Shown here: piece by piece, positions 1 through 64,000 of the stretch | Layout of the letters: each line of letters begins with the position of its first letter | Numbering within the stretch: position 1 is the stretch's first letter | Assembly: GCA_938021675.1 (NCBI GenBank) | Contig: CALIFY010000010.1 | Coordinates: 8,749-72,748, forward strand | DNA length: 64,000 nucleotides | Direction: 5' to 3' | DNA from: an uncultured Acidimicrobiales bacterium | Lineage (GTDB): Bacteria > Actinomycetota > Acidimicrobiia > Acidimicrobiales > SZUA-35 | The notes under the pieces: model-generated | Told to the model about the DNA's origin: nothing | Databases searched by the model: none | Seen by the model: the letters and a program-made list of their open reading frames with translations, nothing else | Made by a program: the position numbers and the translations under genes

Positions 1-1102
1 AGACTATGTCGACTTGTTCGAAGCCGGAGATCTCCGATAGCGCACCGCGTACGATCGTTTCCATGGCCAACGGGGAGTCGAGCATTCGGGCCGACCGGCA
101 ACCGGCGATTGCGGTGATCGTCTCGCTGTGTCTCCGCATTTGGGTTACGGCGCTGTCGACGTCGAACAATCGGCCGAGACGGATCGGGTCTTCTTCGTGG
201 CGTTCGAGTGAGGTGAGTCGGGAGAGGGCGGTCGCCGCCAGTTCCCGATTGCGGTCGCCAAGGTCAGCCAACAAGTGGTCGGTTCCTCGGCGTACCTGAG
301 CGAGGTCATGGGTTGCGGTTCGCAGGTCGTCGATGGCGGCCGCCAGTTCGCCAGCCGGTCCGGTTCGCCCCGCAGCCAACGGCTCAATCGCCGGTGGCTC
401 GTCGATGATATGGCCGTGCCGCACCCGTTCGATCAACGGGGCGATCTCGGTGTCGGCCAGGGGACGGACGGCTTCGGCAAGTTCCTCTATCGGCTTTGCC
501 GCCGCGCCGGCAACGGATTTGGTTACCGATCTTGTCACCGATGTCGTCACCGATTCGGTGACCGTGCTGGTGATCGAACGATTCATCTGAACGGTGGCTA
601 CGACGACCCCTCCGATGCCAGTGGCGATCAGGATCGTCGATAGAATTCGGAACGGGGTCCGACTATTTGTTCCATCGGTCGTTGTGCTGAGCTCATCGAG
701 TTGTCTTGCCGCCTCGGTGTAGCTGACCACATTCAACGTCTCTCGTGCTTGTTCCACCTCGGCGATGACGTCGGCGAGCGACGCGGCGCCGCCTTGTTTC
801 ACCGAGAGACGAGTCCGGAGCGCGGTGAGGGTTCGGTCGGTCTCGATTCGTAGTTCGTCGACCATCACCGGCGCTCCGGCGACGGCGGCGACCCGCTCTT
901 CGGCCAAGGCCAAACGGGCCGCGGTTACCAGCTCGGGTGTCGATCCGGGCTCTTGATTGTCGGCGTCGACATCCGTTCCCTGATTGACAAAGCCGAGTAG
1001 CCCACCGGCGGCGATGGCCAGCAGAGCGAACACCAGAAATGGAAGTATCGTCGATCGGGTGCGCACGGCGGCTGCTTTCTTTTCGGTCTGGGGCGGTGGC
1101 AC
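1..1102 (-). CDS. Sensor histidine kinase-like protein, N-terminal ~367 codons (2 TM helices, HAMP-like linker, region preceding the ATPase domain); C-terminus lies left of the window
   Basis: Absent from the ORF track because no stop lies inside the window. My reverse-strand translation is open from an in-frame TAG at 1208-1210 down to position 1. Candidate starts are GTG 1102, TTG 1168 and TTG 1186. It reads ...RTRSTILPFLVFALLAIAAGGLLGF...FRILSTILIATGIGGVVVATV...GELAAAIDDLRTATHDL...LGDRNRELAATALSRLTSLERHEEDPIRLGRLFDVDSAVTQMRRHSETITAIAG...AMETIVRGALSEISGFEQV. This matches the pattern I recognise from actinobacterial nitrate/nitrite-sensing-type (CvnA-like) kinases. Confidence 0.6.
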   Translation of the reverse strand, partial: MPPPQTEKKAAAVRTRSTILPFLVFALLAIAAGGLLGFVNQGTDVDADNQEPGSTPELVTAARLALAEERVAAVAGAPVMVDELRIETDRTLTALRTRLSVKQGGAASLADVIAEVEQARETLNVVSYTEAARQLDELSTTTDGTNSRTPFRILSTILIATGIGGVVVATVQMNRSITSTVTESVTTSVTRSVTKSVAGAAAKPIEELAEAVRPLADTEIAPLIERVRHGHIIDEPPAIEPLAAGRTGPAGELAAAIDDLRTATHDLAQVRRGTDHLLADLGDRNRELAATALSRLTSLERHEEDPIRLGRLFDVDSAVTQMRRHSETITAIAGCRSARMLDSPLAMETIVRGALSEISGFEQVDIV

Positions 1103-1266
1103 AAACCCGCCTGTACGTTCATCGTCGGCCGATCGTTCCGACGATTGAACGATTCGGCAACCAATCAAACTTCGCCGTGTAACCAAGTTGCGTACAATGC
1201 GGAGCGTCTACTGAAGATTGCAGTCTGAGGCGGACCGATGGATCTCGGTTCGAGCTGACCAAGCGG

Positions 1267-1800
1267 TCAACCGAGCCGGATGACGGAGTAGCCGTCCAGG
1301 TTGGTCAACCGGTCGGAGAGAGGTTCGGGTGGAAGGTCTTTGCCGTAGGTGTCTCGTCGGACCTCCCCGATCCAGCGGTCATGCTGGTACTCGTGGTTGA
1401 TGACCGCGACCAATAGCGTGGCCCCGATGACCCGCAGTTGGGCAGGGGCGCCGACGGCACCGTCATCGATGACGCCGATGCGGAAGCGTACTCGTTCCGC
1501 CACCTCTTGTCGGTAGTCGTGTAGCCGGGTTCGCTCTGGGAGTACACCACGCTTGGCCTCTGGGGTTGCCGAGTCCATGAGCCGGTCCAACTCGTCATCG
1601 ATCGGTGGTTCTGCCGCGGTCAAGTTGCGAACCAGGTAGTGGGCGACCGCCGGTTGGTGCCCCAAGTGCCAGCCGATAGCCGACGAGTGTTCGTCTGGAC
1701 GCCATCGAACTTCGTCTTCGGTCAGGTCGTCGGTGAGTTCTGTGGTGTACGCGAGCGCTCGGTCGTACTCGACGATGAGTTCGGAAAGTGTTGGGGTCAC
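1267..1800 (-). CDS. DinB-family (DinB_2-like) metal-binding protein
   Basis: 177-aa ORF with spaced His ligands (WHLGHQPAVAHY ... INHEYQHDRW) and a four-helix DinB-like layout. Its start overlaps the stop of the upstream oxidase by 4 nt (1797-1800). Confidence 0.7.
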   Translation of the reverse strand: MTPTLSELIVEYDRALAYTTELTDDLTEDEVRWRPDEHSSAIGWHLGHQPAVAHYLVRNLTAAEPPIDDELDRLMDSATPEAKRGVLPERTRLHDYRQEVAERVRFRIGVIDDGAVGAPAQLRVIGATLLVAVINHEYQHDRWIGEVRRDTYGKDLPPEPLSDRLTNLDGYSVIRLG

Positions 1801-2900
1801 CGTGTGCCTTTTCCTGTGTGGGCGATCGGGGTTGTTGTCTTGCCGGTGCCGGCGAGGATCGAGTCGGCGGCACGCATTCCGGCGACGATTGCCCCCTCGA
1901 TATGCCCGGGGTTGATGGTCGATGTTTCCGTCGACGCCCAGTGGAGTCGACCGTCGAGTGCCGGGACCTGGTAGTCCTCGTGGCCATAGGTTTGGTACGC
2001 GTTGAGCTGCTCGACGCCCGATGGGGAGGTGTCGGGCTCGTGGCGCCAGTCGGTGATGATGACCTCGATCGGTCGGGGCGAGTTTGGGCCGAAGAGCTGG
2101 GCAAGTTGGATCCGAATGTCGTCAGCGGTTGGGGTTGGGGCGCCTGCGGCCGGCGACGCGAAGCCGAAGATGGCGGCCGGCTGGCCCGACTCGCCGCTCA
2201 TGTCGTGAAGTTCTCGCATCGGCCCGTAGTGGCTGATGGCTGAGCCGGAAAGTCCCTCCTCCCGCCAGAAGGGTTCGTCGTAGACGGCGACGACTTTGGT
2301 CATGTTGCCCATCCACACCGGCGTGACTCGAGCGAGCCCGTTGATGCGGGCTGGAAGGGGAGGGTTGATGGCGATACGGGACACGGCCAGCGCCGGGGGA
2401 ACGGCCAGTACGACGTCGGCGGCGGTAGTGGTGCCGGTGGTGTGATGGACGTGGAGCGATTGGTCTCGTTGTTCGATCGCTGTTACCGGATCATCGAACG
2501 ACACGGTGCCGGTTGGTAACCGGTTGGCGATAGCCCGAGCCAGTGACTGCGCACCATCGGCAAAGCGGTTGGATGGAACATCGAGCGGGTTCCCGTCGAT
2601 CCGTTTCGACCCCCCGGGTTCGTGGTACATCGCATCGCCCGCCAGGTGTTGCTGGTGGGTGCGAAGGTCAAACTCTTTGACCAACGCCGCCACTCGGGGC
2701 TCGCCTGGCCAGAACCATGTGGCCCCGAAGTCGAGTGCTCCGCCAGCGACGTCGGCCGATCGAAGCCGACCGCCGACTTCGTTCCGGCTCTCTAGCACGG
2801 TTACTCGTCGACCGTTGTCGATGAGGGTTCGTGCGGCGGTTAGTCCGCCGATGCCGGCACCGATCACTACGGCGTCGAAGGCATCTCGTTTCGTCGGCAT
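1797..2900 (-). CDS. FAD-dependent amine oxidase (flavin monoamine oxidase family)
   Basis: 367 aa. N-terminal dinucleotide fold DAVVIGAGIGGLTAARTL...VTVLESRNEVGGR. C-terminal amine-oxidase signature ...LHWASTETSTINPGHIEGAIVAG. Confidence 0.85.
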   Translation of the reverse strand: MPTKRDAFDAVVIGAGIGGLTAARTLIDNGRRVTVLESRNEVGGRLRSADVAGGALDFGATWFWPGEPRVAALVKEFDLRTHQQHLAGDAMYHEPGGSKRIDGNPLDVPSNRFADGAQSLARAIANRLPTGTVSFDDPVTAIEQRDQSLHVHHTTGTTTAADVVLAVPPALAVSRIAINPPLPARINGLARVTPVWMGNMTKVVAVYDEPFWREEGLSGSAISHYGPMRELHDMSGESGQPAAIFGFASPAAGAPTPTADDIRIQLAQLFGPNSPRPIEVIITDWRHEPDTSPSGVEQLNAYQTYGHEDYQVPALDGRLHWASTETSTINPGHIEGAIVAGMRAADSILAGTGKTTTPIAHTGKGTR

Positions 2901-2939
2901 TTCCCGAGTCTACCTAGGCATAGTCTAGATGTAAATAGA

Positions 2940-3695
2940 CTATGCACTCGGTGGCTGGTTTGGTGGGTTGATAACGACGACCGGCAGACCAAATGTCCGC
3001 TCGACCCGACTTGGGAGATCCATCTTGAGCCATCGAGACACCGAGCCGGGCAGCATCGAAATGATGATTTCGTCGAAGCTTGACCGTTCGAGCACGCGGC
3101 TAATGGCGGCCAATGGGTCTTGGTCGCCGACCTCGCTGGTAAGCACATCGCTGAAATCTGACAATCGATCGAGAAACGTTGCCAGCCGTTCCTCAGCGTT
3201 TTCGACGTCGCGTGCTCGGGCGACGGCGAGGTCCTCGGGGCTGACCATCGTGTAGCCAGACAAAGGGTCGGTGGCGCCGCTGATCAAGCGCTGGGTCTCT
3301 TTCGATCGGCTGGCAGGGACCAGCAAGTGGATTTCCGTCGGCCCGGCCGCAACCCGAGTCGCCACGTGCTCCGGCAGAATGTCACCGGCCAAGGTCTTGT
3401 TGGCCACGATCAAGCAGCGGTGGACGGTTACCGCGGGACGCCCGGTCACCGGGTTTGGCCGTACCCGGTCGATCTGTAACGCCAACTCAAGCTTGAGCCG
3501 GTACAGAACGACGGCACCATCGACGATCAGCGTGTCCATGTCGGTTACCGATGCTGCCCGCACGTCGGGGCTTGTTTTCACCGCCTCGGCAACGCCCCGT
3601 CTGGCCGCATCCTCCCAGGAGTGGGCCGAGGTGGCCACCAGCCGCACGACCCGAAATACCGGTTCAGATGCCGCCGCTGACTCGCTGATCCCCAC
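2940..3695 (-). CDS. Dodecin-domain fusion protein (N-terminal dodecin-like domain plus a ~170-aa C-terminal domain of unknown function)
   Basis: The track ORF is 2940..3779, but its first 28 codons overlap the upstream dodecin gene. GTG 3695 lies 4 nt after that gene's stop. The N-terminus VFRVVRLVATSAHSWEDAARRGVAEAVKT...LYRLKLELAL parallels the neighbouring dodecin. The C-terminal part reads HRCLIVANKTLAGD...IHLLVPASRS. Confidence 0.55.
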   Translation of the reverse strand: MGISESAAASEPVFRVVRLVATSAHSWEDAARRGVAEAVKTSPDVRAASVTDMDTLIVDGAVVLYRLKLELALQIDRVRPNPVTGRPAVTVHRCLIVANKTLAGDILPEHVATRVAAGPTEIHLLVPASRSKETQRLISGATDPLSGYTMVSPEDLAVARARDVENAEERLATFLDRLSDFSDVLTSEVGDQDPLAAISRVLERSSFDEIIISMLPGSVSRWLKMDLPSRVERTFGLPVVVINPPNQPPSA

Positions 3696-3699
3696 TGGC

Positions 3700-3915
3700 T
3701 CAGTCGCTCGAATCGTATTTGAACGACAGTCGAACCTTCGACCGGAACAGGGCGACCTGACCGTTGTCGATGATGACATCTTGTTCGATTACCCGGGCGA
3801 CGCGAAGATCCTGGAGGGTCTTGGCCGCCTCGCTCACCGCGTTGGCCGTCGCCTTTTCCCACGACTCGGCGCTCGTTCCGATGAGTTCGACGACGTTGTA
3901 GACGCTCTCCGACAT
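3700..3915 (-). CDS. Dodecin (small flavin-binding protein)
   Basis: 71 aa: MSESVYNVVELIGTSAESWEKATANAVSEAAKTLQDLRVARVIEQDV...FRSKVRLSFKY. This is the typical dodecin length and motif (VxEVIGTSxxSWExA). Confidence 0.8.
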   Translation of the reverse strand: MSESVYNVVELIGTSAESWEKATANAVSEAAKTLQDLRVARVIEQDVIIDNGQVALFRSKVRLSFKYDSSD

Positions 3916-3968
3916 AGGTGCATGGTAGTAGCCGATGCGGAGTTGCTCCAGGGTCGGCGACCTGGTGG

Positions 3969-4922
3969 CTACCCTTCCATCTGGGCGCGGAGTGCGGTCA
4001 TCCAGGCGTTGGCCTCGGACCAGGCGGTGGTCGCCTCATGGCGAGTCTGCGATGATCCAAGACCGGCCGCCGGGTAGCTGCCGAGAAACTTCACGTCGGC
4101 ATGCTTGGCCCGGATGGTGCGGAGGCAGTCGGCGATGAGTTCATCACCGATGTGGCCGTCGAGATCGATGATGAAGCAATAACTTCCCAGCCCGGTCTTG
4201 ACCGGTCGTGACGCCAGGTGGGACAGGTTGATACTCCTGGCGGCAAATTCCTCAAGAATGGTGACGAGTGAGCCGGGCTTGTCCTCCCGCTGGGTGAGCA
4301 CGACGGTCGACTTATCGTTGCCACTCGGTTTCGGCACGCCGGCCGGAGCTACCAGCACAAACCGGGTCTGGTTTCCCGGGTGGTCGGCTACGTCGCGGTC
4401 GAGCAGGTCCAACCCGTGAAGGGTGGCCGCTCGGGCCGGACCGATTGCCGCCGCACCGGGTTGTTGGGCCACGGTGACGGCGGCCTCGGAGTTCGAATTT
4501 GCCGACTTGATTTCAGCGTTGGGAAGTTCTTTATCGAGATACTTCCGACATTGGGCCATGGCCACCGGATGGGAGTACACGGACTTGATATCACCGATCG
4601 TCGAGCCGGCGGCCGCCATCAGGTCTAACTGAATGTCGAGAACGACTTCACGTTGAATCAGTAGCTCGTGGTCGAACGCCAGGGCATCGAGAGTTACGTT
4701 GACCGTGCCCTCTATGGCGTTCTCTATCGCCACAAACCCGACGTCTACCTCGCCGGCTGACACCGCATCGAGTACGTCGACAAACCGTGGGAGCGGTACC
4801 AGGTTGGAGGCGGCAAGGTCGGGCTGGCCGAGGAGTGCTTGCTCGGTAAAAGTACCGGCCGGACCGAGATACGCAATGCTGATGGTTGGCTCCGGGGGCG
4901 AGGATTCCACACCATGGAGCAT
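3969..4922 (-). CDS. pheA: Prephenate dehydratase
   Basis: ISIAYLGPAGTFTEQA, the NQTRFVLV (TRF) motif, and an ACT domain with GSLVTILEEFAARSINLSHLASRPVK (ESRP-like). The track ORF extends to 5201 but overlaps the divergent MBL gene. ATG 4922 (MLHGVESS...) gives a normal 317-aa protein. Confidence 0.9.
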   Translation of the reverse strand: MLHGVESSPPEPTISIAYLGPAGTFTEQALLGQPDLAASNLVPLPRFVDVLDAVSAGEVDVGFVAIENAIEGTVNVTLDALAFDHELLIQREVVLDIQLDLMAAAGSTIGDIKSVYSHPVAMAQCRKYLDKELPNAEIKSANSNSEAAVTVAQQPGAAAIGPARAATLHGLDLLDRDVADHPGNQTRFVLVAPAGVPKPSGNDKSTVVLTQREDKPGSLVTILEEFAARSINLSHLASRPVKTGLGSYCFIIDLDGHIGDELIADCLRTIRAKHADVKFLGSYPAAGLGSSQTRHEATTAWSEANAWMTALRAQMEG

Positions 4923-4973
4923 ACGAGAACATGGAACGGGGGCGTGGCGGCCAGATGGAACTAGGGTTTCTTT

Positions 4974-5687
4974 ATGGAAGATCGTCTCTATTTTCGCCAG
5001 TTGCTGAGCGGCCGAGATTTTGCCACCGGCAACCCGATCGCCGAGCAGATGGTCAACTTCGCGTACGCCATCGGCGACCGGACCACCGGTGAGGCGGTCA
5101 TCGTCGATCCTGCATACGATGTCGGCAGCCTCATCGAGGTGCTGGATGCTGACGGAATGACCCTGGCCGGGGTGCTCGCCACCCACTACCACGCCGACCA
5201 CATCGGCGGCGACATGATGGGGTACCAGATCGGTGGGATCGCCGATCTGCTAGAACAATCCGACGTGCCGATCCACATTCAGGCTCCAGAGGCCGAGTTT
5301 GTGACCAAGACGACGGGCCTCGGTGTCGATCAGTTGGTTACCCACGGCTCTGGCGACGTCGTGACCGTCGGTGAGGTCGATATTGAGCTGATCCACACGC
5401 CAGGACACACGCCTGGAAGTCAGTGTTTTCTCGTCGAGGGACGCCTTGTCTCCGGAGACACGCTATTCCTCGACGGTTGTGGTCGAACAGATCTCCCCGG
5501 GGGCGACGCCGAGCAGTTGTACTACTCGCTAACCGACCGGTTGGCCAAGGTCTCAGACGACGCCATTTTGTACCCCGGACATCTGTACTCGTCTGATGCG
5601 TTCCGTTCGATGGGAGAGACGAGAACCTCCAACGCGGTGTATCGGCCGTCGTCGGTCGATCAGTGGCTGATGATGTTTGGTCGCTGA
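4974..5687 (+). CDS. MBL-fold metallo-hydrolase (glyoxalase II-like)
   Basis: 237 aa with the motifs THYHADHIGG, HTPGHTPGS and GCGRTDLPGG. Confidence 0.85.
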   Translation: MEDRLYFRQLLSGRDFATGNPIAEQMVNFAYAIGDRTTGEAVIVDPAYDVGSLIEVLDADGMTLAGVLATHYHADHIGGDMMGYQIGGIADLLEQSDVPIHIQAPEAEFVTKTTGLGVDQLVTHGSGDVVTVGEVDIELIHTPGHTPGSQCFLVEGRLVSGDTLFLDGCGRTDLPGGDAEQLYYSLTDRLAKVSDDAILYPGHLYSSDAFRSMGETRTSNAVYRPSSVDQWLMMFGR

Positions 5688-5724
5688 TCGACCGACGATC
5701 TGTTCGGTGAGAACGTGACCCTGG

Positions 5725-6426
5725 TTAGAATCCCGCATCCTCAAGCGTGCCGGTCACCAGCGTCGTCTCGTCGTAGTGGCCGATGTAACAAGTTAGTCGG
5801 ACGTCGCCACTGAGCTGTTCGCTCGTGCCGGCCCAAAGGCCGAGCAGCGATTCGGCGTACTCCAACCCCGCGAACCGGTTGAACTCCTGTTCGCAGATGG
5901 TGTTCTCCGCATCGCCGGAATACACGCCATCGATCGCCTCCGCCGTAGCGACCAAGTCCTCCTGGCTTTCGTATTCGGAGACGAAATAGGACTCGACGGC
6001 ATGGGGTTCGGCGCAGTCGACGGTGTCGAGTCGGTCGGGGGCGTTGCCGCCGCTGAATTGTTCGAAGCTCGCGAAACACTGGCCGACCTGGACCGATTCA
6101 AAACTGGTGGTGCCTCGGGTGGCAAACCAGCCGATCAATGCCAACCCGAGGACCGCACCGACGATGAGGACCGCGACAACCAGTCCTCGGTTCTTCCCGC
6201 CCGGTGCGTTCACTGGGGTCACGCTGGGGGCTGGTCCCCCGGGTCCAGGTCCGCCTGGTGTTCCTTGATTGAGGAAGTGTGGCGGAACCGTCCCCGCCGG
6301 AGGGATGGGGCCGCCAGGTTGGATCGGATTCGGCCCACCGGGGTACGACGGGAATTGGGGGTTCGGTGGTGTCGGTGCACCTGGTTGAAATGGAGGCTGG
6401 CCGGCTCCTGGTGGGGTGTTGCTCAT
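5725..6426 (-). CDS. Pro-rich membrane-anchored protein with a septum-formation-like Cys-containing extracytoplasmic domain
   Basis: 233 aa. Pro/Gly-rich N-terminus, one TM helix (LVVAVLIVGAVLGLALIGWF), then GQCF...VDCAEPHAVESYF...CEQEFNRF...LTCYIG, the spacing I associate with the actinobacterial septum-formation domain. Confidence 0.6.
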   Translation of the reverse strand: MSNTPPGAGQPPFQPGAPTPPNPQFPSYPGGPNPIQPGGPIPPAGTVPPHFLNQGTPGGPGPGGPAPSVTPVNAPGGKNRGLVVAVLIVGAVLGLALIGWFATRGTTSFESVQVGQCFASFEQFSGGNAPDRLDTVDCAEPHAVESYFVSEYESQEDLVATAEAIDGVYSGDAENTICEQEFNRFAGLEYAESLLGLWAGTSEQLSGDVRLTCYIGHYDETTLVTGTLEDAGF

Positions 6427-6717
6427 TTGTACTCCGCGCTCCTTGTGAAGTTACTCCTGTCACTGGATCAGAATCGAACGTGTGACGAGGAGTCGGTAGA
6501 TTCTCGGCGACTGTCGGCGCGGTATTGAACGCGTTTGCTCCCAGACCGGACAAAAACGTCCGTCCATCTGGCGCGTGTCATCAACTCTCCCGCACTCTCT
6601 AGCCGTCACCAAACCGCTCAGACCGATACCTGATCTCAGGTCAGACACCGGAAAACGAGGTCACCACACCCGATGTGGACGCTAGCAGCCGTTCGTCCGC
6701 TGCCGCTAGCGGTCGAC

Positions 6718-6747
6718 GCGTTGTATTGGGTCGCGTTGTATTGGGTC
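6718..6747. repeat. Exact 2 x 15-bp tandem duplication GCGTTGTATTGGGTC
   Basis: Read directly: 6718-6732 is identical to 6733-6747. It lies 91 bp upstream of ATG 6838, inside a 411-bp divergent intergenic region. Confidence 0.9.
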
Positions 6748-6837
6748 TTGGTGGCCAGTTTGGTTGGCGGTGGCGAGGAGTTCTGACTTCCAACGCCGGA
6801 TGCTTAAGTTCGAGCGACCCAGGCCGAAAGGCCCATC

Positions 6838-7155
6838 ATGCAGGTGCACACCAGGTCTAAGAACATCGATCTCACCGTCGACGACAATCGGCGACTGGAA
6901 GCAGAGGTCGCGCAACTGAGGGTAGAACTCACCGCTGAACGGTCCGAGTGTCACGAACTCCAATGCCGGTTGGAAGCTGCTGCGGCGATGGCTCGGGTGG
7001 CCGCCGACGCAGCGCTCGGGGCATCGTCGGAGCGTGACGTGTCGGCTACGAAGTACGTCTTTGAGGATGACGACGCCGTCGGCGCTGCGTTTGACGAGTT
7101 CTTCGCCGCGCCCGATCCCGACCTCGCACGGATCCGTGGGTTCTTGCTCGACTAG
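6838..7155 (+). CDS. Small coiled-coil protein, function unknown
   Basis: 105 aa. SD-like GAAAGG precedes the ATG. Heptad-like LEAEVAQLRVELTAERSECHELQCRLE, and an acidic tail FDEFFAAPDPDLARIRGFLLD. GC3-rich frame. Confidence 0.5.
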   Translation: MQVHTRSKNIDLTVDDNRRLEAEVAQLRVELTAERSECHELQCRLEAAAAMARVAADAALGASSERDVSATKYVFEDDDAVGAAFDEFFAAPDPDLARIRGFLLD

Positions 7156-7299
7156 GCCGATCAGCGATGCTTCCAACGCCTCGTGGGCTTGTCATGGCTA
7201 ACGATCGTGATGGCTGACGATCATGATGGTCGACACTGTCTTCATGGTTCTTCGTCGAGCGCGCCCCGTTGTCCGTTGGGCGTGCGAGACTGGGATCCA

Positions 7300-7878
7300 A
7301 TGATCCGACGCTCGATCTTCCGTCTAGTAGTGCTGTCGGTATCTTTGGCCATCGTTATCGGCACTGGCTCGCCGGCAGCGTCGGCGGAGTCACCCGATGA
7401 GGTTGCCGAGGTTGCTGCCGACGATGGAGTGTTCATCGGTGTCGGTCGCGGAAACGACGTCGACGAGGACGCGCTCATTCGAGCTGTCGAGGACGCCCGA
7501 TCGGCTGGACTCGAACTGGTGGCCGTCGTCCCCGCCGATCCGCAGCCAACCGCTTCGGCCTTCGCTCGCCGTGTTCAGGAGGCGATGGAGGTCGACGCAG
7601 CGTTGGTGTTCCCACCCGACGGTCGATTGGAGACGTTCGCCATCGATGATTTGTCCGCGGCCCGAGCCCGCGCCACCGCCCGGGCCAGGGACGTCTCCGA
7701 ACCGGCTCAGGCTGTCGAGGCATTTGCCGCCGAGCTGAACTCTGACGGTGGCACAGAACGGGCTCCAATCGTTGGACGGATCATCGCCGCGCTTCTCGTC
7801 TTTTTGCTGATCGTTGGCGGCGTCGTCGCCGTTGAACAGAAGATCAAGCGGAAGCGAGCGCCGGCGGAAACGAGCTAA
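7300..7878 (+). CDS. Secreted, C-terminally membrane-anchored hypothetical protein
   Basis: ATG 7300 gives a signal peptide MIRRSIFRLVVLSVSLAIVIGTGSPAASA. C-terminal TM helix IIAALLVFLLIVGGVVAV followed by KIKRKR. The track start 7183 adds an implausible leader. Confidence 0.55.
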   Translation: MIRRSIFRLVVLSVSLAIVIGTGSPAASAESPDEVAEVAADDGVFIGVGRGNDVDEDALIRAVEDARSAGLELVAVVPADPQPTASAFARRVQEAMEVDAALVFPPDGRLETFAIDDLSAARARATARARDVSEPAQAVEAFAAELNSDGGTERAPIVGRIIAALLVFLLIVGGVVAVEQKIKRKRAPAETS

Positions 7879-7923
7879 AAAAGGCTCGATGAAATCGGTC
7901 GAATCGCTGGCAGACTGCTGGCC

Positions 7924-9126
7924 ATGGCTGACACGACCACCGACGATAGCGAGGACCGGGGCGCCGCTAAGGTGCCAAAATCGAGGAGCGTGGCCTTAGC
8001 CGACGAGACCGCTGACGAGCTTCCAGCGCTGCTGGCCATCGCACTTGGCGTGGCCGTGATCGCCATCGCCATCGTGTGGCCGTCGATCGCCAATCAGGAC
8101 GCATCTCTCGATGCTTCGTCCGGGGCCTCGGCGCAGGTCGCGGCCGACGTAGACGATACCGATGTGGATGATGAGGTCGCCGACCCCGCCGGAGTTGAAG
8201 ACCAGCCGGGAGACGAGGTCGATGGTGGTGCGGCGGAATCCGATGAAACGGCGGCAGCACCCGACATCGAGCAACTGACGCAGGCCATCGCCGCCGGTCT
8301 TCCCCCCGGTGCCGCCGAGGAGCTGAGTCTGGAGGCCGACGGTGGCACGGTGACGGTCACCGGTGTGGTGGCGGACGAGACTATCGGGTCAGCCATCATC
8401 CAGTTCGTTTCGGTGCAGCCCGGTGTTACATCGGTCGTCGATCAGCTCACCGTGGCCGAACCGGCAGAGGTCCCAGAGTCCGGCCAGTCTGATGTCACCG
8501 TGACCGCATCCCAGGTCAGCGTGGTATTGAGCGGCGTCGTCGCTGATGAGGCGACAGCGCAAGCGCTGGTCGACAAGGCGAGCGAGGTCTACTCTGTCGA
8601 TCAGATCGACAACCAGCTCACCGTCGATGAGGCGGCGACCGTGCCGGCCGGAATTCGCATCGATGGCGCCATGACCGACGAGGTGCTGTACGACCAAGTG
8701 CTCGGTGCCTTCGATGGTGTTGCCGGCACCGAGGTGGTCGAGCGAACCATTCAACTTGAGGAGTCCGGGGATCTGGAGTCCACGTTGAACTCCTTAGCGC
8801 CGATCGAGTTCGCGTCCGGAAGCGCCATCGTTCAACCGGAGTCCGAAGCGATCCTCGATGAGGCTGCCGATGCATTGATCGCAAGCCCCGACGTCGTCGT
8901 CGAGATCGGTGGCCATACCGATTCGATCGGGCCAAGCGAGGGAAATGACACGCTAAGCACGGCGAGGGCCCAAGCTGTGCTCGACGCTCTCGTCACTCGT
9001 GGGGTAACCAACGAGATGACCGCGGTTGGCTTCGGCGAGAGCCGGCTCAAGGTCGATCCAGACGTGTCCGACCTGGCGGCTCAGCAGACGAACCGCCGTA
9101 TCGAGTATCGGATAGTTAGCGGCTGA
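7924..9126 (+). CDS. OmpA-family peptidoglycan-binding protein with N-terminal TM helix and BON-like repeats (ArfA/OmpATb-like architecture)
   Basis: 400 aa. TM helix LLAIALGVAVIAIAIVW. Acidic linker. BON-like VTVTGVVADETIGSAIIQFVSVQPGVTSVVDQLTV and VVLSGVVADEATAQALVDKA. OmpA_C domain IEFASGSAIV...IGGHTDSIGPSEGNDTLSTARAQAV...NRRIEYRIV. Confidence 0.8.
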   Translation: MADTTTDDSEDRGAAKVPKSRSVALADETADELPALLAIALGVAVIAIAIVWPSIANQDASLDASSGASAQVAADVDDTDVDDEVADPAGVEDQPGDEVDGGAAESDETAAAPDIEQLTQAIAAGLPPGAAEELSLEADGGTVTVTGVVADETIGSAIIQFVSVQPGVTSVVDQLTVAEPAEVPESGQSDVTVTASQVSVVLSGVVADEATAQALVDKASEVYSVDQIDNQLTVDEAATVPAGIRIDGAMTDEVLYDQVLGAFDGVAGTEVVERTIQLEESGDLESTLNSLAPIEFASGSAIVQPESEAILDEAADALIASPDVVVEIGGHTDSIGPSEGNDTLSTARAQAVLDALVTRGVTNEMTAVGFGESRLKVDPDVSDLAAQQTNRRIEYRIVSG

Positions 9127-10408
9127 CCGGGGTTGTAGCAACGGGCTGGCTGCCGGTCTCGGTCTGCATCGGACCGAAACCGGCAGCGTCGGCCACCAAC
9201 TGCCACCATCGCCACACCACGGGCATTCGGAGCGTCCAGCCCAGAAGCGCCCACCCGAGGTGTAGGTGCTCAAGGCCCGCTCCGACCGCGGGCACGCCGG
9301 CGAATTGAACGCCGTCCTCCCGCTCGTAGCGAACTCGGGTCAGCGGGTCGGTGGCGTGGTCCGGGTGGTCTTCGGCCGGCCTGACGGAAAGGTTGGTCGA
9401 ACGTCGAGCCAGAAAGAATCGAGCAACCGGCCAGCAGCTCTGGCAGGAACGCCGTACCCACAACACCGCCGACGAACCTGACTCGGACGGCCGGCCGTGG
9501 GGGAGCCAGCGTCGACGAGTCGATGCGTAGTGGGGCCAAGCCGACCCAAACCGTCGGCCGAGTTCGTCGTGTTCTAGCCGGCAGAAGAGCCAGGAGTACG
9601 CCAGCCCCATCGCCGCTGCCAACAGGAGAGTGGGAAGTTGGTAGACGGCTGCGCCAACGGCCAGCACGGAGATCGCTGAGGTCTGCATCGGGCTCCGCAT
9701 GTAGATCGACGGACCGCTGCGGACAAGGTTTGGCGGTGGATCGAACGGCCACGGTGTACCCCCGGCGAGGAAAAACTCGTGGACGCTGATCAGGCCGGGG
9801 ATGACGCAGAGCCCAATGATGACCGCCACCACACCAAACCCCCAAACCGGCACGGCGGGGCGCAGGGTGGCGCCGACGGCGGCGGCTGAAATCCACGGGA
9901 TCAGCCATGCCAGTAGAACCGAGAATAGAAGGAACTGAAGTCGGGCCCGCCAGGCCAAATTGGTTCGATCGGCGGTCCATCGGGCGAGGAGCAGGCCGGG
10001 CAATGCCACGAATCCCAATAACAACGCCTCACCGAGCAGCCATCGAGGACCAAGCTCGACGATCCCTTCAAGACGTGGCATGGCCAATAGGTCGATCACT
10101 CCGAAGCCGGCGACGGTGGCGGCCGGCGAGGTCCTGAGCAGCGGGCCGACCACGCCCCAGAGCAGTATCCAGCCCAGCATCAACCCGAGCGGTAGTGGCC
10201 CGACCCGGGGCGGAACGTCAGCGAATCGCCACCAGCCGACTTCGACTGCGGCCACGTTCACCACGATGAGCCATACGGTGTTCCAAAGTGTGGCCAGAGC
10301 CACCGCGCCTTGTTCGGTCCGATCCGGGAGGCGCCAGATCCACACCAGCCAAGCCACGACCAGAGGAACGACCGTCACGACCAGACCAGCTGGTTCGATC
10401 TCGGCCAT
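9116..10408 (-). CDS. Polytopic membrane protein fusing a PEMT/ICMT-like methyltransferase core to a C-terminal DCC-type (CxxC) thiol-disulfide oxidoreductase-like domain
   Basis: GGTPWPFDPPPNLVRSGPSIYMRSPMQ matches the isoprenylcysteine/phospholipid methyltransferase motif (GxYxxxRNPMY region). The C-terminus LWVRRSCQSCWPVARFFLARR...WRWWQLVADAAG resembles DUF393/DCC proteins. Start trimmed to ATG 10408 to clear the upstream gene. The 3' end overlaps the convergent OmpA gene by 11 nt. Confidence 0.6.
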   Translation of the reverse strand: MAEIEPAGLVVTVVPLVVAWLVWIWRLPDRTEQGAVALATLWNTVWLIVVNVAAVEVGWWRFADVPPRVGPLPLGLMLGWILLWGVVGPLLRTSPAATVAGFGVIDLLAMPRLEGIVELGPRWLLGEALLLGFVALPGLLLARWTADRTNLAWRARLQFLLFSVLLAWLIPWISAAAVGATLRPAVPVWGFGVVAVIIGLCVIPGLISVHEFFLAGGTPWPFDPPPNLVRSGPSIYMRSPMQTSAISVLAVGAAVYQLPTLLLAAAMGLAYSWLFCRLEHDELGRRFGSAWPHYASTRRRWLPHGRPSESGSSAVLWVRRSCQSCWPVARFFLARRSTNLSVRPAEDHPDHATDPLTRVRYEREDGVQFAGVPAVGAGLEHLHLGWALLGWTLRMPVVWRWWQLVADAAGFGPMQTETGSQPVATTPVSR

Positions 10409-10440
10409 GGTGGGCCCGAAGAGGTCGGTGGTCTGAACGA

Positions 10441-11487
10441 TCACCCACCGACCTCGCACATCTCGGTGGTGCACAGATTCGTTTCGACCATGTCGGCGAG
10501 GACGTGGCTCAGCTCGTCGACCCCCCAGCCTTGCAGCGGCCCGAAGTAGAACCCGGGTGAAAGTGAGCGTTCATACCCGACGCGAACGTCGAGCCTCACC
10601 CCGTGGTCGGTCGGGGTCCACGCCACGGTGGCGTGGTGTAGCTCCATCCAGCGGGCCATCGGTGTCGTGTGTTCAACGACGTCCCACCTCACATGGCGAT
10701 CGGTCCGTTCCGACACTTCGAGCACGATCTCGCCATCGGTGAAATGCACGGTTCGACGATCGCCGATGTCGATTCCGCCGCCGGTCATCGACTGCGGCTT
10801 TGGGAAGGGCAGGCGGAGCAGGAGGGGCTCGATGGTGGGTAGTTCCGTGCCGGTCAGTGCGGCCTCCACCTGCTCGGTGGTTGCGGCCACCGACCGGGTT
10901 TCTTGCCCAACTTCGGCCGGTTGCACTTCGAATGCAGCCCCTTCGGCCGATCCCAGCAATAAGAACAACACGGCGCCGAAGGCGTAGACCGGTCGGCCTT
11001 CGTCACGGCTCTTCTTCGTGGCCCAGATGATAAGACCGATGATCGGAAGGATGAGGGGAAGGGCCAGAAGTACGCAGACAAATCCTTCGCGTAGCAAGAT
11101 GGCGCTTCCCAAAATGGCGACGGTCGTCGCTCGCCAGGTAGCGAATCCGGATGATCTCCCATCGGTTGGGGTGCGGCCGGGGACCAAAGCGATCAGGATG
11201 GCCATCAGGCCAGGAACTCCGATGAAGTAGGCACCGGATTGGCTGAGCCCCGTCTCGCTTAGCGCCCATCCGCCCATACTGCCGACGACCGCAACAGCGA
11301 GGACGCCGGCCACGATCCACTGTGACCGATTGGGTCCGCTTGGGCGAGTCGGCGGCCCATCATCTGCTGGAGCTGGTGCGCTCGACGGGAGGGGATTCTG
11401 TTCCCACGGCACCGGCTGGGGCGCTGGCGTGAATGGTGGCGGTTGGTTTGCCGGTGCCCATTCGTCCGGTTGCTCTGATGGTCCCAT
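10441..11487 (-). CDS. Membrane protein with Pro-rich N-terminus, ~5 TM helices and a C-terminal SRPBCC-like domain
   Basis: 348-aa ORF with high GC3. The C-terminal ~150 aa (RTVHFTDGEIVLEVSERTDRHVRWDVVEHTTPMARWMELHHATVAW...) looks like a START/SRPBCC fold. The function call is tentative. Confidence 0.5.
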   Translation of the reverse strand: MGPSEQPDEWAPANQPPPFTPAPQPVPWEQNPLPSSAPAPADDGPPTRPSGPNRSQWIVAGVLAVAVVGSMGGWALSETGLSQSGAYFIGVPGLMAILIALVPGRTPTDGRSSGFATWRATTVAILGSAILLREGFVCVLLALPLILPIIGLIIWATKKSRDEGRPVYAFGAVLFLLLGSAEGAAFEVQPAEVGQETRSVAATTEQVEAALTGTELPTIEPLLLRLPFPKPQSMTGGGIDIGDRRTVHFTDGEIVLEVSERTDRHVRWDVVEHTTPMARWMELHHATVAWTPTDHGVRLDVRVGYERSLSPGFYFGPLQGWGVDELSHVLADMVETNLCTTEMCEVGG

Positions 11488-11550
11488 ACCGCCTGCTCCT
11501 TACACGCTCAGCCCATCGACCCATGCCTGACCGAGCTAGTTTGATCGTTT

Positions 11551-11564
11551 GCTCAAACTTGAGC
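11551..11564. promoter_or_regulatory. 14-bp palindrome GCTCAAACTTGAGC, followed by a half-site repeat (TGCTCAAA), upstream of the 10441..11487 gene
   Basis: Read directly. It lies 64-77 bp upstream of ATG 11487 in an AT-richer gap. The half-site recurs at 11569-11576. Confidence 0.35.
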
Positions 11565-11647
11565 GTATGCTCAAATAGTCAAACCGTCAAGACAAAGCCG
11601 AAGGCGCACACCGTCGTAGAGATACATGTCGTACCTATCTGTCGTCG

Positions 11648-11736
11648 GTGTATAGAAGCGCGTGTGTATAGATACGCCGTGTATAGATACACGTGTATGG
11701 ATACGCGTAAATAGATACGCCGTGTTCAGATTCGCG
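11648..11736. repeat. Iteron-like array of six head-to-tail 14-17-bp units, consensus GTGTATAGATACGC(C)
   Basis: Units as read: GTGTATAGAAGCGC, GTGTGTATAGATACGCC, GTGTATAGATACAC, GTGTATGGATACGC, GTAAATAGATACGCC, GTGTTCAGATTCGCG. The array is intergenic, between the trmH-like stop (11783) and the start of the next gene (11487). Confidence 0.85.
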
Positions 11737-11782
11737 GTAGTTGTGCGGTCGGTGACGGCCGAAAACGAAGTGACCGGAGGGT

Positions 11783-12448
11783 TTAGGCCAACGGGTCTGA
11801 GGAGGCTCCAGGGCCGTGGATGCGAATCCAGGAGTGCATGGCGATACCGGCAGCAACCCCGGCGTTGATGGACCGGGTCGAGCCGAACTGGGGAATCGAT
11901 CGGCATTGGTCAAGGAACGGTCTGATTCGATCGGACAGGCCGGGACCTTCTTGCCCGAACACCAACACGCAGCTCTCTGGTAGTGGCGCTGAGTCGAGCG
12001 GAATCGAGCCTGGCAGATTGTCGATGCCGATGAGTGGGAGCTCGTGTTCCTCGGCCCAGGCGACGAGATCGGCAGGCGTAGGGTGATGGCGGAGGTGCTG
12101 GTAGCGGTCGGTCACCATCGCTCCTCGGCGATTCCACTTGCGGCGACCGATGATATGGACCTCGGCGGCTAGGAAGGCGTTGGCGGTCCGAATCACGGTC
12201 CCGATGTTGAGGTCGTGTTTCCAGTTCTCGATGGCCACGTGAAACCGGTGCCGGCGAAGGTCCAAATCGGCGACGATCGCCTCCACCGACCAGTACCGGT
12301 AACGGTCGATGACGTTGCGTCGGTCCCCGTCGGCCAGCAATGTTCGATCGAATCGGGCATCGTCGGGCCACGGTTCAGGGAATGGCCCAACCCCGACCGG
12401 TGGGTCGATTGGTCCGGGCGTTCGGTTCGGCTCACGGTCGGTCGTCAT
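11783..12448 (-). CDS. TrmH/SpoU-family RNA 2'-O-methyltransferase
   Basis: SpoU motifs NIGTVIRTANAF, LVFGQEGPGLS and IPQFGSTRSINAGVAAGIAMH. ATG 12448 forms an ATGA overlap with the upstream ybaK-like stop. The track start 12541 lies inside that gene. Confidence 0.8.
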   Translation of the reverse strand: MTTDREPNRTPGPIDPPVGVGPFPEPWPDDARFDRTLLADGDRRNVIDRYRYWSVEAIVADLDLRRHRFHVAIENWKHDLNIGTVIRTANAFLAAEVHIIGRRKWNRRGAMVTDRYQHLRHHPTPADLVAWAEEHELPLIGIDNLPGSIPLDSAPLPESCVLVFGQEGPGLSDRIRPFLDQCRSIPQFGSTRSINAGVAAGIAMHSWIRIHGPGASSDPLA

Positions 12449-12987
12449 CGGGTGAAATCGGCGATGACCGCTGCGGTCAGCTGCAACAGCCGCTGGGGCT
12501 CGATGGGGAAGACGTGGCGGGGCGTACCGGCCGCGGCCCACACCTCATCGAAGGTCAAGAGGTGGGGATCGATCCAGGTCCGTAGCTGTTCGGCATGGCC
12601 GAACGGAGGGACACCCCCGATGGCGTAGCCGGTCGACGCCCGGACGGCCTCTGGTGTGGCGCGTCTGCAAGCCGACGCACCGGCGACGTTGGCCAGGGCG
12701 TCGCCATCGACCGTGTTCGAACCCGCCGTCAGCGCCAGCACCAGCTCGGGCTCACCGTCGGCAATGTCTTCGGCAGTGTTTTCGGCAGTGTTTTCGGCAA
12801 TGTCTTCGGGTCGCCCGGCGGCAGTGAAGATCATCGATTTCACGATCTGATCGATCGAGCAGCCGACTGCGGCCGCCGCATCGGCGGCGGTTCTGGCTCC
12901 CTCTTCTGGGTACTCCCGAACCATCAACTCCAGTCCGTGGGATCGTGCGAATGAGCTAACGCGCTCGGCGCTGGGGTGAGTTGACAT
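12445..12987 (-). CDS. YbaK/EbsC-family aminoacyl-tRNA deacylase
   Basis: 180 aa: ...DQIVKSMIF...LVLALTAGSNTVD...GYAIGGVPPFGH...IDPHLL, the YbaK-domain pattern. It carries a 16-aa repeat insertion (see repeat 12760..12807). Confidence 0.8.
   Translation of the reverse strand: MSTHPSAERVSSFARSHGLELMVREYPEEGARTAADAAAAVGCSIDQIVKSMIFTAAGRPEDIAENTAENTAEDIADGEPELVLALTAGSNTVDGDALANVAGASACRRATPEAVRASTGYAIGGVPPFGHAEQLRTWIDPHLLTFDEVWAAAGTPRHVFPIEPQRLLQLTAAVIADFTR
12760..12807. repeat. Four in-frame 12-bp units (A-B-B-A: GGCAATGTCTTC / GGCAGTGTTTTC) encoding EDIAENTAENTAEDIA inside the YbaK-like gene
   Basis: Read directly from the sequence and from the translated ORF. Confidence 0.9.
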
Positions 12988-13072
12988 CGTTGCACCTCGG
13001 GTGGGACGGATGTTTCGGTGAAAGCGATGCTATCGACCTTGATGATTTTGGCCTGGGGCCGATGGACTAGCC

Positions 13073-13981
13073 ATGGAATGGTTAGTTCGTCTACTTGGCA
13101 TCGGATTCATTGTCTGCCTCTTCGCGTGGTCGGTTGGGGTTACCGTCAGCCTGGCAAACGAACTGGACGATCGTCCGCCCTCGCCGGCGATCGCCGAAGT
13201 CGATCTGGCCGCCGATGGCTCGATCGAACCGGCTGTCGCCGACGAAGAGGTGGCGCAGCCCGAGTACCTCACCTACACCGACGGCTTTGAATCTGGCCGG
13301 TACCGGGTGACCGACGACGACGACGACGACTCCGACTCCGACTCCGACTCCGATGATGACGATGATCGGTCCTCGTCGAGGTCGAGCCGATCTCAGCGAA
13401 CGACAGAGTCCGACCGGTCGGATTCGTCGGAGCGATCCAGTCGATCCAGCCGGCGTAGGCGGGTCGAGCCCCGTGACTATCCGGTAGAGACCGATTTGAT
13501 CCCCGGCGTCACCCTTGCGGCGCGCGGCGAGGTCGAGCCCGGTCTCTACGCCACAACGTTCGATACCGTCGGCTGCTCCTATGAGCTTCGCCGGGTGATG
13601 TCTAGCGGAATCGAGCGAGCCATAGGTACCGATAGTTTGGCCACCGGCCGGATGTTGGTCTGGATCAATGAGATCGAGCCTGACAGCTTCGTGGCCAACC
13701 CATCTTGCGGCGAATGGGTCCCCTGGTCGCCGCTGGTGGCCCCGATGCGCAGCGCCGGAAACGGCGACTACTGGATCGGCGATTTGGCCACGGGTGAATG
13801 GGAAGTTCCCTCCGATTGCTACTGGGAGAAGGTCGTCGGTTTTCGTGGAGCCGAACTGGCCGACATCGTGGACTCCGGCCGAGGCCCGGGGGTTCTCATC
13901 ATCGACAACGAGACCTATGGCGTACGGATTCGCGGTTGCCGCCCGGGTAACCAGCTACGGCTACAGCCCGCAGGTTTCTAG
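13073..13981 (+). CDS. Membrane-anchored hypothetical protein with a poly-Asp/Ser, Arg/Ser-rich linker and a Cys-containing C-terminal domain
   Basis: 302 aa. TM helix LLGIGFIVCLFAWSVGV. Low-complexity DDDDDDSDSDSDSDDDDDRSSSRSSRS. C-terminal ~170 aa contain 6 Cys. No family recognised. Confidence 0.6.
   Translation: MEWLVRLLGIGFIVCLFAWSVGVTVSLANELDDRPPSPAIAEVDLAADGSIEPAVADEEVAQPEYLTYTDGFESGRYRVTDDDDDDSDSDSDSDDDDDRSSSRSSRSQRTTESDRSDSSERSSRSSRRRRVEPRDYPVETDLIPGVTLAARGEVEPGLYATTFDTVGCSYELRRVMSSGIERAIGTDSLATGRMLVWINEIEPDSFVANPSCGEWVPWSPLVAPMRSAGNGDYWIGDLATGEWEVPSDCYWEKVVGFRGAELADIVDSGRGPGVLIIDNETYGVRIRGCRPGNQLRLQPAGF
13313..13366. repeat. Coding trinucleotide/hexanucleotide microsatellite (GAC)6 (TCCGAC)3-4 (GAT/GAC)n
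   Basis: Read directly. It encodes the D6(SD)4D5 tract. Confidence 0.85.
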
Positions 13982-14008
13982 GCGTGCCGGGCGGCCGCAT
14001 CGCGCCGA

Positions 14009-14040
14009 CGGAGGTTACCGGATCGATCCGGTAACCTCCG
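14009..14040. terminator. Perfect 32-bp palindrome (16-bp arms), a likely bidirectional terminator between convergent genes
   Basis: CGGAGGTTACCGGATC|GATCCGGTAACCTCCG, located between the stop at 13981 (+) and the stop at 14063 (-). Confidence 0.7.
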
Positions 14041-14062
14041 CAACTGAGAACGGCCGGGAGAT

Positions 14063-15034
14063 CTAGTACCCGTCGGTGCCGGCCTCGTCTTCCGTTTCGT
14101 CCTCGGTCTCATCGCTGCCGTTGTCATCGGTGATGAGCGAACCATCTGGGGTTGCGACGAACCATACGCCGCCAGAACCCTGGCCATTGATATCACCTGC
14201 CGCCGCGTCTCCAGCGAAACGGTAGAGCGGCCACTTGCCGGCTACCAGCTGCGAGGTGCCGTCGTCGCGCTCCGCAACGGAGAAGACCGCGGGGTCGAGA
14301 TCGGCCGGCAGCTCGTCGACGATGACGGGGGGCCACGCTTCTGCGCATGCCTCATAGCAGGACGGGACCCCGTCGACATCTTCGGTAAATCCGTACAGTG
14401 TCATCCCTGCCGAGTCGACCAGTGCGGCACCGAGACCGGTCTCGGTGCTTGTGACCACCGGATCATCGGACCGAGCGTCGGCTTCTTCGGCCCCTCCGCC
14501 ACCGTCTGGCGCTGGCTCGGTGATCAAGCTCCCGGCCGGCTCCACCAGAAACCATACATCTCCAGAACCCTGGCCGTTGATGTCGCCGGGAACAGCGTCG
14601 CCGGCGTAGTAGTAGAGCGGCCACTTACCGGCGACCAGCTGAAGCTGGCCGTCGTCGCGGGTTGTGGTGGCAAAGATGCCGAGATCGAGGCCAGGACCGA
14701 TGGTCCAGTCCTCATCGACGATGACCGGCGGCCAGGCCTCGGCGCAACCGCCGTAGCAAGTACTCGCCGCTGCTGAGTCGTTTGTGAAGCCATAGAGCGA
14801 ACGCCCATCCGGTCCGACGAGAAGATCGCCGGCCGTGTCGTTTGTGCCGAGCAGAGCCGATGCGGTCCCGGCCGTTTCCGGGGCCGAGGCTTCGGTTGCC
14901 GGTGGGGTCGCCTCGGTCACCGCTGTTTGTTGCTGATCTCCAGCGGTAGCCAGTGGCTCGTCGCTGCTGGTGCTGCAGGCCCCCAGGGCCAAGGTGAAGG
15001 CGAGAAACCCGCCCATGAGTCGCGTATCGATCAT
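14063..15034 (-). CDS. Lipoprotein with four COG4315-type repeats (secreted repeat with Y-x-F/Y-x-x-D and C-x-x-x-C-x-x-x-WPP)
   Basis: Lipobox LALGAC. Repeats such as GRSLYGFTNDSAAASTCYGGCAEAWPPV, LVAGKWPLYYYAGD, GMTLYGFTEDVDGVPSCYEACAEAWPPV and LVAGKWPLYRFAGD. Confidence 0.8.
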   Translation of the reverse strand: MIDTRLMGGFLAFTLALGACSTSSDEPLATAGDQQQTAVTEATPPATEASAPETAGTASALLGTNDTAGDLLVGPDGRSLYGFTNDSAAASTCYGGCAEAWPPVIVDEDWTIGPGLDLGIFATTTRDDGQLQLVAGKWPLYYYAGDAVPGDINGQGSGDVWFLVEPAGSLITEPAPDGGGGAEEADARSDDPVVTSTETGLGAALVDSAGMTLYGFTEDVDGVPSCYEACAEAWPPVIVDELPADLDPAVFSVAERDDGTSQLVAGKWPLYRFAGDAAAGDINGQGSGGVWFVATPDGSLITDDNGSDETEDETEDEAGTDGY

Positions 15035-15074
15035 TGTTTTCCTTCCTGTGGTTTGTTTGTGTGGACTGAGCGGA

Positions 15075-15518
15075 TCAGCCCGTGACCGTTAGCGATCCCC
15101 GCATTGATGGGTGGATCGCACAGAAGTATTGGTAGGTGCCCGGTGTCGCTGGGCCATCGGCGGTTCCGATCGCTCCGCCGCCGATGGTGCCGGTATCGAA
15201 ACTGCCGTCGTCGGCGGTCAGGGTGTGCGCGACCCCGTCGTTGTTGGAGACCTGGATCGTTTGATTTGCCTGAGCGGTGATCGGTGCTCCGAAATCAAAC
15301 CCGCTGATTGCGATAGCGGCGGTCGGTGTTGTTGGAGCTGGTGACCCGTCGGATCCGCCCTCCGCATACCCGGTCGATGGGTTGGACTCGGTTGGTGTCT
15401 GTTCGATCGCCGGAGCGGTGGCCGGCGCCGATGCCGTTGGGTTTGGTCGAGCCAGGCCGATTCCGGCCGCCACGCCCGCTGCTACACAAAGGCTGAAGGT
15501 AATCGTTGGTCGTTTCAT
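15075..15518 (-). CDS. Secreted cupredoxin (plastocyanin/azurin-like blue-copper protein)
   Basis: Signal peptide, then NNDGVAHTLT ... YQYFCAIHPSMRGSLTV, which supplies the type-1 Cu ligand set His...Cys-x2-His-x2-Met. Confidence 0.85.
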   Translation of the reverse strand: MKRPTITFSLCVAAGVAAGIGLARPNPTASAPATAPAIEQTPTESNPSTGYAEGGSDGSPAPTTPTAAIAISGFDFGAPITAQANQTIQVSNNDGVAHTLTADDGSFDTGTIGGGAIGTADGPATPGTYQYFCAIHPSMRGSLTVTG

Positions 15519-15567
15519 CGCGTGATGCCTGCTTTCGTTCCCGATTGGTTTCTTGTTCGCTGGCGGT

Positions 15568-16176
15568 TCAGAGCGATCCGGTGAAGAACCACAGGGCGGA
15601 GCTGAACCACAGCGCGGTCAGGAGGACAACGACGCTGGCCCCAAGAACTGGCAGGGCCCATCTCGGCATTCGTTCGGTCTGGAGCACGAGTAGCTTGGTG
15701 GCGAAGGCTCCGTAGAAGGCGCAGCCGAGAATCGAATGGATGACGACCCGGGTCGTTGTCGCTTGGAATCCAAGGGCCCAAAGGCAGTGGTATGCCACGG
15801 GGAGCGTGACCAGGAAGGCTGCCACGCCGCTCCACCTGTGGGCCGGTCCAAGCCAGCGTGGGGCGGTAGGTGCTACCGGCAGGCGGCCATACATCCAGAG
15901 GGCGGATCCCAGCTGAATCAGGGCGAGCGCCGCACCGACCGAGGTGAGGGACGACTTGACCAACAACAGTTGAGTGGCCGGGATGGGCTCGATACTGCTC
16001 CCGGTCGGTGTATGGATGCGGCCATAGACGCCGAGGGACACTGCGATGGCGGCCCCTACCGTCGCCGCCCCGATCAGCGCACCGACTCCGGTGACGGCCG
16101 ACGGATCCGGTTTGCCGATCGATGCTTCGCTCCGGCCATCGTTCGGCTTTTCGGCGCGCAAAATCTGCCCGTTCAT
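15568..16176 (-). CDS. Multi-pass membrane protein (DUF6529-like) commonly paired with cupredoxins
   Basis: 202 aa with about 5 TM helices. Conserved-looking HRWSGVAAFLVTLPVAYHCLWALGF. The family name is from memory, not from a search. Confidence 0.6.
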   Translation of the reverse strand: MNGQILRAEKPNDGRSEASIGKPDPSAVTGVGALIGAATVGAAIAVSLGVYGRIHTPTGSSIEPIPATQLLLVKSSLTSVGAALALIQLGSALWMYGRLPVAPTAPRWLGPAHRWSGVAAFLVTLPVAYHCLWALGFQATTTRVVIHSILGCAFYGAFATKLLVLQTERMPRWALPVLGASVVVLLTALWFSSALWFFTGSL

Positions 16177-16473
16177 GTCATGCCCCCTCGGACTCCCGCT
16201 CTGGATCCGAGTCGCCGCTGCGATCGGATCGTGTGGTTGTTACGGGGCGTACGAGGCGTCCGCTAGGAACGGTTCGCCAATTCTCGCGTGACCTTTGACA
16301 CCCTTTTGTCGGGAAGGGTCGATGGCGCGGATCTGCTGGGTTACCCCTCGAAGATGGGGCTCGTTGGTATGGTCCGGTCCCGAGGTGTCCGTCTTTGGTA
16401 ACGCCACGAACTCCCGGGGAAGCTGGCGAAGGGTGCTAGCGAAACCCCGGGACTGGTGCGGGCGTTGGCGATA

Positions 16474-16680
16474 TCACATTAGGTCGTCGAACTCACCGGC
16501 TTTGCATCCTTGAATGAAGGCCCGGATCTCCGACCTCGTGTAACAGAGCACGCCTTGCTCTGGCTCTTTGCTGTGGCGAAACACGATCTCTGGGCCGCCA
16601 TCGGCCAGCTCGACACAGTCGGCGTTCGGGCCGCTGAACGTTGACTTTCGCCAGGAGAGGTTGTCACGGTACGTAGTCAT
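16474..16680 (-). CDS. DUF397-domain protein (BldB-like small partner of XRE regulators)
   Basis: 68 aa: LSWRKSTFSGPNADCVELADGGPEIVFRHSKEPEQGVLCYTRSEIRAFIQGCKAGEFD, the canonical DUF397 pattern (WRKSSxSxxxGxCVEVA...RDSK). Confidence 0.85.
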   Translation of the reverse strand: MTTYRDNLSWRKSTFSGPNADCVELADGGPEIVFRHSKEPEQGVLCYTRSEIRAFIQGCKAGEFDDLM

Positions 16681-17506
16681 CGGTAGCTCGCTTCCTTTGC
16701 ATGGTTTTCATCAGATCAATGGATGCGACGGGATCGAGTGCGGCGGCACCTAGGTGATCGAATAGCTGTTGGTATGCCGTTACGGCACCGGCTGAGTCGT
16801 GGTACCGCTTACCGATAAGATCCTCAGAACAGGCGATGTACGGCTCGGTCGAGCCTGGCGAGGTCAACAGCTGAAATGCACCGAACGCCACACCGGGTAC
16901 ACCGTCCTCGAAGGTGATAACTCTGATATCGATGTTTTCTTGTTGGCCCATCGCAACGAGGTGTTCGAGTTGCCCAATCATCGTTGATGGGTTCCCCGGG
17001 GCGCGATGCAGTACCGCCTCGTCGATGATGCACGACAACTGAAGGGGGTCCGGCATGCGTTCGAGGACGCCTTGGCGAGCAAGACGGACCTCGGCCCGTC
17101 GGGCGATTTCTTCATCGGTTACCGGAAGGTGGTACGCACTTTCAATCTCATGGGCATACGCCGTGGTCTGGAGTAGTGCCGGCACGACGAGCGGCTCGAA
17201 CGTTCGGACTCGGGACGCGCTTTGTTCGAGGGATGCATAATGGCCAAGCCAGCTCGGCACGTGATGCCCGTTGACGCCGGTGATCTGGCGGCCTTCTACA
17301 TCGAGGAGCCCTTCGAGGTCGACGGGGGTGATCTCAAGAATTTTGGCCAGCGGCTGGCGGTAGATGGCCTTGGGCGTGCTGGTGCCCTGCTCCCATCTGG
17401 CAACGGCAGATGTCGTGACCTGAATGGCTTGAGCTAACGACTCTTGGCTGTACCCGAGCGCCTTTCGACGTGCCGCGAGCTGGATCCGTGCCGGCATGCC
17501 ACTCAT
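16664..17506 (-). CDS. XRE-family helix-turn-helix regulator with a DUF5753-like C-terminal domain (WhiJ/Scr1-type)
   Basis: HTH segment LAARRKALGYSQESLAQAIQVTTSAVARWEQG. The C-terminal domain is typical of DUF397 partners. ATG 17506 (MSGMPARIQ) is preferred over track start 17545. The 3' end overlaps the DUF397 start by 17 nt. Confidence 0.85.
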   Translation of the reverse strand: MSGMPARIQLAARRKALGYSQESLAQAIQVTTSAVARWEQGTSTPKAIYRQPLAKILEITPVDLEGLLDVEGRQITGVNGHHVPSWLGHYASLEQSASRVRTFEPLVVPALLQTTAYAHEIESAYHLPVTDEEIARRAEVRLARQGVLERMPDPLQLSCIIDEAVLHRAPGNPSTMIGQLEHLVAMGQQENIDIRVITFEDGVPGVAFGAFQLLTSPGSTEPYIACSEDLIGKRYHDSAGAVTAYQQLFDHLGAAALDPVASIDLMKTMQRKRATDDYVP

Positions 17507-17583
17507 GGTAGCCCGGATCCCTTTCGTTGTGCCTACGAAATGCAACTATACGTAGTAAGGCTTAGAACAGAAGGGTTTGTGAC

Positions 17584-17609
17584 TGCCTAGTAAATGCCTA
17601 GGAAATGCA
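17584..17609. promoter_or_regulatory. Tandem direct repeat TGCCTAG(T/G)AAATGC x2 in the divergent XRE / orphan-ORF promoter gap; candidate operator
   Basis: TGCCTAGTAAATGCCTAGGAAATGCA, read directly. It sits in the AT-richest 150 bp of the locus, between start 17506 (-) and start 17657 (+). Confidence 0.4.
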
Positions 17610-17656
17610 TCCCTCCGTATCTTGTGGGTCTAGTAATTAGGTAGCAGACTGGCCAT

Positions 17657-17905
17657 ATGGCGGTTGTTGGGTCGAATCAAACGAAGAGATGGGACGGACG
17701 CAAGCCATCGGCGGAACCGTGCGTGGTGGTCACCCCATCGCCGGCAGCGAGTGGTGCTGTGGGCGAGGCAGAAACCATCAGCGTTCGCCTGGGAGATGAC
17801 AACGAGGGCGTCACGTTTGTCGGAACACGAGACGACGTGCATCGCATGATCATCGAAGCCGACCGACAGCTTGGGCAGTTCGCCAGCCGTTTCCCGTTGG
17901 TATAA
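17657..17905 (+). CDS. Orphan 82-aa hypothetical protein
   Basis: ATG start, reasonable GC3, ends in TAA, and is followed within 17 nt by a 16-bp-stem hairpin. No family recognised. Confidence 0.5.
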   Translation: MAVVGSNQTKRWDGRKPSAEPCVVVTPSPAASGAVGEAETISVRLGDDNEGVTFVGTRDDVHRMIIEADRQLGQFASRFPLV

Positions 17906-17921
17906 GGCTTTCTCAAGATCT

Positions 17922-17959
17922 CCCGGTCAGCAGGTTCGCGGCGGAACCTGCTGACCGGG
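17922..17959 (+). terminator. Strong intrinsic-type hairpin (16-bp perfect stem, 6-nt loop)
   Basis: CCCGGTCAGCAGGTTC gcggcg GAACCTGCTGACCGGG, directly after the stop at 17905. There is no U-tract, which is common in high-GC actinobacteria. Confidence 0.75.
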
Positions 17960-18071
17960 ATCCCCGTGCGGGTCGATCATTGGACGTGGTATCGCGCCGG
18001 TGTGCGTCTTGGAGCGTTATGTGCCTTGGGTCAGCGGCCAAGAGCGTTAGAAATGCTGCTGTGATAGAATT

Positions 18072-19847
18072 GTGGTCCTTCGGAACGGTGGCAGCCACAC
18101 CTTTGGGTATCGCTCCACGATCAGAGTGTCCGACCGCCACAAGGGTTCTCGTTCAATTAGCACTTCCCGAACCACTCCATCGCCACGCCAGGGCGGCAAC
18201 CCAGGCAAACCGTCTGGTAGTGACCGGTTGACCGTCCTCCGAGACCTGGTGATTCAGGCGGGGCTCGAAGTGCTCGATCAGCACGGGTTGGGCCTCCAGG
18301 CCGATTCGATTACCTACGCCAAGGTGTTTTCGTACTTGGAGGAGGAACACGGCGTTCGTGTCACCCGGGGGTCGGTCCACGATCGGATCTGGCGAAGCCA
18401 GGACGACTTCCGCAAAGAAGTTCTTCTGACGGCGGCCGAGCAGATGTCGCCCTATCGAGACGGTGAGAGCATTCAGCTGGCCATCGTCTCGGTTCTTCAA
18501 TCGATAGACCGCCATGGGCTGGTCGGCCGTGATCGTGTCCAGGCGTTTTGCAGAATGACCGGCGTCACATTGCTCTCGGTCTATCTGGAGGTCGAGTGGT
18601 TTCGACAGTTCCAGATGCTGAAGGCCGCGGCGAGAAGCGACGACGAGTCCACTGCTGCGCTCAAGGAACGGCTCCAGAAGAACTCCCAGGTGAACACCGA
18701 CGACGGCCTGCGCCGCCTCACGTTTTTGTTCGAAGCCCTGGGACTCCGGCCGAGGCCCGAGTTCGGTGAGCGGAGCATCGACGTGTTTATCGTGCTCGTC
18801 CAAGCACTGGTTTCAGGCGTGCACCTCGACCACCACGCCGGGTTCCGCACGGCATCGTCGAAGGTCGAGACCGATCTCCCCTACATGGGCGAGGGTGCTC
18901 CATGGACCTACTTTGGTCTCGGAATGCTTGCCTACGTCGAGTTTCTTTATGAACTCGACCCAAGCTTTGACCCTGCGACCTATGCGTATCCCATTCCCGA
19001 AAAGGCACCCCGGCTGCCAAAGTCGGATCCATTGGATGACCTCGCCGACCTGGTGAATCCTCGTCCGAGGCGAAGCAGAGAAGAGCTCCGGCGGATGGTG
19101 GTTGCCGCCGGGGTCGAGCTGCTCATTCGCGATGGCCTTGGGCTTGAGGCCGAATCGCTGAGCTATTCGACGGTGTTCGCCCACATTAAGAAGACTCGCG
19201 GCATCTCCCTGCACCGCAGCACGGTACATCCAGCCATTTGGGCCTCGCAGGATGAGTTTCGCTCCGACATTCTCGCCGAGTCGGCCCGCCACGACGATGG
19301 CGAGTGGCTGCTGTCGATGAAGCAGGCCATGGCAGCCCAGAAAGTCACCCGCAATTCAGACGGCTCGGTCAATGTCCGTCAGCTCGTGAACGACAACTTG
19401 CGGGCCATGAACGCGGCGCAACTCAGCAACGCGTTGGTATCGCCGGCCTTCAACCGTTGGCAGTCGATCAAAGGCGCGTTGCTTCCCGGTTCGAGCGACG
19501 ATGCCACCGAAGCCGTTCGCCATGCCGTCCGCCAACACTACGAAGGCCTGCTTGAGAGGCTCGGAGAGTTGTACCGCTCGGTCTTGCCGTTGGTCGGCCT
19601 GACCGTCAACCCCGACCTGGCGATGACCGAAGATCATGCCTATCGGGTGCTGTCCGTGCTCTGCGCCGCTCAGGCAACCGGTGTGGAGTTCAACATTTCG
19701 GCAGGAACGCAGATGGAACCCCGCGAAATCTCTCTACCGAGGGTTGACGGCTCGGGTTTGCAAGAGGATTGGAACGTGCAGGCAGTGGGTTCCCGGGCGG
19801 TCCTCGAACTGTTGTTCACGTCGGTTGATGCTCCAGATTCGGACTGA
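18072..19847 (+). CDS. Large (up to 591 aa) protein made of two homologous TetR-like halves (HTH plus helical domain, duplicated in one chain)
   Basis: Internal repeat. Half 1: RLTVLRDLVIQAGLEVLDQHGLGLQADSITYAKVFSYLEEEHGVRVTRGSVHDRIWRSQDDFRKEVL (from ~18222). Half 2: REELRRMVVAAGVELLIRDGLGLEAESLSYSTVFAHIKKTRGISLHRSTVHPAIWASQDEFRSDIL (from ~19074). Both follow the TetR N-terminal helix1-HTH pattern. The start is uncertain (GTG 18072 is the longest option; in-frame GTG/TTG lie downstream). Confidence 0.6.
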   Translation: MVLRNGGSHTFGYRSTIRVSDRHKGSRSISTSRTTPSPRQGGNPGKPSGSDRLTVLRDLVIQAGLEVLDQHGLGLQADSITYAKVFSYLEEEHGVRVTRGSVHDRIWRSQDDFRKEVLLTAAEQMSPYRDGESIQLAIVSVLQSIDRHGLVGRDRVQAFCRMTGVTLLSVYLEVEWFRQFQMLKAAARSDDESTAALKERLQKNSQVNTDDGLRRLTFLFEALGLRPRPEFGERSIDVFIVLVQALVSGVHLDHHAGFRTASSKVETDLPYMGEGAPWTYFGLGMLAYVEFLYELDPSFDPATYAYPIPEKAPRLPKSDPLDDLADLVNPRPRRSREELRRMVVAAGVELLIRDGLGLEAESLSYSTVFAHIKKTRGISLHRSTVHPAIWASQDEFRSDILAESARHDDGEWLLSMKQAMAAQKVTRNSDGSVNVRQLVNDNLRAMNAAQLSNALVSPAFNRWQSIKGALLPGSSDDATEAVRHAVRQHYEGLLERLGELYRSVLPLVGLTVNPDLAMTEDHAYRVLSVLCAAQATGVEFNISAGTQMEPREISLPRVDGSGLQEDWNVQAVGSRAVLELLFTSVDAPDSD

Positions 19848-19899
19848 TTCTTCTGGAGTTGCGTTCAGCTCCGGTCGGAGGCCGGTTGCTGTTGGGTTG

Positions 19900-19983
<84 letters not shown>

Positions 19984-20068
19984 GAGCGACGTCGGCATGA
20001 TACAGCCCCCCGAGCTCGTTGTGTGGTGCCGAACCATAATGGCCCAAGGGCGAGTACCGTATATAGGC

Positions 20069-20731
20069 ATGGTTCTGAAGAGCTTCGAGGACCGCCTTGA
20101 ACGACTTGTGGAAGGCATGTTCTCTCGTGCGTTTAAGAGCGGCCTTCAGCCGGTCGAGGTTGGCCGTCGCCTCGTCAGGGAGATGGAAGCGAGTCGGACC
20201 GTCGACGTGCGAGGTCGTGCGCTCGCTCCGAATCGGTTCGTGATTCGAGTGGCGGTCGAGGACTTCCAACGGTTTGCTCAAGTCCAGGAGTCATTGCTCG
20301 CTGAACTTACGGCCACCGTTCGGGGTTACGCCGCTCAGGAGAGCCTGAGTTTTCTCGGCCGGGTGTCCATCGAGTTCCAGGCTGATCCGTCGCTTCGGGT
20401 CGGCTTGTTCCGGCTCCACCCGTCCTACGACGAACGGATCCCTGAAGCGTCGGCTGACGGTTGGATCGAAGGTCCGAACGGTGTCCGCTACGATCTCAAG
20501 AACAGTGTGATGACCATCGGTCGCCTGTCGACATCAGACATAGTCGTCGACGACCAGAACGTTTCCCGTCAGCACGCCGAGCTTCATCCGCTCGGTGATT
20601 CGTATCAGCTCATCGATCTTGGGTCGACGAATGGGTGCAAGGTAAACGGTCAGCGAATCGACCGGCATGTATTGGTGGATGGAGATGAGATTGCTCTTGG
20701 ACCTGTCACTCTCTACTTTCGACGACCCTAA
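20069..20731 (+). CDS. fhaA: FhaA: DUF3662-type N-terminal domain plus C-terminal FHA domain
   Basis: MVLKSFEDRLERLVEGMFSRAF... N-terminus. FHA core TIGRLSTSDIVVDDQNVSRQHAEL...LIDLGSTNGCKVNGQRI. Conserved position next to the tRNA-Leu. Confidence 0.9.
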   Translation: MVLKSFEDRLERLVEGMFSRAFKSGLQPVEVGRRLVREMEASRTVDVRGRALAPNRFVIRVAVEDFQRFAQVQESLLAELTATVRGYAAQESLSFLGRVSIEFQADPSLRVGLFRLHPSYDERIPEASADGWIEGPNGVRYDLKNSVMTIGRLSTSDIVVDDQNVSRQHAELHPLGDSYQLIDLGSTNGCKVNGQRIDRHVLVDGDEIALGPVTLYFRRP

Positions 20732-20784
20732 CCGAGGGTTCGAAACTACTTCCCTTGAAGGGAAAAAGGGTTGGCCTGTCAATG

Positions 20785-21285
20785 GTGGGCCCACCTTCTG
20801 TAGTCTGCGGTCCAGTGTCTGACGCGCTCCTCACCCTTTTGAAGTGGTGCCTTCTCGGTTTGGTGTACCTGTTCTTCTTTCGAGTGCTCCAGGCGACGTG
20901 GTTCGGATCGACGACTAACGTGGCGGTACGGCGGGTAAACGGATCGCGCCGCCAGAGGCGCAAGTCGGAGCCTCGCCAGGTTACGAGCCACATACCGGAG
21001 GCATTAAGTCTGGTCGTTCTGGAGCCACCGGCGGATGCCGGACGACAATTCCCAGTGAACGGAGAGTTGACGATTGGCCGCGCCGCCGGTTGTCAGATCA
21101 GCCTCGATGACACCTATATGTCGCAGCTGCATGCCCGGGTTTCGTCAACCGAACAAGGCGTGGTAATCGAGGATCTGGGATCGACGAACGGTACATATCT
21201 CAATCGTCAACGGGTTACCGCCCCGGTGGTTGGGGCTCCCGGCGACCGATTGCAGCTCGGCGGCATCGTTATGGAGCTCCGATGA
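20785..21285 (+). CDS. fhaB: FhaB/FipA: small membrane-anchored FHA-domain protein
   Basis: TM helix LLKWCLLGLVYLFFFRVL. FHA core TIGRAAGCQISLDDTYMSQLHARV...IEDLGSTNGTYLNRQRV. The start is ambiguous (TTG 20755, ATG 20785, GTG 20815). The stop overlaps the pstP start (ATGA). Confidence 0.8.
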   Translation: MGPPSVVCGPVSDALLTLLKWCLLGLVYLFFFRVLQATWFGSTTNVAVRRVNGSRRQRRKSEPRQVTSHIPEALSLVVLEPPADAGRQFPVNGELTIGRAAGCQISLDDTYMSQLHARVSSTEQGVVIEDLGSTNGTYLNRQRVTAPVVGAPGDRLQLGGIVMELR

Positions 21286-22889
21286 AACTCCTCGGCGCCA
21301 CGGCATCCCACGTCGGCAACCTCCGCGACACCAACCAGGACCGAGCCTTCTTCCGTGGATGCACCGCAGCCCTGGCCGACGGCATGGGTGGCCATCAGGG
21401 CGGCGAGCGGGCGGCCGAGCTGGCGATAGACGAATTCGATAATTCGAAGGAGCATTTGTCCGAGGACGACCTCGTCCAGTTGGTGGTCGATGCAAATCGC
21501 CATGTCCACGGTCATGCGGTCGACAACGGGCTGCCGGGAATGGGCACAACGCTGGTGGCGCTCACGCTCCACGGAGACGACACGATCACCATCGCCAACG
21601 TCGGCGACAGCAGAGCGTATTGGTTGCGTGGCGAATACATGAGTCAGATCACGCAAGACCACAGCTTTGTTGAGGATCTGGTCCGCCAGGGCAAGCTCAC
21701 ATCGGAAGAGGCGGCGGTTCATCCTCAGCGTAATATCTTGACCCGCGCCGTCGGCATCGGGGCTGAGATCGAGGTCGATAGATTCACCGTCGAAGAGCCG
21801 ATGATCGGCGACCGATTCCTGCTTTGCAGCGACGGATTGTTCAACGAGGTATCCGAAGAAGACATCCGGCTGATCCTGGTCGACACCGAGGGCTGCCACG
21901 TCACCGCGGCTGCCTTGATCGACGCCGCGCTCGACACCCCCTGTCGTGACAATGTCACGGTTACCGTCGTCGATGTGGTCGGCAACGACCACCCGTTGGT
22001 AGCTGACCTCGACGATCCGCTGGAAGCCGATGTCGACACCGTCGACACGCTCGAGACGGTCGACCCCGATCGCACCCGGACAGCCCAAGTGCCGATGGTG
22101 CCCACCCCGGCAACTGGGGTTGGCGATGGTGCCGTCGCCAGCCATCAGGTCACCGCTCTGGCGGCGGCCGATACCACCGAGGTGTACGAGACCCCGCCGG
22201 CGGTGAAGGTCTCCCCGCCAGAACAGCAGCCGGTGGTGACCGACACGTTGGTTCTCGACCAGCGAGCTCTCGATCCCGATCAGGTTCCGTCAATTCTCGA
22301 AGATGAACGGCACGAGGAGGAGTACCTCGATTTCGATCCGGTCTATCCGGAGGAGACCGCCGAACATGAGGTCATCGAAAGCCCAGGCCAAGTTCGCACC
22401 CGGGGACCGATCGCTGCGGTGCTGGTTGGCGGACTGGTTGCGGTAGCGCTGCTGGCCGGTGGGTATGTCGCCGCCCGGTGGTACGCCCAGACCGGGTACT
22501 TCATCGACGACGAAGACGAACAGCTCGTCATCTTCCAAGGTCGACGAGGCGGCTTCCTGTGGTTCGAGCCGGTCGATGTCGGTCGGTTCGATGTGCCGCT
22601 CGATGAACTGAGCGCTGCCGAGGTCGCAGCGATAGAGCAATCCAGCTTCGATTCACGCCAAGAGGCCGAGGGGCTCGTCGAAACGTTGCGTCAATCGGCG
22701 ACCGACGGCGAGACAGCGAACGAGGCCGACTCGGTCGGTAGTGGCGAGGGCAGGCAGGTAAACAGAGATGCCCCATCGGCAACTACCTCGGATGGGGCCG
22801 ACGCCACCGGCGCGGTCGATGGCATCGTCAGCAACGAAGAGGCGGACGACGTAGGTACCAGGGGCTCCACCGAGGCGACTGAGGGCTGA
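21282..22889 (+). CDS. pstP: PP2C-family Ser/Thr phosphatase with C-terminal TM helix and extracytoplasmic domain
   Basis: SHVGNLRDTNQDRAF, LADGMGGHQGGERAA, NVGDSRAY and LLCSDGL motifs. TM helix IAAVLVGGLVAVALLAGGYVAA. Confidence 0.9.
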   Translation: MKLLGATASHVGNLRDTNQDRAFFRGCTAALADGMGGHQGGERAAELAIDEFDNSKEHLSEDDLVQLVVDANRHVHGHAVDNGLPGMGTTLVALTLHGDDTITIANVGDSRAYWLRGEYMSQITQDHSFVEDLVRQGKLTSEEAAVHPQRNILTRAVGIGAEIEVDRFTVEEPMIGDRFLLCSDGLFNEVSEEDIRLILVDTEGCHVTAAALIDAALDTPCRDNVTVTVVDVVGNDHPLVADLDDPLEADVDTVDTLETVDPDRTRTAQVPMVPTPATGVGDGAVASHQVTALAAADTTEVYETPPAVKVSPPEQQPVVTDTLVLDQRALDPDQVPSILEDERHEEEYLDFDPVYPEETAEHEVIESPGQVRTRGPIAAVLVGGLVAVALLAGGYVAARWYAQTGYFIDDEDEQLVIFQGRRGGFLWFEPVDVGRFDVPLDELSAAEVAAIEQSSFDSRQEAEGLVETLRQSATDGETANEADSVGSGEGRQVNRDAPSATTSDGADATGAVDGIVSNEEADDVGTRGSTEATEG

Positions 22890-22891
22890 CC

Positions 22892-24274
22892 ATGCGAGCT
22901 CGAACGGTGGAGCTTGGGTTGTTGGTCTTGGCCACCCTCATCACCTGTGTCGGTTATGGCATGGTGCTGTTGGCCAAACAATCGGCCGACGCCGCCAGCG
23001 ATGTGCAAAACACCTTCCAGACCGAGGTCGGGGGGTTCATGGGGATCGTCGTTGGGCTGTTACTGGCTGCTCACGTGGTCGTCCGGATGTTCGCCCCTCT
23101 GGCCGATGGGCTATTGCTTCCAGTGGCGGCACTGCTCAACGGGCTCGGGTATGTGATGATCGCCCGCCTCGATGAAGGGCTGGCCGCCAAACAAACCGGC
23201 TGGACGTTCATCGGGCTCGGTGCGTTCAGCGCGGTACTGCTGCTGTTGCGCGAGCCGAAGAAGCTGCAGCCATACCGCTACACGTTCGCCGTCATCGGCG
23301 TCGGCCTCTTACTCCTTCCGCTCGTTCCCGGGATCGGGGTCAGGATAAACGGTGCCCAAATTTGGTTGCGCCTCGGGCCCTTTTCTATCCAGCCAGGCGA
23401 GTTCGCCAAGATCGTGTTGGCGGTGTTCCTCGCCGGCTACCTGGCCGACAAACGCGAACTGTTGACGCTGACCAATCGTCGACTTGGTCCGATTCACCTA
23501 CCGGACCTCCGGCATTTCGGGCCGATGCTGTTGGCCTGGGGTATGGCCTTGATGGTAATGATCGCCCAGCGGGATCTTGGCTCGTCGCTGTTGTTGTTCA
23601 CGTTGTTCGTCGTCATGTTCTACGTCGCGACGTCGAAAACGGCCTACGTGCTGACCGGGCTGGTGATGTTCATGGCCGGCGCCGTCACGTCGTGGCGTCT
23701 GTTTTCTCACGTCCAGACTCGAGTAGACATTTGGATCGATCCGTTTGCCGACCCGAAAGGGGCTGGTTTCCAAATCGCCGAAGCAAGCTTCGCGTTGGCC
23801 GACGGCGGTCTCACCGGCACCGGGCTTGGCCAGGGCACGCCGAAGAAAATTCCGTTCGCTCCGACCGACATGATCTTCGCCGCGTTTGGCGAAGAGATGG
23901 GTCTCTTGGGGGCCACCGCCATCTTGGTGACGTTCCTGTTCTTTGTCGGCGCCGGTTTTCGGGTCGCCACCAACGCCCGTTCGCCGTTCGAACAGCTGTT
24001 GGCCGTTGGGTTGACGTCTCTGCTCGGGTTCCAAGCGTTCATAATTATCGGCGGAATCCTGCGGGTATTGCCGTTGACCGGTGTGACCTTGCCCTTCGTG
24101 TCCTACGGAGGATCGTCGCTCATATCCAACTACATCATCTTGGCCATCCTCGTCCGCATCTCGCATAACTCTGTCAATCAGGCAGCCGAGGAATTGGAGG
24201 AGATCAACAGCGAGGCTGGCGAGGTCGGTGTGAGTTCGAAGACTCGGGCCAAGTGGAAGGCTGTGTCGGCATGA
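22892..24274 (+). CDS. rodA: SEDS-family peptidoglycan glycosyltransferase (RodA/FtsW)
   Basis: 460 aa with about 10 TM helices and FtsW/RodA motifs (IQPGEFAKI..., PFAPTDMIFAAFGEEMGLLG, TLPFVSYGGSS). Conserved position. Confidence 0.9.
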   Translation: MRARTVELGLLVLATLITCVGYGMVLLAKQSADAASDVQNTFQTEVGGFMGIVVGLLLAAHVVVRMFAPLADGLLLPVAALLNGLGYVMIARLDEGLAAKQTGWTFIGLGAFSAVLLLLREPKKLQPYRYTFAVIGVGLLLLPLVPGIGVRINGAQIWLRLGPFSIQPGEFAKIVLAVFLAGYLADKRELLTLTNRRLGPIHLPDLRHFGPMLLAWGMALMVMIAQRDLGSSLLLFTLFVVMFYVATSKTAYVLTGLVMFMAGAVTSWRLFSHVQTRVDIWIDPFADPKGAGFQIAEASFALADGGLTGTGLGQGTPKKIPFAPTDMIFAAFGEEMGLLGATAILVTFLFFVGAGFRVATNARSPFEQLLAVGLTSLLGFQAFIIIGGILRVLPLTGVTLPFVSYGGSSLISNYIILAILVRISHNSVNQAAEELEEINSEAGEVGVSSKTRAKWKAVSA

Positions 24275-24329
24275 GAACGCTCGACCTCAGTACCCGAAGT
24301 TCCGGTGGATCTGCTGACGGGCCGGCGCG

Positions 24330-25841
24330 ATGAACCGCCCGATCCGCAAGGTGGTGATGGTTCTACTCGGGTGTTTCGTGCTGCTGTTCGTGCAACTCAA
24401 CCGAATTCAGTTCTACGGGGCGACAGCCCTCGAGGACCAACCGGCCAATTCTCGAACCATTCAGCGTGATTTCGATCGGCCCCGAGGCCGGATCCTGACC
24501 AGCGATGACGTGGTGGTGGCCGAGTCGACACCGACTCCAGGTGGGTTCTTCGAGGAGCAGCGGGCCTACCCCCACAACAACCTGTATGCCCACACCGTTG
24601 GGTACACGTCGTTCACCTTTGGTGCCGAAGGCGTCGAGCGGGAGTACAACGACGCACTGATCGGGCGGACGGCGGGCCAGGAGTTGTCTGGTTTGACCGA
24701 CATCTTGAGCGGTCGCAATCCGGTGGGCGACGTTCGCTTGACCCTCCGCCACGATATGCAGACGCTTGCCCGTGACGGTCTCGGCGATCGGGCTGGCGCG
24801 GTGGTGGCGCTCAACCCGGTGAACGGCGACATCTACGCCATGTGGAGCTTCCCCTCGTTCGACCCCAACTTGATAGCGGTCAACGATGGGAGCGTTGCCA
24901 ACGAGCAGTGGACGGCCCTGGTGAACGCCGAGGGCAACCCGTTACGGGCAAAGACCTATCGGGACATTTTCTTCCCCGGATCGACCTTCAAGCTGGTAAC
25001 CGCGGCCGCGGCATTGGAAAACGATGTGTTGTCGCCGACCGACCCGGAGTTCGAAGCGGTCGAAAGCTACGTGCCGCCGCTCACGGAGCGGCCGATCACC
25101 AACTTCGGTGGCGCCACGTGTGGAGGAAATCTCATCGAGCTGCTCGTCGTATCGTGCAACACCGCATTCGCCCAGGTGGCGGCCGAGCAGCTTGGGCCCG
25201 GTCCGACCGTCGAAGCAGCGGAGCGGTTTGGATTCAACCAGGTACCTCCGATCGATCTGCCGGCATCGGTAGAAAGTATCTTTCCCACCGATTTTGGATC
25301 AGCGGTAGAAAATCCCGATGGGTTCCCGGCCGGAGTTTTTGAGAACACGCCCGCCTTGGCCCAGACGGCGATCGGTCAGAACGACGTGTCGGCCTCGCCG
25401 CTACAGATGGCACTGGTAGCGGCGGCGGTGGCCAACGGAGGCCAGGTACCGACACCGCATGTGTTGCAACAGATCGAGGATTCCGAAACCAGAGATGTGA
25501 CGAGCACCTACCAGCCGAGCGTGTGGTTGCGGGCGATGGCGCCCGACACCGCCGCTCAACTGACCGACGCAATGATTCAGGTAGTTGAGCGAGGCACGGC
25601 CCAGAATATGGCCATCGATGGCCTGATCGTTGGGGCAAAGACCGGCACAGCCCAGCTTGGAACCGACCCGCCTCGGTCACACGCCTGGATCGTGGCCTTC
25701 GGCGGCCGTGCGAGCGAGCCGGCCGAGTTGGCGGTTGCGGTACTGGTGGAGGGCCAGGAGGGCTCGTCGGAGCAAACCGGTGGGCGGGTAGCGGCGCCTA
25801 TTGCGCGCTCGCTGTTCGAGCAGTTCTTTAGCTCGCAGTGA
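24330..25841 (+). CDS. pbpA: Class B penicillin-binding protein (transpeptidase)
   Basis: N-terminal TM helix. Active-site motifs STFK (PGSTFKLVTAAAAL), SCN and KTG (GAKTGTAQ). Confidence 0.9.
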   Translation: MNRPIRKVVMVLLGCFVLLFVQLNRIQFYGATALEDQPANSRTIQRDFDRPRGRILTSDDVVVAESTPTPGGFFEEQRAYPHNNLYAHTVGYTSFTFGAEGVEREYNDALIGRTAGQELSGLTDILSGRNPVGDVRLTLRHDMQTLARDGLGDRAGAVVALNPVNGDIYAMWSFPSFDPNLIAVNDGSVANEQWTALVNAEGNPLRAKTYRDIFFPGSTFKLVTAAAALENDVLSPTDPEFEAVESYVPPLTERPITNFGGATCGGNLIELLVVSCNTAFAQVAAEQLGPGPTVEAAERFGFNQVPPIDLPASVESIFPTDFGSAVENPDGFPAGVFENTPALAQTAIGQNDVSASPLQMALVAAAVANGGQVPTPHVLQQIEDSETRDVTSTYQPSVWLRAMAPDTAAQLTDAMIQVVERGTAQNMAIDGLIVGAKTGTAQLGTDPPRSHAWIVAFGGRASEPAELAVAVLVEGQEGSSEQTGGRVAAPIARSLFEQFFSSQ

Positions 25842-25970
25842 TTCCAACGAGGCGAATCCAACCCAGTGAAACTCAACGAAGTGAAACTCAACGAAGCGAA
25901 ACTCGACGAAGCGAAACTCAACGAAGTGAATCCCAACGAAGTGAAACTCACCGCAGCGAACTTAAGGTAG
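25838..25970. repeat. Tandem array of nine 14-15-bp units, consensus G(T/C)GAAACTCAACGAA, filling the pbpA-pknB gap
   Basis: Units as read: GTGATTCCAACGAG, GCGAATCCAACCCA, GTGAAACTCAACGAA x2, GCGAAACTCGACGAA, GCGAAACTCAACGAA, GTGAATCCCAACGAA, GTGAAACTCACCGCA, GCGAACTTAAGGTAG. The array is markedly AT-richer than its flanks. Confidence 0.9.
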
Positions 25971-26068
25971 CGGCCCCTATGTTTACTCAGTCTTGCAGCA
26001 AGAATTTTGGTGAAATCACCTACGCCGCCGCTTGGGCCACCACAACAAGTAGCATTAGAGGGTTGTGA
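25838..26068 (+). CDS. Possible 76-codon repeat ORF (SETQR)n, stop/start-coupled to both pbpA and pknB; coding status uncertain
   Basis: GTG 25838 overlaps the pbpA TGA (GTGA). TGA 26066-26068 overlaps the pknB GTG 26065 (GTGA). The frame is open across the entire repeat. Against coding: its A/T-rich third positions are atypical for this genome. Confidence 0.25.
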   Translation: MIPTRRIQPSETQRSETQRSETRRSETQRSESQRSETHRSELKVAAPMFTQSCSKNFGEITYAAAWATTTSSIRGL

Positions 26069-28218
26069 CGAACACCTCGGCTGCGCGGCCCATTCTCAAC
26101 GGGCGCTACGAGCTGCATCGACGCATTGCGCGAGGCGGCATGGCTGACGTGTTCCTGGCCAAGGATCAGCTACTCGACCGGCCGGTGGCGGTCAAGGTCC
26201 TGTTTCCGCAGTACGCGGCCGAACCCACGTTTGTTGCCCGTTTTCGCCGTGAGGCCCAGGCGGCGGCCAATCTCAATCATCCGAGCATCGTGTCGGTCTA
26301 CGATTGGGGCGAGCATGACGACACCTACTTCATCGTCATGGAGTACATCGAGGGCCGCACCCTCGCTGAGCTGATCGCCTCCGAGGGGCACCTTCAGCCG
26401 TTGAGAGCAGCCGAGATCGCAACCGACGTTGCGGCCGCCCTTGGCTTCGCTCACCGAAACGGCACCGTGCACCGCGATGTGAAGCCCGGCAACATCATGA
26501 TTACCCAGTCCGGCCAGGTGAAGGTAGCGGACTTCGGCATCGCCCGGGCTTTTGGAGGCTCGGACGACGAGCTCACCCAAACCGGCTCGGTTATGGGCAC
26601 GGCCAGCTACTTCTCTCCGGAGCAAGCTCAAGGAAAGCCGGTCGATCCCCGCAGCGATCTGTACTCGCTCGGCGTCGTGTTGTTCGAAATGGTGGCCGGC
26701 GAGCCTCCGTTCTCAGGAAACTCACCGGTAGCGATCGCCTACAAGCACGTGCAATCGCCTGCGCCGAGGGCGACATCAAAAAACCCGGCAGTTCCGGCGC
26801 CGCTCGATGCCATCATCGAGCGGTTGCTTCGCAAGGAGCCATCGGAGCGTTACCCGGCGGCCGAGGAAGTGCGAGCGGATTTGCGCCGCTTCCGGGAAGG
26901 GCAGCCCCTCGTCGGTGTTGGCCCGCAACAGCCGATGGCCGATCCGACGGCCATGGCCGCCGCTGCTACCGTTGCCAACAATGGCGCCGCTGGCCCGGCG
27001 TATGAACAACCGGCGGGGCCCGACGCCACTATGGCTATGCCCACCGGTCCGGCCATGGCCGCTATGCCGACCCGGGCCCAGGACACCGGCACGTCACGGG
27101 CCATCATCGACACCTCGAGGGCGGTTCCGGCTTCGGCGGCTGCCCGTCGAGAAGACCCGGTGGAGGAGTACTACGAAGCCCCGAGTCGGACCGGCGTGTT
27201 CGTCATCATGCTGGCCGTCTTACTCGTCGCCCTCGTCGGATTGATTATCTACATCTCGAACTCGATCGAGCCCGGTGGAGGGGACGATCAGGTCGAGGCC
27301 ACCGAGACGGTGCTGGTTCCCACGGTGGTCAACGAAGAGGTGGCCTCAGCCGAGAACAAACTGCGCGATGCTGGTTTCGTGCCCGAACGGGTACTGGTCG
27401 ACGTTGCCGACGTTGCTCCGAATCTCGTCGTGTCCCAGAATCCTGAAGGCCAGCAAGAGGCTGAGCCTGGCTCGACGGTGACGATCGAGGTGAGCAGGGC
27501 CCAGGAGACCGAACAGGTTCCCGCCCTTGCTGGTCAGACGCTTGAGGTAGCGCAGGACATGCTCGACCAGCTCGGTCTCACCAACGACATCCGCCGTGAG
27601 GCAAACGAGTCAACGCCCGAGGGCGTCATTATCGGCACCGAGCCAGGCGAAGGGGCCGAGGTCAACAAAGGGGACCAGATTGTCTTGATCGTTTCGCTCG
27701 GTCCGGATCAGATCAGCGTTCCAGACCTGGCGGGAAGCGATCGCCCAACGGCCACTGCCGTGTTGAACGAAGCCGGTTTCTCCAACATCAGCTTTGTGGA
27801 GGAGGCGACGGGGCAGGTGCAGCAGGGCTCGGTCATTCGCACCGAACCGGCCGCTGGTCAACAAGAATCGATCGAGAACGTCATCACCGTGTTCGTGTCG
27901 AGCGGTCCGAGCCAGGTTCAGGTGCCACAACTCCAAGGGCTGGCCCAAGAGGCCGCCATCGCCGCACTTGAGGGCGTCGAACTAGAGCCGGTGTTCGAAG
28001 AGTTCCCGTTGCAGCCCGGCGACCCCAACATCGGGCTGGTCATAGACAGCAACCCGACCGCCGGTAACCAGGTGTTACAAGGGCAGCAGATCCGAGTATT
28101 CGTTGGTGTCGAGTCGACTGACGCGACGTCAACGACCAAACCCGGCGATGGCGACGGTGACGGTGACGGTGACGGTACGACGACGGTTGTACCGACCACA
28201 CCTCCCCCCGACAACTAG
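26065..28218 (+). CDS. pknB: Transmembrane Ser/Thr protein kinase with four extracellular PASTA domains
   Basis: Kinase motifs GRYELHRRIARGGMADVF, VAVKVL, HRDVKPGNIM, DFGIA and SPEQ. TM helix VFVIMLAVLLVALVGLIIYI. I count four PASTA-like repeats. The C-terminal tail is (GD)5-T-rich. Confidence 0.95.
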   Translation: MTNTSAARPILNGRYELHRRIARGGMADVFLAKDQLLDRPVAVKVLFPQYAAEPTFVARFRREAQAAANLNHPSIVSVYDWGEHDDTYFIVMEYIEGRTLAELIASEGHLQPLRAAEIATDVAAALGFAHRNGTVHRDVKPGNIMITQSGQVKVADFGIARAFGGSDDELTQTGSVMGTASYFSPEQAQGKPVDPRSDLYSLGVVLFEMVAGEPPFSGNSPVAIAYKHVQSPAPRATSKNPAVPAPLDAIIERLLRKEPSERYPAAEEVRADLRRFREGQPLVGVGPQQPMADPTAMAAAATVANNGAAGPAYEQPAGPDATMAMPTGPAMAAMPTRAQDTGTSRAIIDTSRAVPASAAARREDPVEEYYEAPSRTGVFVIMLAVLLVALVGLIIYISNSIEPGGGDDQVEATETVLVPTVVNEEVASAENKLRDAGFVPERVLVDVADVAPNLVVSQNPEGQQEAEPGSTVTIEVSRAQETEQVPALAGQTLEVAQDMLDQLGLTNDIRREANESTPEGVIIGTEPGEGAEVNKGDQIVLIVSLGPDQISVPDLAGSDRPTATAVLNEAGFSNISFVEEATGQVQQGSVIRTEPAAGQQESIENVITVFVSSGPSQVQVPQLQGLAQEAAIAALEGVELEPVFEEFPLQPGDPNIGLVIDSNPTAGNQVLQGQQIRVFVGVESTDATSTTKPGDGDGDGDGDGTTTVVPTTPPPDN
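28144..28176. repeat. Coding hexanucleotide repeat (GGYGAY)n encoding GDGDGDGDGDG at the PknB C-terminus
   Basis: Read directly. Confidence 0.85.
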
Positions 28219-28844
28219 CTGTTTTGGTTGACCGCCGGTTGTCCGATGGGCGCGGTGTTCGCCGCAGAAACCGTCGAGGCCAGCCAGTTGGTGATGAGTT
28301 GCTTGCCGCCGACCGTCAGCACCGATTCGGGGTGAAACTGAACCCCTTGGATGTTCAACTGCCGATGGCGTAGGCCCATGATGATGCCAGTGTCGGTTTT
28401 GGCAGTGATCTCAAGCGTGTCGGGCACGGTGGCCGGGTCGACGACGAGCGAGTGATAGCGGGTCGCTTCCAGCGGGGTCGGTAGGCCAGCAAATACCCCA
28501 ACCCCCTCGTGTCGAATCATCGAAGTTTTGCCGTGCATCAATTCTGGGGCCCGTACGACATCCGCGCCGTAGACCTCGCCGATGCACTGATGGCCGAGGC
28601 AGACGCCGAGCACCGGTCGGCTCCCGGCGACGTGTCGGATCACCTCGTTTGAGATGCCGGCACCGTCCGGACGACCAGGTCCTGGCGAGATGAGGACCGC
28701 GTCCGGGTCGAGTTCGTCAAGCTCGTCGATCGTGATCTCCGAATTCCGAACGACTACCGGTTCGGCGCCCAGTTCTCCCAAATACTGGACCAGGATGTAT
28801 ACGAACGAGTCGTAGTTGTCGATGACGAGAATGCGCTGGCTCAT
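28215..28844 (-). CDS. trpG: Glutamine amidotransferase of anthranilate/aminodeoxychorismate synthase (component II)
   Basis: 209 aa with GVCLGHQCIG (catalytic Cys) and VQFHPESV. It has the conserved position after pknB and overlaps it convergently by 4 nt (CTAG). Confidence 0.9.
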   Translation of the reverse strand: MSQRILVIDNYDSFVYILVQYLGELGAEPVVVRNSEITIDELDELDPDAVLISPGPGRPDGAGISNEVIRHVAGSRPVLGVCLGHQCIGEVYGADVVRAPELMHGKTSMIRHEGVGVFAGLPTPLEATRYHSLVVDPATVPDTLEITAKTDTGIIMGLRHRQLNIQGVQFHPESVLTVGGKQLITNWLASTVSAANTAPIGQPAVNQNS

Positions 28845-28915
28845 GTGGTGCAGCGTAGGGACAATGTGGCACGTCCGCCGTCATTTTCGATCGTGGGGCC
28901 GACTAAGCTAGCGAT

Positions 28916-29209
28916 GTGGTTCGTCAAGACAAATCAAAGGGTGGCCGGACAACCCCAAAGGGCACAACGCCTGTTGGGGAAACGACGCCTGGTCCGAGTC
29001 AAGTCAGTCGCGAGCCCGTAAAGGTCGGTGGGGGTTCGCCAGCGATCGTGCCGGTGATCATGTTTGGGTCGCTCGGCCTTGGGGCGTTGTTAATCCTGTA
29101 CAACTACGTCGCCCCAGAGGGCACGTTTGGAGCGGGAGATAACAGGAACCTGTTCATCGGCCTTGGCTTGGTGTTGGTCGGCATCGTAGCCGCCACTCAG
29201 TATCGCTGA
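28916..29209 (+). CDS. crgA: Cell-division membrane protein CrgA
   Basis: 97 aa. Basic N-terminus MVRQDKSKGGRTTPKG and two TM helices (IVPVIMFGSLGLGALLILYNY, LFIGLGLVLVGIVAATQYR). Conserved position next to trpG. Confidence 0.8.
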   Translation: MVRQDKSKGGRTTPKGTTPVGETTPGPSQVSREPVKVGGGSPAIVPVIMFGSLGLGALLILYNYVAPEGTFGAGDNRNLFIGLGLVLVGIVAATQYR

Positions 29210-29250
29210 GCGCCCACTCCAGGTAGCGATCCCCAGGTTTCCCCCAGGAC

Positions 29251-29374
29251 TTATCAACAGCTTGTTGAAACACCAAGCACGCCCGGCCTACAAGCTGCCC
29301 TTGTGAAGTTGTTACCTGGCTGAGGGGTGACATCGACGGCAATCGACACAGTCTTATCCACAGGTTGTGGAGAT
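29251..29374. promoter_or_regulatory. Two 21-bp palindromes of the same design, 103 bp apart, each with a DnaA-box-like left arm
   Basis: 29251-29271 is TTATCAACA-GCT-TGTTGAAAC. 29354-29374 is TTATCCACA-GGT-TGTGGAGAT. TTATCCACA equals the classical DnaA-box consensus. They lie in the 189-bp gap between two convergent stops (29209, 29399). Confidence 0.35.
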
Positions 29375-29398
29375 CTGTTTCCCGCAGTCGGCCCCTGA

Positions 29399-29824
29399 TT
29401 AGAGGGCGTCATCCTGGGTAGCCGTCAACTCCATTTCGCCGGCGCAATGACGGGGCGGATCTGGCGTCTCGTCATTGGCCAAAGTCATCTTGAGTTCCGT
29501 ACCACATCCGTCGCACCGGTAGGTCAACTTGACCCGCCGCAGCTCACCGGCCGGCGGAGGTTCGGGCACCGGTCGAGCGAACGCGCCGACGACGGCGAAG
29601 CCGATCCGAAAAAGCACGTACATCGCAGCGATGGCGACGGCGACCCGCCACCGACTGAATCCCGCCGCCAGCAACGCCACGGCCAGAGCGGCGAGGGCGA
29701 TACCGAGCGCCCGCCGACGCCGACCTTGAACCCGTTCGTCGCGCAGCCTGGCGGTTGATTCCACCGGAGCGTCGTCGGCGTCGATCCGCTCCGGGAGGTC
29801 TGTGGAAGGCTCGAAGTCGGACAC
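29399..29824 (-). CDS. Small membrane protein with a C-terminal CxxC...C zinc-ribbon-like motif
   Basis: 141 aa. Two TM helices (LGIALAALAVALLAAGF, VAVAIAAMYVLFRIGFAVVGAF), then YRCDGCGTELKM...HCAGEM. No family recognised. Confidence 0.55.
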   Translation of the reverse strand: MSDFEPSTDLPERIDADDAPVESTARLRDERVQGRRRRALGIALAALAVALLAAGFSRWRVAVAIAAMYVLFRIGFAVVGAFARPVPEPPPAGELRRVKLTYRCDGCGTELKMTLANDETPDPPRHCAGEMELTATQDDAL

Positions 29825-29882
29825 AGCAAGATGTTACCTGCCAGTGTTCGCTACTGTAAGACCAGCCTACCCAGGAGCACAA

Positions 29883-31703
29883 ATGACCGAGACGCCTCAC
29901 CTCGACAAGGCACACATCGACGAGATGGTCGCCGGCCAGACAATCCCAATGAGGTTCCTCGACACCGTCGAGGCCCACGGTGATCTGGTTGCCCTCCGAT
30001 GGAAGACCGCCGATGATGCCTGGCAGGAGCTGACCTTTACTCAGTTCGCCGACCAGGTAGCCCGAGCGGCGGCGGGGCTCGCCGCTCATGGGCTGGGGAA
30101 GGGCGACCGGCTCATGCTGATGATCCGGAATCGCCCGGAATTCCATGTGCTCGATACCGCGGCCCTGTTCGTTGGCGCCACGCCGGTCTCGATATACAAC
30201 AGCTCGTCTCCCGAGCAGATCAAGTACCTGACGAACGATGCCGAGGCCACAATGGCCATCGTCGAGGATTCCGGCTTTTTTGAATCGATCAGTTCGGTTC
30301 GTGACGAGATTCCGGCGTTGGGGAAGGTCGGAGTCGTCGCCGCCTCCGATGATGGAAACGGGGGAGCGGACTTCACTTTCGATGAGTTATTGGGCTCTGA
30401 CCCGATCGATCTCGCCGAGGCTGCGACCCAGGCGTCGCCCGAAGATTTGGCAACGCTCATCTACACCTCGGGAACGACCGGGCCGTCCAAAGGGGTGATG
30501 ATCGATCACTACAACGTGTGTTGGACCGTCGAGTCGCTCAAGCGAACGTTTGCTCTCGATCAGTACGCCGGAAAGCGAATCGTCAGCTATTTGCCGATGG
30601 CCCATATCGCCGAGCGAATGATGAGCCACTACCAGACGTTGTTTCTCGGCTACGAGGTGACTTGTTGCCCCGACCCGACCCAGTTCGCCGCCTACGCCGG
30701 CGAGGTTCACCCCAACATCATGTTCGGCGTGCCCCGCGTGTGGGAGAAGATCTATGGAGGGATCCAGGCCGCCCTCGCCACCGACCCCGAGAAGGAAAAA
30801 GCTGTGCGCGACGGAGTGGCCGCCGCCGGTCCGATCCGAGACAAGATGACTTGGGGGACAGCAACGGCTGAAGAGGTCGAAACCTACGAGTTTCTCGATG
30901 CGGTCGCCTTTTCCACTATCCGGGGTCTTGTCGGGCTAGACCAGTTGGACGCCGCGGTGACCGGGGCGGCGCCTATCCCGGCCGAGATGTTGTCGTGGTT
31001 CCGAACGATCGGCGTGCCACTTTCGGAAATCTACGGACTATCGGAAACCTCCGGGCCGATGACCTGGGAGCCATACAAGGTGAAGTCCGGAACCGTCGGC
31101 CAACCCTGCCCCGGCATCGAGGTGAAATTGGACGCTGACGGTGAAGTGATGTGCCGAGGTGGCAACGTGTTTCGCGGCTACCTCAATCAACCAGAAAAGA
31201 CGGCGGAAGTGCTCGATAGCGATGGCTGGTTCCGATCGGGCGACATCGGTGAAATCGACGACGACGGCTACCTCAAGATTGTTGACAGGAAGAAGGAGCT
31301 GATTATTACCGCGGGCGGGAAAAACTTGTCGCCGTCGAACTTGGAGGCGGCGCTCAAAATGATCCCACTCGTCGGTCAAGCGATCGCTATCGGTGATCAG
31401 CGACCGTTCGTGTCAGCCTTGGTTGTATTGGATCCAGATGTGGCCCCCGGATGGGCTGCAGGCAAAGGAATAGACTTCGAATCGCTTGAGGCGCTGGCCA
31501 CCCACCCCGACGTGGTCGCCGAGATCGAAGGTGCTCTGGTCGAGGTGATGGAGGGGTTCAACAATGCCGAGCGGGTCAAAAAGGTCCGGGTCCTCGGTGA
31601 GGAGTGGTTGCCGGACACCGACCTGCTCACTCCGACCTCGAAACTGAAGCGACGGGGTATCCACGCTCGGTATGCCGACGAAATCGAATCGATGTACAAC
31701 TAG
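29883..31703 (+). CDS. fadD: Long-chain-fatty-acid--CoA ligase (AMP-dependent synthetase)
   Basis: AGGAG sits 7 nt before ATG 29883. AMP-binding motifs LIYTSGTTGPSKGV, YGLSETSG, GWFRSGDIG and KKELIITAGGKNLSP. Confidence 0.9.
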   Translation: MTETPHLDKAHIDEMVAGQTIPMRFLDTVEAHGDLVALRWKTADDAWQELTFTQFADQVARAAAGLAAHGLGKGDRLMLMIRNRPEFHVLDTAALFVGATPVSIYNSSSPEQIKYLTNDAEATMAIVEDSGFFESISSVRDEIPALGKVGVVAASDDGNGGADFTFDELLGSDPIDLAEAATQASPEDLATLIYTSGTTGPSKGVMIDHYNVCWTVESLKRTFALDQYAGKRIVSYLPMAHIAERMMSHYQTLFLGYEVTCCPDPTQFAAYAGEVHPNIMFGVPRVWEKIYGGIQAALATDPEKEKAVRDGVAAAGPIRDKMTWGTATAEEVETYEFLDAVAFSTIRGLVGLDQLDAAVTGAAPIPAEMLSWFRTIGVPLSEIYGLSETSGPMTWEPYKVKSGTVGQPCPGIEVKLDADGEVMCRGGNVFRGYLNQPEKTAEVLDSDGWFRSGDIGEIDDDGYLKIVDRKKELIITAGGKNLSPSNLEAALKMIPLVGQAIAIGDQRPFVSALVVLDPDVAPGWAAGKGIDFESLEALATHPDVVAEIEGALVEVMEGFNNAERVKKVRVLGEEWLPDTDLLTPTSKLKRRGIHARYADEIESMYN

Positions 31704-31756
31704 TCGGTCGTTGATGGCTCTGACCGCCGTCGATTCACCTATGCCAAGATAGGTCC

Positions 31757-33394
31757 ATGTTTCACGGAGGAACGCTTGCTGCGAGAGCTCTACGGGCCGC
31801 CGGGGTGGAGTGCATATTCACTCTCTCCGGCGGTCATGTCATGGGCATCTACGACGGTTGCATCGATGAGGGCATCAAGGTCGTCGATGTCCGACACGAA
31901 CAGGCCGCGGTCCACGCCGCCGACGCATGGGCCCGTCTCCACCCGGGCAAAGTCGGCGTCGCCGTCCTGACCGCCGGACCCGGTGTGACCGATGGGGTAA
32001 CCGGCGTTGCCAATGCATGGCGGGCCACCTCCCCGATCTTGGTTCTCGGGGGTCAAGGTCCGTTCGACAATCTCCGCCGCGGTTCCCTGCAGGAGATGGA
32101 CCACGTGTCGGTCATGCGACCGATAACCAAGTGGGCCGACGCCTGTTATCAGACCGACCGCATCGGCGAGTACATCGAATCGGCGATCCGCTCCGCTATG
32201 AGCGGCGTCCCCGGCCCCGCTTTTCTTGAGATTCCCATGGATGTCCTCCATGCTCCGGTAGATCCCGAGACGATTCCAATCCCTCGCTTTCGTGACTATC
32301 GGGTCCTTTCGGCCGCTCCACCAGTCATGCTGACCAAGGCTATTCAAACGCTGTCCCGGGCCGACCGGCCGGTGTTGATGGCCGGTACCGCCCTCAAGTG
32401 GTCGGAAGGAGCACTGGCGTTACGTCAGTTCGCTGAAGCCACCAAGATGCCGGTGTACACCAATGGGATGGGTCGTGGCCAGTTACCCATGAACCACCCG
32501 CAGTTCTTCAATCGGACGAGGAAAGCGGCGCTGGCCGAAGCCGACGTCGTGGTCCTCGCCGGTACACCGCTCGATTTTCGAATGAAGTTCGGCCATTCGA
32601 TCCCCGACAATGCCAAGATCCTTCAACTCGATCTCGACGAGACGCTCATCGGGCAGAACCGGCCAAGCGACGTCGGTCTTGTCGGGAACGTCGGCGTGAA
32701 CCTAGATGCGCTCAACAAAGCCGGCGGCGGGTTGCTCGATTTCACCGACTGGTCACACAAGCTGCGGAGCCTCGAAGACGACGCCGAGCGGGCCTTGGCC
32801 CCTCAGCTCACCTCCGATGAGGTACCGATCGACCCGCTGCGGTTGTGCCGAGAGATCGCCGATTTTGTGGCCACCGACGATCGCATGGTGGTTATCGGCG
32901 ACGGAGGTGACATCGTCGCCCAGGCGTCGAAGGTGTTGCAGGTGCCACCGAAGGGCACCTGGATGGACCCTGGTCCGCTTGGCACCCTCGGTGTTGGCAT
33001 GCCGTTCGGGCTTGCGGCCCAACTCACCTATCCCGACCGACGGGTCCTTATCGTCTACGGCGATGGGTCGTTCGGGCTCAACGGTTTCGAGTTTGATACC
33101 GCAGTTCGATTTGGGCTACCGATCGTCGGCATCGTCGGCAACGACGCAGCGTGGGGGCAGATGATGCGACCACAAGCCATGCTCTACGGAAACGACCGGT
33201 TGGTGGCGACCGAGTTGGCCTATACGCGGTACGACAAGGTGGTGGAGGCGCTCGGTGGTCATGGGGAGCACGTGACAAAGCCAGACGATATCGGGCCGTC
33301 GCTTGAGCGAGCTTTCGCATCTGGTCGGCCGGCGTTGGTGAATGTCGAAATTCGCCAAGACGTAGAAGGCGTCAAGGGCTCTACCTACGTGTGA
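31757..33394 (+). CDS. Thiamine-pyrophosphate-dependent enzyme (acetolactate synthase large-subunit-like / oxalyl-CoA decarboxylase-like)
   Basis: 545 aa with a three-domain layout. TPP motif GDGSFGLNGFEFDTAVRFGLPIVGIVGNDAAWG. The exact substrate cannot be called from sequence. Confidence 0.8.
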   Translation: MFHGGTLAARALRAAGVECIFTLSGGHVMGIYDGCIDEGIKVVDVRHEQAAVHAADAWARLHPGKVGVAVLTAGPGVTDGVTGVANAWRATSPILVLGGQGPFDNLRRGSLQEMDHVSVMRPITKWADACYQTDRIGEYIESAIRSAMSGVPGPAFLEIPMDVLHAPVDPETIPIPRFRDYRVLSAAPPVMLTKAIQTLSRADRPVLMAGTALKWSEGALALRQFAEATKMPVYTNGMGRGQLPMNHPQFFNRTRKAALAEADVVVLAGTPLDFRMKFGHSIPDNAKILQLDLDETLIGQNRPSDVGLVGNVGVNLDALNKAGGGLLDFTDWSHKLRSLEDDAERALAPQLTSDEVPIDPLRLCREIADFVATDDRMVVIGDGGDIVAQASKVLQVPPKGTWMDPGPLGTLGVGMPFGLAAQLTYPDRRVLIVYGDGSFGLNGFEFDTAVRFGLPIVGIVGNDAAWGQMMRPQAMLYGNDRLVATELAYTRYDKVVEALGGHGEHVTKPDDIGPSLERAFASGRPALVNVEIRQDVEGVKGSTYV

Positions 33395-33467
33395 GCGCTC
33401 ATCGAACAGCACCCCTCCCCAAAACAGCCGAGGAGGGAAGGCTTCCCTCACCAGCCTCCCCTCCTGA

Positions 33468-33493
33468 GGCGTCGCACGCACTGTTGCGACGCC
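33468..33493. terminator. Hairpin (9-bp perfect GC-rich stem, 8-nt loop) in a convergent gap
   Basis: GGCGTCGCA cgcactgt TGCGACGCC, 74 nt after the stop at 33394. More short stems lie at 33432-33448. Confidence 0.55.
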
Positions 33494-33638
33494 TAGTACG
33501 ACCCTATGTGACGGATCGTCGTCTGGTCAAGCACGCTCGAACCGAATATAATCTACGAGGTTGGCACCCCCGGTAGACCCGCGAGCACGCTGGAGCCGAT
33601 TCAGCAGTGGTCAGTCAGCACTGATCAGTCAGCACTGA

Positions 33639-36164
33639 TCAGTCGGCCCGGAGCACGTCGAGAATGTCGGCCTTGGCCGCGACCAGGGCGGGAAACCAGC
33701 TGGCGGCCGCCCCGCCGAGAAATCCGGCGAGCACGATGAGTAGGCCGGTCACCACATCGGTTTCCGGGTAGGTTATCTGGCCGTCGGACAGCGCCTGGAA
33801 GAAGGCGGTTGCCGAAACCCAGGCCAGTACCAAGCCGGAGACCACACCGACCAGGGCCAGCAGTCCGAACTCGGAGATCAGCGACCAGAAGATCTGGCGA
33901 CTGGACGCTCCGGCCGCTCGGATGGCGGCGATCTCCCCAACCCGTTCCGAGATGGCGAGCGACACCGTGTTTGCGATGCCGACCAGGGCGATGATCACCG
34001 CCACCGCTAGCAGGGCGTAGACCAGGGCCAGGATGGTGTCGAGGTTGGAGCTCAATCCGTCGACGTAGTCGTCGAGGGTGAGCACGTCGATGGTCGGTAG
34101 CCCGACCGCCGCCGTCAGCGCTGCCTCGTCGGCGTCGCCGGCGATGTAGGCCGCGGTCGCCGGTTCGCTGTAGCCCAGAGCGTCGCCGAGATCCAGGTCG
34201 CCGATGACGGCCGGTTGCGGGGCGCCGGGCAGCGACGTCTCGACGATGGCGGCAACGGCCAGTTCAACCTCGCCGGCCAGGGTGTTGACCTCGAGGGGGT
34301 CGCCGATGGCGAGGGTGAAACTGTCGGCCAAGGCCTGATCGATCACCACCGCGGTGCCGGTCACGTCGTCGAGCGACCCGGCGTTGACCGTGAATTCGTA
34401 CACGCCGGTGAGGGCGTCGAAGTCGGTGATAGCGGTGCCGAGGGCCGCATCGCCCGGGCCGACCCGTTCGATCTCTGCCTCGCCGAGCGGCGTGACCGAG
34501 GTCGAGTACAGCGGGACGACGTCGGTGACTCTGTCGACCGCGGCCAGGGCGGCCAACGTCTCGTCACCGAGGGCCGGTTCCGGCTGGTTGCCGATGCCCT
34601 GCACTACGTAGTCGGCCGACAGCGCGTCGGCCGAATCGCCGGCAACGAACTGGCCGATAGTGGCCGCCATCAGAGTGAAGAACGCGATCAGACTGATGCC
34701 GATCATGAGGGCGCTGGCGGCGGCCGAGGTCCGGCCGGCGTTGCGTTCCAGGTTACGGCTGGCCACAATCCCGGTCGGACCGGCCCGACCGAGCAGTGGC
34801 CGCACCGCAACGGCGGCCAGTCGGATCAGCGTGTCGGCGCCGAGGTAGAGGGCCAGGAAGGCGCCCCCGATCCCGATGCCGGTGAAGAGAATGTCGCCCT
34901 GGATCATGCCGTAGCCGAGGCAGCCGACCCCGATCGCCAAAGCGATCGCTGCTGCGATCAAACGTTTGCGACTGGCCGATGGCGGCTCCAATTCGGCCGA
35001 GCGTAAGGCCTCGATGGGGGCGACCGCGGTCGCTTTCCACGCCGGCCAGACCGCGGCGACCACCGTGACCCCCATGCCGACGATCACGCCGATAATGATG
35101 GCGGTGGACGAGATGGCGTTCGACCGTTCGATAGTCAGCCCGAGAAGGTCGAGGAACCACCCCATGCCGTTGACGCCGGCCAGGCCGACCAACACGCCGA
35201 TGAGGGTGCCGGCCGCGCCGAGGAACACCGCCTCGAGCACGACCTGGGCCATCAGCTGCCGTCGGGTGGTGCCGACGAGCCGTAGCAAAGCCAGCTCTTC
35301 GGTTCGTTGGGCGAGCGACACGGTGAACGTGTTGGTCACGATGACCATCCCGACCACCACCGCGATAACGGCGAAGACGGTGAGGAACGTGCTGAAAAAG
35401 CCGAGGAACTGGTCGAGCAGGTCGATCTGGTCAGCCACCCAGGCCGGCCCGGAGAGCACCTCGGTCCCGGGAGCGAGCGCCGCCGCCTCCTCGGTGCCGA
35501 CCGCTTCTCCGTCGCCGGCAACCAGCACGTAGTCGAAGCCTCGGGTCGGGGTGAAGACCGGGTCGCCGGCATCGATGAGTAGCGTCGAGGTGTAGGGGTC
35601 GTTGTCGGCGCCGCCGAAGGTGGCGATGCCGACCAGTTCGGCTTCCTGGAGGCCGGCGTCGGTGACGTAACGCAGGGTCGAGCCGACCTCCAGACCGGCG
35701 TTGTCGGCGGTGGAGGCGTCGACGGCGACCTCACCGAGGCCGGCCGGCGCGGTGCCGCTGATGATCTCGAAGCCGTTGAGGGCGGAGTCACCGAGCCACG
35801 GTTCGGCCACGTTGGACGACGTCTGATCCTGGCCGCCGGGGTTTCCGGCCGGGTCGAGGACCTGGGCGTAGGGGGAGGTGAAACCGACGGCCTCGTAGCC
35901 CTCGGCGGTCAGAGCGTCGACCACGGTCGGCGGGACGGGTGCGGTGATCCCGGCCACCGGGCCGTCACCGGCCGCGACCTCCGGTCCTCGGACGACGACA
36001 TCGACGCCGTCGTAGGCCTCGTTGAGGGGCTCACCTACGTCGGCGATGGAGGTGGTGAGGAGCAGGGTCGACACGATGAAGGCCACGGACAGGCCGATAG
36101 CGATCACGGTCAGGGAGTAGCGGTTCCGTTTGAACCAGGCCAGTTTGAAGGTCCGGCGGATCAT
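33639..36164 (-). CDS. ABC transporter permease, MacB/FtsX type with two FtsX modules and large extracytoplasmic domains
   Basis: 841 aa. The TM1-large loop-TM2-4 architecture occurs twice. The FtsX-like C-terminus is ...ISERVGEIAAIRAAGAS..QIFWSLISEF. Confidence 0.9.
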   Translation of the reverse strand: MIRRTFKLAWFKRNRYSLTVIAIGLSVAFIVSTLLLTTSIADVGEPLNEAYDGVDVVVRGPEVAAGDGPVAGITAPVPPTVVDALTAEGYEAVGFTSPYAQVLDPAGNPGGQDQTSSNVAEPWLGDSALNGFEIISGTAPAGLGEVAVDASTADNAGLEVGSTLRYVTDAGLQEAELVGIATFGGADNDPYTSTLLIDAGDPVFTPTRGFDYVLVAGDGEAVGTEEAAALAPGTEVLSGPAWVADQIDLLDQFLGFFSTFLTVFAVIAVVVGMVIVTNTFTVSLAQRTEELALLRLVGTTRRQLMAQVVLEAVFLGAAGTLIGVLVGLAGVNGMGWFLDLLGLTIERSNAISSTAIIIGVIVGMGVTVVAAVWPAWKATAVAPIEALRSAELEPPSASRKRLIAAAIALAIGVGCLGYGMIQGDILFTGIGIGGAFLALYLGADTLIRLAAVAVRPLLGRAGPTGIVASRNLERNAGRTSAAASALMIGISLIAFFTLMAATIGQFVAGDSADALSADYVVQGIGNQPEPALGDETLAALAAVDRVTDVVPLYSTSVTPLGEAEIERVGPGDAALGTAITDFDALTGVYEFTVNAGSLDDVTGTAVVIDQALADSFTLAIGDPLEVNTLAGEVELAVAAIVETSLPGAPQPAVIGDLDLGDALGYSEPATAAYIAGDADEAALTAAVGLPTIDVLTLDDYVDGLSSNLDTILALVYALLAVAVIIALVGIANTVSLAISERVGEIAAIRAAGASSRQIFWSLISEFGLLALVGVVSGLVLAWVSATAFFQALSDGQITYPETDVVTGLLIVLAGFLGGAAASWFPALVAAKADILDVLRAD

Positions 36165-36165
36165 G

Positions 36166-36960
36166 TCAGCTGAGCTCCCGGATCTTGTCGAGGATGTCGT
36201 CGACCGTCGGGTGGAGTGCTTCGCCGACGAGGCGTCCGTCCTGGACGTAAATGACCCGATCGCAGTGGCTGGCCGCCACCGCGTCGTGGGTGACCATGAC
36301 GATGGTTTGACCGAGATCGTCGACGGCCTTGCGGAGGTAGGCCAGCAACTCCCCCGAGGTCTTCGAGTCGAGGGCGCCGGTCGGTTCGTCGGCGAAGATC
36401 ACGTCGGGCCGGGGGATCATGGCCCGGGCCACCGCAACCCGCTGGCGTTGACCGCCCGAGAGCTGGCTCGGACGGTTCTCCATCCGGTTTGCGATGCCGA
36501 GCACATCGGTCAGCTCGGTCAGGAACGCCTCATCGACGTCGGCTCCGGAGTCGAGGTCGACCGGGAGGGTGATGTTCTCCCGGGCGCTGAGGGCGGGAAC
36601 CAGGTGGAACGACTGGAAGATGAAACCCAGCTTCGACCGGCGGAGCACCGACAGCTCCTGGTCGGTCAGGGTGGAGACGTCCACATCGCCGACGTAGGCG
36701 TGGCCCGACGTCAGCCGGTCGAGTCCGGACTGGCAGTACATCAGCGTCGACTTGCCGGAACCGGAGGGACCCATGACCGCGGTGAATTCACGGCGGCGGA
36801 ACCCGATGGTCACGTCGTCGAGGGCGGTCACCGCCGCATCGCCTTCCCCGAAGGTCTTGGTCGCACCGACCAACCGGGCAACGTTGTCGCCCGGTGTGTC
36901 GCTCGAAGCGTCGGACCGGCCCTTACCGACGCCGTCTGGTTGCAGAAGTTCCGTACTCAT
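36166..36960 (-). CDS. ABC transporter ATP-binding protein (MacB/LolD-like)
   Basis: Walker A GPSGSGKST, Q-loop, signature LSGGQRQRVAVARA, Walker B VIFADEPTGALD. Its stop is 1 nt from the permease start. Confidence 0.9.
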   Translation of the reverse strand: MSTELLQPDGVGKGRSDASSDTPGDNVARLVGATKTFGEGDAAVTALDDVTIGFRRREFTAVMGPSGSGKSTLMYCQSGLDRLTSGHAYVGDVDVSTLTDQELSVLRRSKLGFIFQSFHLVPALSARENITLPVDLDSGADVDEAFLTELTDVLGIANRMENRPSQLSGGQRQRVAVARAMIPRPDVIFADEPTGALDSKTSGELLAYLRKAVDDLGQTIVMVTHDAVAASHCDRVIYVQDGRLVGEALHPTVDDILDKIRELS

Positions 36961-37073
36961 GGTGCACGACCCTAGGAGCGCAAGATGAGGCGAACCTGGG
37001 GCGAAGCTGAGTTCTTACTGAAGTTGGGCGACGGACGGTTGCCCTCGGCCTTCGGAGGCGTCACCCTGGCGTT

Positions 37074-37832
37074 GTGACGCTTCCGCCCGACACGGCCCCG
37101 AACACATCGTCGCAGACCGTTCTTCTCGTGGAGGACGACCGAGGTCTGCGGGAGTCGCTGGCCACCGTGTTGGCCTATCAGGGCCTCGGGATCATCGAGG
37201 CCGACGACGCCGAGGAAGCCCTCAGGCTTCTGGGGGAGTGCGCCGTAGACCTGGTGGTACTGGATGTGAACCTGCCGGGGGCCGACGGCCTCGACCTGCT
37301 CCGGCGGCTCCGAGCCGATGGCGACGACCGGCAGGTGCTGCTGCTCACCGCCCGCCACGAGGTTGCCGATCGGGTTGCCGGGCTGGACGCCGGGGCCGAC
37401 GACTACCTGCCGAAACCGTTCGCGCTCGATGAGCTTCTGGCCCGGGTCCGGGTCATGCTTCGCCGGGCCGATACCCCGACGGCGAACCCGGGCGGGGCCG
37501 GTCCCAGCGACCGTTTGACGGTTGGTCGGGTCACGGTTGAGCCTGGGGCCCGACGGGTCCTCGTGGCCGGCGTCGAGGTGACCTTGACCAAGCTCGAATA
37601 CGATCTGTTCGAACTCTTGGCTCGCCACCTCGATCAGGTTCTACCTCGGGCCGTGATTCACGAACGAGTGTGGGGGTACGACGAGGACACGGCCTCCAAC
37701 ACGTTGGAGGTACTGATGTCGGGCCTGCGGCGGAAGCTCGAAGCGGCCGGCGCCGGGCAGGTCATCCATACCGTACGGGGCGTCGGCTACGTGGCCCGGC
37801 CGGTGGCCGATGTCGACGGGGACCGTACGTGA
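37074..37832 (+). CDS. OmpR-family response regulator
   Basis: Receiver domain VLLVEDD...LVVLDVNLPGADG...LLLTA...DDYLPKPF. Winged-helix output domain LTKLEYDLFELLARH...IHTVRGVGY. Confidence 0.9.
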   Translation: MTLPPDTAPNTSSQTVLLVEDDRGLRESLATVLAYQGLGIIEADDAEEALRLLGECAVDLVVLDVNLPGADGLDLLRRLRADGDDRQVLLLTARHEVADRVAGLDAGADDYLPKPFALDELLARVRVMLRRADTPTANPGGAGPSDRLTVGRVTVEPGARRVLVAGVEVTLTKLEYDLFELLARHLDQVLPRAVIHERVWGYDEDTASNTLEVLMSGLRRKLEAAGAGQVIHTVRGVGYVARPVADVDGDRT

Positions 37833-39265
37833 CGGCGCGGCAGCGACTGGCCCGCCCGCTCGGCGGGGGTGGTCGACACCTTCGCCGAAGGACGGCGGTT
37901 GGCGTCGGGGCGGTCACGACCCTCGTGGTGTTTGTGTTCGGCATCGCCTCGTGGCTGCTGTTCGCCCATAGTTTGCGAGCCACCGTCGACGACGATCTTC
38001 GGAGCGTGGCCAATACCATCTCGGCCCGGCAACCGGACGACGTTCTGGTCGCGGCCGGTGAAAACGAACGGGTCGGCGAGTTTGATCAGCTCCCGACCGG
38101 CGGCGACCGTCCACCCGTTCCGTATATCGAGGTCCTGGCCCCGGACGGCACCCAAGTCGTCGGTGCGCTCCCGGTGACCGATGCGGCGGTCGCGGCGGCA
38201 ACCGGCGACGGTGGCCAGGTGCTTGAGACGTTGGACGTCGACGGCCGGTACATCCGCATGCTCACCGTCCCAGCCGATCCCGATCCCGATCCCGATCCCG
38301 ATTCCGATGTCGGCGGTGGGGCGGTCCGCGTCGGCATCGACATGACAAACATCGTCGAAGGTCTACGCCAGGCCCGGGCCGGTACGGTTCTGGCCGGTCT
38401 GACGGCCGGCCTGTTGGCCGCCGCAATCGCCTGGTTGATGGCCGGGCGTCTGATCGCCCCGGTCACCGCGGTGGCCGCGGCCGCCGACCATTTGCGCCGT
38501 CATCAGGATCTACCCGACCGGCTGGAGGGCGAAGGCGACGACGAATTGGGGCAGCTGGTCCGGAGTTTCAATGCGTTGCTCGACGATCTACGGGAGAGCC
38601 GTGAGAGTCAACGCCGACTCGTGGCCGACGCTAGCCATGAACTCCGCACCCCGCTGACGAGCCTGCGAGTTAAGACCGAGTTCATCCAATCCAGCCCCGA
38701 GCTTCGGACCGAGGAGCGGCAACGGCTGCTCGACGGGGCGGTGGCCGACCTTGCGTCGCTCAGCGAGCTGGTCAGTGAACTGGTCGAGCTGGCCGCCGAG
38801 GGGGCCACCCCGGAGCGGGCCCGTCTGGTCGACCTCGCCGACCTGGTGGAAGGCGTCGTGGAGCAGTTCCGGGCGACGAGCGGCCGGACAGTGACGGTCT
38901 CGACCGCTCCGGGCATGGTCGAGACCCGGCCGCGGCAGGCGACCCGGGCACTGAACAATCTGCTGGTCAACGCCCATAAGTACTCGCCGTCAGGCGAGCC
39001 GATCAGCGTTACTCAGGACGGACCTCGGATCGCCGTTCGCGACCACGGACCCGGCATTCCGGTCGATGAGCGGGACCGGGTCTTCGATCGTTTCCATCGC
39101 GGGGCGGCCCACCAGTCGATCGACGGCAGCGGCCTCGGCCTGGCCATCGTCGAATCGGTGGCAACGGCCAACGACGGTGCGACGTGGGTCGAAGACCCAC
39201 CCGATGCCGGACCAGGCGTCGTCGTCGGCTTCTCGGTCGGCCCAAGCCCGACGGGCGCCGACTGA
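37829..39265 (+). CDS. Sensor histidine kinase (2 TM helices, extracytoplasmic loop, HAMP, HisKA, HATPase_c)
   Basis: GTG 37829 overlaps the regulator's stop (GTGA). H-box SHELRTPLTSL, N-box LLVNAHKYS, G1 RDHGPGIP, G2 GSGLGLAIV. The track start 37670 lies inside the regulator gene. Confidence 0.85.
   Translation: MTARQRLARPLGGGGRHLRRRTAVGVGAVTTLVVFVFGIASWLLFAHSLRATVDDDLRSVANTISARQPDDVLVAAGENERVGEFDQLPTGGDRPPVPYIEVLAPDGTQVVGALPVTDAAVAAATGDGGQVLETLDVDGRYIRMLTVPADPDPDPDPDSDVGGGAVRVGIDMTNIVEGLRQARAGTVLAGLTAGLLAAAIAWLMAGRLIAPVTAVAAAADHLRRHQDLPDRLEGEGDDELGQLVRSFNALLDDLRESRESQRRLVADASHELRTPLTSLRVKTEFIQSSPELRTEERQRLLDGAVADLASLSELVSELVELAAEGATPERARLVDLADLVEGVVEQFRATSGRTVTVSTAPGMVETRPRQATRALNNLLVNAHKYSPSGEPISVTQDGPRIAVRDHGPGIPVDERDRVFDRFHRGAAHQSIDGSGLGLAIVESVATANDGATWVEDPPDAGPGVVVGFSVGPSPTGAD
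38276..38308. repeat. Coding hexanucleotide repeat (GATCCC)4-5 encoding DPDPDPDPDSD in the kinase sensor loop
   Basis: Read directly. Confidence 0.85.
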
Positions 39266-39277
39266 ACCAGATCGCCC

Positions 39278-40189
39278 CTAGGAGGCAACAAATCGGCCGG
39301 GCTCGACCTCGGTGGCCTCGCCTCGGTCGATCATCCTGGCCAGATGCAACTCGGCGGTACGCTGTTCGACCGTGTCGACAAGCGTGCCTTCGACATGCGG
39401 TCTGTACACGAACCGATTGGCCACCATCTCGGCAACCGTCCGAGGTTCGACAAGGTAGTCGAGCATTGCGCTATGGCGGGCTGGGATGACGGCACGAAAC
39501 GCATCGATCAGTTCGATGAAACGATCCCGGCCATCGATGATTCCCTTGTGGTGGAACGTCACGTACCAACGAGCGTCGATCTCTCTCGCTATCTGAAGGC
39601 TTTGGTCGAACTGCTCGAGATCGGACCAAGCGTCTCCGTAGTAGGGGCCAAATCCGGTCAGGTCGATATCGGAAAGGAAGAACACGTCGCCGATAATCAG
39701 TCCGCTATGACCGCGGGTGTGACCCGGCAAGTGGAGGGCCTCGATGGTCACCCCGCCGCCGAGGTTGAATACGTCACCGTCTTCGAATCCCTCTACGTCT
39801 TCGCGGCCTTGGTAGTGAAACTCTTCGGTTACCTGCCGTTCGAAATCGGTTCGGATCTGGCCCTCCAGTCCGTACACGTCGAGAAGCCCGTCCAATGACC
39901 GGACCGCCGGTACGTCGTCGCGGTGGACGTGTATGCGGGCATCGGGAAACGACCCGTTGCCGGCCATGTGGTCCTCGTGCCCGTGGGAGTTGATGATCAC
40001 ATCGACCTCAGGCTCTACCCCGCCATTGGCCACGACGGTTATCGACGGGTCGATCAACGCCGTTTCCGCCGCCCCCTCGACCAAAACCGAGTTCCCGGAC
40101 GGGTACCGACCGTTATTTTCGCCGACTACCACGCTCACCGCTGCGGATAACTGCACCAGACCGTCGTCGTGAGACTCTTGTCGATTCAC
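39278..40189 (-). CDS. MBL-fold metallo-hydrolase
   Basis: 303 aa with INSHGHEDHMAGN, LHLPGHTRGHSG and a downstream Asp/His. Confidence 0.8.
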   Translation of the reverse strand: MNRQESHDDGLVQLSAAVSVVVGENNGRYPSGNSVLVEGAAETALIDPSITVVANGGVEPEVDVIINSHGHEDHMAGNGSFPDARIHVHRDDVPAVRSLDGLLDVYGLEGQIRTDFERQVTEEFHYQGREDVEGFEDGDVFNLGGGVTIEALHLPGHTRGHSGLIIGDVFFLSDIDLTGFGPYYGDAWSDLEQFDQSLQIAREIDARWYVTFHHKGIIDGRDRFIELIDAFRAVIPARHSAMLDYLVEPRTVAEMVANRFVYRPHVEGTLVDTVEQRTAELHLARMIDRGEATEVEPGRFVAS

Positions 40190-40235
40190 GTATTGAAGCT
40201 AGCCGGTTTGACGATCTTCGTGCGACACTGGCTCG

Positions 40236-41165
40236 ATGGCGCCGAGTAGTGAGTTGACCTGGTACGACCTCCCCGAGTTGAGGCGGCCGCTGCTGCTGCT
40301 GGCATTCGAGGGGATGTTCGACGCAGCCGAGGCGGCGACCGGCGCCCTGCAGTGGATCCGTGAGCGCACGGAGTCAACCGAAGTGGCCATGATCGACCCC
40401 GAAATCTTCTTTAATTTTCAAGAAGCTCGCCCTGTGGTTCGGCTGGATGCGGACGGCGACCGGGTCATCGATTGGCCGACCACCGACATTCATTCGATCA
40501 TCACCGAGTTCAGTCGCGACCTGGTCATCATGACCGGCGTTGAACCCCATCTCCGGTGGCGAAGTTTTAGCGATCACGTGCTTGAGGTCGCCCGCCGAAG
40601 CCGCTGCGAAATGGTCGTGACGGTCGGCGCCTTCATCGGGATGGTGCCCCACACCCGCCCCTTCTCGGTTACCGGCAGTGCCGTCCACCCCGAGCTGGCT
40701 CGCCGGTTGAACCTGTCACGCCCATCGTATGAAGGGCCGACCGGTGTGGTCGGCACGATCAACGAACGGCTCGAACGTTCGAACGTTCCGGTCATCTCGT
40801 TACGGGTCGAAGTGCCTCACTACGTGCCCGGTGCTCCCAACCCCAAAGCGACCCAGGCGCTGTTGCGCCGCCTCCAGCAGACCACCGGTGTCGATACCGG
40901 CTATGAAGAACTGGATGGCGAGGTTTCGGAGTGGGTGACTCGGGTCGACGATGCGGTTTCCTCCGACGAGGAAAGCCGAGAGTACGTCGAACGCCTTGAG
41001 CGACAGGTCGACTCCGACGAAGACCTGTTGCCGAGCGGCGACGATCTGGCGGCCGAACTTGAAGCGTTCCTACGAGATCAGCATCAGGACGAAGACGGCG
41101 ACGACCCGGACGACGATGAGTCCGCCGGTGAAGGGGAGGAATCGGCAGACGATGAGGTGGAGTAA
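40236..41165 (+). CDS. PAC2 (proteasome assembly chaperone 2)-family protein with an acidic tail
   Basis: 309 aa. LLLLAFEGMFDAAEAATGAL..., LVIMTGVEPHLRW and HYVPGAPNPKATQALL resemble actinobacterial PAC2-family proteins. Recognised by memory only. Confidence 0.7.
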   Translation: MAPSSELTWYDLPELRRPLLLLAFEGMFDAAEAATGALQWIRERTESTEVAMIDPEIFFNFQEARPVVRLDADGDRVIDWPTTDIHSIITEFSRDLVIMTGVEPHLRWRSFSDHVLEVARRSRCEMVVTVGAFIGMVPHTRPFSVTGSAVHPELARRLNLSRPSYEGPTGVVGTINERLERSNVPVISLRVEVPHYVPGAPNPKATQALLRRLQQTTGVDTGYEELDGEVSEWVTRVDDAVSSDEESREYVERLERQVDSDEDLLPSGDDLAAELEAFLRDQHQDEDGDDPDDDESAGEGEESADDEVE

Positions 41166-41230
41166 CCGGTAGCCGGTCGTCGGCTGTAACGCTGGTGTGC
41201 CTCGTGGTTTGGTTCCCTAGCCTGATCGGC

Positions 41231-42976
41231 ATGCGGATCGCCGTGGCCATACTTATCTTGGCCTGTTCGTTGGTCGGCTGTTCAGCCGGGCCGAACACCG
41301 CGGCGTGTCCTCCGGCTGGCCAGTCGGTGGCTCGGGTATGGAATGAATCGGCCCTTGCCGCCATCCGACGGGATTTCCCGGCACCGACCGTCCATGCCAG
41401 GAACTTGTTTCATACCTCGGTAGCGATGTGGGATACGTGGGCCGCCTTCGATCCGGACGCTCGGTCATACCTCTCCGAGGTGGTCCCGCCCGAAGGTGAC
41501 GCTGTCGACCGAGAAGCGGCCGTCGCTTTCGCTGCTCACACCGTGTTGAGCGAGCGTTACCGGATGGCGGTCGGAGCCGATGAGTCGTTGGCCGCCTTCG
41601 ATCAGCTCCTCGTCGACTTGTGCCTCGATCCGGCGGCGCCGGAGCCGTTCGGGGTTGCCGTTGGCGAGGCCATTCTGGCCGCCACCATCGACGATGGCTC
41701 GAAGGAAGCCGACGTCTACGTTTCCGACTTCGACGTGGTAAACGAGCCGCTGGTCATCGGCCAGCCCGGTACCGAGATGGTCGATCCGAACCGTTGGCAG
41801 CAGCTTGAGTTCCAGGTCTCCATGACTCAGAACGGGCAACTGCTGGAGAGCAACGTTCAGGAGTACGTCGGACCGCATTGGGGCTCGGTTGTGCCGTTCG
41901 CCCTACCGTCGGACGCTGACGGGCTCCCGATCGATCCCGGTCCGCCGCCATTGTTTGATGAGGGAGACGACGAAGAATTCCGGGCTGCGGCCTTGGAGGT
42001 AGTGATTGCCTCCTCTCGTCTCGATCCGGCCGACGGGGTCATCATCGACATCGGCCCCGGCCGGCGAGGGGGAAATAGCCTCGGTCGCAACGATGGGAAC
42101 GGACGACCGACCAACCCCATCACCGGCGACGACTACGAGCCGAACGAGGTGAAGGCCGCCGACTACTACCGGGCCATCGCCGAGTTTTGGGCCGACGGAC
42201 CGGACTCCGAAACGCCTCCCGGTCATTGGAACACCTTGGCAAACCAGGTCTCCGATGAGCTGGCCGAGCGGGGGGACGAGTACCGCATCGGTGGTGATGG
42301 GGAGGCGGTCGACCGGTTGCAGTGGGATCTGACGATGTACTTTGCGCTCAACGGCGCCCTTCACGACGCGGCTGTCGCGGCTTGGGGTGCCAAGGCGCAC
42401 TACGACTATGTCCGGCCGATCTCGATGATTCGGTGGCTCGGCGGCCGTGGGCTGTTGTCGGAACAATCCGAAGTTGTCGACACGGTGACCGCCGAGTCGA
42501 GCGCCGCCGGGGAGCGGCACGAAGGGTTAGCCGAACACGTTGGGGAGACGGCGATTCTGGCCTGGGCACCGGAGCCGGTGTATTTCGGCGAGGACGCCGC
42601 CCCGGTCCGGTGGATTTTGGCCTCGGAGTGGGTGCCCTATCAGCGTCGAACTTTTGTTACCCCAGCCTTTCCCGGGTACGTATCCGGTCACAGCACGTTC
42701 AGCCGGGCCGCGGCCGAGATCTTGACCGCCCTGACCGGCTCGGAGTACTTCCCTGGCGGCATGGCTGGTCACGTCGTGGACGAGCTTGAGTTCGGCGACG
42801 ACGTGACCGAACCGGTCGATCTCGGTTGGGCGACCTATTTCGATGCAGCCGATGAGGCCGGAATCTCCCGCATCTACGGGGGGATTCACATCGAGGCTGA
42901 CGATCTGGCCGGCCGAGTCATGGGGGCCGAGGTCGGACGGCTGGCCTGGGCTAAGGCGGAGGGTTACCTACCCTAA
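41231..42976 (+). CDS. Lipoprotein of the PAP2 / vanadium-haloperoxidase-related superfamily
   Basis: ATG 41231 gives the lipobox MRIAVAILILACSLVGCSAG. PAP2 motifs YVRPISMIRW, PGYVSGHSTFSRAAAE and SRIYGGIHIEADD. Confidence 0.7.
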   Translation: MRIAVAILILACSLVGCSAGPNTAACPPAGQSVARVWNESALAAIRRDFPAPTVHARNLFHTSVAMWDTWAAFDPDARSYLSEVVPPEGDAVDREAAVAFAAHTVLSERYRMAVGADESLAAFDQLLVDLCLDPAAPEPFGVAVGEAILAATIDDGSKEADVYVSDFDVVNEPLVIGQPGTEMVDPNRWQQLEFQVSMTQNGQLLESNVQEYVGPHWGSVVPFALPSDADGLPIDPGPPPLFDEGDDEEFRAAALEVVIASSRLDPADGVIIDIGPGRRGGNSLGRNDGNGRPTNPITGDDYEPNEVKAADYYRAIAEFWADGPDSETPPGHWNTLANQVSDELAERGDEYRIGGDGEAVDRLQWDLTMYFALNGALHDAAVAAWGAKAHYDYVRPISMIRWLGGRGLLSEQSEVVDTVTAESSAAGERHEGLAEHVGETAILAWAPEPVYFGEDAAPVRWILASEWVPYQRRTFVTPAFPGYVSGHSTFSRAAAEILTALTGSEYFPGGMAGHVVDELEFGDDVTEPVDLGWATYFDAADEAGISRIYGGIHIEADDLAGRVMGAEVGRLAWAKAEGYLP

Positions 42977-43038
42977 GACTGTCGTGTTCGTCGGTTCCCC
43001 CGACCGACAGGTCTCGTACCGCTGGCTCAGGGAGTGTC

Positions 43039-44127
43039 TCACCCTCGGCCGATGGTGTCGATAGCTCGTTGACGGAGGTAGTGATCGGCCAACACCAGCA
43101 AGGCCATGGCCTCGACCACCGGCACGGCGCGGGGCAGCACACACGGATCGTGTCGACCTTTGGCCGCCAACACCGTCGGCTCGCCTGCGGTCGTCACGGT
43201 CTTTTGTTCCGAGGCGATGGTTGCGGTTGGCTTGAAGGCGACTCGACAGATGACGTCAGCCCCGTTCGAGATCCCACCCTGTACGCCACCCGAATGGTTC
43301 GTGGTGGTAATCGGCCCGTCGGAGCCGGGCTCGAACGGGTCGTTGTGGGTGGTGCCGGTCATCCGGGTGCCGGCGAAGCCACTACCGATCTCGAAGCCTT
43401 TCGCTGCCGGAAGCGACAGCATGGCTTTGGCCAAGTCGGCGTCGAGTTTGTCGAACACCGGCTCGCCGAGCCCCGGTGGCACATTTCGAGCGATGACCGT
43501 GACCACGCCACCGAGCGAATCGCCATCTCGTCGCGCCTGTTCGATGGCTCCGGTCATCCGTTTGGCCGCTTCCGGGTTCGGACATCGGGTTGGGTCGGCC
43601 TCGACGGCGGCGAAGGTGGCGGTGCCCGGGTCGACTTCGGCGTCGATGTCGTTGACCTGGTCGACCCAGGCCAATACCTCGATGTCTGCCACCGTGGCCA
43701 GCAGTTTGCGGGCCACGGCACCGGCGGCCACCCGTCCGATCGTTTCTCGGGCCGATGCCCGCCCGCCGCCGCGGTGGTCACGGTGCCCGTATTTTGCTTC
43801 GTAGGTGTAGTCGGCATGGCTCGGGCGGTAGACGTCGCGTAAGTGATCGTACGCACCGGGCCGGTGGTCGGCGTTTCGTACCATCATGGCGATCGGGGTT
43901 CCGGTACTCAGCCCGTCGTAGAGGCCCGACAGAATCTCCACCGCGTCGTTCTCGTCGCGCTGGGTGACGAGTCGGCTCTGGCCCGGCCGGCGTCGATCGA
44001 GATCTCGTTGAACCTCTTCGACCTCCAGTTCGACACCAGGAGGGCAGCCGTCGACGACAACTCCGACAGCGGCGCCATGCGACTCGCCGAACGTGGTGAG
44101 GCGGAAAAGGTGACCGAAGCTGCTCAC
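43039..44127 (-). CDS. aroC: Chorismate synthase
   Basis: [18 protein letters not shown]-like RPSHADYTY and [21 protein letters not shown] 44127 gives a normal ~362-aa protein; the track ORF extends to 44322. Confidence 0.9.
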
Positions 44128-44211
44128 GAGATCAGCGTAGAGGCCCCGAGGCGTTGCCGGCAGGCCGATACGCCGAGCCGGCCATCGGGTCGGTAGGATA
44201 AGACGGTTGCC

Positions 44212-44547
44212 ATGGCTAGCTTCTCGCCCCCTCCAACGTCGTCCAGCCCTGGTGTCAGCGCTGAACTGCGAGTCTGGATCGATCAAGATCTCTGCACCGG
44301 AGACGGCATTTGCACCGATCATGCCCCCGAGGTGTTCACCATCTTGGAGGACGGGATCGCGTACTGCGTTGAGGGTGACAAAACGTTCAATAACCCCGGT
44401 GGTTCAGCCGAACTGGCCGTGGTGCCCGTGGAGCGGGAGCAGGCGGTGGTTGACGCTGCGGCAGAATGCCCTGGGGAATGCATCTTCATAGAGTTCGCCG
44501 AGCTACCGGAACTTGAAGGTCGTGCCGCGTCGTCGGCGCCATCTTGA
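44212..44547 (+). CDS. Single-cluster ferredoxin
   Basis: [19 protein letters not shown] ... [10 protein letters not shown] (CxxxxxC...CP pattern). Confidence 0.8.
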
Positions 44548-44655
44548 ACGCCGCATCCCTTCCAGGACCTCGCCCGCTAGCCGGATGTCGCTCGGCCTGA
44601 ATCTGAGAATCACCCAGAACTGTCCTCGGAAAGGCCCGTACAGTATCGTCTGGCC

Positions 44656-46032
44656 ATGACGTCAGATGGACAAACGAAGATCCTGCTCGATGAGTCGGAG
44701 ATTCCGACTCGGTGGTACAACATCGTGCCAGATTTGCCGGAGCCACCTCCGCCGCCGCTCCATCCCGGCACCGGACAACCGGTCGGCCCAGACGATTTGG
44801 CCCCTCTGTTCCCTATGGCGCTGATCATGCAGGAGGTATCTACCGAGCCCTACATTGAGATTCCCGCCGAGGTGCTCGACGTCTACAAGCTTTGGCGCCC
44901 GACCCCGCTGTACCGCGCCCACCGGTTGGAACGAGCTCTCGATACGCCGGCCCGTATCTACTACAAGTACGAGGGCGTGAGCCCCGCTGGCTCTCACAAG
45001 CCGAATACCGCGGTCCCCCAGGCGTTCTACAACGCCCAAGAGGGGGTACAGAAGTTGACTACCGAAACCGGGGCCGGCCAGTGGGGGACGGCACTGGCCT
45101 TCGCCTGCGCGTTGTACGACATCGAGTGTGAGGTCTGGCAGGTGCGGGCCAGCTATGACCAGAAGCCATACCGGAAGGCGATGATCGAGACCTTCGGCGG
45201 CACCATCCACCCCAGCCCGTCGGTGCTGACCGAGGCCGGGCGCAACGTGCTGGCCGCCGATTCCGATACCCCGGGAAGTCTCGGAATCGCCATCTCCGAA
45301 GCGGTCGAAGTGGCGGCTCAGGACCCGAAAATTCGGTATGCGCTGGGCAGCGTACTCAATCACGTCCTCATGCATCAGACCGTTATCGGCGAGGAAGCGC
45401 TGAAACAGTTGGACAAGGTAGGCGACACACCCGACGTCATCATCGGATGCACCGGTGGTGGTTCGAACTTCGCCGGTTTGTCCTTCCCGTTCCTCCGCGA
45501 GAAGCTGGCCGGCAAGATCTCGCCGACCATTCGGGCCGTCGAGCCCGAGGCGTGCCCGACGCTCACGAAAGGGAAGTACGCCTACGATTTTGGTGACACT
45601 GCGGGGATGACGCCGTTGATGAAGATGCACACCCTCGGCCGCGATTTCGTGCCGGACCCAATTCACGCCGGGGGTCTCCGATACCACGGGATGTCGCCGC
45701 TGCTGTCGCACATCTACGAGCTGGGGCTCATCGAAGCCGAGGCCCTCGGTCAGACGGAGTGCTTCGAGGCCGGCGTTCAGTTCGCCCGAACCGAAGGCAT
45801 CGTGCCCGCGCCCGAGCCGACTCACGCGTTGGCCGCAACCGTCCGGGAGGCGATGAAAGCGAAGGAGACCGGGGAGGAGACAGTGATTCTTACCGCTCTT
45901 TGTGGGCACGGATTCCTCGACATGGCGGCATATGACCGATATTTCGCTGGCGAGATGATCGACTTTGACTATCCACAGGCCAAGATCGAGGATGCCTTGA
46001 GTCGATTGCCGGAGGTGCCGGCGACCGGCTGA
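44656..46032 (+). CDS. trpB: TrpB-like PLP-dependent enzyme (tryptophan synthase beta type 2)
   Basis: 458 aa with [21 protein letters not shown] (PLP Lys) and [11 protein letters not shown]. It has the length and N-terminal extension typical of TrpB2. No trpA in the window. Confidence 0.85.
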
Positions 46033-46061
46033 TGGCGTCGGTCCGGGTAGTCTGATCAGAG

Positions 46062-47345
46062 ATGACGGATCAGTACATCGACGACGACTACGACGACGAC
46101 TACAACGATCAGCATGTCGACCCGGATTTCGACGAAGGCGATGAAACCGAGTACGACCAGAACTACGCCTATCAAACCGAAGGCGCGGGGTCGGCGATCG
46201 GTCTTGGGCGTGACGGTACGGCGGAGATCGAGGGTCGAACCAGCTGGCTCTATCTAGCGCTGCTTGCCGGGTTGTTCGTTCTGCTGGTCTTTTTCTCGTG
46301 GGCTTGCAACGATCGCTCCGACGATGTTTTTGACGCTGCCGAAACAGCCACAGAAGAGGCGACGGCCACCGATGTGGTCAGTATCGTCGTCAACGTTGAT
46401 GGCGACATCGCCACACTCCGAGGCGCTGTGCCTGATGAGGCGGCCCGGGAACAGCTAGTGGCCCTCGCCCAGGGTCAGTACGGGCCGGAGAATGTGATCG
46501 ACGAGCTTCAGGTCCAGGAAGGGTCGACGCTCGACGGGGGCTCGGTATCGATGACCGGTTCTTCCGAATCTGGCGATGAGCGGCCCGAAGCACTGCAACA
46601 GGCAATCTCGTCCGATCTGGGCCTTGAGGCGGTCGAGACCACCGTCGAACGCGAAGACGGAACAGCAGCCGCCCCGGTTGAGGTGTCTATCGAGGTCGAT
46701 GGGGGCTCGATCAAGTTGAACGGCGCGGTGCCAGACCAGGAATCGATAGACGACCTGGCGGCGGCCGCCGAGGCGGTTTGGGGGGCCGACAGCGTCGACA
46801 GCAGCGGATTGACGATCGCCGAATCGACGTGGACCGATGGTGTGGTGCGGGCCACGGGAACAGCGGGCATCGGCGATTCCCGAGCCGACGACCTTGAGGC
46901 TGAGATCCAGAGCCGTTTCGGTGCGCTGGTGACCGTAGACGTCAGCGGTCTTGAGAGCAACGATGATCCTGCCGCTCTGACCGCGGTCGAAGACGAGATC
47001 AACGAACAGTTGGCCCTCACCCCGATCTTGTTTGCTCCGCAAAGCGCCGAAATCGAATCCGCCAGTGACGATGTCCTCACCGATATTGCCGAGACCCTAA
47101 ATCAGATCCCGACCACGTCGGTCGAGGTGGTCGGGCACACCGATAGCCTCGGTCCTGACGACGAGAACTTGACGCTTTCTCAACAGCGAGCTGATGCGGT
47201 TATCGCTCGGCTCGCCGAGCTTGGAGTCTCGACCGACCGTCTCAACGCTCGAGGTGAGGGTGAAGGGTCGCCGATCGCCGACAATGGCACCGACGAAGGT
47301 CGCGAACAGAACCGTCGCATCGAGTTTCGGATAGTCGCCGGTTGA
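46062..47345 (+). CDS. OmpA-family peptidoglycan-binding protein with acidic N-terminus, TM helix and BON-like repeats (paralog of 7924..9126)
   Basis: TM helix WLYLALLAGLFVLLVFFSW. Repeats ATLRGAVPDEAAREQLVALA and IKLNGAVPDQESIDDLAAAA. OmpA_C domain ILFAPQSAEI...VVGHTDSLGPDDENLTLSQQRADAV...NRRIEFRIV. Confidence 0.8.
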   Translation: MTDQYIDDDYDDDYNDQHVDPDFDEGDETEYDQNYAYQTEGAGSAIGLGRDGTAEIEGRTSWLYLALLAGLFVLLVFFSWACNDRSDDVFDAAETATEEATATDVVSIVVNVDGDIATLRGAVPDEAAREQLVALAQGQYGPENVIDELQVQEGSTLDGGSVSMTGSSESGDERPEALQQAISSDLGLEAVETTVEREDGTAAAPVEVSIEVDGGSIKLNGAVPDQESIDDLAAAAEAVWGADSVDSSGLTIAESTWTDGVVRATGTAGIGDSRADDLEAEIQSRFGALVTVDVSGLESNDDPAALTAVEDEINEQLALTPILFAPQSAEIESASDDVLTDIAETLNQIPTTSVEVVGHTDSLGPDDENLTLSQQRADAVIARLAELGVSTDRLNARGEGEGSPIADNGTDEGREQNRRIEFRIVAG

Positions 47346-47369
47346 TGCCCCGGTTCCCCTGCTGATTCT

Positions 47370-48362
47370 GTGGAAAAGCCACCCGAAACCGACGCTATGA
47401 CAGACCGACCCGAAGACGCCAGTCACTGGCCGCCCACCACCGACCCGGCGTCTGCCGGGAGCGGGCCTTCACCGCCCGACAATGATGAGCCGGTAGTCGA
47501 CGAACGTCTCCTCCGTCACCTGGTGTCGAGCCAATTCCCGGAATACCGAGACCTGCCGTTACACGCCGTCGAGCCCTGGGGATCGGACAACTCGCTCTGG
47601 AGGCTTGGCGCCGATCTGTTGGTCCGACTGACCGGTGCGCCCACAGCGACCGGAGAGGTGAACTACGGCACCGATTGGCTCTCTCAGCTTGCGCCGCACC
47701 TACCGATAGCGGTGCCAGAACCGATAGCCACTGGCGTGCCCGATGATCGGTATCCGTATCCGTGGGTCATCGATCGGTGGCTGCCCGGAGTTCGGGCCTC
47801 GCCCGAGGGTCTCGTCGACCCCATCCGTTTCGCCACCGACCTGGCGGGCACGGTGAGCCAGTTGCAGTCGATTCCGACAACCGGCGCTCCACCGGCCAGA
47901 AATCGGGCTCGGCCGCTGGCCGACTACGACGATTCGGCGAGGAGAGCTATCGATTCGGTGAAGGAACTTATCGATCGGGGCGCTGCCATCGAGTTGTGGG
48001 AGGCCGCGCTTGCCGCCCCGCCGTACCCCGGGCCACCGGTGTGGGTTCACGGCGATCTTGAGGGCGGCTGTGTCCTGGTCGACGGTCGCCTCAGCGGCCT
48101 CGCCGATTGGGGCTCGGGTTGTGCCGGCGATCCGGCGGTCGATGTTCAGGTGGCGTGGTCGGCGCTGTGTACCGATGAGTCTCGTCGAGTCTTTCTCGAC
48201 ACGTTGGCCGTCGATGACGCCACCCGGCTTCGCAGTCAGGGCGTTGCGCTCTACGAAGCGTGCAGCACGCTCCCGTACTACCTGGACGCCTTCCCCTTGA
48301 TCGTTGGTCGGTGCTGGCGGAAGCTCACCGCACTCGGTATTCGGGCCCGCGCTCGATCCTGA
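47370..48362 (+). CDS. Aminoglycoside/choline-kinase-type phosphotransferase family protein
   Basis: VWVHGDLEGGCVLVDGRLSGLADWGSGCAGDPAVDV (catalytic loop plus DxG/D motif). The start is ambiguous (GTG 47370 or ATG 47397). Confidence 0.75.
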   Translation: MEKPPETDAMTDRPEDASHWPPTTDPASAGSGPSPPDNDEPVVDERLLRHLVSSQFPEYRDLPLHAVEPWGSDNSLWRLGADLLVRLTGAPTATGEVNYGTDWLSQLAPHLPIAVPEPIATGVPDDRYPYPWVIDRWLPGVRASPEGLVDPIRFATDLAGTVSQLQSIPTTGAPPARNRARPLADYDDSARRAIDSVKELIDRGAAIELWEAALAAPPYPGPPVWVHGDLEGGCVLVDGRLSGLADWGSGCAGDPAVDVQVAWSALCTDESRRVFLDTLAVDDATRLRSQGVALYEACSTLPYYLDAFPLIVGRCWRKLTALGIRARARS

Positions 48363-48411
48363 GCTGCGATGGTCGCGTTGCTCGAAGTTCGTGTACGAGC
48401 CACTATGGCAT

Positions 48412-48843
48412 ATGGAACGTGTGGCAATGACCGAAGAAGAGCGCCAGGATTTTCTGGCTGAAGCGCGTGTTGCCGTGATGGCGATCGAGCAACCCGACGG
48501 TCCGCCTCTGGCGGTGCCGATTTGGTATCTGTACCAGCCCGGTAGCGATATTCGGATCGTGATCGGGCCCCACTCGACGAAAGCAACGCTTCTCGCTCAG
48601 GCCGGGCGGTTCAGCCTTTGCGTCCAAACCGAGACCGTCCCTTATCGGTACGTGTCGGTCTCCGGTCCGGTGGTGGAGACCCGTCAGTGCGATATCGAAT
48701 CCGATGCTCGGGTGCTCGCTCATCGCTACCTTGGGTCCCAGGGAGGGGACCGTTTCATCGAGGCGGGTGATGAGTCATCCTCGATCTGCGTCACCATGCG
48801 GCCCGAAAAGTGGTATTCGGCCGACTACGGAAAGGTGCAGTGA
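48412..48843 (+). CDS. Pyridoxamine 5'-phosphate oxidase-family (split-barrel flavin/F420) protein
   Basis: ...FLAEARVAVMAIEQPDGPPLAVPIWYLY...SLCVQTE...YVSVSGP, the typical PPOX-like pattern. ATG 48412 or 48427; the track start 48304 overlaps the preceding gene. Confidence 0.7.
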   Translation: MERVAMTEEERQDFLAEARVAVMAIEQPDGPPLAVPIWYLYQPGSDIRIVIGPHSTKATLLAQAGRFSLCVQTETVPYRYVSVSGPVVETRQCDIESDARVLAHRYLGSQGGDRFIEAGDESSSICVTMRPEKWYSADYGKVQ

Positions 48844-48932
48844 CCGCCAGGTAGGAAGTGTTGGGGTGCAGGAGCCCCCCTTTTTCGGGTGTCTTGTAAA
48901 GATGGGAGACGACAAGCAGGCTGGGCAGTCAT

Positions 48933-50033
48933 ATGGATATGAACGATGTGCGTAGCTCGATATCGACCGTTTTCGGCGTCGGTCTGGTAGCCGTGGCTCT
49001 CGCTCTGGTTCTAGCCTCGTGCGGAGGGCCCGACGAGACGCCTGAGGATGCAAGGGCAAAGGATTCGGCAAACGAGTTCGGTGAAACCGCTTCCACCGGT
49101 GAAACCGTCGGTGCCGGGGAGGCCGACGGCGCCGGTACTGACACTGCAGGTGCTACCGCCTCGACAGCTGGCGACGGCTCGGCGCGGGGCTCCACAACAG
49201 CGACCACCGTGCCGACAACGACCACTGAGTCCGTGCCCACAACGACCACTGAGTCTGTGCCGACAACAGCGACCACCGTGTCGACAACTACCACTGAGTC
49301 TGCGCCCACAACGACCACTACCGCACAACCGGACACCACCGAATCGACAGACCAACCCGGAACAAGTGCCCCGACCGCTTCCTGCACCGGTGACCTACCT
49401 CCGGATCCCGTGGAGGACGACGGTTACCGCCGCATGGAACTGTGCGGCTGGCAGGTCTTCATGCACAACGACCTCTTTAACGACCCGCTCGCTGCCGAGG
49501 TCTACCGGGAGTTACGCGAAGACATGCGAACGGTCTTGGATGCCGTTCCAGCCCCGGCCGTCGACTTCCTCCAGGGGACCAACATCTGGATGGAACTGGA
49601 CGAGCCGTCCTTTCCCGGCGGCGTATACCATCCGTCGGCCCAATGGTTGAGTAACAACGGCTACCCGACCAAGTGGGCCGATGGCATTCAGTTCGGAAAC
49701 GCTCGCAACTTTCTCACCTGGCCCAGGCAGCAGCCGGCGATATTGCTCCATGAGTTCACCCATGCCCTCCACGATCAGCGCTATGGATACGAGGACCCGA
49801 ACATTGTCAACACCTTCAACGGCGCGATGGACGCCGGTCTGTACGACTCGGCCGAGTATGTGACCGGTGGGTCCCGGCCGGCTTACGCCACTTCCAATCA
49901 ACGGGAATACCTGGCCGAGATCTCCGAGGCCTACTTTTGGACCAACGACTTCTTCCCCTTCGATCGTGAGGACCTCGCCGGCCATGACCCCGAGGGGCTG
50001 GCGCTGGTCGAATCGATCTGGGGAATCAACTAG
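48933..50033 (+). CDS. Secreted lipoprotein with a Thr-rich repeat linker and an HExxH zinc-metallopeptidase-like domain
   Basis: Lipobox LALVLASCGG. Linker TTVPTTTTESVPTTTTESVPTTATTVSTTTTESAPTTTTT (27-bp DNA repeats). ILLHEFTHALHDQ plus a downstream EYLAEISEAYF. Confidence 0.65.
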   Translation: MDMNDVRSSISTVFGVGLVAVALALVLASCGGPDETPEDARAKDSANEFGETASTGETVGAGEADGAGTDTAGATASTAGDGSARGSTTATTVPTTTTESVPTTTTESVPTTATTVSTTTTESAPTTTTTAQPDTTESTDQPGTSAPTASCTGDLPPDPVEDDGYRRMELCGWQVFMHNDLFNDPLAAEVYRELREDMRTVLDAVPAPAVDFLQGTNIWMELDEPSFPGGVYHPSAQWLSNNGYPTKWADGIQFGNARNFLTWPRQQPAILLHEFTHALHDQRYGYEDPNIVNTFNGAMDAGLYDSAEYVTGGSRPAYATSNQREYLAEISEAYFWTNDFFPFDREDLAGHDPEGLALVESIWGIN

Positions 50034-50082
50034 CCTTGCGCCGCACCCGGTCTCGGTGGTGTGATGATTCTGGTTTTCGCCG

Positions 50083-50117
50083 GTGCGCCGCCCGAGGGAG
50101 AGGTCCGGGCGGCGCAC
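50083..50117. terminator. Hairpin (12-bp perfect GC stem, 11-nt loop) between convergent genes
   Basis: GTGCGCCGCCCG agggagaggtc CGGGCGGCGCAC, between the stops at 50033 (+) and 50146 (-). Confidence 0.7.
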
Positions 50118-50145
50118 TGGCGGGATCGAACGGCCGGACGCTACA

Positions 50146-51192
50146 TCAGCTGTCCGTCGTCATCGAGCCGGAGCCCGATAGGTCGACCGGCCCGGCTTCG
50201 AAGTCGACGTTCTCGTGGTCGCTGATGCCGTTCGGTACCTCGCTTACCAGCGGCTTGAGGGCGAACGGTTCCGGGCTGTTATCAGCGTCTGGTTCGACGC
50301 TGATCACGATGGTCGACGTGGTCAGGTCGGTGGGAAATGTCAGGCCATCGGGCGCATCGATGATGAAGTCTTCGCCGGGGTATGCGGGCCCGTCGTTTGG
50401 GCCGGAGAACCCGTCGAAGTCATCGGCACCCTCGGCGGTCAGGAATCGACCGGTCGAGACCGGCTGACCGTCGATGACGGCCCAACCCTCGTAGATCCAT
50501 CCGGCCGCCAACTCCGGCAGTTCGAGACTGGCCTCCGGGCCGGGGACGCTCAGGAACCACACGCCAGATAGCTCATCGGCGTCTGGATCGTTTGTCGGCG
50601 TTCCCAGGATGTAGCTGCCGGAAATGTCAGCGAAGTCGGTACCGATCGCCGCCGGATGACCGATCGTGAGTTCGAAGCTGCCGTCTTCTTCGACATCACC
50701 GGCTAGTACGTGGGTGTCGGCCGGTGCGGGGTCGTCACCGACCGCTGGTTCGATAGTGATAACTACCGCTTGGGCGCCGTCGTGGCCGTAGAGGGCGTCT
50801 TGGTCGCTCGAAATCTCGATCGACCCGTCGTCGGTCACGTCGAAGATTCCGCCGGAGACGGGAGCGTCATCAACGATGGTCCAGGCTTCGTATTCGAAGT
50901 CGTCGCCGAGTGGTTCGAGTCCGGTGAAGGCCAGCTCCAGCACGGGACGGCTCCCGTCTTCCATGGCATCGTCGTCGGCCATGGCGTCTTCGTCTTCCAT
51001 GGCATCGTCGTCGGCCATGGCGTCTTCGTCTTCCATGGCATCGTCGTCGGCCGTGGCGTCTTCGGCTTCGGCCGTTGTCGCCTCGGTCTCATCGCTGGTG
51101 GCGGCCGTGTCCTCGTCACCGCTCCCGCAGGCGGAAGCGAAGAGGCTGATGGCGAGCAGCAGCGCAGCCGCTCGCTTTTTCTTGGGAGTCAT
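50146..51192 (-). CDS. Acidic lipoprotein with two tandem RskA-C-terminal-like (anti-sigma-K extracytoplasmic) domains
   Basis: Lipobox LFASACGS. Repeat DAMEDEDAMADD x3. Two modules with the Y-E-x-W...P-V-S-x-G-x-F and V-x-I-[TS]-[IV]-E-P patterns (FEYEAWTIVDDAPVSGGIF...VVITIEPAVGDDP; WIYEGWAVIDGQPVSTGRF...IVISVEPDADNSP). Confidence 0.6.
   Translation of the reverse strand: MTPKKKRAAALLLAISLFASACGSGDEDTAATSDETEATTAEAEDATADDDAMEDEDAMADDDAMEDEDAMADDDAMEDGSRPVLELAFTGLEPLGDDFEYEAWTIVDDAPVSGGIFDVTDDGSIEISSDQDALYGHDGAQAVVITIEPAVGDDPAPADTHVLAGDVEEDGSFELTIGHPAAIGTDFADISGSYILGTPTNDPDADELSGVWFLSVPGPEASLELPELAAGWIYEGWAVIDGQPVSTGRFLTAEGADDFDGFSGPNDGPAYPGEDFIIDAPDGLTFPTDLTTSTIVISVEPDADNSPEPFALKPLVSEVPNGISDHENVDFEAGPVDLSGSGSMTTDS
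50961..51068. repeat. Three in-frame 36-bp tandem units inside the lipoprotein gene
   Basis: CCATGGCATCGTCGTCGGCCATGGCGTCTTCGTCTT occurs twice exactly, plus one diverged copy. It encodes the (DAMEDEDAMADD)n tract on the minus strand. Confidence 0.9.
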
Positions 51193-51353
51193 CGGGTTCT
51201 CTTTCGTTGGCTTTGGATCGTTCTACACAACCAACCGGACCAGGACAGCGAGACCATCCGATAGAGACCATGGTTTCGCGCTTGTTCAGATCGTTGATTG
51301 CCAGATTGACCGGACAGTTGAGACACTCGGCAAATATCTGTAACATCGGCCTC

Positions 51354-51659
51354 ATGATCGTTATCGCCGGTTCTGTTCGTGTAAAAGAAGGTGCCCTCGA
51401 TCGGATGATCTCCGATGCATCCGCCATGGCGGTAGCCAGCCGGGCTGAAGACGGATGTGTTGACTACCGATTTTCGGTCGACCTTGAAGACCCGAACGTG
51501 GTCCGGCTCTTCGAATGTTGGCGAGATCAAAAGGTACTCGAAGAACACTTCTCGACCCCGCACTTCGCCCATTTCAGCACCGCGATCGAAGGGGCGATCG
51601 AGGACCGCGCCGATCTGGTCCGCTACGAGGTGTCGTCGTCCGGCCCCCTGTTTGGATGA
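51354..51659 (+). CDS. Antibiotic-biosynthesis-monooxygenase (ABM) domain protein
   Basis: 101 aa: MIVIAGSVRVKEG...GCVDYRFSVDLEDPNVVRLFECWRDQKVLEEHFSTPHFAHF, a ferredoxin-like ABM pattern. The track start 51207 is implausibly far upstream. Confidence 0.75.
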   Translation: MIVIAGSVRVKEGALDRMISDASAMAVASRAEDGCVDYRFSVDLEDPNVVRLFECWRDQKVLEEHFSTPHFAHFSTAIEGAIEDRADLVRYEVSSSGPLFG

Positions 51660-51744
51660 CTGCGTACCCCTTCGGTGCCACCGGCCGGCCAAGTGCATCC
51701 GGCACGGTGACGACGATGGATAGCGCGCTCACACGGAGCGTTTC

Positions 51745-52353
51745 GTGAGCCGACCCCTCGACCAGCGGCCCGAAGTCAACGACCAGCTCATCGATGCCGC
51801 CTTGGAGACGTTCATCGCCCTTGGCTACTCCAAGACCACGATGAGCGACATCGCTCGAACCGCTGACATCTCGCGACCAACGCTGTACCGTCGCTTCGAG
51901 GACAAGTCGGCGGTGTTCTTGGCTGTTGCTCAAGCCCTCCATCTCGAAGCTCACGAGCGATACGTGGCGGCCGCCGCTACCTCTGGGCCACTCTTCTCTC
52001 GGCTGGCGGCAGTCTCCATCGCCAAGGTCGAGACGGTGCTCCACATCGCTGATGCGTCGGTCCATGGCCCGGAGCTTCTCGATGTGAATCAGCGGATCGC
52101 AGGAGCGTCGGCGATCGACGCCCGCTCCCGCCTGTTGGAACTTCTGTGCGCCATGTATGAAGAGGCCGATGGAAGCGAAATCGACCTTGCCAACGCTGGT
52201 TTCAATCCGGCGCTCGCCAGCCGGACCGTGCTGGCCATCGTCGATGGCTGGATCATTGCCGCGACCACGAGCGGTGGGCCATCAACTCGGCGGTGGCGAT
52301 CGGAACTCACGGCGGCGATCAAGACCCTCACGATTGGAATGACCCCACCATGA
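51745..52353 (+). CDS. TetR-family transcriptional regulator
   Basis: LIDAALETFIALGYSKTTMSDIARTADISRPTLYRRFEDKSAVFLAV. Its stop overlaps the next start (ATGA at 52350-52353). Confidence 0.85.
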   Translation: MSRPLDQRPEVNDQLIDAALETFIALGYSKTTMSDIARTADISRPTLYRRFEDKSAVFLAVAQALHLEAHERYVAAAATSGPLFSRLAAVSIAKVETVLHIADASVHGPELLDVNQRIAGASAIDARSRLLELLCAMYEEADGSEIDLANAGFNPALASRTVLAIVDGWIIAATTSGGPSTRRWRSELTAAIKTLTIGMTPP

Positions 52354-54983
52354 AGCATGCAGGCCCCACCCGTGTTGACACCACGACCGGACGTCTCGTC
52401 GACGTTTCGGTTGAGGTCAATGGCGTAGCCCGCAAGGTTGCCGTCCGGCCGGACCAACCGGCGGTGTCAGCCATTCGAGAGGAACTCGATCTCACCGGCA
52501 CAAAACTGGTGTGCGGCGGTGGCGTGTGTGGGGCGTGCACCGCCACGGTCGACGGTGTCCCCGTGGCTACGTGCCTACTTCCGGCAACCTCGCTCGACGG
52601 CACCAGACTCACCACCATCGAGGGCATAGGGGGTAACGGCTCGTTGCACCCGGTGCAACGGGCCTTTGCCGCCCACGATGGCCTGCAATGTGGCTACTGC
52701 ACCCCCGGGTTCGTGGTCGATGCTGCAGTATTCGTCGATGGCTGGCGGGCCGCCAACGGCTCCGAGGTGCCAGAACGAGAGGTCATCGCCGATGCGTTGG
52801 CCGGCCACCTGTGTCGTTGCGGCGCCTATGAGGGAATCTTCCGAGCGGTCGCCGCCGCATGCGCCGGCGATCATGACGATGACGGCCCGGCCGTCGGCCC
52901 CCGACTGGAAGCCCAAGACAAGGTCACCGGTGCCGCCCGATACACCGCCGACATCACACTGCCCGGCATGCTCCACGGTGTCATCGTTCGATCTGACCAC
53001 GCAGCTGGCCGAGAGTCCAAACTGGACTTGGCGCCCGCCGTTTCGGCTGGAGCGGTGGCCACCGTCGACCTGCGCCAAGAAGACTCGACGATCCGGTTTG
53101 CTGGCCAGCCACTGGCCGCGTTGGCCGCCGCCGACCTTACGACGGCACTCGCCGCTCGTCGCAGCGTCACCGTCGGGTTCACGGTTCAGGACCCGATCCT
53201 CACGTTCGATGACGCGTTGGCCCCAGACGCCCGTCATGTGTATGCCGACAAAGCGGCACGTAAGACGGCGCCGAGTTCGGCCGAAGGTCTGCTGATCCCG
53301 GCGGCATGGAAAGGCAACCGTCGCGGACCGAACATGGTTCCCTGGTTTGGTATGGTCGCCGCCCGCCGGATTAGACGAGCAGCGGCCGGCGGCGATAGTC
53401 GCCTCGTCGTCGCCGATGTGACCACCGCAGTTCAGGCACACACCAGTTTTGAGCCCCACGGCTGTGTTGCCGATTGGTCTGACCCCGACCACCTTCGGTT
53501 GTGGGTGTCGACCCAAGCCGCCGGTTTCGTGGCGGCCGAAGCAGCGTCCCGCTTCGGCTTGCGGGATGACCAGGTGACCCTCATAGCCGAGCATGTCGGG
53601 GGAGGCTTCGGTTCGAAGCTCGGACTGACGACCGAGACCATCGCCGCCGTTGAGTTGTCTCGCCAGACCCGAAAGCCGGTAAAAATCGTGCTCGACCGGC
53701 GGGAAGAGCTCACCGCCACCGGTAATCGACCGGGAACCAAAATCTCGGTCGCCATGCTGGCCGATGAACAGGGTGAACTCACCGCATTGACCGTCGACAG
53801 CGAGGGAGACGGAGGTGTTTCGGTCGGTTCGTCGGTGGCGGCGCTCGGCGCCTTGATGTATGGCCGTTCCCCTCGACGAGCCCGCGACTACGACGTGGTC
53901 ACCAACGCCGCCCCGGGAACACCGTTTCGTGGGCCTGGTGGGCCGCCGTTGGCCTTCGCCCTGGAGAGCGCGGTCGACGAGATGGCCGAGCGGTTGGATG
54001 AAGACCCGATCGTTCTGAGGCAGCGGTGGGACGGCAACGCACGTCGACAACGGCTCTACGATCGTGCGGCCCGTCTTCGGCTGTGGCTCGATCGGCAACC
54101 GTCGGGGAGCGCCACCGGCCGCTTCCGGACCGGCGTCGGGTTGGCCGCGGCAAACTGGTTCTACTTCGTCGATCCAGATTCCGAAGTCGAGGTGTCGGTA
54201 CGTTCGGGGCGTCTCGTCGTCTCGACGGCAACCCAAGATATGGGGACGGGAAGCAGGAGCGTGTTGGCCGCTGCCGTCGCCGATGTATTTGAGGTCGATC
54301 CCCACGATGTCATCGTCGATATCGGTGTCACCGGTTCTGCTCCTCATGGTCCGATCTCGGGTGGGAGCCGCACGACCACGTCGTTGTGGTCGACCACGGT
54401 CGAGGCGGCAACCAGGCTCCGAACCAAGCTGCAAGGGGTGGAGGTAGCGGCCGCCGATGATTGCTCGGCGAGCGCAACGAGGGACGGGGATTCAAAGATC
54501 CGCCCCCTCCCGATTACGTTCAACGAGATCCAAGCAGGACGTCAATTCAGTGGTGCCGTCCACGTCGCCAAGGTAGAGGTGGACACAGTGCTCGGAAAGA
54601 CCCGGGTGGTACAGGTGTGGGGTGGCATCAATGTCGGCCGTATCCATACTCCGGTGCTGGCTCGCAGCCAGGCCGAAGGGTCGATCATCCAAGGGGTTGG
54701 GTTTGCGCTGTACGAACAACGCATACTCGATCCCCATACCGGCGTGAACCTCACAGCAAATCTGGAGGACTACCGCATACCCCAACTTGGAGACACTCCA
54801 GACATCGACATCCACTTCGATGAAGAAGGTTGGGAGCATGTTCCCGGTGGTGGTGTCGGGCTTGGCGAGGTTGCCACGTTGGGCACGGCCGGGGCGGTAG
54901 CGAACGCCGTGCACAATGCGACCGGGTGGCGACCAGGCCACCTTCCGATCACCCCAGACCGACTCGTGGAGGCACTGCGATGA
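52350..54983 (+). CDS. Xanthine-dehydrogenase-family molybdoenzyme with the [2Fe-2S] small subunit fused to the molybdopterin-binding large subunit
   Basis: N-terminal CGGGVCGACT, QCGYCTPGF and CRCGAY (two 2Fe-2S sites), then ~720 aa of aldehyde-oxidase/XDH a/b-hammerhead and MoCo-binding domains (GGGFGSK, ...QGVGFALYE). Confidence 0.85.
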   Translation: MKHAGPTRVDTTTGRLVDVSVEVNGVARKVAVRPDQPAVSAIREELDLTGTKLVCGGGVCGACTATVDGVPVATCLLPATSLDGTRLTTIEGIGGNGSLHPVQRAFAAHDGLQCGYCTPGFVVDAAVFVDGWRAANGSEVPEREVIADALAGHLCRCGAYEGIFRAVAAACAGDHDDDGPAVGPRLEAQDKVTGAARYTADITLPGMLHGVIVRSDHAAGRESKLDLAPAVSAGAVATVDLRQEDSTIRFAGQPLAALAAADLTTALAARRSVTVGFTVQDPILTFDDALAPDARHVYADKAARKTAPSSAEGLLIPAAWKGNRRGPNMVPWFGMVAARRIRRAAAGGDSRLVVADVTTAVQAHTSFEPHGCVADWSDPDHLRLWVSTQAAGFVAAEAASRFGLRDDQVTLIAEHVGGGFGSKLGLTTETIAAVELSRQTRKPVKIVLDRREELTATGNRPGTKISVAMLADEQGELTALTVDSEGDGGVSVGSSVAALGALMYGRSPRRARDYDVVTNAAPGTPFRGPGGPPLAFALESAVDEMAERLDEDPIVLRQRWDGNARRQRLYDRAARLRLWLDRQPSGSATGRFRTGVGLAAANWFYFVDPDSEVEVSVRSGRLVVSTATQDMGTGSRSVLAAAVADVFEVDPHDVIVDIGVTGSAPHGPISGGSRTTTSLWSTTVEAATRLRTKLQGVEVAAADDCSASATRDGDSKIRPLPITFNEIQAGRQFSGAVHVAKVEVDTVLGKTRVVQVWGGINVGRIHTPVLARSQAEGSIIQGVGFALYEQRILDPHTGVNLTANLEDYRIPQLGDTPDIDIHFDEEGWEHVPGGGVGLGEVATLGTAGAVANAVHNATGWRPGHLPITPDRLVEALR

Positions 54984-55930
54984 GTATCAACTTTCCCCGA
55001 ACCATCGAGGATGCGGTGACGGCGGCCGTCGATGACAATGCCGAGGTCCGTGCCGGGGGTACCGATCTACAAGAACGGTTAGCCTCTCGCCCCCATGATG
55101 CCGTCTTGGTCGACCTCACCAGGGTCGAGGGACTGTCGTCGATCGAGCGGCGCCAAGATGGCAGCGTCGACATCGGTGCCCTCGTCACCGTCGGGCGGAT
55201 CGCGGCAGAGCTTGGTGAGAGTCATGACGCCCTTGCAGCGACGGCTCGAGGTCTGGCAACGCCGCAGATCCGAGCGGTTGCCACCATCGGCGGGAACCTG
55301 GCCCAACACACTCGCTGCTGGTACGCCCGTCATCCCGATCTTGGGTGTTTCAAGACCGGTGGCGACTACTGTCCGGCTCGTGGTGGGGATCACCGGCTCG
55401 GTGTGATATTCGATTCCAGTGCATGCGTCCACCCCCATCCGTCGTCGATGGCTCTGGCGCTGTATGCCTACCACGCGGTGTTCTCAACCACTGGAGGGAT
55501 CGAGGGCGCTCCCATCGCCGAGCTGTATGGCACCGGGGATGACCCGTCTCGCCACCACCTGCTCGACGCCGGCGAGATCATCACCCACATCAATGTGCCG
55601 AGAGTGCCCGACGGTGAACGAGGCGCCTACGTTCGAGCGATTAGCCGGTTTGAGGCTGAGTGGCCTCTGGTCGAAGCTGTCGCCCGGGTCACCGTGGCCG
55701 ACGGGGTTATCGTCGAGGCCCACCTTGCGGTAGGAGGGGTGGCGCCGACACCGCTTCGCCTCGACCGGGTAGCTGAATCGCTGCTCCACCAGCCGCCGAC
55801 GATCGAAGCCATCGAATCGGCGTCTCTGTTGGCGGTCGAAGGGGCCACACCGCTCCCGGCAACCGGATACAAAGCTGATCTGTTGATCGGATGTGTTGCT
55901 GAGGTCCTCATGCGGGCAGTCGGTCGTTGA
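54980..55930 (+). CDS. FAD-binding subunit of the xanthine-dehydrogenase-family enzyme (CoxM/XdhB-like)
   Basis: ATGA overlap with the upstream stop. VRAGGTDLQERL and ATIGGNLAQHTRCWY motifs, plus a CO-dehydrogenase flavoprotein C-terminal-like tail. Confidence 0.85.
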   Translation: MSINFPRTIEDAVTAAVDDNAEVRAGGTDLQERLASRPHDAVLVDLTRVEGLSSIERRQDGSVDIGALVTVGRIAAELGESHDALAATARGLATPQIRAVATIGGNLAQHTRCWYARHPDLGCFKTGGDYCPARGGDHRLGVIFDSSACVHPHPSSMALALYAYHAVFSTTGGIEGAPIAELYGTGDDPSRHHLLDAGEIITHINVPRVPDGERGAYVRAISRFEAEWPLVEAVARVTVADGVIVEAHLAVGGVAPTPLRLDRVAESLLHQPPTIEAIESASLLAVEGATPLPATGYKADLLIGCVAEVLMRAVGR

Positions 55931-56089
55931 TCGTCACCCTAAGCCGTCCGCTCGGGTCTAGATTTCAACTTGGAAGAGTGAGTCGGGGGTAAACAGCACC
56001 GCTCACCGTCCAGCCGTTGACGACTAGCCCAGTCACCGGTGTTGCCCCTGGGCCCATAGGCACACGCTCGATAACGCGACCGGCCCACC

Positions 56090-56130
56090 GATTGACGCGT
56101 CACGATTGACGGTTCAACGCACACGCGTTG
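56090..56130. promoter_or_regulatory. Cluster of short repeats and palindromes upstream of the tad operon
   Basis: GATTGACG x2 (56090, 56104), the 10-bp palindrome TGACGCGTCA (56093-56102), and CAACGC-acac-GCGTTG (56115-56130). They sit 48-88 bp upstream of ATG 56178. TTGACG could serve as -35 hexamers. Confidence 0.3.
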
Positions 56131-56177
56131 GCACCAGATGGCATCGTTTCCCTCGACGCACGAGAGACCGAGAGGGG

Positions 56178-57029
56178 ATGGTCGTGAAGTTGCGCACCGA
56201 GAGAAGGAACGGTGTTGGCGAACCGGCGCTACAGCCGAGCCGAGTATTGGACGAACCGGTCCGATTGGATCCGCCCGCCCATCCATCTTCCAAGCCGAGC
56301 CGACCACCACGTCAGAAGAAGCCGGCGGGCCGATCGTTGGCGCAGCGTATTTCCAGAGGCCATGTCTTTGGCCTCGTGCTCGGTTTGATCGGTTTCGCAC
56401 TGACGTGGAGCATGGTTGATGACCGGAATCGGACGGTCGAGATTCTTGTGGTTGAGGCCGATATCGCCGCCGGCTCCGAGATCGATCCCAGCAACTTGAC
56501 CAACTTGGCCGTCCCCGTCGACTCGGTACTGGTGCAGCGGGGAATCCCAAGCACCGATGGTCGCACCTTGCACGCGGTGGAAAATCTCGCTGTTGGCGAT
56601 CCGGTCCTGGCCAGTTCGGTGACCGATGAGCCTCTCCGCGACGGTCTGGTTGAAGTCGAGGTTGAAGTCACCTCCACGAGTGGTGACATCAAGATCGGGG
56701 ATCAGGTCGGCGTGATCGGCGTTGTCTCCCAAGGTTCCCGATCCACCTCCGGTTGGCTCTCGGTCGATGCTCGGGTGGTCGCTATCGCTGATCAGATTGG
56801 CGGCGGTCTTGTCACGTCCCTTGAACGACGACGGATCACGCTGGCGGTGTCCGGCTCTCAGGCACTCGCTTTAGTCGGAGCACAAGACGTTGGAGAGTTG
56901 GCCCTTGTGCGGTCCGGGTTCGATGCCGAGACCATCGACGTCGAAGAGAGGATCGTGGTCACCCCTGACGTTGTCGGCCGGCAGACCGATGCCCCAGGCG
57001 GATCCGGCGAGGAGCGGTCCGATGGCTGA
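56178..57029 (+). CDS. cpaB: Flp pilus assembly protein CpaB/RcpC-like (TM anchor plus SAF-type domain)
   Basis: GAGGGG lies before ATG 56178. TM helix VFGLVLGLIGFALTWSM. Then VEILVVEADIAAGSEIDPSNL...GDPVLASSV, the typical CpaB SAF region. Confidence 0.75.
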   Translation: MVVKLRTERRNGVGEPALQPSRVLDEPVRLDPPAHPSSKPSRPPRQKKPAGRSLAQRISRGHVFGLVLGLIGFALTWSMVDDRNRTVEILVVEADIAAGSEIDPSNLTNLAVPVDSVLVQRGIPSTDGRTLHAVENLAVGDPVLASSVTDEPLRDGLVEVEVEVTSTSGDIKIGDQVGVIGVVSQGSRSTSGWLSVDARVVAIADQIGGGLVTSLERRRITLAVSGSQALALVGAQDVGELALVRSGFDAETIDVEERIVVTPDVVGRQTDAPGGSGEERSDG

Positions 57030-58416
57030 GCAGGTCGATGGGGACTATCTGGCCGCGCAGAAGTCTGATGGTGCAATCCGGGTCGCACTCGTGGCCTCGA
57101 CCCATCCTTGGCGTGAAGACTTCGGCGCATACGTCACTGAACACGAGGCCCGCCTCGACCTCCACACCATTCGGGATCCCGGTTTGCTGCAAATGCAGAA
57201 GTGGGCGGTCATCATCGTCGATGATACGGTTCCGTTTCTCGATGCGGTGGTGAACCGGATTGGGCCCGAAACCGTCGTGGTCGGCGTAGTTGCTCCCAAC
57301 GGTGAGGGCGCAGGGGTCGAAACGCTCCGGAGCCGCGGCATCGCCGTCATCGTCGAAGACGGATCGGATCCCGCCGCTCTGACCTCTCGTGTCCTCGACC
57401 TTGCCCGCGATCGCGGATTCAAACCCCGGTCCCCTCATCGACTTCGGGCGGTTGTGAATCCACCGGCTTCTCCTGCCGGGCTCGATCGTCCGGCCCAGCC
57501 GAGCCCGAGGCTGTCGAGCCTGCTCGCCGTCGGTGGCCCCAATACAAGGCTCTCGATCGAGGCCGGGGTGGGTTTCTCCGCCGCCCTGGCGGAGAACGCG
57601 CCTTCGGTTCTGATCGACCTCGATCCTCAGCGACTTCTCGCAATTCGGCTTGGGATGCAACTACAACCAAACCTTCGGGATTTGGCTTCAGCATTAGCCC
57701 GTAAAACTGACGTTGACCCGTTCGGCTTCTTTGGCCGTCGCCAGATCAGCAATGTGGCCCTGCCATTCTGGACACTTGTCGGTCCAGCCAGTCCGGACAG
57801 AGAGGCGTCGCTCGAACCGGCCGAGACGGCGGCTGTTCTGCGAACCGCTGCTCTGACCATTCCATATCAGGTCGCGTTGATCGGCGATCCCCGTGCAGGG
57901 TGTCAGGGATCTTGGACTCCTGCCGTCGCTCGTGCCGCCATGCTCGTCGGAGTCACCGATCCAACGCCGATCGGATTGGCCGAGCTCGTCGACTGGTGGG
58001 TTGCCGTCAGAGCCGACCTCGCTGCTCTTCCGGCCATGCACGTGGTGTTTGTTGGTGAGGTCGATGCCGGCGGGATCGGCCGGCTCCAAGCCGAGTTGGC
58101 CGAGTCGCTTCCAGCGTCAGCGGTGGCATCGACTCATCACTTAGAGCTCAAGACAAAGCAGCTTCAGCGAGCGCAATGGCAGGGCGGTCTCGTCGGCCAC
58201 CGGTTCCGTCGCAGGTGTAGCCAGTTGCTGGGTGCCCTCTCCTCGGCGCCTATGCATGGGGCGAACCGTCGATCGACCGAGACGGTTGACGAACCCCTCC
58301 CGCCCAGCCGGCGTAATTCGAGCCCGCCTAAGGCCGACGGCGCCCTCCCGCCGTCCGGCCCGGCGGGCTCTTTATCAGACACAACCGAGTTCATCCCGGT
58401 GGAGGTCGCACGATGA
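57022..58416 (+). CDS. TadZ/CpaE-like (MinD/ParA-fold) pilus localisation protein with a degenerate Walker A and a receiver-like N-domain
   Basis: ATG 57022 overlaps the cpaB end by 8 nt. At the position where CpaE proteins have KGGxGKT, this protein reads LLAVGGPNTRLSIEAGVGFSAALAENAPSVLIDLDPQ. Pro/Arg/Ser-rich tail. Confidence 0.6.
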   Translation: MAEQVDGDYLAAQKSDGAIRVALVASTHPWREDFGAYVTEHEARLDLHTIRDPGLLQMQKWAVIIVDDTVPFLDAVVNRIGPETVVVGVVAPNGEGAGVETLRSRGIAVIVEDGSDPAALTSRVLDLARDRGFKPRSPHRLRAVVNPPASPAGLDRPAQPSPRLSSLLAVGGPNTRLSIEAGVGFSAALAENAPSVLIDLDPQRLLAIRLGMQLQPNLRDLASALARKTDVDPFGFFGRRQISNVALPFWTLVGPASPDREASLEPAETAAVLRTAALTIPYQVALIGDPRAGCQGSWTPAVARAAMLVGVTDPTPIGLAELVDWWVAVRADLAALPAMHVVFVGEVDAGGIGRLQAELAESLPASAVASTHHLELKTKQLQRAQWQGGLVGHRFRRRCSQLLGALSSAPMHGANRRSTETVDEPLPPSRRNSSPPKADGALPPSGPAGSLSDTTEFIPVEVAR

Positions 58417-59738
58417 GTTCCGCCTACCGAGTGTTGCGCGAGTCGGCATCTCGTCGGATAAAGAACCTCGATCTCGACCCTGACACCGACATCGATCGGA
58501 TTCGAGTGCTACTCGACGAGGAGATCCGGTCCTATCAGGTCGAGGCCAACCTCGGCGTTGGGGAACGGCCGCCCCTAGCCGATCCGCAGTTGATGTTCGA
58601 CCGCCTCGACGCCTCGTTCCTCGGGTTCGGGGTACTGACCGAAATGCTGCAGGACCCAGACGTCGAGGAGATCTTTGTCGAGGGTTCCGATGTGTACTGC
58701 ATAGATGGGGCCGGTCGGTTGCGGTCGTCACAAGAGGTTGTCTCGGCCGACGAGCTCTATGTCCTGATCAACCGGTTGCTGGCCGATACCGGTCGGGAGC
58801 TCACCCATCGCTCGCCGATGGTCCAGGCCCGAGTGCTTGGCGGAACGGCCCGTCTCGGCGTGGTCGCCCCTCCCATTGCTGATCGGCTGTCGGTCACGCT
58901 GCGGAAATATCGAATTAAACACGAGAGTTTCGAACAGCTCGTTGGCTACGGAGCGTTTACGCCGGCGGTGGCCGACCTCCTCAAAGCGGCGATGCAGGCC
59001 GGCTCCGGTGTTTTGGTCTGCGGTCGCCCGGGTTCCGGGAAGACGACCCTCATGAACGCCTGCCTTCGTGCGGTGCCTGCGGTGCAGCGGGTCCTGTGCT
59101 GCGAGGAGGTTCGCGAGCTGTCAGCACCGTTGAACCACGGCAGTTATTACCAGGCCCGCCAAACCGACAGCGCTGACGACGCAACTGAGGTTTCTCTCCG
59201 AGACCTGGTGAAGATGTGTCTCGGTATGAGACCGGACTTGCTCGTGATTGGGGAGGTCCGATCGGCGGAGGCGTTCGAGCTCCTCCGGGCAGGCAATGCC
59301 GGTTGCGGGGTTATGGCCACCGTCCACGCCAACTCGGCGGCCGACGCCATGGTCGCGCTGGTGGACACCGCCATCATGGCCGGACAGAACGTACCCGCTC
59401 ACAACGTCCGGTCGACGTTCTCGCAGATCTTCGATCTCATCGTTTTCCTCGACCGGGAGGACCCGACTGAGAATCACGCGGGGCCGATCCGCCGCCAAGT
59501 GCTTGAAGTGGCCGCGGTACTGGGGGCGAAAGCGGACGCCGACGACTTTTCCGTCGTCCCCCTGTTGCGACGGCGAGAGTTCGACGCACCGTTGGAACGT
59601 ACCGGCACACTACCCGAGGCATTGATGCCCCGGGTTGAACGCCAGCTGGCCCGAACGGGAACGACCCTGTGGGAACTGTTGGCTGGACACCCGATCGAAA
59701 CCCCTCTCGGGTTGGAGAACGGGACGGTGCAGCGATGA
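58413..59738 (+). CDS. tadA: TadA/CpaF secretion ATPase (type II/IV secretion NTPase family)
   Basis: Walker A VCGRPGSGKTTLMN, Asp/His boxes, Walker B PDLLVIGEVR. ATGA overlap with the upstream gene. Confidence 0.9.
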   Translation: MSSAYRVLRESASRRIKNLDLDPDTDIDRIRVLLDEEIRSYQVEANLGVGERPPLADPQLMFDRLDASFLGFGVLTEMLQDPDVEEIFVEGSDVYCIDGAGRLRSSQEVVSADELYVLINRLLADTGRELTHRSPMVQARVLGGTARLGVVAPPIADRLSVTLRKYRIKHESFEQLVGYGAFTPAVADLLKAAMQAGSGVLVCGRPGSGKTTLMNACLRAVPAVQRVLCCEEVRELSAPLNHGSYYQARQTDSADDATEVSLRDLVKMCLGMRPDLLVIGEVRSAEAFELLRAGNAGCGVMATVHANSAADAMVALVDTAIMAGQNVPAHNVRSTFSQIFDLIVFLDREDPTENHAGPIRRQVLEVAAVLGAKADADDFSVVPLLRRREFDAPLERTGTLPEALMPRVERQLARTGTTLWELLAGHPIETPLGLENGTVQR

Positions 59739-60583
59739 TGGCGTTTGCCGACACGATTCTTACGGCGGCCGTCGCAGGAATGGTCGGTGTCGGCACGTTT
59801 ACCGTCATAACGCTTGTTCCTCGTCTGAATCTGACTACTCGACAACGTCGAACGGTCGGTTCAAGCGTTTCGATCGCTAGCTCGATAGGGGGGTTTTTGG
59901 CTGCCGCACTGCTCGGTGCGGGCCTGTCGGGGATCCCGATCTTCGGTTTACCTGCGGGGCTCATAGCGGCTGGTATCCCTCGGGCGGTTTTGGTTCGCCG
60001 CCGTAAAGAGTCCCGTCGCCGGCGTCGCGAAGCTTGGCCGGATGCCATCCGGATGCTCAACGCCGGTTTGATGTCAGGTATGCCGCTGCACAACGCCATG
60101 TTGCGGTTGGAACGTGAGGGCCCGCCTGCCCTGGTACCGGTCTGGGCTCGGTATCGACGACTGTCCGCAACCGTTGAGGCCGCAGTGGCGCTCGAAGCGG
60201 TGAAGGTCGACGAGGCCGATCCGTTCGTGGACCGTTTGATCGAGACGCTCATCCTGGCGCTAACTGCTGGGCCAAGCCTGGCTACGGACGTGTTGAGCGA
60301 TCTAGCACTGGCGTTGAACGACGATTTACAGCTCGAGCTACACATCGAGTCGGCCAACCTGGAACAGAAGATCAATTCGAGGGTGGTCGCACTGCTGCCT
60401 ACCGTGACCCTATTCGCGCTCGGTCTGTCGAATCCGTCGTTCCGTGGCTTCTATGAGTCGAGGAACGGAACCGCGGTGGTGCTGCTCGGGACTGCGCTGT
60501 CGTTCGGTGGTCTTCTGGTGGTGGACCGATTGTCGGCAACGCCGGGGGAACCTCGAGTTTTCACCACGGGGGTTGGCTCGTGA
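59735..60583 (+). CDS. tadB: TadB-like inner-membrane platform protein (T2SS-F family)
   Basis: ATG 59735 overlaps the tadA stop (ATGA). N-terminal TM helix, cytoplasmic helical domain (AWPDAIRMLNAGLMSGMPLHNAM), and C-terminal TM helices. Confidence 0.8.
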   Translation: MMAFADTILTAAVAGMVGVGTFTVITLVPRLNLTTRQRRTVGSSVSIASSIGGFLAAALLGAGLSGIPIFGLPAGLIAAGIPRAVLVRRRKESRRRRREAWPDAIRMLNAGLMSGMPLHNAMLRLEREGPPALVPVWARYRRLSATVEAAVALEAVKVDEADPFVDRLIETLILALTAGPSLATDVLSDLALALNDDLQLELHIESANLEQKINSRVVALLPTVTLFALGLSNPSFRGFYESRNGTAVVLLGTALSFGGLLVVDRLSATPGEPRVFTTGVGS

Positions 60584-61527
60584 ACCCTCTTTTCGCCTCA
60601 GCACTCGTCGGCATCTTCTTTGCGACTGTGGGCAGTCTTCTGATTCGTCCCGACCGTCCGCTGGCGGTTCGGCTCCGGCCTTACCTGCTGTACGGTCGCT
60701 CCCGTTCCGGTATGGCTGTTGATGTCGATCGAGCGTTGTCGAGCCGGTACGCCGAGGGTTCGCTGTTGTCCTTTCTCGTCGGCCCGGTTCGTGCGGTAGC
60801 GACGATGGCCCTGGAGGCTGTAATCGATACGGTCGAGGCATCCGACGAGTTGACATTGCGGCTCCGTCGTGCCGGTTTCGGTGATGCCGCGCCAGAGACT
60901 TACCGTCGGTGGCAGGTTCGGGTCGCCGGCGCCTGCTCTGTTGCGGTGAGCCTGATCTCGGTCGGACTTGGCCGGTTGACCGGTCGGTCGTTGGTCGTAT
61001 GGGCTGCGGCCGGCTTCCTGACTGGTTTCTGGCTTGGGGCCATCGCTTTTCGTTCTCACCTGAAAGGCAAAGCCCAGGAACGCGGTGAGCGGCTGAAGCT
61101 TGAGGCCTACTCGATAGCGACGTTATTGGCCGTGTCCTTTCGAACTGGGGCTGGACCTATCTCTGGGCTCCGTCAAGTGGCGGAGCGGGCAAACGGGGAA
61201 ATCGCGAGTGATCTGGACCGAGCCTTTCTCTGGTTGGCCCGTGGTAACTCTTCACGGGAGACCCTCGAACGGCTGGCTCGGGAGTCGCCTGACCCTGCAA
61301 CGACACGAATTTTTCGGCTGTTGGCAACAGCTACCGACAGTGGTTTAAACCCGGCGGTCGGCATGCGACAACTTGCAGATGAGCTTCGAAAAGTTCGCCG
61401 CGAAGAAATCGATCAGCAGGCGACAAAACGACGGTCGCTGATGTTGGTCCCCACCATGTTCTTCATGCTGCCGGTCATCGTTCTCTATGCCCTAGCCCCT
61501 GGTCCGAGCGTGTTGTTCGGGCTGTAG
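60580..61527 (+). CDS. tadC: TadC-like inner-membrane platform protein (T2SS-F family)
   Basis: GTGA overlap with tadB. Same topology as tadB: ...SIATLLAVSFRTGAGPISGLRQVAE..., C-terminal TM helix MLVPTMFFMLPVIVLYALAPG. Confidence 0.8.
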   Translation: MNPLFASALVGIFFATVGSLLIRPDRPLAVRLRPYLLYGRSRSGMAVDVDRALSSRYAEGSLLSFLVGPVRAVATMALEAVIDTVEASDELTLRLRRAGFGDAAPETYRRWQVRVAGACSVAVSLISVGLGRLTGRSLVVWAAAGFLTGFWLGAIAFRSHLKGKAQERGERLKLEAYSIATLLAVSFRTGAGPISGLRQVAERANGEIASDLDRAFLWLARGNSSRETLERLARESPDPATTRIFRLLATATDSGLNPAVGMRQLADELRKVRREEIDQQATKRRSLMLVPTMFFMLPVIVLYALAPGPSVLFGL

Positions 61528-61541
61528 CGAAAGGAATATCA

Positions 61542-61769
61542 ATGACACAAAACCAAGCGACACCCAAAACGGTCAATGCCTGGCAGGAACTCCTGACGAG
61601 AGCTGTTGCTCTGCGCGACGAAACCGGTGACGATCGAGGGGCGGTCACGACTGAAATCGCTGCCTTCATCATAATCGGGCTGATCTTCGTGGCTGCTATT
61701 GCCGCAATCACCGGTCAGGTCGCCACCACTCTCGGAACTCGGATCACGGATCTCGTCGGCGGATTCTGA
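61542..61769 (+). CDS. flp: Flp/DUF4244-type type IVb pilin precursor with a long (~33 aa) leader
   Basis: 75 aa: ...GDDRG|AVTTEIAAFIIIGLIFVAAIAAITG. It has Gly at the predicted cleavage site, Glu at +5, and a hydrophobic helix, as in G-x-x-T-x-E-Y-A Flp pilins. Confidence 0.65.
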   Translation: MTQNQATPKTVNAWQELLTRAVALRDETGDDRGAVTTEIAAFIIIGLIFVAAIAAITGQVATTLGTRITDLVGGF

Positions 61770-62167
61770 TGCCCGAGCGGCCTGCGGTCAGAGGGAGCGA
61801 TAGCGAACTCGGCCTTACGTCGGCGGAGTTGACGATCGGGCTAATGCTCTTCACCGCGTTAGTGCTGTTCGCTCTCAATCTTGCGTTTGTTCAATACGTG
61901 AGGGGGGCGGCTCGCAGTGCTGCGGCGGAAGGAGCCCAAGCCGGCGCTCTGGCCGATCGCGGTGTCGCCGAATGTCAGCGGGTTGGGATCGACGCGTTGG
62001 CTGACCTGCTGGGTGAGAAGGTGTCCGAGCGGATCGGTTTCCGCTGCGCTGAGATCGACGATTCGATGGTCGCCGTCGCTTCCGGCAGCGTTGCTCCGTG
62101 GATCGGATTCATGCCTGATGTCGGCGTTGAAACTCGCGTCGCAGTCCGTCAGGAGCCTGATCTATGA
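61769..62167 (+). CDS. TadE-like pseudopilin
   Basis: 132 aa. N-terminal SELG|LTSAELTIGLMLFTALVLFAL (TadE motif). 1-nt overlap with the flp stop. Confidence 0.7.
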   Translation: MPERPAVRGSDSELGLTSAELTIGLMLFTALVLFALNLAFVQYVRGAARSAAAEGAQAGALADRGVAECQRVGIDALADLLGEKVSERIGFRCAEIDDSMVAVASGSVAPWIGFMPDVGVETRVAVRQEPDL

Positions 62168-62610
62168 CCGGGTTGCCGACCGATCGCTCAGTCGGAAAAG
62201 CAGCGGACGATAGAGGTTTGTTGACCGCCGAACTAGCGGTCGGTCTTCTCCTGGTCTTCCTGCCGCTCGTCCTATTTCTGACAGCGGTGTTCCAATGGCC
62301 TGAGCGTCAAGCTGCGGCATCGCTTGCTGCGTCAGAGGGAGCCCGAGCAGCGGCCCTGGCCGACAATGCAACGGATGCCAGGGCAGCTATGGAACGACAA
62401 GTGCGGACGTCGATTGCCGCTTCCGGCATTTCTGGTGCCGACGTCGTAGCGTCAATCGATGGGGAGTTCGAGCCTGGCAAGCACATCTTTGTCACCGTTG
62501 CGGTCAGGCTCCCAACTATCGCTGCTCCCGGCCTGCCTCCGTTGACATCGAGGACTCACCGGGTCACGATCGCCGAGCGAGTCGAGTTTCATAGGACGGT
62601 GTCGACATGA
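62164..62610 (+). CDS. TadE-like pseudopilin (second copy)
   Basis: 148 aa: DDRG|LLTAELAVGLLLVFLPLVLFL. ATGA overlaps on both sides. Confidence 0.7.
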   Translation: MTGLPTDRSVGKAADDRGLLTAELAVGLLLVFLPLVLFLTAVFQWPERQAAASLAASEGARAAALADNATDARAAMERQVRTSIAASGISGADVVASIDGEFEPGKHIFVTVAVRLPTIAAPGLPPLTSRTHRVTIAERVEFHRTVST

Positions 62611-63104
62611 TCGTCGGCGCCGAGTCTGCCTCCACGCCTTGGCGTGATCGGGCTCGCTCCGATGATGGTCTCGTCACGGTTTGGGTGCTGGCCGTTTTGC
62701 CGGTCGTCATCGGATTCTTCGCGGTCGGGCTCGCCCTTTGGTCTGGCTATGCCACTCGGCAGCACCTCTCCCAAATGGCGGAAGCGGCCGCCCGGTCTGG
62801 CGCCAACGCCATCGACGAAACAGTGTTCAACGAGACCGGCGAGGTCACGCTCGTAGAGGAGTCGGTGATCCTGCTTGCTACCGAAACCCTCGCCATTCAA
62901 CCAGATCGAGAACGGCTGACCGGCGGCTCGGTCAGCGTCGTGGACGACCAGGTGTTTGTTGTCGTGGTCGGCGAGGTCAGTCTGCTTGGGCTCGGCTCTG
63001 TCGGAATTGAAGTCGATGCTACCGCTGAGCCACGACTCGATCGAGCCACGGTGTCATCGCCCTCGACCGACGTTGCTGCGACGAACCAAACGACAAGCCC
63101 GTGA
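62607..63104 (+). CDS. TadG/Rv3654c-type TadE-like pilus protein
   Basis: 165 aa: SDDG|LVTVWVLAVLPVVIGFFAVGLAL, then ...AAARSGANAID, typical of the third pseudopilin-like gene of actinobacterial tad loci. Confidence 0.65.
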   Translation: MIVGAESASTPWRDRARSDDGLVTVWVLAVLPVVIGFFAVGLALWSGYATRQHLSQMAEAAARSGANAIDETVFNETGEVTLVEESVILLATETLAIQPDRERLTGGSVSVVDDQVFVVVVGEVSLLGLGSVGIEVDATAEPRLDRATVSSPSTDVAATNQTTSP

Positions 63105-63135
63105 TGCGCCCGGCCTAACAGTAGGAGCTCAACCC

Positions 63136-63375
63136 ATGAGACCGATCGATATCGAAACCGCAACCTTCGACGTGGCACGACGAGGCTACGACCGCCGTCA
63201 AGTCGACGCATACCTCGCTCGGGTTGCGTTCGCCTTCCGTTCGGCAGCCCATCGGTACGACATCGACTGGGCAAAGGAGAGCTGTGGTTGTGGATCAGGT
63301 CACGACCTTGAAGCTCGTCTCGAACACGCCAATGGTCGTCTCAGCGGCGGCCCGTCCACGGCGGGTTCGGGGTGA
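63136..63375 (+). CDS. Small DivIVA-domain protein
   Basis: AGGAG lies 8 nt before ATG 63136. MRPIDIETATFDVARRGYDRRQVDAYLARV matches the DivIVA N-terminal motif (FxxxxRGYDxxEVDxFL). The track ORF starts further upstream, inside the previous gene. Confidence 0.7.
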   Translation: MRPIDIETATFDVARRGYDRRQVDAYLARVAFAFRSAAHRYDIDWAKESCGCGSGHDLEARLEHANGRLSGGPSTAGSG

Positions 63376-63563
63376 AAGGCGCAGTCGAGTATGACTGGCT
63401 CTCGTTTCTGCCGGTTGTAAAACCGCCGCCCTTCGACGATGAGGGTTGGCAACTAGCGCGTGATCGTCGAAGGCGTCAGGTTGTCAATATCGCTGCCGCA
63501 TTGGCGGTAGCGCTTGTACTCAATGCATTGAGTTTTGCACTGGTTGCGTTACTGCTGAATTGA
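63372..63563 (+). CDS. 63-aa protein with a C-terminal TM helix, coupled (GTGA) to the DivIVA-domain gene
   Basis: GTG 63372 overlaps the stop at 63373-63375. RRRRQVVNIAAALAVALVLNALSFALVALLL. No family recognised. Confidence 0.4.
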   Translation: MKGAVEYDWLSFLPVVKPPPFDDEGWQLARDRRRRQVVNIAAALAVALVLNALSFALVALLLN

Positions 63564-63646
63564 GAACCCGAATAGCACAAACAATTGAACGAAGTGTTGG
63601 TTTGCTGTTGATGATATTGACCCACTGTGGTTTGAAAGGCGAGTGA

Positions 63647-64000
63647 ATGATGTTGGTCTGGCGTGGTTGTGTTGCGGGTGTGTGCGTTGCGTTCGGGTTG
63701 GTGGCGGGCTCGGTTGGAGTCGGTGTTGGGCCGGTTGGGGCCCAGGCGCCTGGTGGTTCGGTCGACGGTGTGGTGCCGGGTGTTGGGTGGTCGGTTGGTT
63801 GGTCTGGCGAGGGAGAGGTGTTGGCTGGTTCTGAGGTTGGGTTGTGGATTGAGCCTGCACCGGTTGTTGTGCCTGAAGGTGGGGTGCTCGTGTGGCGGTT
63901 GTCTTCGGGTGTTGTGGAGACGGTGTCTGGTGGGTCGTCTGAATTTCCTGCGGTGTTGGTGGAGTTTGTTGAGAGGGAGCGGGTTGTTGTTGATCTTGTA
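63647..64000 (+). CDS. 5' part (118 codons) of a Val/Gly-rich secreted protein with aberrant G/T-rich codon usage; continues past the window
   Basis: My translation: MMLVWRGCVAGVCVAFGLVAGSVGVGVGPVGAQA|PGGSVDGVVPGVGWSVGWSGEGEVLAGSEVGLWIEPAPVVVPEGGVLVWRLSSGVVETVSGGSSEFPAVLVEFVERERVVVDLV. It has a signal-peptide-like start, strong G at codon position 1, and is open to the window end. It is absent from the ORF track because there is no stop. Confidence 0.55.
   Translation, partial: MMLVWRGCVAGVCVAFGLVAGSVGVGVGPVGAQAPGGSVDGVVPGVGWSVGWSGEGEVLAGSEVGLWIEPAPVVVPEGGVLVWRLSSGVVETVSGGSSEFPAVLVEFVERERVVVDLV

Follow-up and report, generated by a model that had tools for sequence, protein, structure and literature searches.

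MIRUs are intercistronic elements that occur dispersed in Mycobacterium and have a repeat unit of roughly 40–100 bp. They lie in operon-like clusters, and their reading frame overlaps the downstream start codon by 4 nt as GTGA, a recognised coupling geometry that these elements are thought to use (review PMC12548453). Bacterial intergenic minisatellites and VNTRs, on the other hand, consist of short head-to-tail units in the spacer between co-oriented genes, and copy-number polymorphism is the defining property of a VNTR. At the protein level, pentapeptide repeats are represented in Pfam by the families Pentapeptide (PF00805) and GETHR (PF05671). The locus considered here shows likeness to each of these. 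It is an array of 15-bp units between pbpA and pknB in a 64-kb stretch of DNA from an uncultured Acidimicrobiales bacterium, referred to below as the window. Its central copies are nearly identical, its edge copies are degenerate and it is absent from relatives, as would suit a minisatellite; with regard to the term VNTR, however, the array is known from one genome, and the nearest relative by PbpA is only 76% identical. We interpret the array as an ordinary lineage-specific non-coding minisatellite and the SETQR frame that runs across it as a by-product, a reading to which we assign a probability of about 0.78. The features of the locus are as follows:

24330..25841, + strand: pbpA, 503 aa, class B penicillin-binding protein (Pfam Transpeptidase 6e-49, PBP_dimer_2 4e-18)
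25837..25864, + strand: leading units, both degenerate: AGTGATTCCAACGAG of 15 nt and GCGAATCCAACCC of 13 nt; read by eye
25838..26068, + strand: SETQR open frame, 76 codons, GTG...TGA, across the spacer; regarded as a by-product and not as a gene
25865..25954, + strand: array core, six head-to-tail 15-bp units with the consensus AGTGAAACTCAACGA (TRF; direct-repeat family D1, 15-bp spacing)
25955..25969, + strand: degenerate trailing unit AGCGAACTTAAGGTA, read by eye
25966..25980, + strand: 15-nt copy of pbpA 25787-25801, GGTAGCGGC[G/C]CCTAT (G-V-A-A-P codons; direct-repeat family D2)
25981..26010, + strand: AT-rich filler, which resembles neither pbpA ends nor the L082 insert significantly (L082 being the closest relative)
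26011..26064, + strand: conserved core, AAATC-N8-GCCGCC-N2-TTGG-N12-AGTAnCAT-N9/10-GTGAC, which aligns in nine of nine genomes
26065..28218, + strand: pknB, 717 aa, PASTA Ser/Thr kinase (Pfam Pkinase 2e-52, four PASTA stretches)

The repeat array and its surroundings

The spacer between the pbpA stop (TGA, 25839–25841) and the pknB start (GTG, 26065) measures 223 nt, which reproduces the coordinates of a preliminary description of this DNA. Its GC content dips to 0.47–0.53 compared with about 0.63 in the surroundings, in agreement with the AT-richness that had been pointed out there. At a 15-bp period, TRF returned 5.7 copies at 25865–25950 with 88% matches and a score of 137, and looser rows with periods of 30 and 45 bp stretched the array to 25844–25960, the 45-bp row beginning at 25844. 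The scores ranged from 137 to 150 across the rows, and the head-to-tail arrangement of copies of one unit is that of a minisatellite. Nine units had been counted previously, which is generous but defensible: six are good (25865–25954), and the remaining three are degenerate (25837–25851, which holds the pbpA stop; 25852–25864, with 13 nt; 25955–25969). The 3' end of pbpA can be aligned to its orthologues right to the stop codon, and this stop falls within the degenerate unit 0, which in a manual alignment agrees with unit 6 (AGTGAATCCCAACGA) in 13 of 15 positions if one gap is allowed. No second copy of the 15-bp unit was found within the 64-kb window, where other matches (2–3 mismatches) are at chance level, and the sole metagenome-contig match sits inside an unrelated pentapeptide-repeat/Mrr gene. 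Over the 64 kb covered, this speaks against an interspersed repeat family, the unit being confined to a single locus in the window and the metagenome match being attributable to chance.

The array is followed by a stretch at 25966–25980 that matches pbpA 25787–25801 at 14 of 15 positions; the hand-estimated chance of such a match within a 500-bp region is about 0.025. The similarity to pbpA 3' ends amounts to z = 3.4 for this stretch alone and to z = 0.18 for the next 33 nt, and a decayed pbpA 3' end after the array was rejected, since the first 15 nt alone are significantly similar and the rest is not. Simple slippage does not account for a copy that is so sharply bounded, and it may mark an older, larger duplication.

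The unit count, or the join across the array, could have been made by the metagenome assembler, which we consider extremely improbable. Two Logan unitigs (run ERR9287622) match both flanks of the array exactly, and the match takes in at least two units at the left end and two and a half at the right; one unitig carries pbpA and the other pknB, as a true junction predicts. In addition, single reads would be expected to span an array of about 105–130 nt. Against this stands the observation that these independent unitigs break within the array from both sides, L081 stopping after the first two well-conserved units and L085 starting at window position 25928, and that the copy number over about 25881–25927, i.e., the middle three units, is taken from the MAG assembly alone.

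The pbpA–pknB junction in related genomes

In the preliminary description, the array was said to occupy the slot of pknA. However, a tblastn search with the kinase domain placed one PASTA kinase directly after pbpA in 19 of 19 Acidimicrobiia loci as well as in the window, so that there is no pknA slot in this lineage and the framing is wrong for it. Two kinases after pbpA were present only in the Micrococcus, Glutamicibacter, Nocardioides and Nocardiopsis loci and in a few unclassified actinobacterial MAGs, and the supporting statement that Streptomyces has pknA at this position is contradicted by the three Streptomyces loci with a kinase match, which show one kinase each. A pknA remnant was rejected as well, since the spacer product has no kinase match in Pfam and pknA is missing from the Acidimicrobiia relatives examined.

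The eight closest relatives, whose PbpA is 68–76% and whose PknB kinase domain is 84–93% identical, have pbpA–pknB spacers of 51, 51, 51, 51, 61, 62, 62 and 141 nt, none of which contains an array, and the window is the only one among 20 Acidimicrobiia junctions with a multi-copy array. When the junction was aligned with these relatives, neither the array nor the SETQR frame was present in any of them. Instead, about 170 nt are inserted in the window upstream of a conserved pknB-proximal core, which is left intact. This core of ~52 nt just upstream of pknB is common to the window and the eight closest relatives, wherever pbpA stops, and the pknB start GTGAC is invariant in nine of nine genomes, including those without the SETQR frame; in most relatives, the pknB GTG has no Shine-Dalgarno-like sequence upstream. 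The stretch 26011–26064 may be a promoter, an operator or an initiation region of pknB. A promoter scan gave no sigma-70-type match in the core or the spacer, and a sigma-70 promoter or terminator in the spacer was rejected, the one weak terminator-like hairpin being located inside pbpA and at chance level. A structured RNA or riboswitch was likewise rejected, as the fold of the spacer is not above that of shuffled sequences (z = +0.73), the spacer has no match in Rfam at E up to 1, and the core yields no consensus RNA structure (−1.07 kcal/mol).

These results also bear on a possible role of the array in cis, in which the direct repeats would bind a DNA-binding protein that modulates the transcription of pknB from the conserved core. 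The identical units are regularly spaced, and the array starts upstream of both pknB, at about 100 nt, and the core, at about 40 nt, as this would suggest. However, the array is conserved in no relative, units spaced at 15 bp are out of step with the helical repeat, the scan gave no sigma-70-like promoter, and there is no parS-like site, GTGAAAC being just mildly enriched, all of which makes such a role very unlikely. The specific case of an array of parS half-sites (GTGAAAC) was dropped, because the window contains no parS-like site even at three mismatches.

With regard to the origin of the 15-bp unit, a matrix derived from the units and scanned over the junctions of the relatives gave weak, scattered matches, none of them consistent, and a derivation from the relatives' stop context or pknB start context was rejected on this basis. 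The closest relative, L082, has an insert of 90 nt, but common ancestry of the two inserts was also rejected, the local alignment score of 13 being no higher than the shuffle mean of 13.4. A likeness is found in another clade of the Acidimicrobiales, in which tandem duplications include the pbpA stop: L011 has a 20-nt unit in two copies and one degenerate copy, L015 has a 17-nt unit in 1.9 copies, and L009 has a single copy. The junction is the same, and the repeat unit includes the pbpA stop here as there, which means that the protein ends in the first copy and that the later copies are relics. The difference lies in the extent, with two to three copies of 17–20 nt in that clade as opposed to six to nine copies of 15 nt in the window, where further, unexplained sequence is present as well. 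The stop-codon tandem duplications in the clade of L011 and L015 arose independently, and small duplications are thus a recurrent event at the pbpA–pknB junction, which is in favour of the minisatellite reading.

The SETQR frame

The 76-codon open frame reported previously exists and has the translation that was given for it. It overlaps both neighbours by GTGA, at 25838–25841 and at 26065–26068, and the preceding in-frame stop is TAG 25829–25831. The small "gene" read in this way across the array is probably a by-product. Its upstream GTG at 25838 results from CAG-TGA at the pbpA stop and has no Shine-Dalgarno sequence ahead of it, and the downstream GTGA is, according to the nine-genome alignment, part of the conserved pknB start and not specific to the ORF. 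The bridging frame with both overlaps is not conserved, being absent from six of the eight relatives, in which the equivalent frame is stopped 3–10 codons upstream of pknB; the open frame of the other two is an out-of-frame stretch that reaches deep into pbpA. In a Monte Carlo simulation that left the ends and the array unchanged but shuffled the flanks, 18% of trials gave a bridging ORF, or 6% if the spacer length modulo 3 was randomised, and because its chance probability is only 6–18% the bridging frame is mildly unexpected.

The codon usage of the frame differs from that of real genes, the reference being 291 windows, each 76 codons long, that were taken from eight genes with Pfam support. 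GC3 is 0.39 in the SETQR frame and 0.20 in its array portion as opposed to at least 0.59 in all reference windows (median 0.74), which bears out the A/T-rich third positions that had been raised against coding, and the codon log-likelihood of −0.19 per codon is below the reference minimum of −0.09. The product had no match among 5.8 billion proteins and 13 weak matches among 1.84 billion representatives. The five retrieved of these are low-complexity proteins, e.g. (SETQK)n, (SETKR)n and (AETQR)n, and are unrelated to it. Moreover, the PbpA of the source genome is on record, but a called gene for the SETQR product is not. A real protein with homologues was therefore rejected, as two very large protein searches gave no true homologue and the gene is uncalled. 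An antisense ORF at 25577–25951, which overlaps pbpA in antisense and has a codon score of −0.15, was rejected too.

The SETQR frame matches GETHR at 30.7 bits, above the cut-off, and the pbpA frame (VKLNE/AKLNE) reaches 20.1 bits against Pentapeptide, for which the cut-off is 20.2. Two frames of the array thus score against these models, but the scores reflect five-residue periodicity only, with no independent gene, homologue or conservation; homology to GETHR beyond this periodicity was not found in the protein searches, which gave nothing or unrelated low-complexity repeats. The matches of two frames to two different pentapeptide-repeat families are a periodicity artefact. The VKLNE stretch, closed by TAG 25968–25970, comprises just 42 codons past the pbpA stop and has no counterpart in relatives. 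Its codon score of +0.45 per codon, which is better than that of SETQR, is based on effectively five codons. Both a pentapeptide-repeat relic and a read-through of PbpA in this frame were rejected, since the PbpA proteins of the relatives end there, unextended.

It had also been proposed that (SETQR)n is a substrate of PknB or a scaffold for FHA domains. A newborn small protein of this kind would present five to six Thr-Gln phospho-acceptor sites and would be a substrate or decoy of PknB, or else a protein on which the FHA proteins from the upstream genes dock. The ORF does exist, FhaA, FhaB, PstP and PknB are all encoded in one cluster, and PknA and PknB have been reported to prefer Gln after the target Thr. 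However, the lack of a true homologue and of a called gene, the absence of the frame from all relatives, and a GC3 and a codon score that fall outside the range of real genes speak against the proposal, which is not supported. In addition, the repeat peptide follows automatically from the 15-bp periodicity, and the VKLNE frame is equally protein-like. We regard such a protein as highly improbable. In a fuller scenario, the ~170-nt insertion would have created a newborn translated ORF coupled at both ends, turning the uncoupled pbpA–pknB into a coupled pair, and (SETQR)n, produced in parallel with PknB, would be a multi-site Thr-Gln substrate or an FHA-binding decoy; we give it hardly any credence.

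The alternative offered in the preliminary description was a MIRU-like VNTR that couples pknB to pbpA. The array is indeed an intercistronic tandem repeat with an open frame that overlaps both neighbours, the downstream start by the same 4 nt as in MIRUs and, in addition to these, the upstream stop. However, it is not a MIRU: its unit of 15 bp is much shorter than that of MIRUs, which measures tens of bp, the 64-kb window has it at a single locus whereas MIRUs are dispersed, it is found in Acidimicrobiia instead of Mycobacterium and is absent from every relative, it gives no sign of mobility, and its downstream overlap is a conserved feature of pknB that was not brought by the repeat. Coupling as such could nevertheless take place if 25838–26068 were translated by termination-reinitiation at the pbpA GTGA and its ribosomes passed on at the second GTGA to pknB; in that case the peptide would be functionless, and the open frame would have made the 170-nt insertion tolerable. 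The −4 geometry at both overlaps, the low frequency of bridging frames in the simulations and the missing Shine-Dalgarno-like sequence before the pknB GTG of most relatives are consistent with this, and a like logic has been proposed for MIRUs (review PMC12548453). However, the relatives are uncoupled, with spacers of 51–141 nt and in-frame stops, and coupling is therefore no ancestral requirement. Since the intact core could act alone, GTG 25838 has no Shine-Dalgarno sequence and the reading is a post hoc one of a single genome, we consider ribosome delivery unlikely.

Proposed origin and significance

According to the reading as a non-coding minisatellite, about 170 nt would have been added between the pbpA stop and the conserved ~52-nt core. 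Copies of the 15-bp unit would make up the bulk of the added DNA, and their head-to-tail amplification was probably due to replication slippage or unequal exchange. Since unit 0 holds the stop codon of pbpA, the sequence at this stop was probably the starting point. The unit corresponds to five codons, and any frame in which it has no stop is consequently open across the whole array; two of the three frames are open in this manner. One of them would by chance join the GTG of CAG-TGA to the TGA of the conserved GTGAC and thereby look doubly coupled. The expression of pknB most likely relies, as in the relatives, on the core that was spared by the insertion, and the array itself would be without a dedicated function.

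The array is of little importance in itself, being one more intergenic tandem repeat from a single uncultured genome, and it may serve as a typing marker for the lineage if it varies between strains. It does, however, call for caution in two respects: any 15-bp array yields pentapeptide-repeat "proteins" in up to three frames, which are able to pass Pfam thresholds, and GTGA overlaps at both ends of a frame can come from the flanking genes' own sequence. A by-product of the comparison is that the Acidimicrobiia loci examined are without pknA at this position and share the ~52-nt element directly upstream of pknB, which is more suitable than the repeat as a target for studies on the expression of the essential kinase PknB.

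The repeat array and its origin

The plus strand of the window carries an actinobacterial-type cell-division and signalling cluster, in which the array lies between pbpA and pknB.

Features of the cluster and of the array
19899-19983, minus: tRNA-Leu
19997-20731, plus: fhaA, FhaA_N and FHA domains
20755-21285, plus: fhaB, FHA domain
21282-22889, plus: pstP, PP2C phosphatase
22892-24274, plus: rodA, FtsW/RodA family
24330-25841, plus: pbpA, transpeptidase domain, stop TGA 25839-25841
25837-25851: degenerate unit 0, includes the pbpA stop
25852-25864: degenerate unit before the good units
25955-25969: degenerate unit after the good units
26065-28218, plus: pknB, kinase domain and four PASTA stretches, start GTG 26065
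minus strand: trpG-like amidotransferase, convergent with the cluster

Upstream of fhaA, a 591-aa ORF without Pfam match (18072-19847, plus) stops about 50 nt short of tRNA-Leu, and a 452-aa ORF (9116-10474, minus) likewise has no Pfam match.

The pbpA stop and the pknB start are separated by 223 nt, with a GC content of 0.47-0.53 as opposed to about 0.63 in the surroundings. Tandem Repeats Finder (TRF) places a periodicity of 15 bp at 25865-25950 (5.7 copies, 88% matches, score 137), which its looser rows stretch to 25844-25960, and direct reading gives six good units at 25865-25954 with the consensus AGTGAAACTCAACGA. No further copies of the unit were found elsewhere in the 64-kb window. An open frame of 76 codons runs from GTG 25838 to TGA 26066-26068; array and frame are confirmed as previously described, and the translation given in the preliminary description matches the computed reading. 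In an independent assembly of run ERR9287622, two unitigs match both flanks exactly and both break within the array. This shows the junction to be real, while the count of central units is taken from the MAG assembly; there is only a slight chance that an assembly artefact underlies the array.

We consider the array to be a non-coding, lineage-specific minisatellite without dedicated function (probability roughly 0.78), which behaves like a VNTR locus. Unit 0 holds the working pbpA stop codon, and units 2, 3, 6 and 7 have a TGA at the matching position within the unit; the array would thus have grown in place by slippage, starting from the sequence at the pbpA stop. In an Acidimicrobiales clade other than that of the window, one of the loci fetched for comparison (L011, 5436-5490) has a 20-nt unit twice, with a degenerate third copy, including the pbpA TAG stop just before pknB; another (L015, 5437-5469) has 1.9 copies of a 17-nt unit that also includes the pbpA TAG stop, and a third (L009) has the corresponding segment in single copy. 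These stop-including duplications of the final 17-20 nt of pbpA arose independently in that clade, and these cases suggest that the pbpA-pknB junction has repeatedly been struck by small slippage events. A matrix derived from the units gave just weak, scattered matches in the relatives. Immediately after the array, 25966-25980 is a copy (14/15) of pbpA 25787-25801, which is significantly pbpA-like (z = 3.4, as opposed to 0.18 for the next 33 nt). It may have been left by a larger duplication or have arisen by chance, the probability of finding a match of this kind in 500 bp being about 0.025 by rough estimate.

Further tandem repeats were observed in the window: an intergenic AT-rich array at 11648-11736 (units of about 14-15 nt, GTGTATAGATACGC, 5-6 copies) between the minus-strand genes at 10441-11487 and 11783-12541 (SpoU methylase), an 18-nt TRF repeat just upstream of it (11541-11575, TTGAGCGTATGCTCAAAC, 1.9 copies), and two more arrays at 50955-51069 (36 bp, 3.2 copies, 97% identity) and 49207-49319 (24 bp, 4.8 copies, 73%).

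Coding potential and other readings of the spacer

The preliminary description had also considered a real (SETQR)n protein. No gene with a SETQR product is on record, and no homologue was found among 5.8 billion proteins. An HMMER scan of 1.84 billion representatives gave 13 weak matches, down to E = 1.7e-9. Five of the matched proteins were retrieved; they are unrelated and match through composition, in runs such as SETQK, SETKR, NETKR or AETQR. GC3 is 0.39 in the ORF and 0.20 inside the array, compared with at least 0.59 (median 0.74) in each of 291 reference windows, 76 codons long, taken from eight neighbouring genes with Pfam support. The codon usage of the ORF has a log-likelihood of -0.19 per codon, the minimum for real genes being -0.09. 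The SETQR frame does match the Pfam GETHR repeat (30.7 bits). The array is, however, open in two frames, and the pbpA frame, which reads VKLNE/AKLNE for 42 codons past the stop, is superior in codon statistics and scores at the borderline for Pfam Pentapeptide (20.1 bits, cut-off 20.2); two repeat-protein families result from two frames because five-codon periodicity alone produces such matches. A functional (SETQR)n product is very unlikely.

A metagenome-contig scan with the unit dimer gave one match, read as chance since 15-nt periodic matches are expected in pentapeptide-repeat genes. It lies in locus L086 (1722-3242), in an unrelated gene for a 506-aa protein that joins many pentapeptide repeats to a restriction endonuclease domain of the Mrr type. 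An antisense ORF (25577-25951) was rejected because it overlaps pbpA and scores poorly. No RNA structure beyond that of shuffles (z = +0.73) was detected in the spacer, and Rfam yielded no match, whether with gathering thresholds or with E relaxed to 1. The parS palindrome has GTGAAAC as one half; no parS-like site was found in the window, even at three mismatches, and we give little weight to the units being protein-binding sites.

The junction in relatives

None of the eight closest relatives has the array or anything comparable by TRF. Their spacers measure 51 nt (L001, L003, L004, L005), 61-62 nt (L002, L083, L084) and 141 nt (L082, the closest relative, at 93% identity in the PknB kinase domain); similarity between the insert of the window and the 90-nt insert of L082 is not significant. 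All nine genomes share a core of about 52 nt immediately 5' of pknB, wherever pbpA ends, with the consensus AAATC-N8-GCCGCC-N2-TTGG-N12-AGTAnCAT-N9/10-GTGAC, although the PbpA proteins of the eight relatives share no more than 68-76% identity with that of the window. The pbpA stop TAA forms the first three bases of the core in four relatives and lies 10 to 90 nt from it in the others. In the window the core is intact at 26011-26064, about 170 nt from the pbpA stop, so the array occupies a variable zone and leaves the conserved element untouched. In the core an invariant AGTAnCnT, which includes a TANNNT hexamer, precedes the GTG by 9-10 nt, and a TTG lies another 12 nt upstream; no consensus RNA structure (-1.07 kcal/mol) and, in a simple scan, no sigma-70-type match were found in it. 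The core may serve pknB of this clade as its promoter, its operator or an initiation region.

The main rival to the minisatellite reading is that the frame is passively translated as a ribosome-delivery ORF. Its geometry agrees with that proposed for MIRUs (review PMC12548453), but the relatives are uncoupled and the conserved core is intact, which makes this explanation improbable, if the best of the alternatives. Nine of nine genomes begin pknB with GTGAC, so the terminal TGA of the ORF is a property of pknB, and GTG 25838 consists of the G of CAG and the TG of the pbpA stop. In six of the eight relatives a stop closes the corresponding frame 3-10 codons before pknB; in the other two the frame extends over a long stretch within pbpA, out of frame with that gene. 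With both ends and the array fixed and the flanks shuffled, a bridging ORF arose in 18% of Monte Carlo trials; randomising the spacer length modulo 3 lowered this to 6%. Such an ORF is mildly unusual, below significance. Of the MIRU features in the proposed VNTR that keeps the genes coupled, only the overlap geometry stands, and the array is not a MIRU: the unit is of another size, and no dispersal was seen in the 64 kb.

Kinase genes after pbpA

The best PbpA relatives are Acidimicrobiales MAGs (68-76% identity), followed by other Acidimicrobiia (44-51%); the source PbpA itself is on record, the closest other protein being 76% identical. When the kinase domain and PASTA region of the window were searched against every fetched locus, exactly one kinase-domain match followed pbpA in the window and in 19 of 19 Acidimicrobiia loci (L001-L015, L034, L082-L084), with PASTA similarity behind it in most of those with enough flank. 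This lineage therefore lacks a pknA slot in which the repeat could sit, and the placement of the array in such a slot is refuted. Among the loci fetched, tandem pknA-pknB occurs only in Micrococcus, Glutamicibacter, Nocardioides, Nocardiopsis and a few unclassified actinobacterial MAGs; Tessaracoccus, Propionibacteriaceae and Coriobacteriia loci have a single kinase. The same holds for the three Streptomyces loci in which a kinase match was obtained, and the background claim that pknA holds this position, made for Streptomyces among others, was too broad. Across Actinomycetota (L020-L057 compared), pknA 5' of pknB is patchily distributed. Two by-products of the analysis are more useful than the array itself: that pknA is missing from this locus in the examined Acidimicrobiia, and the conserved pknB-proximal core.
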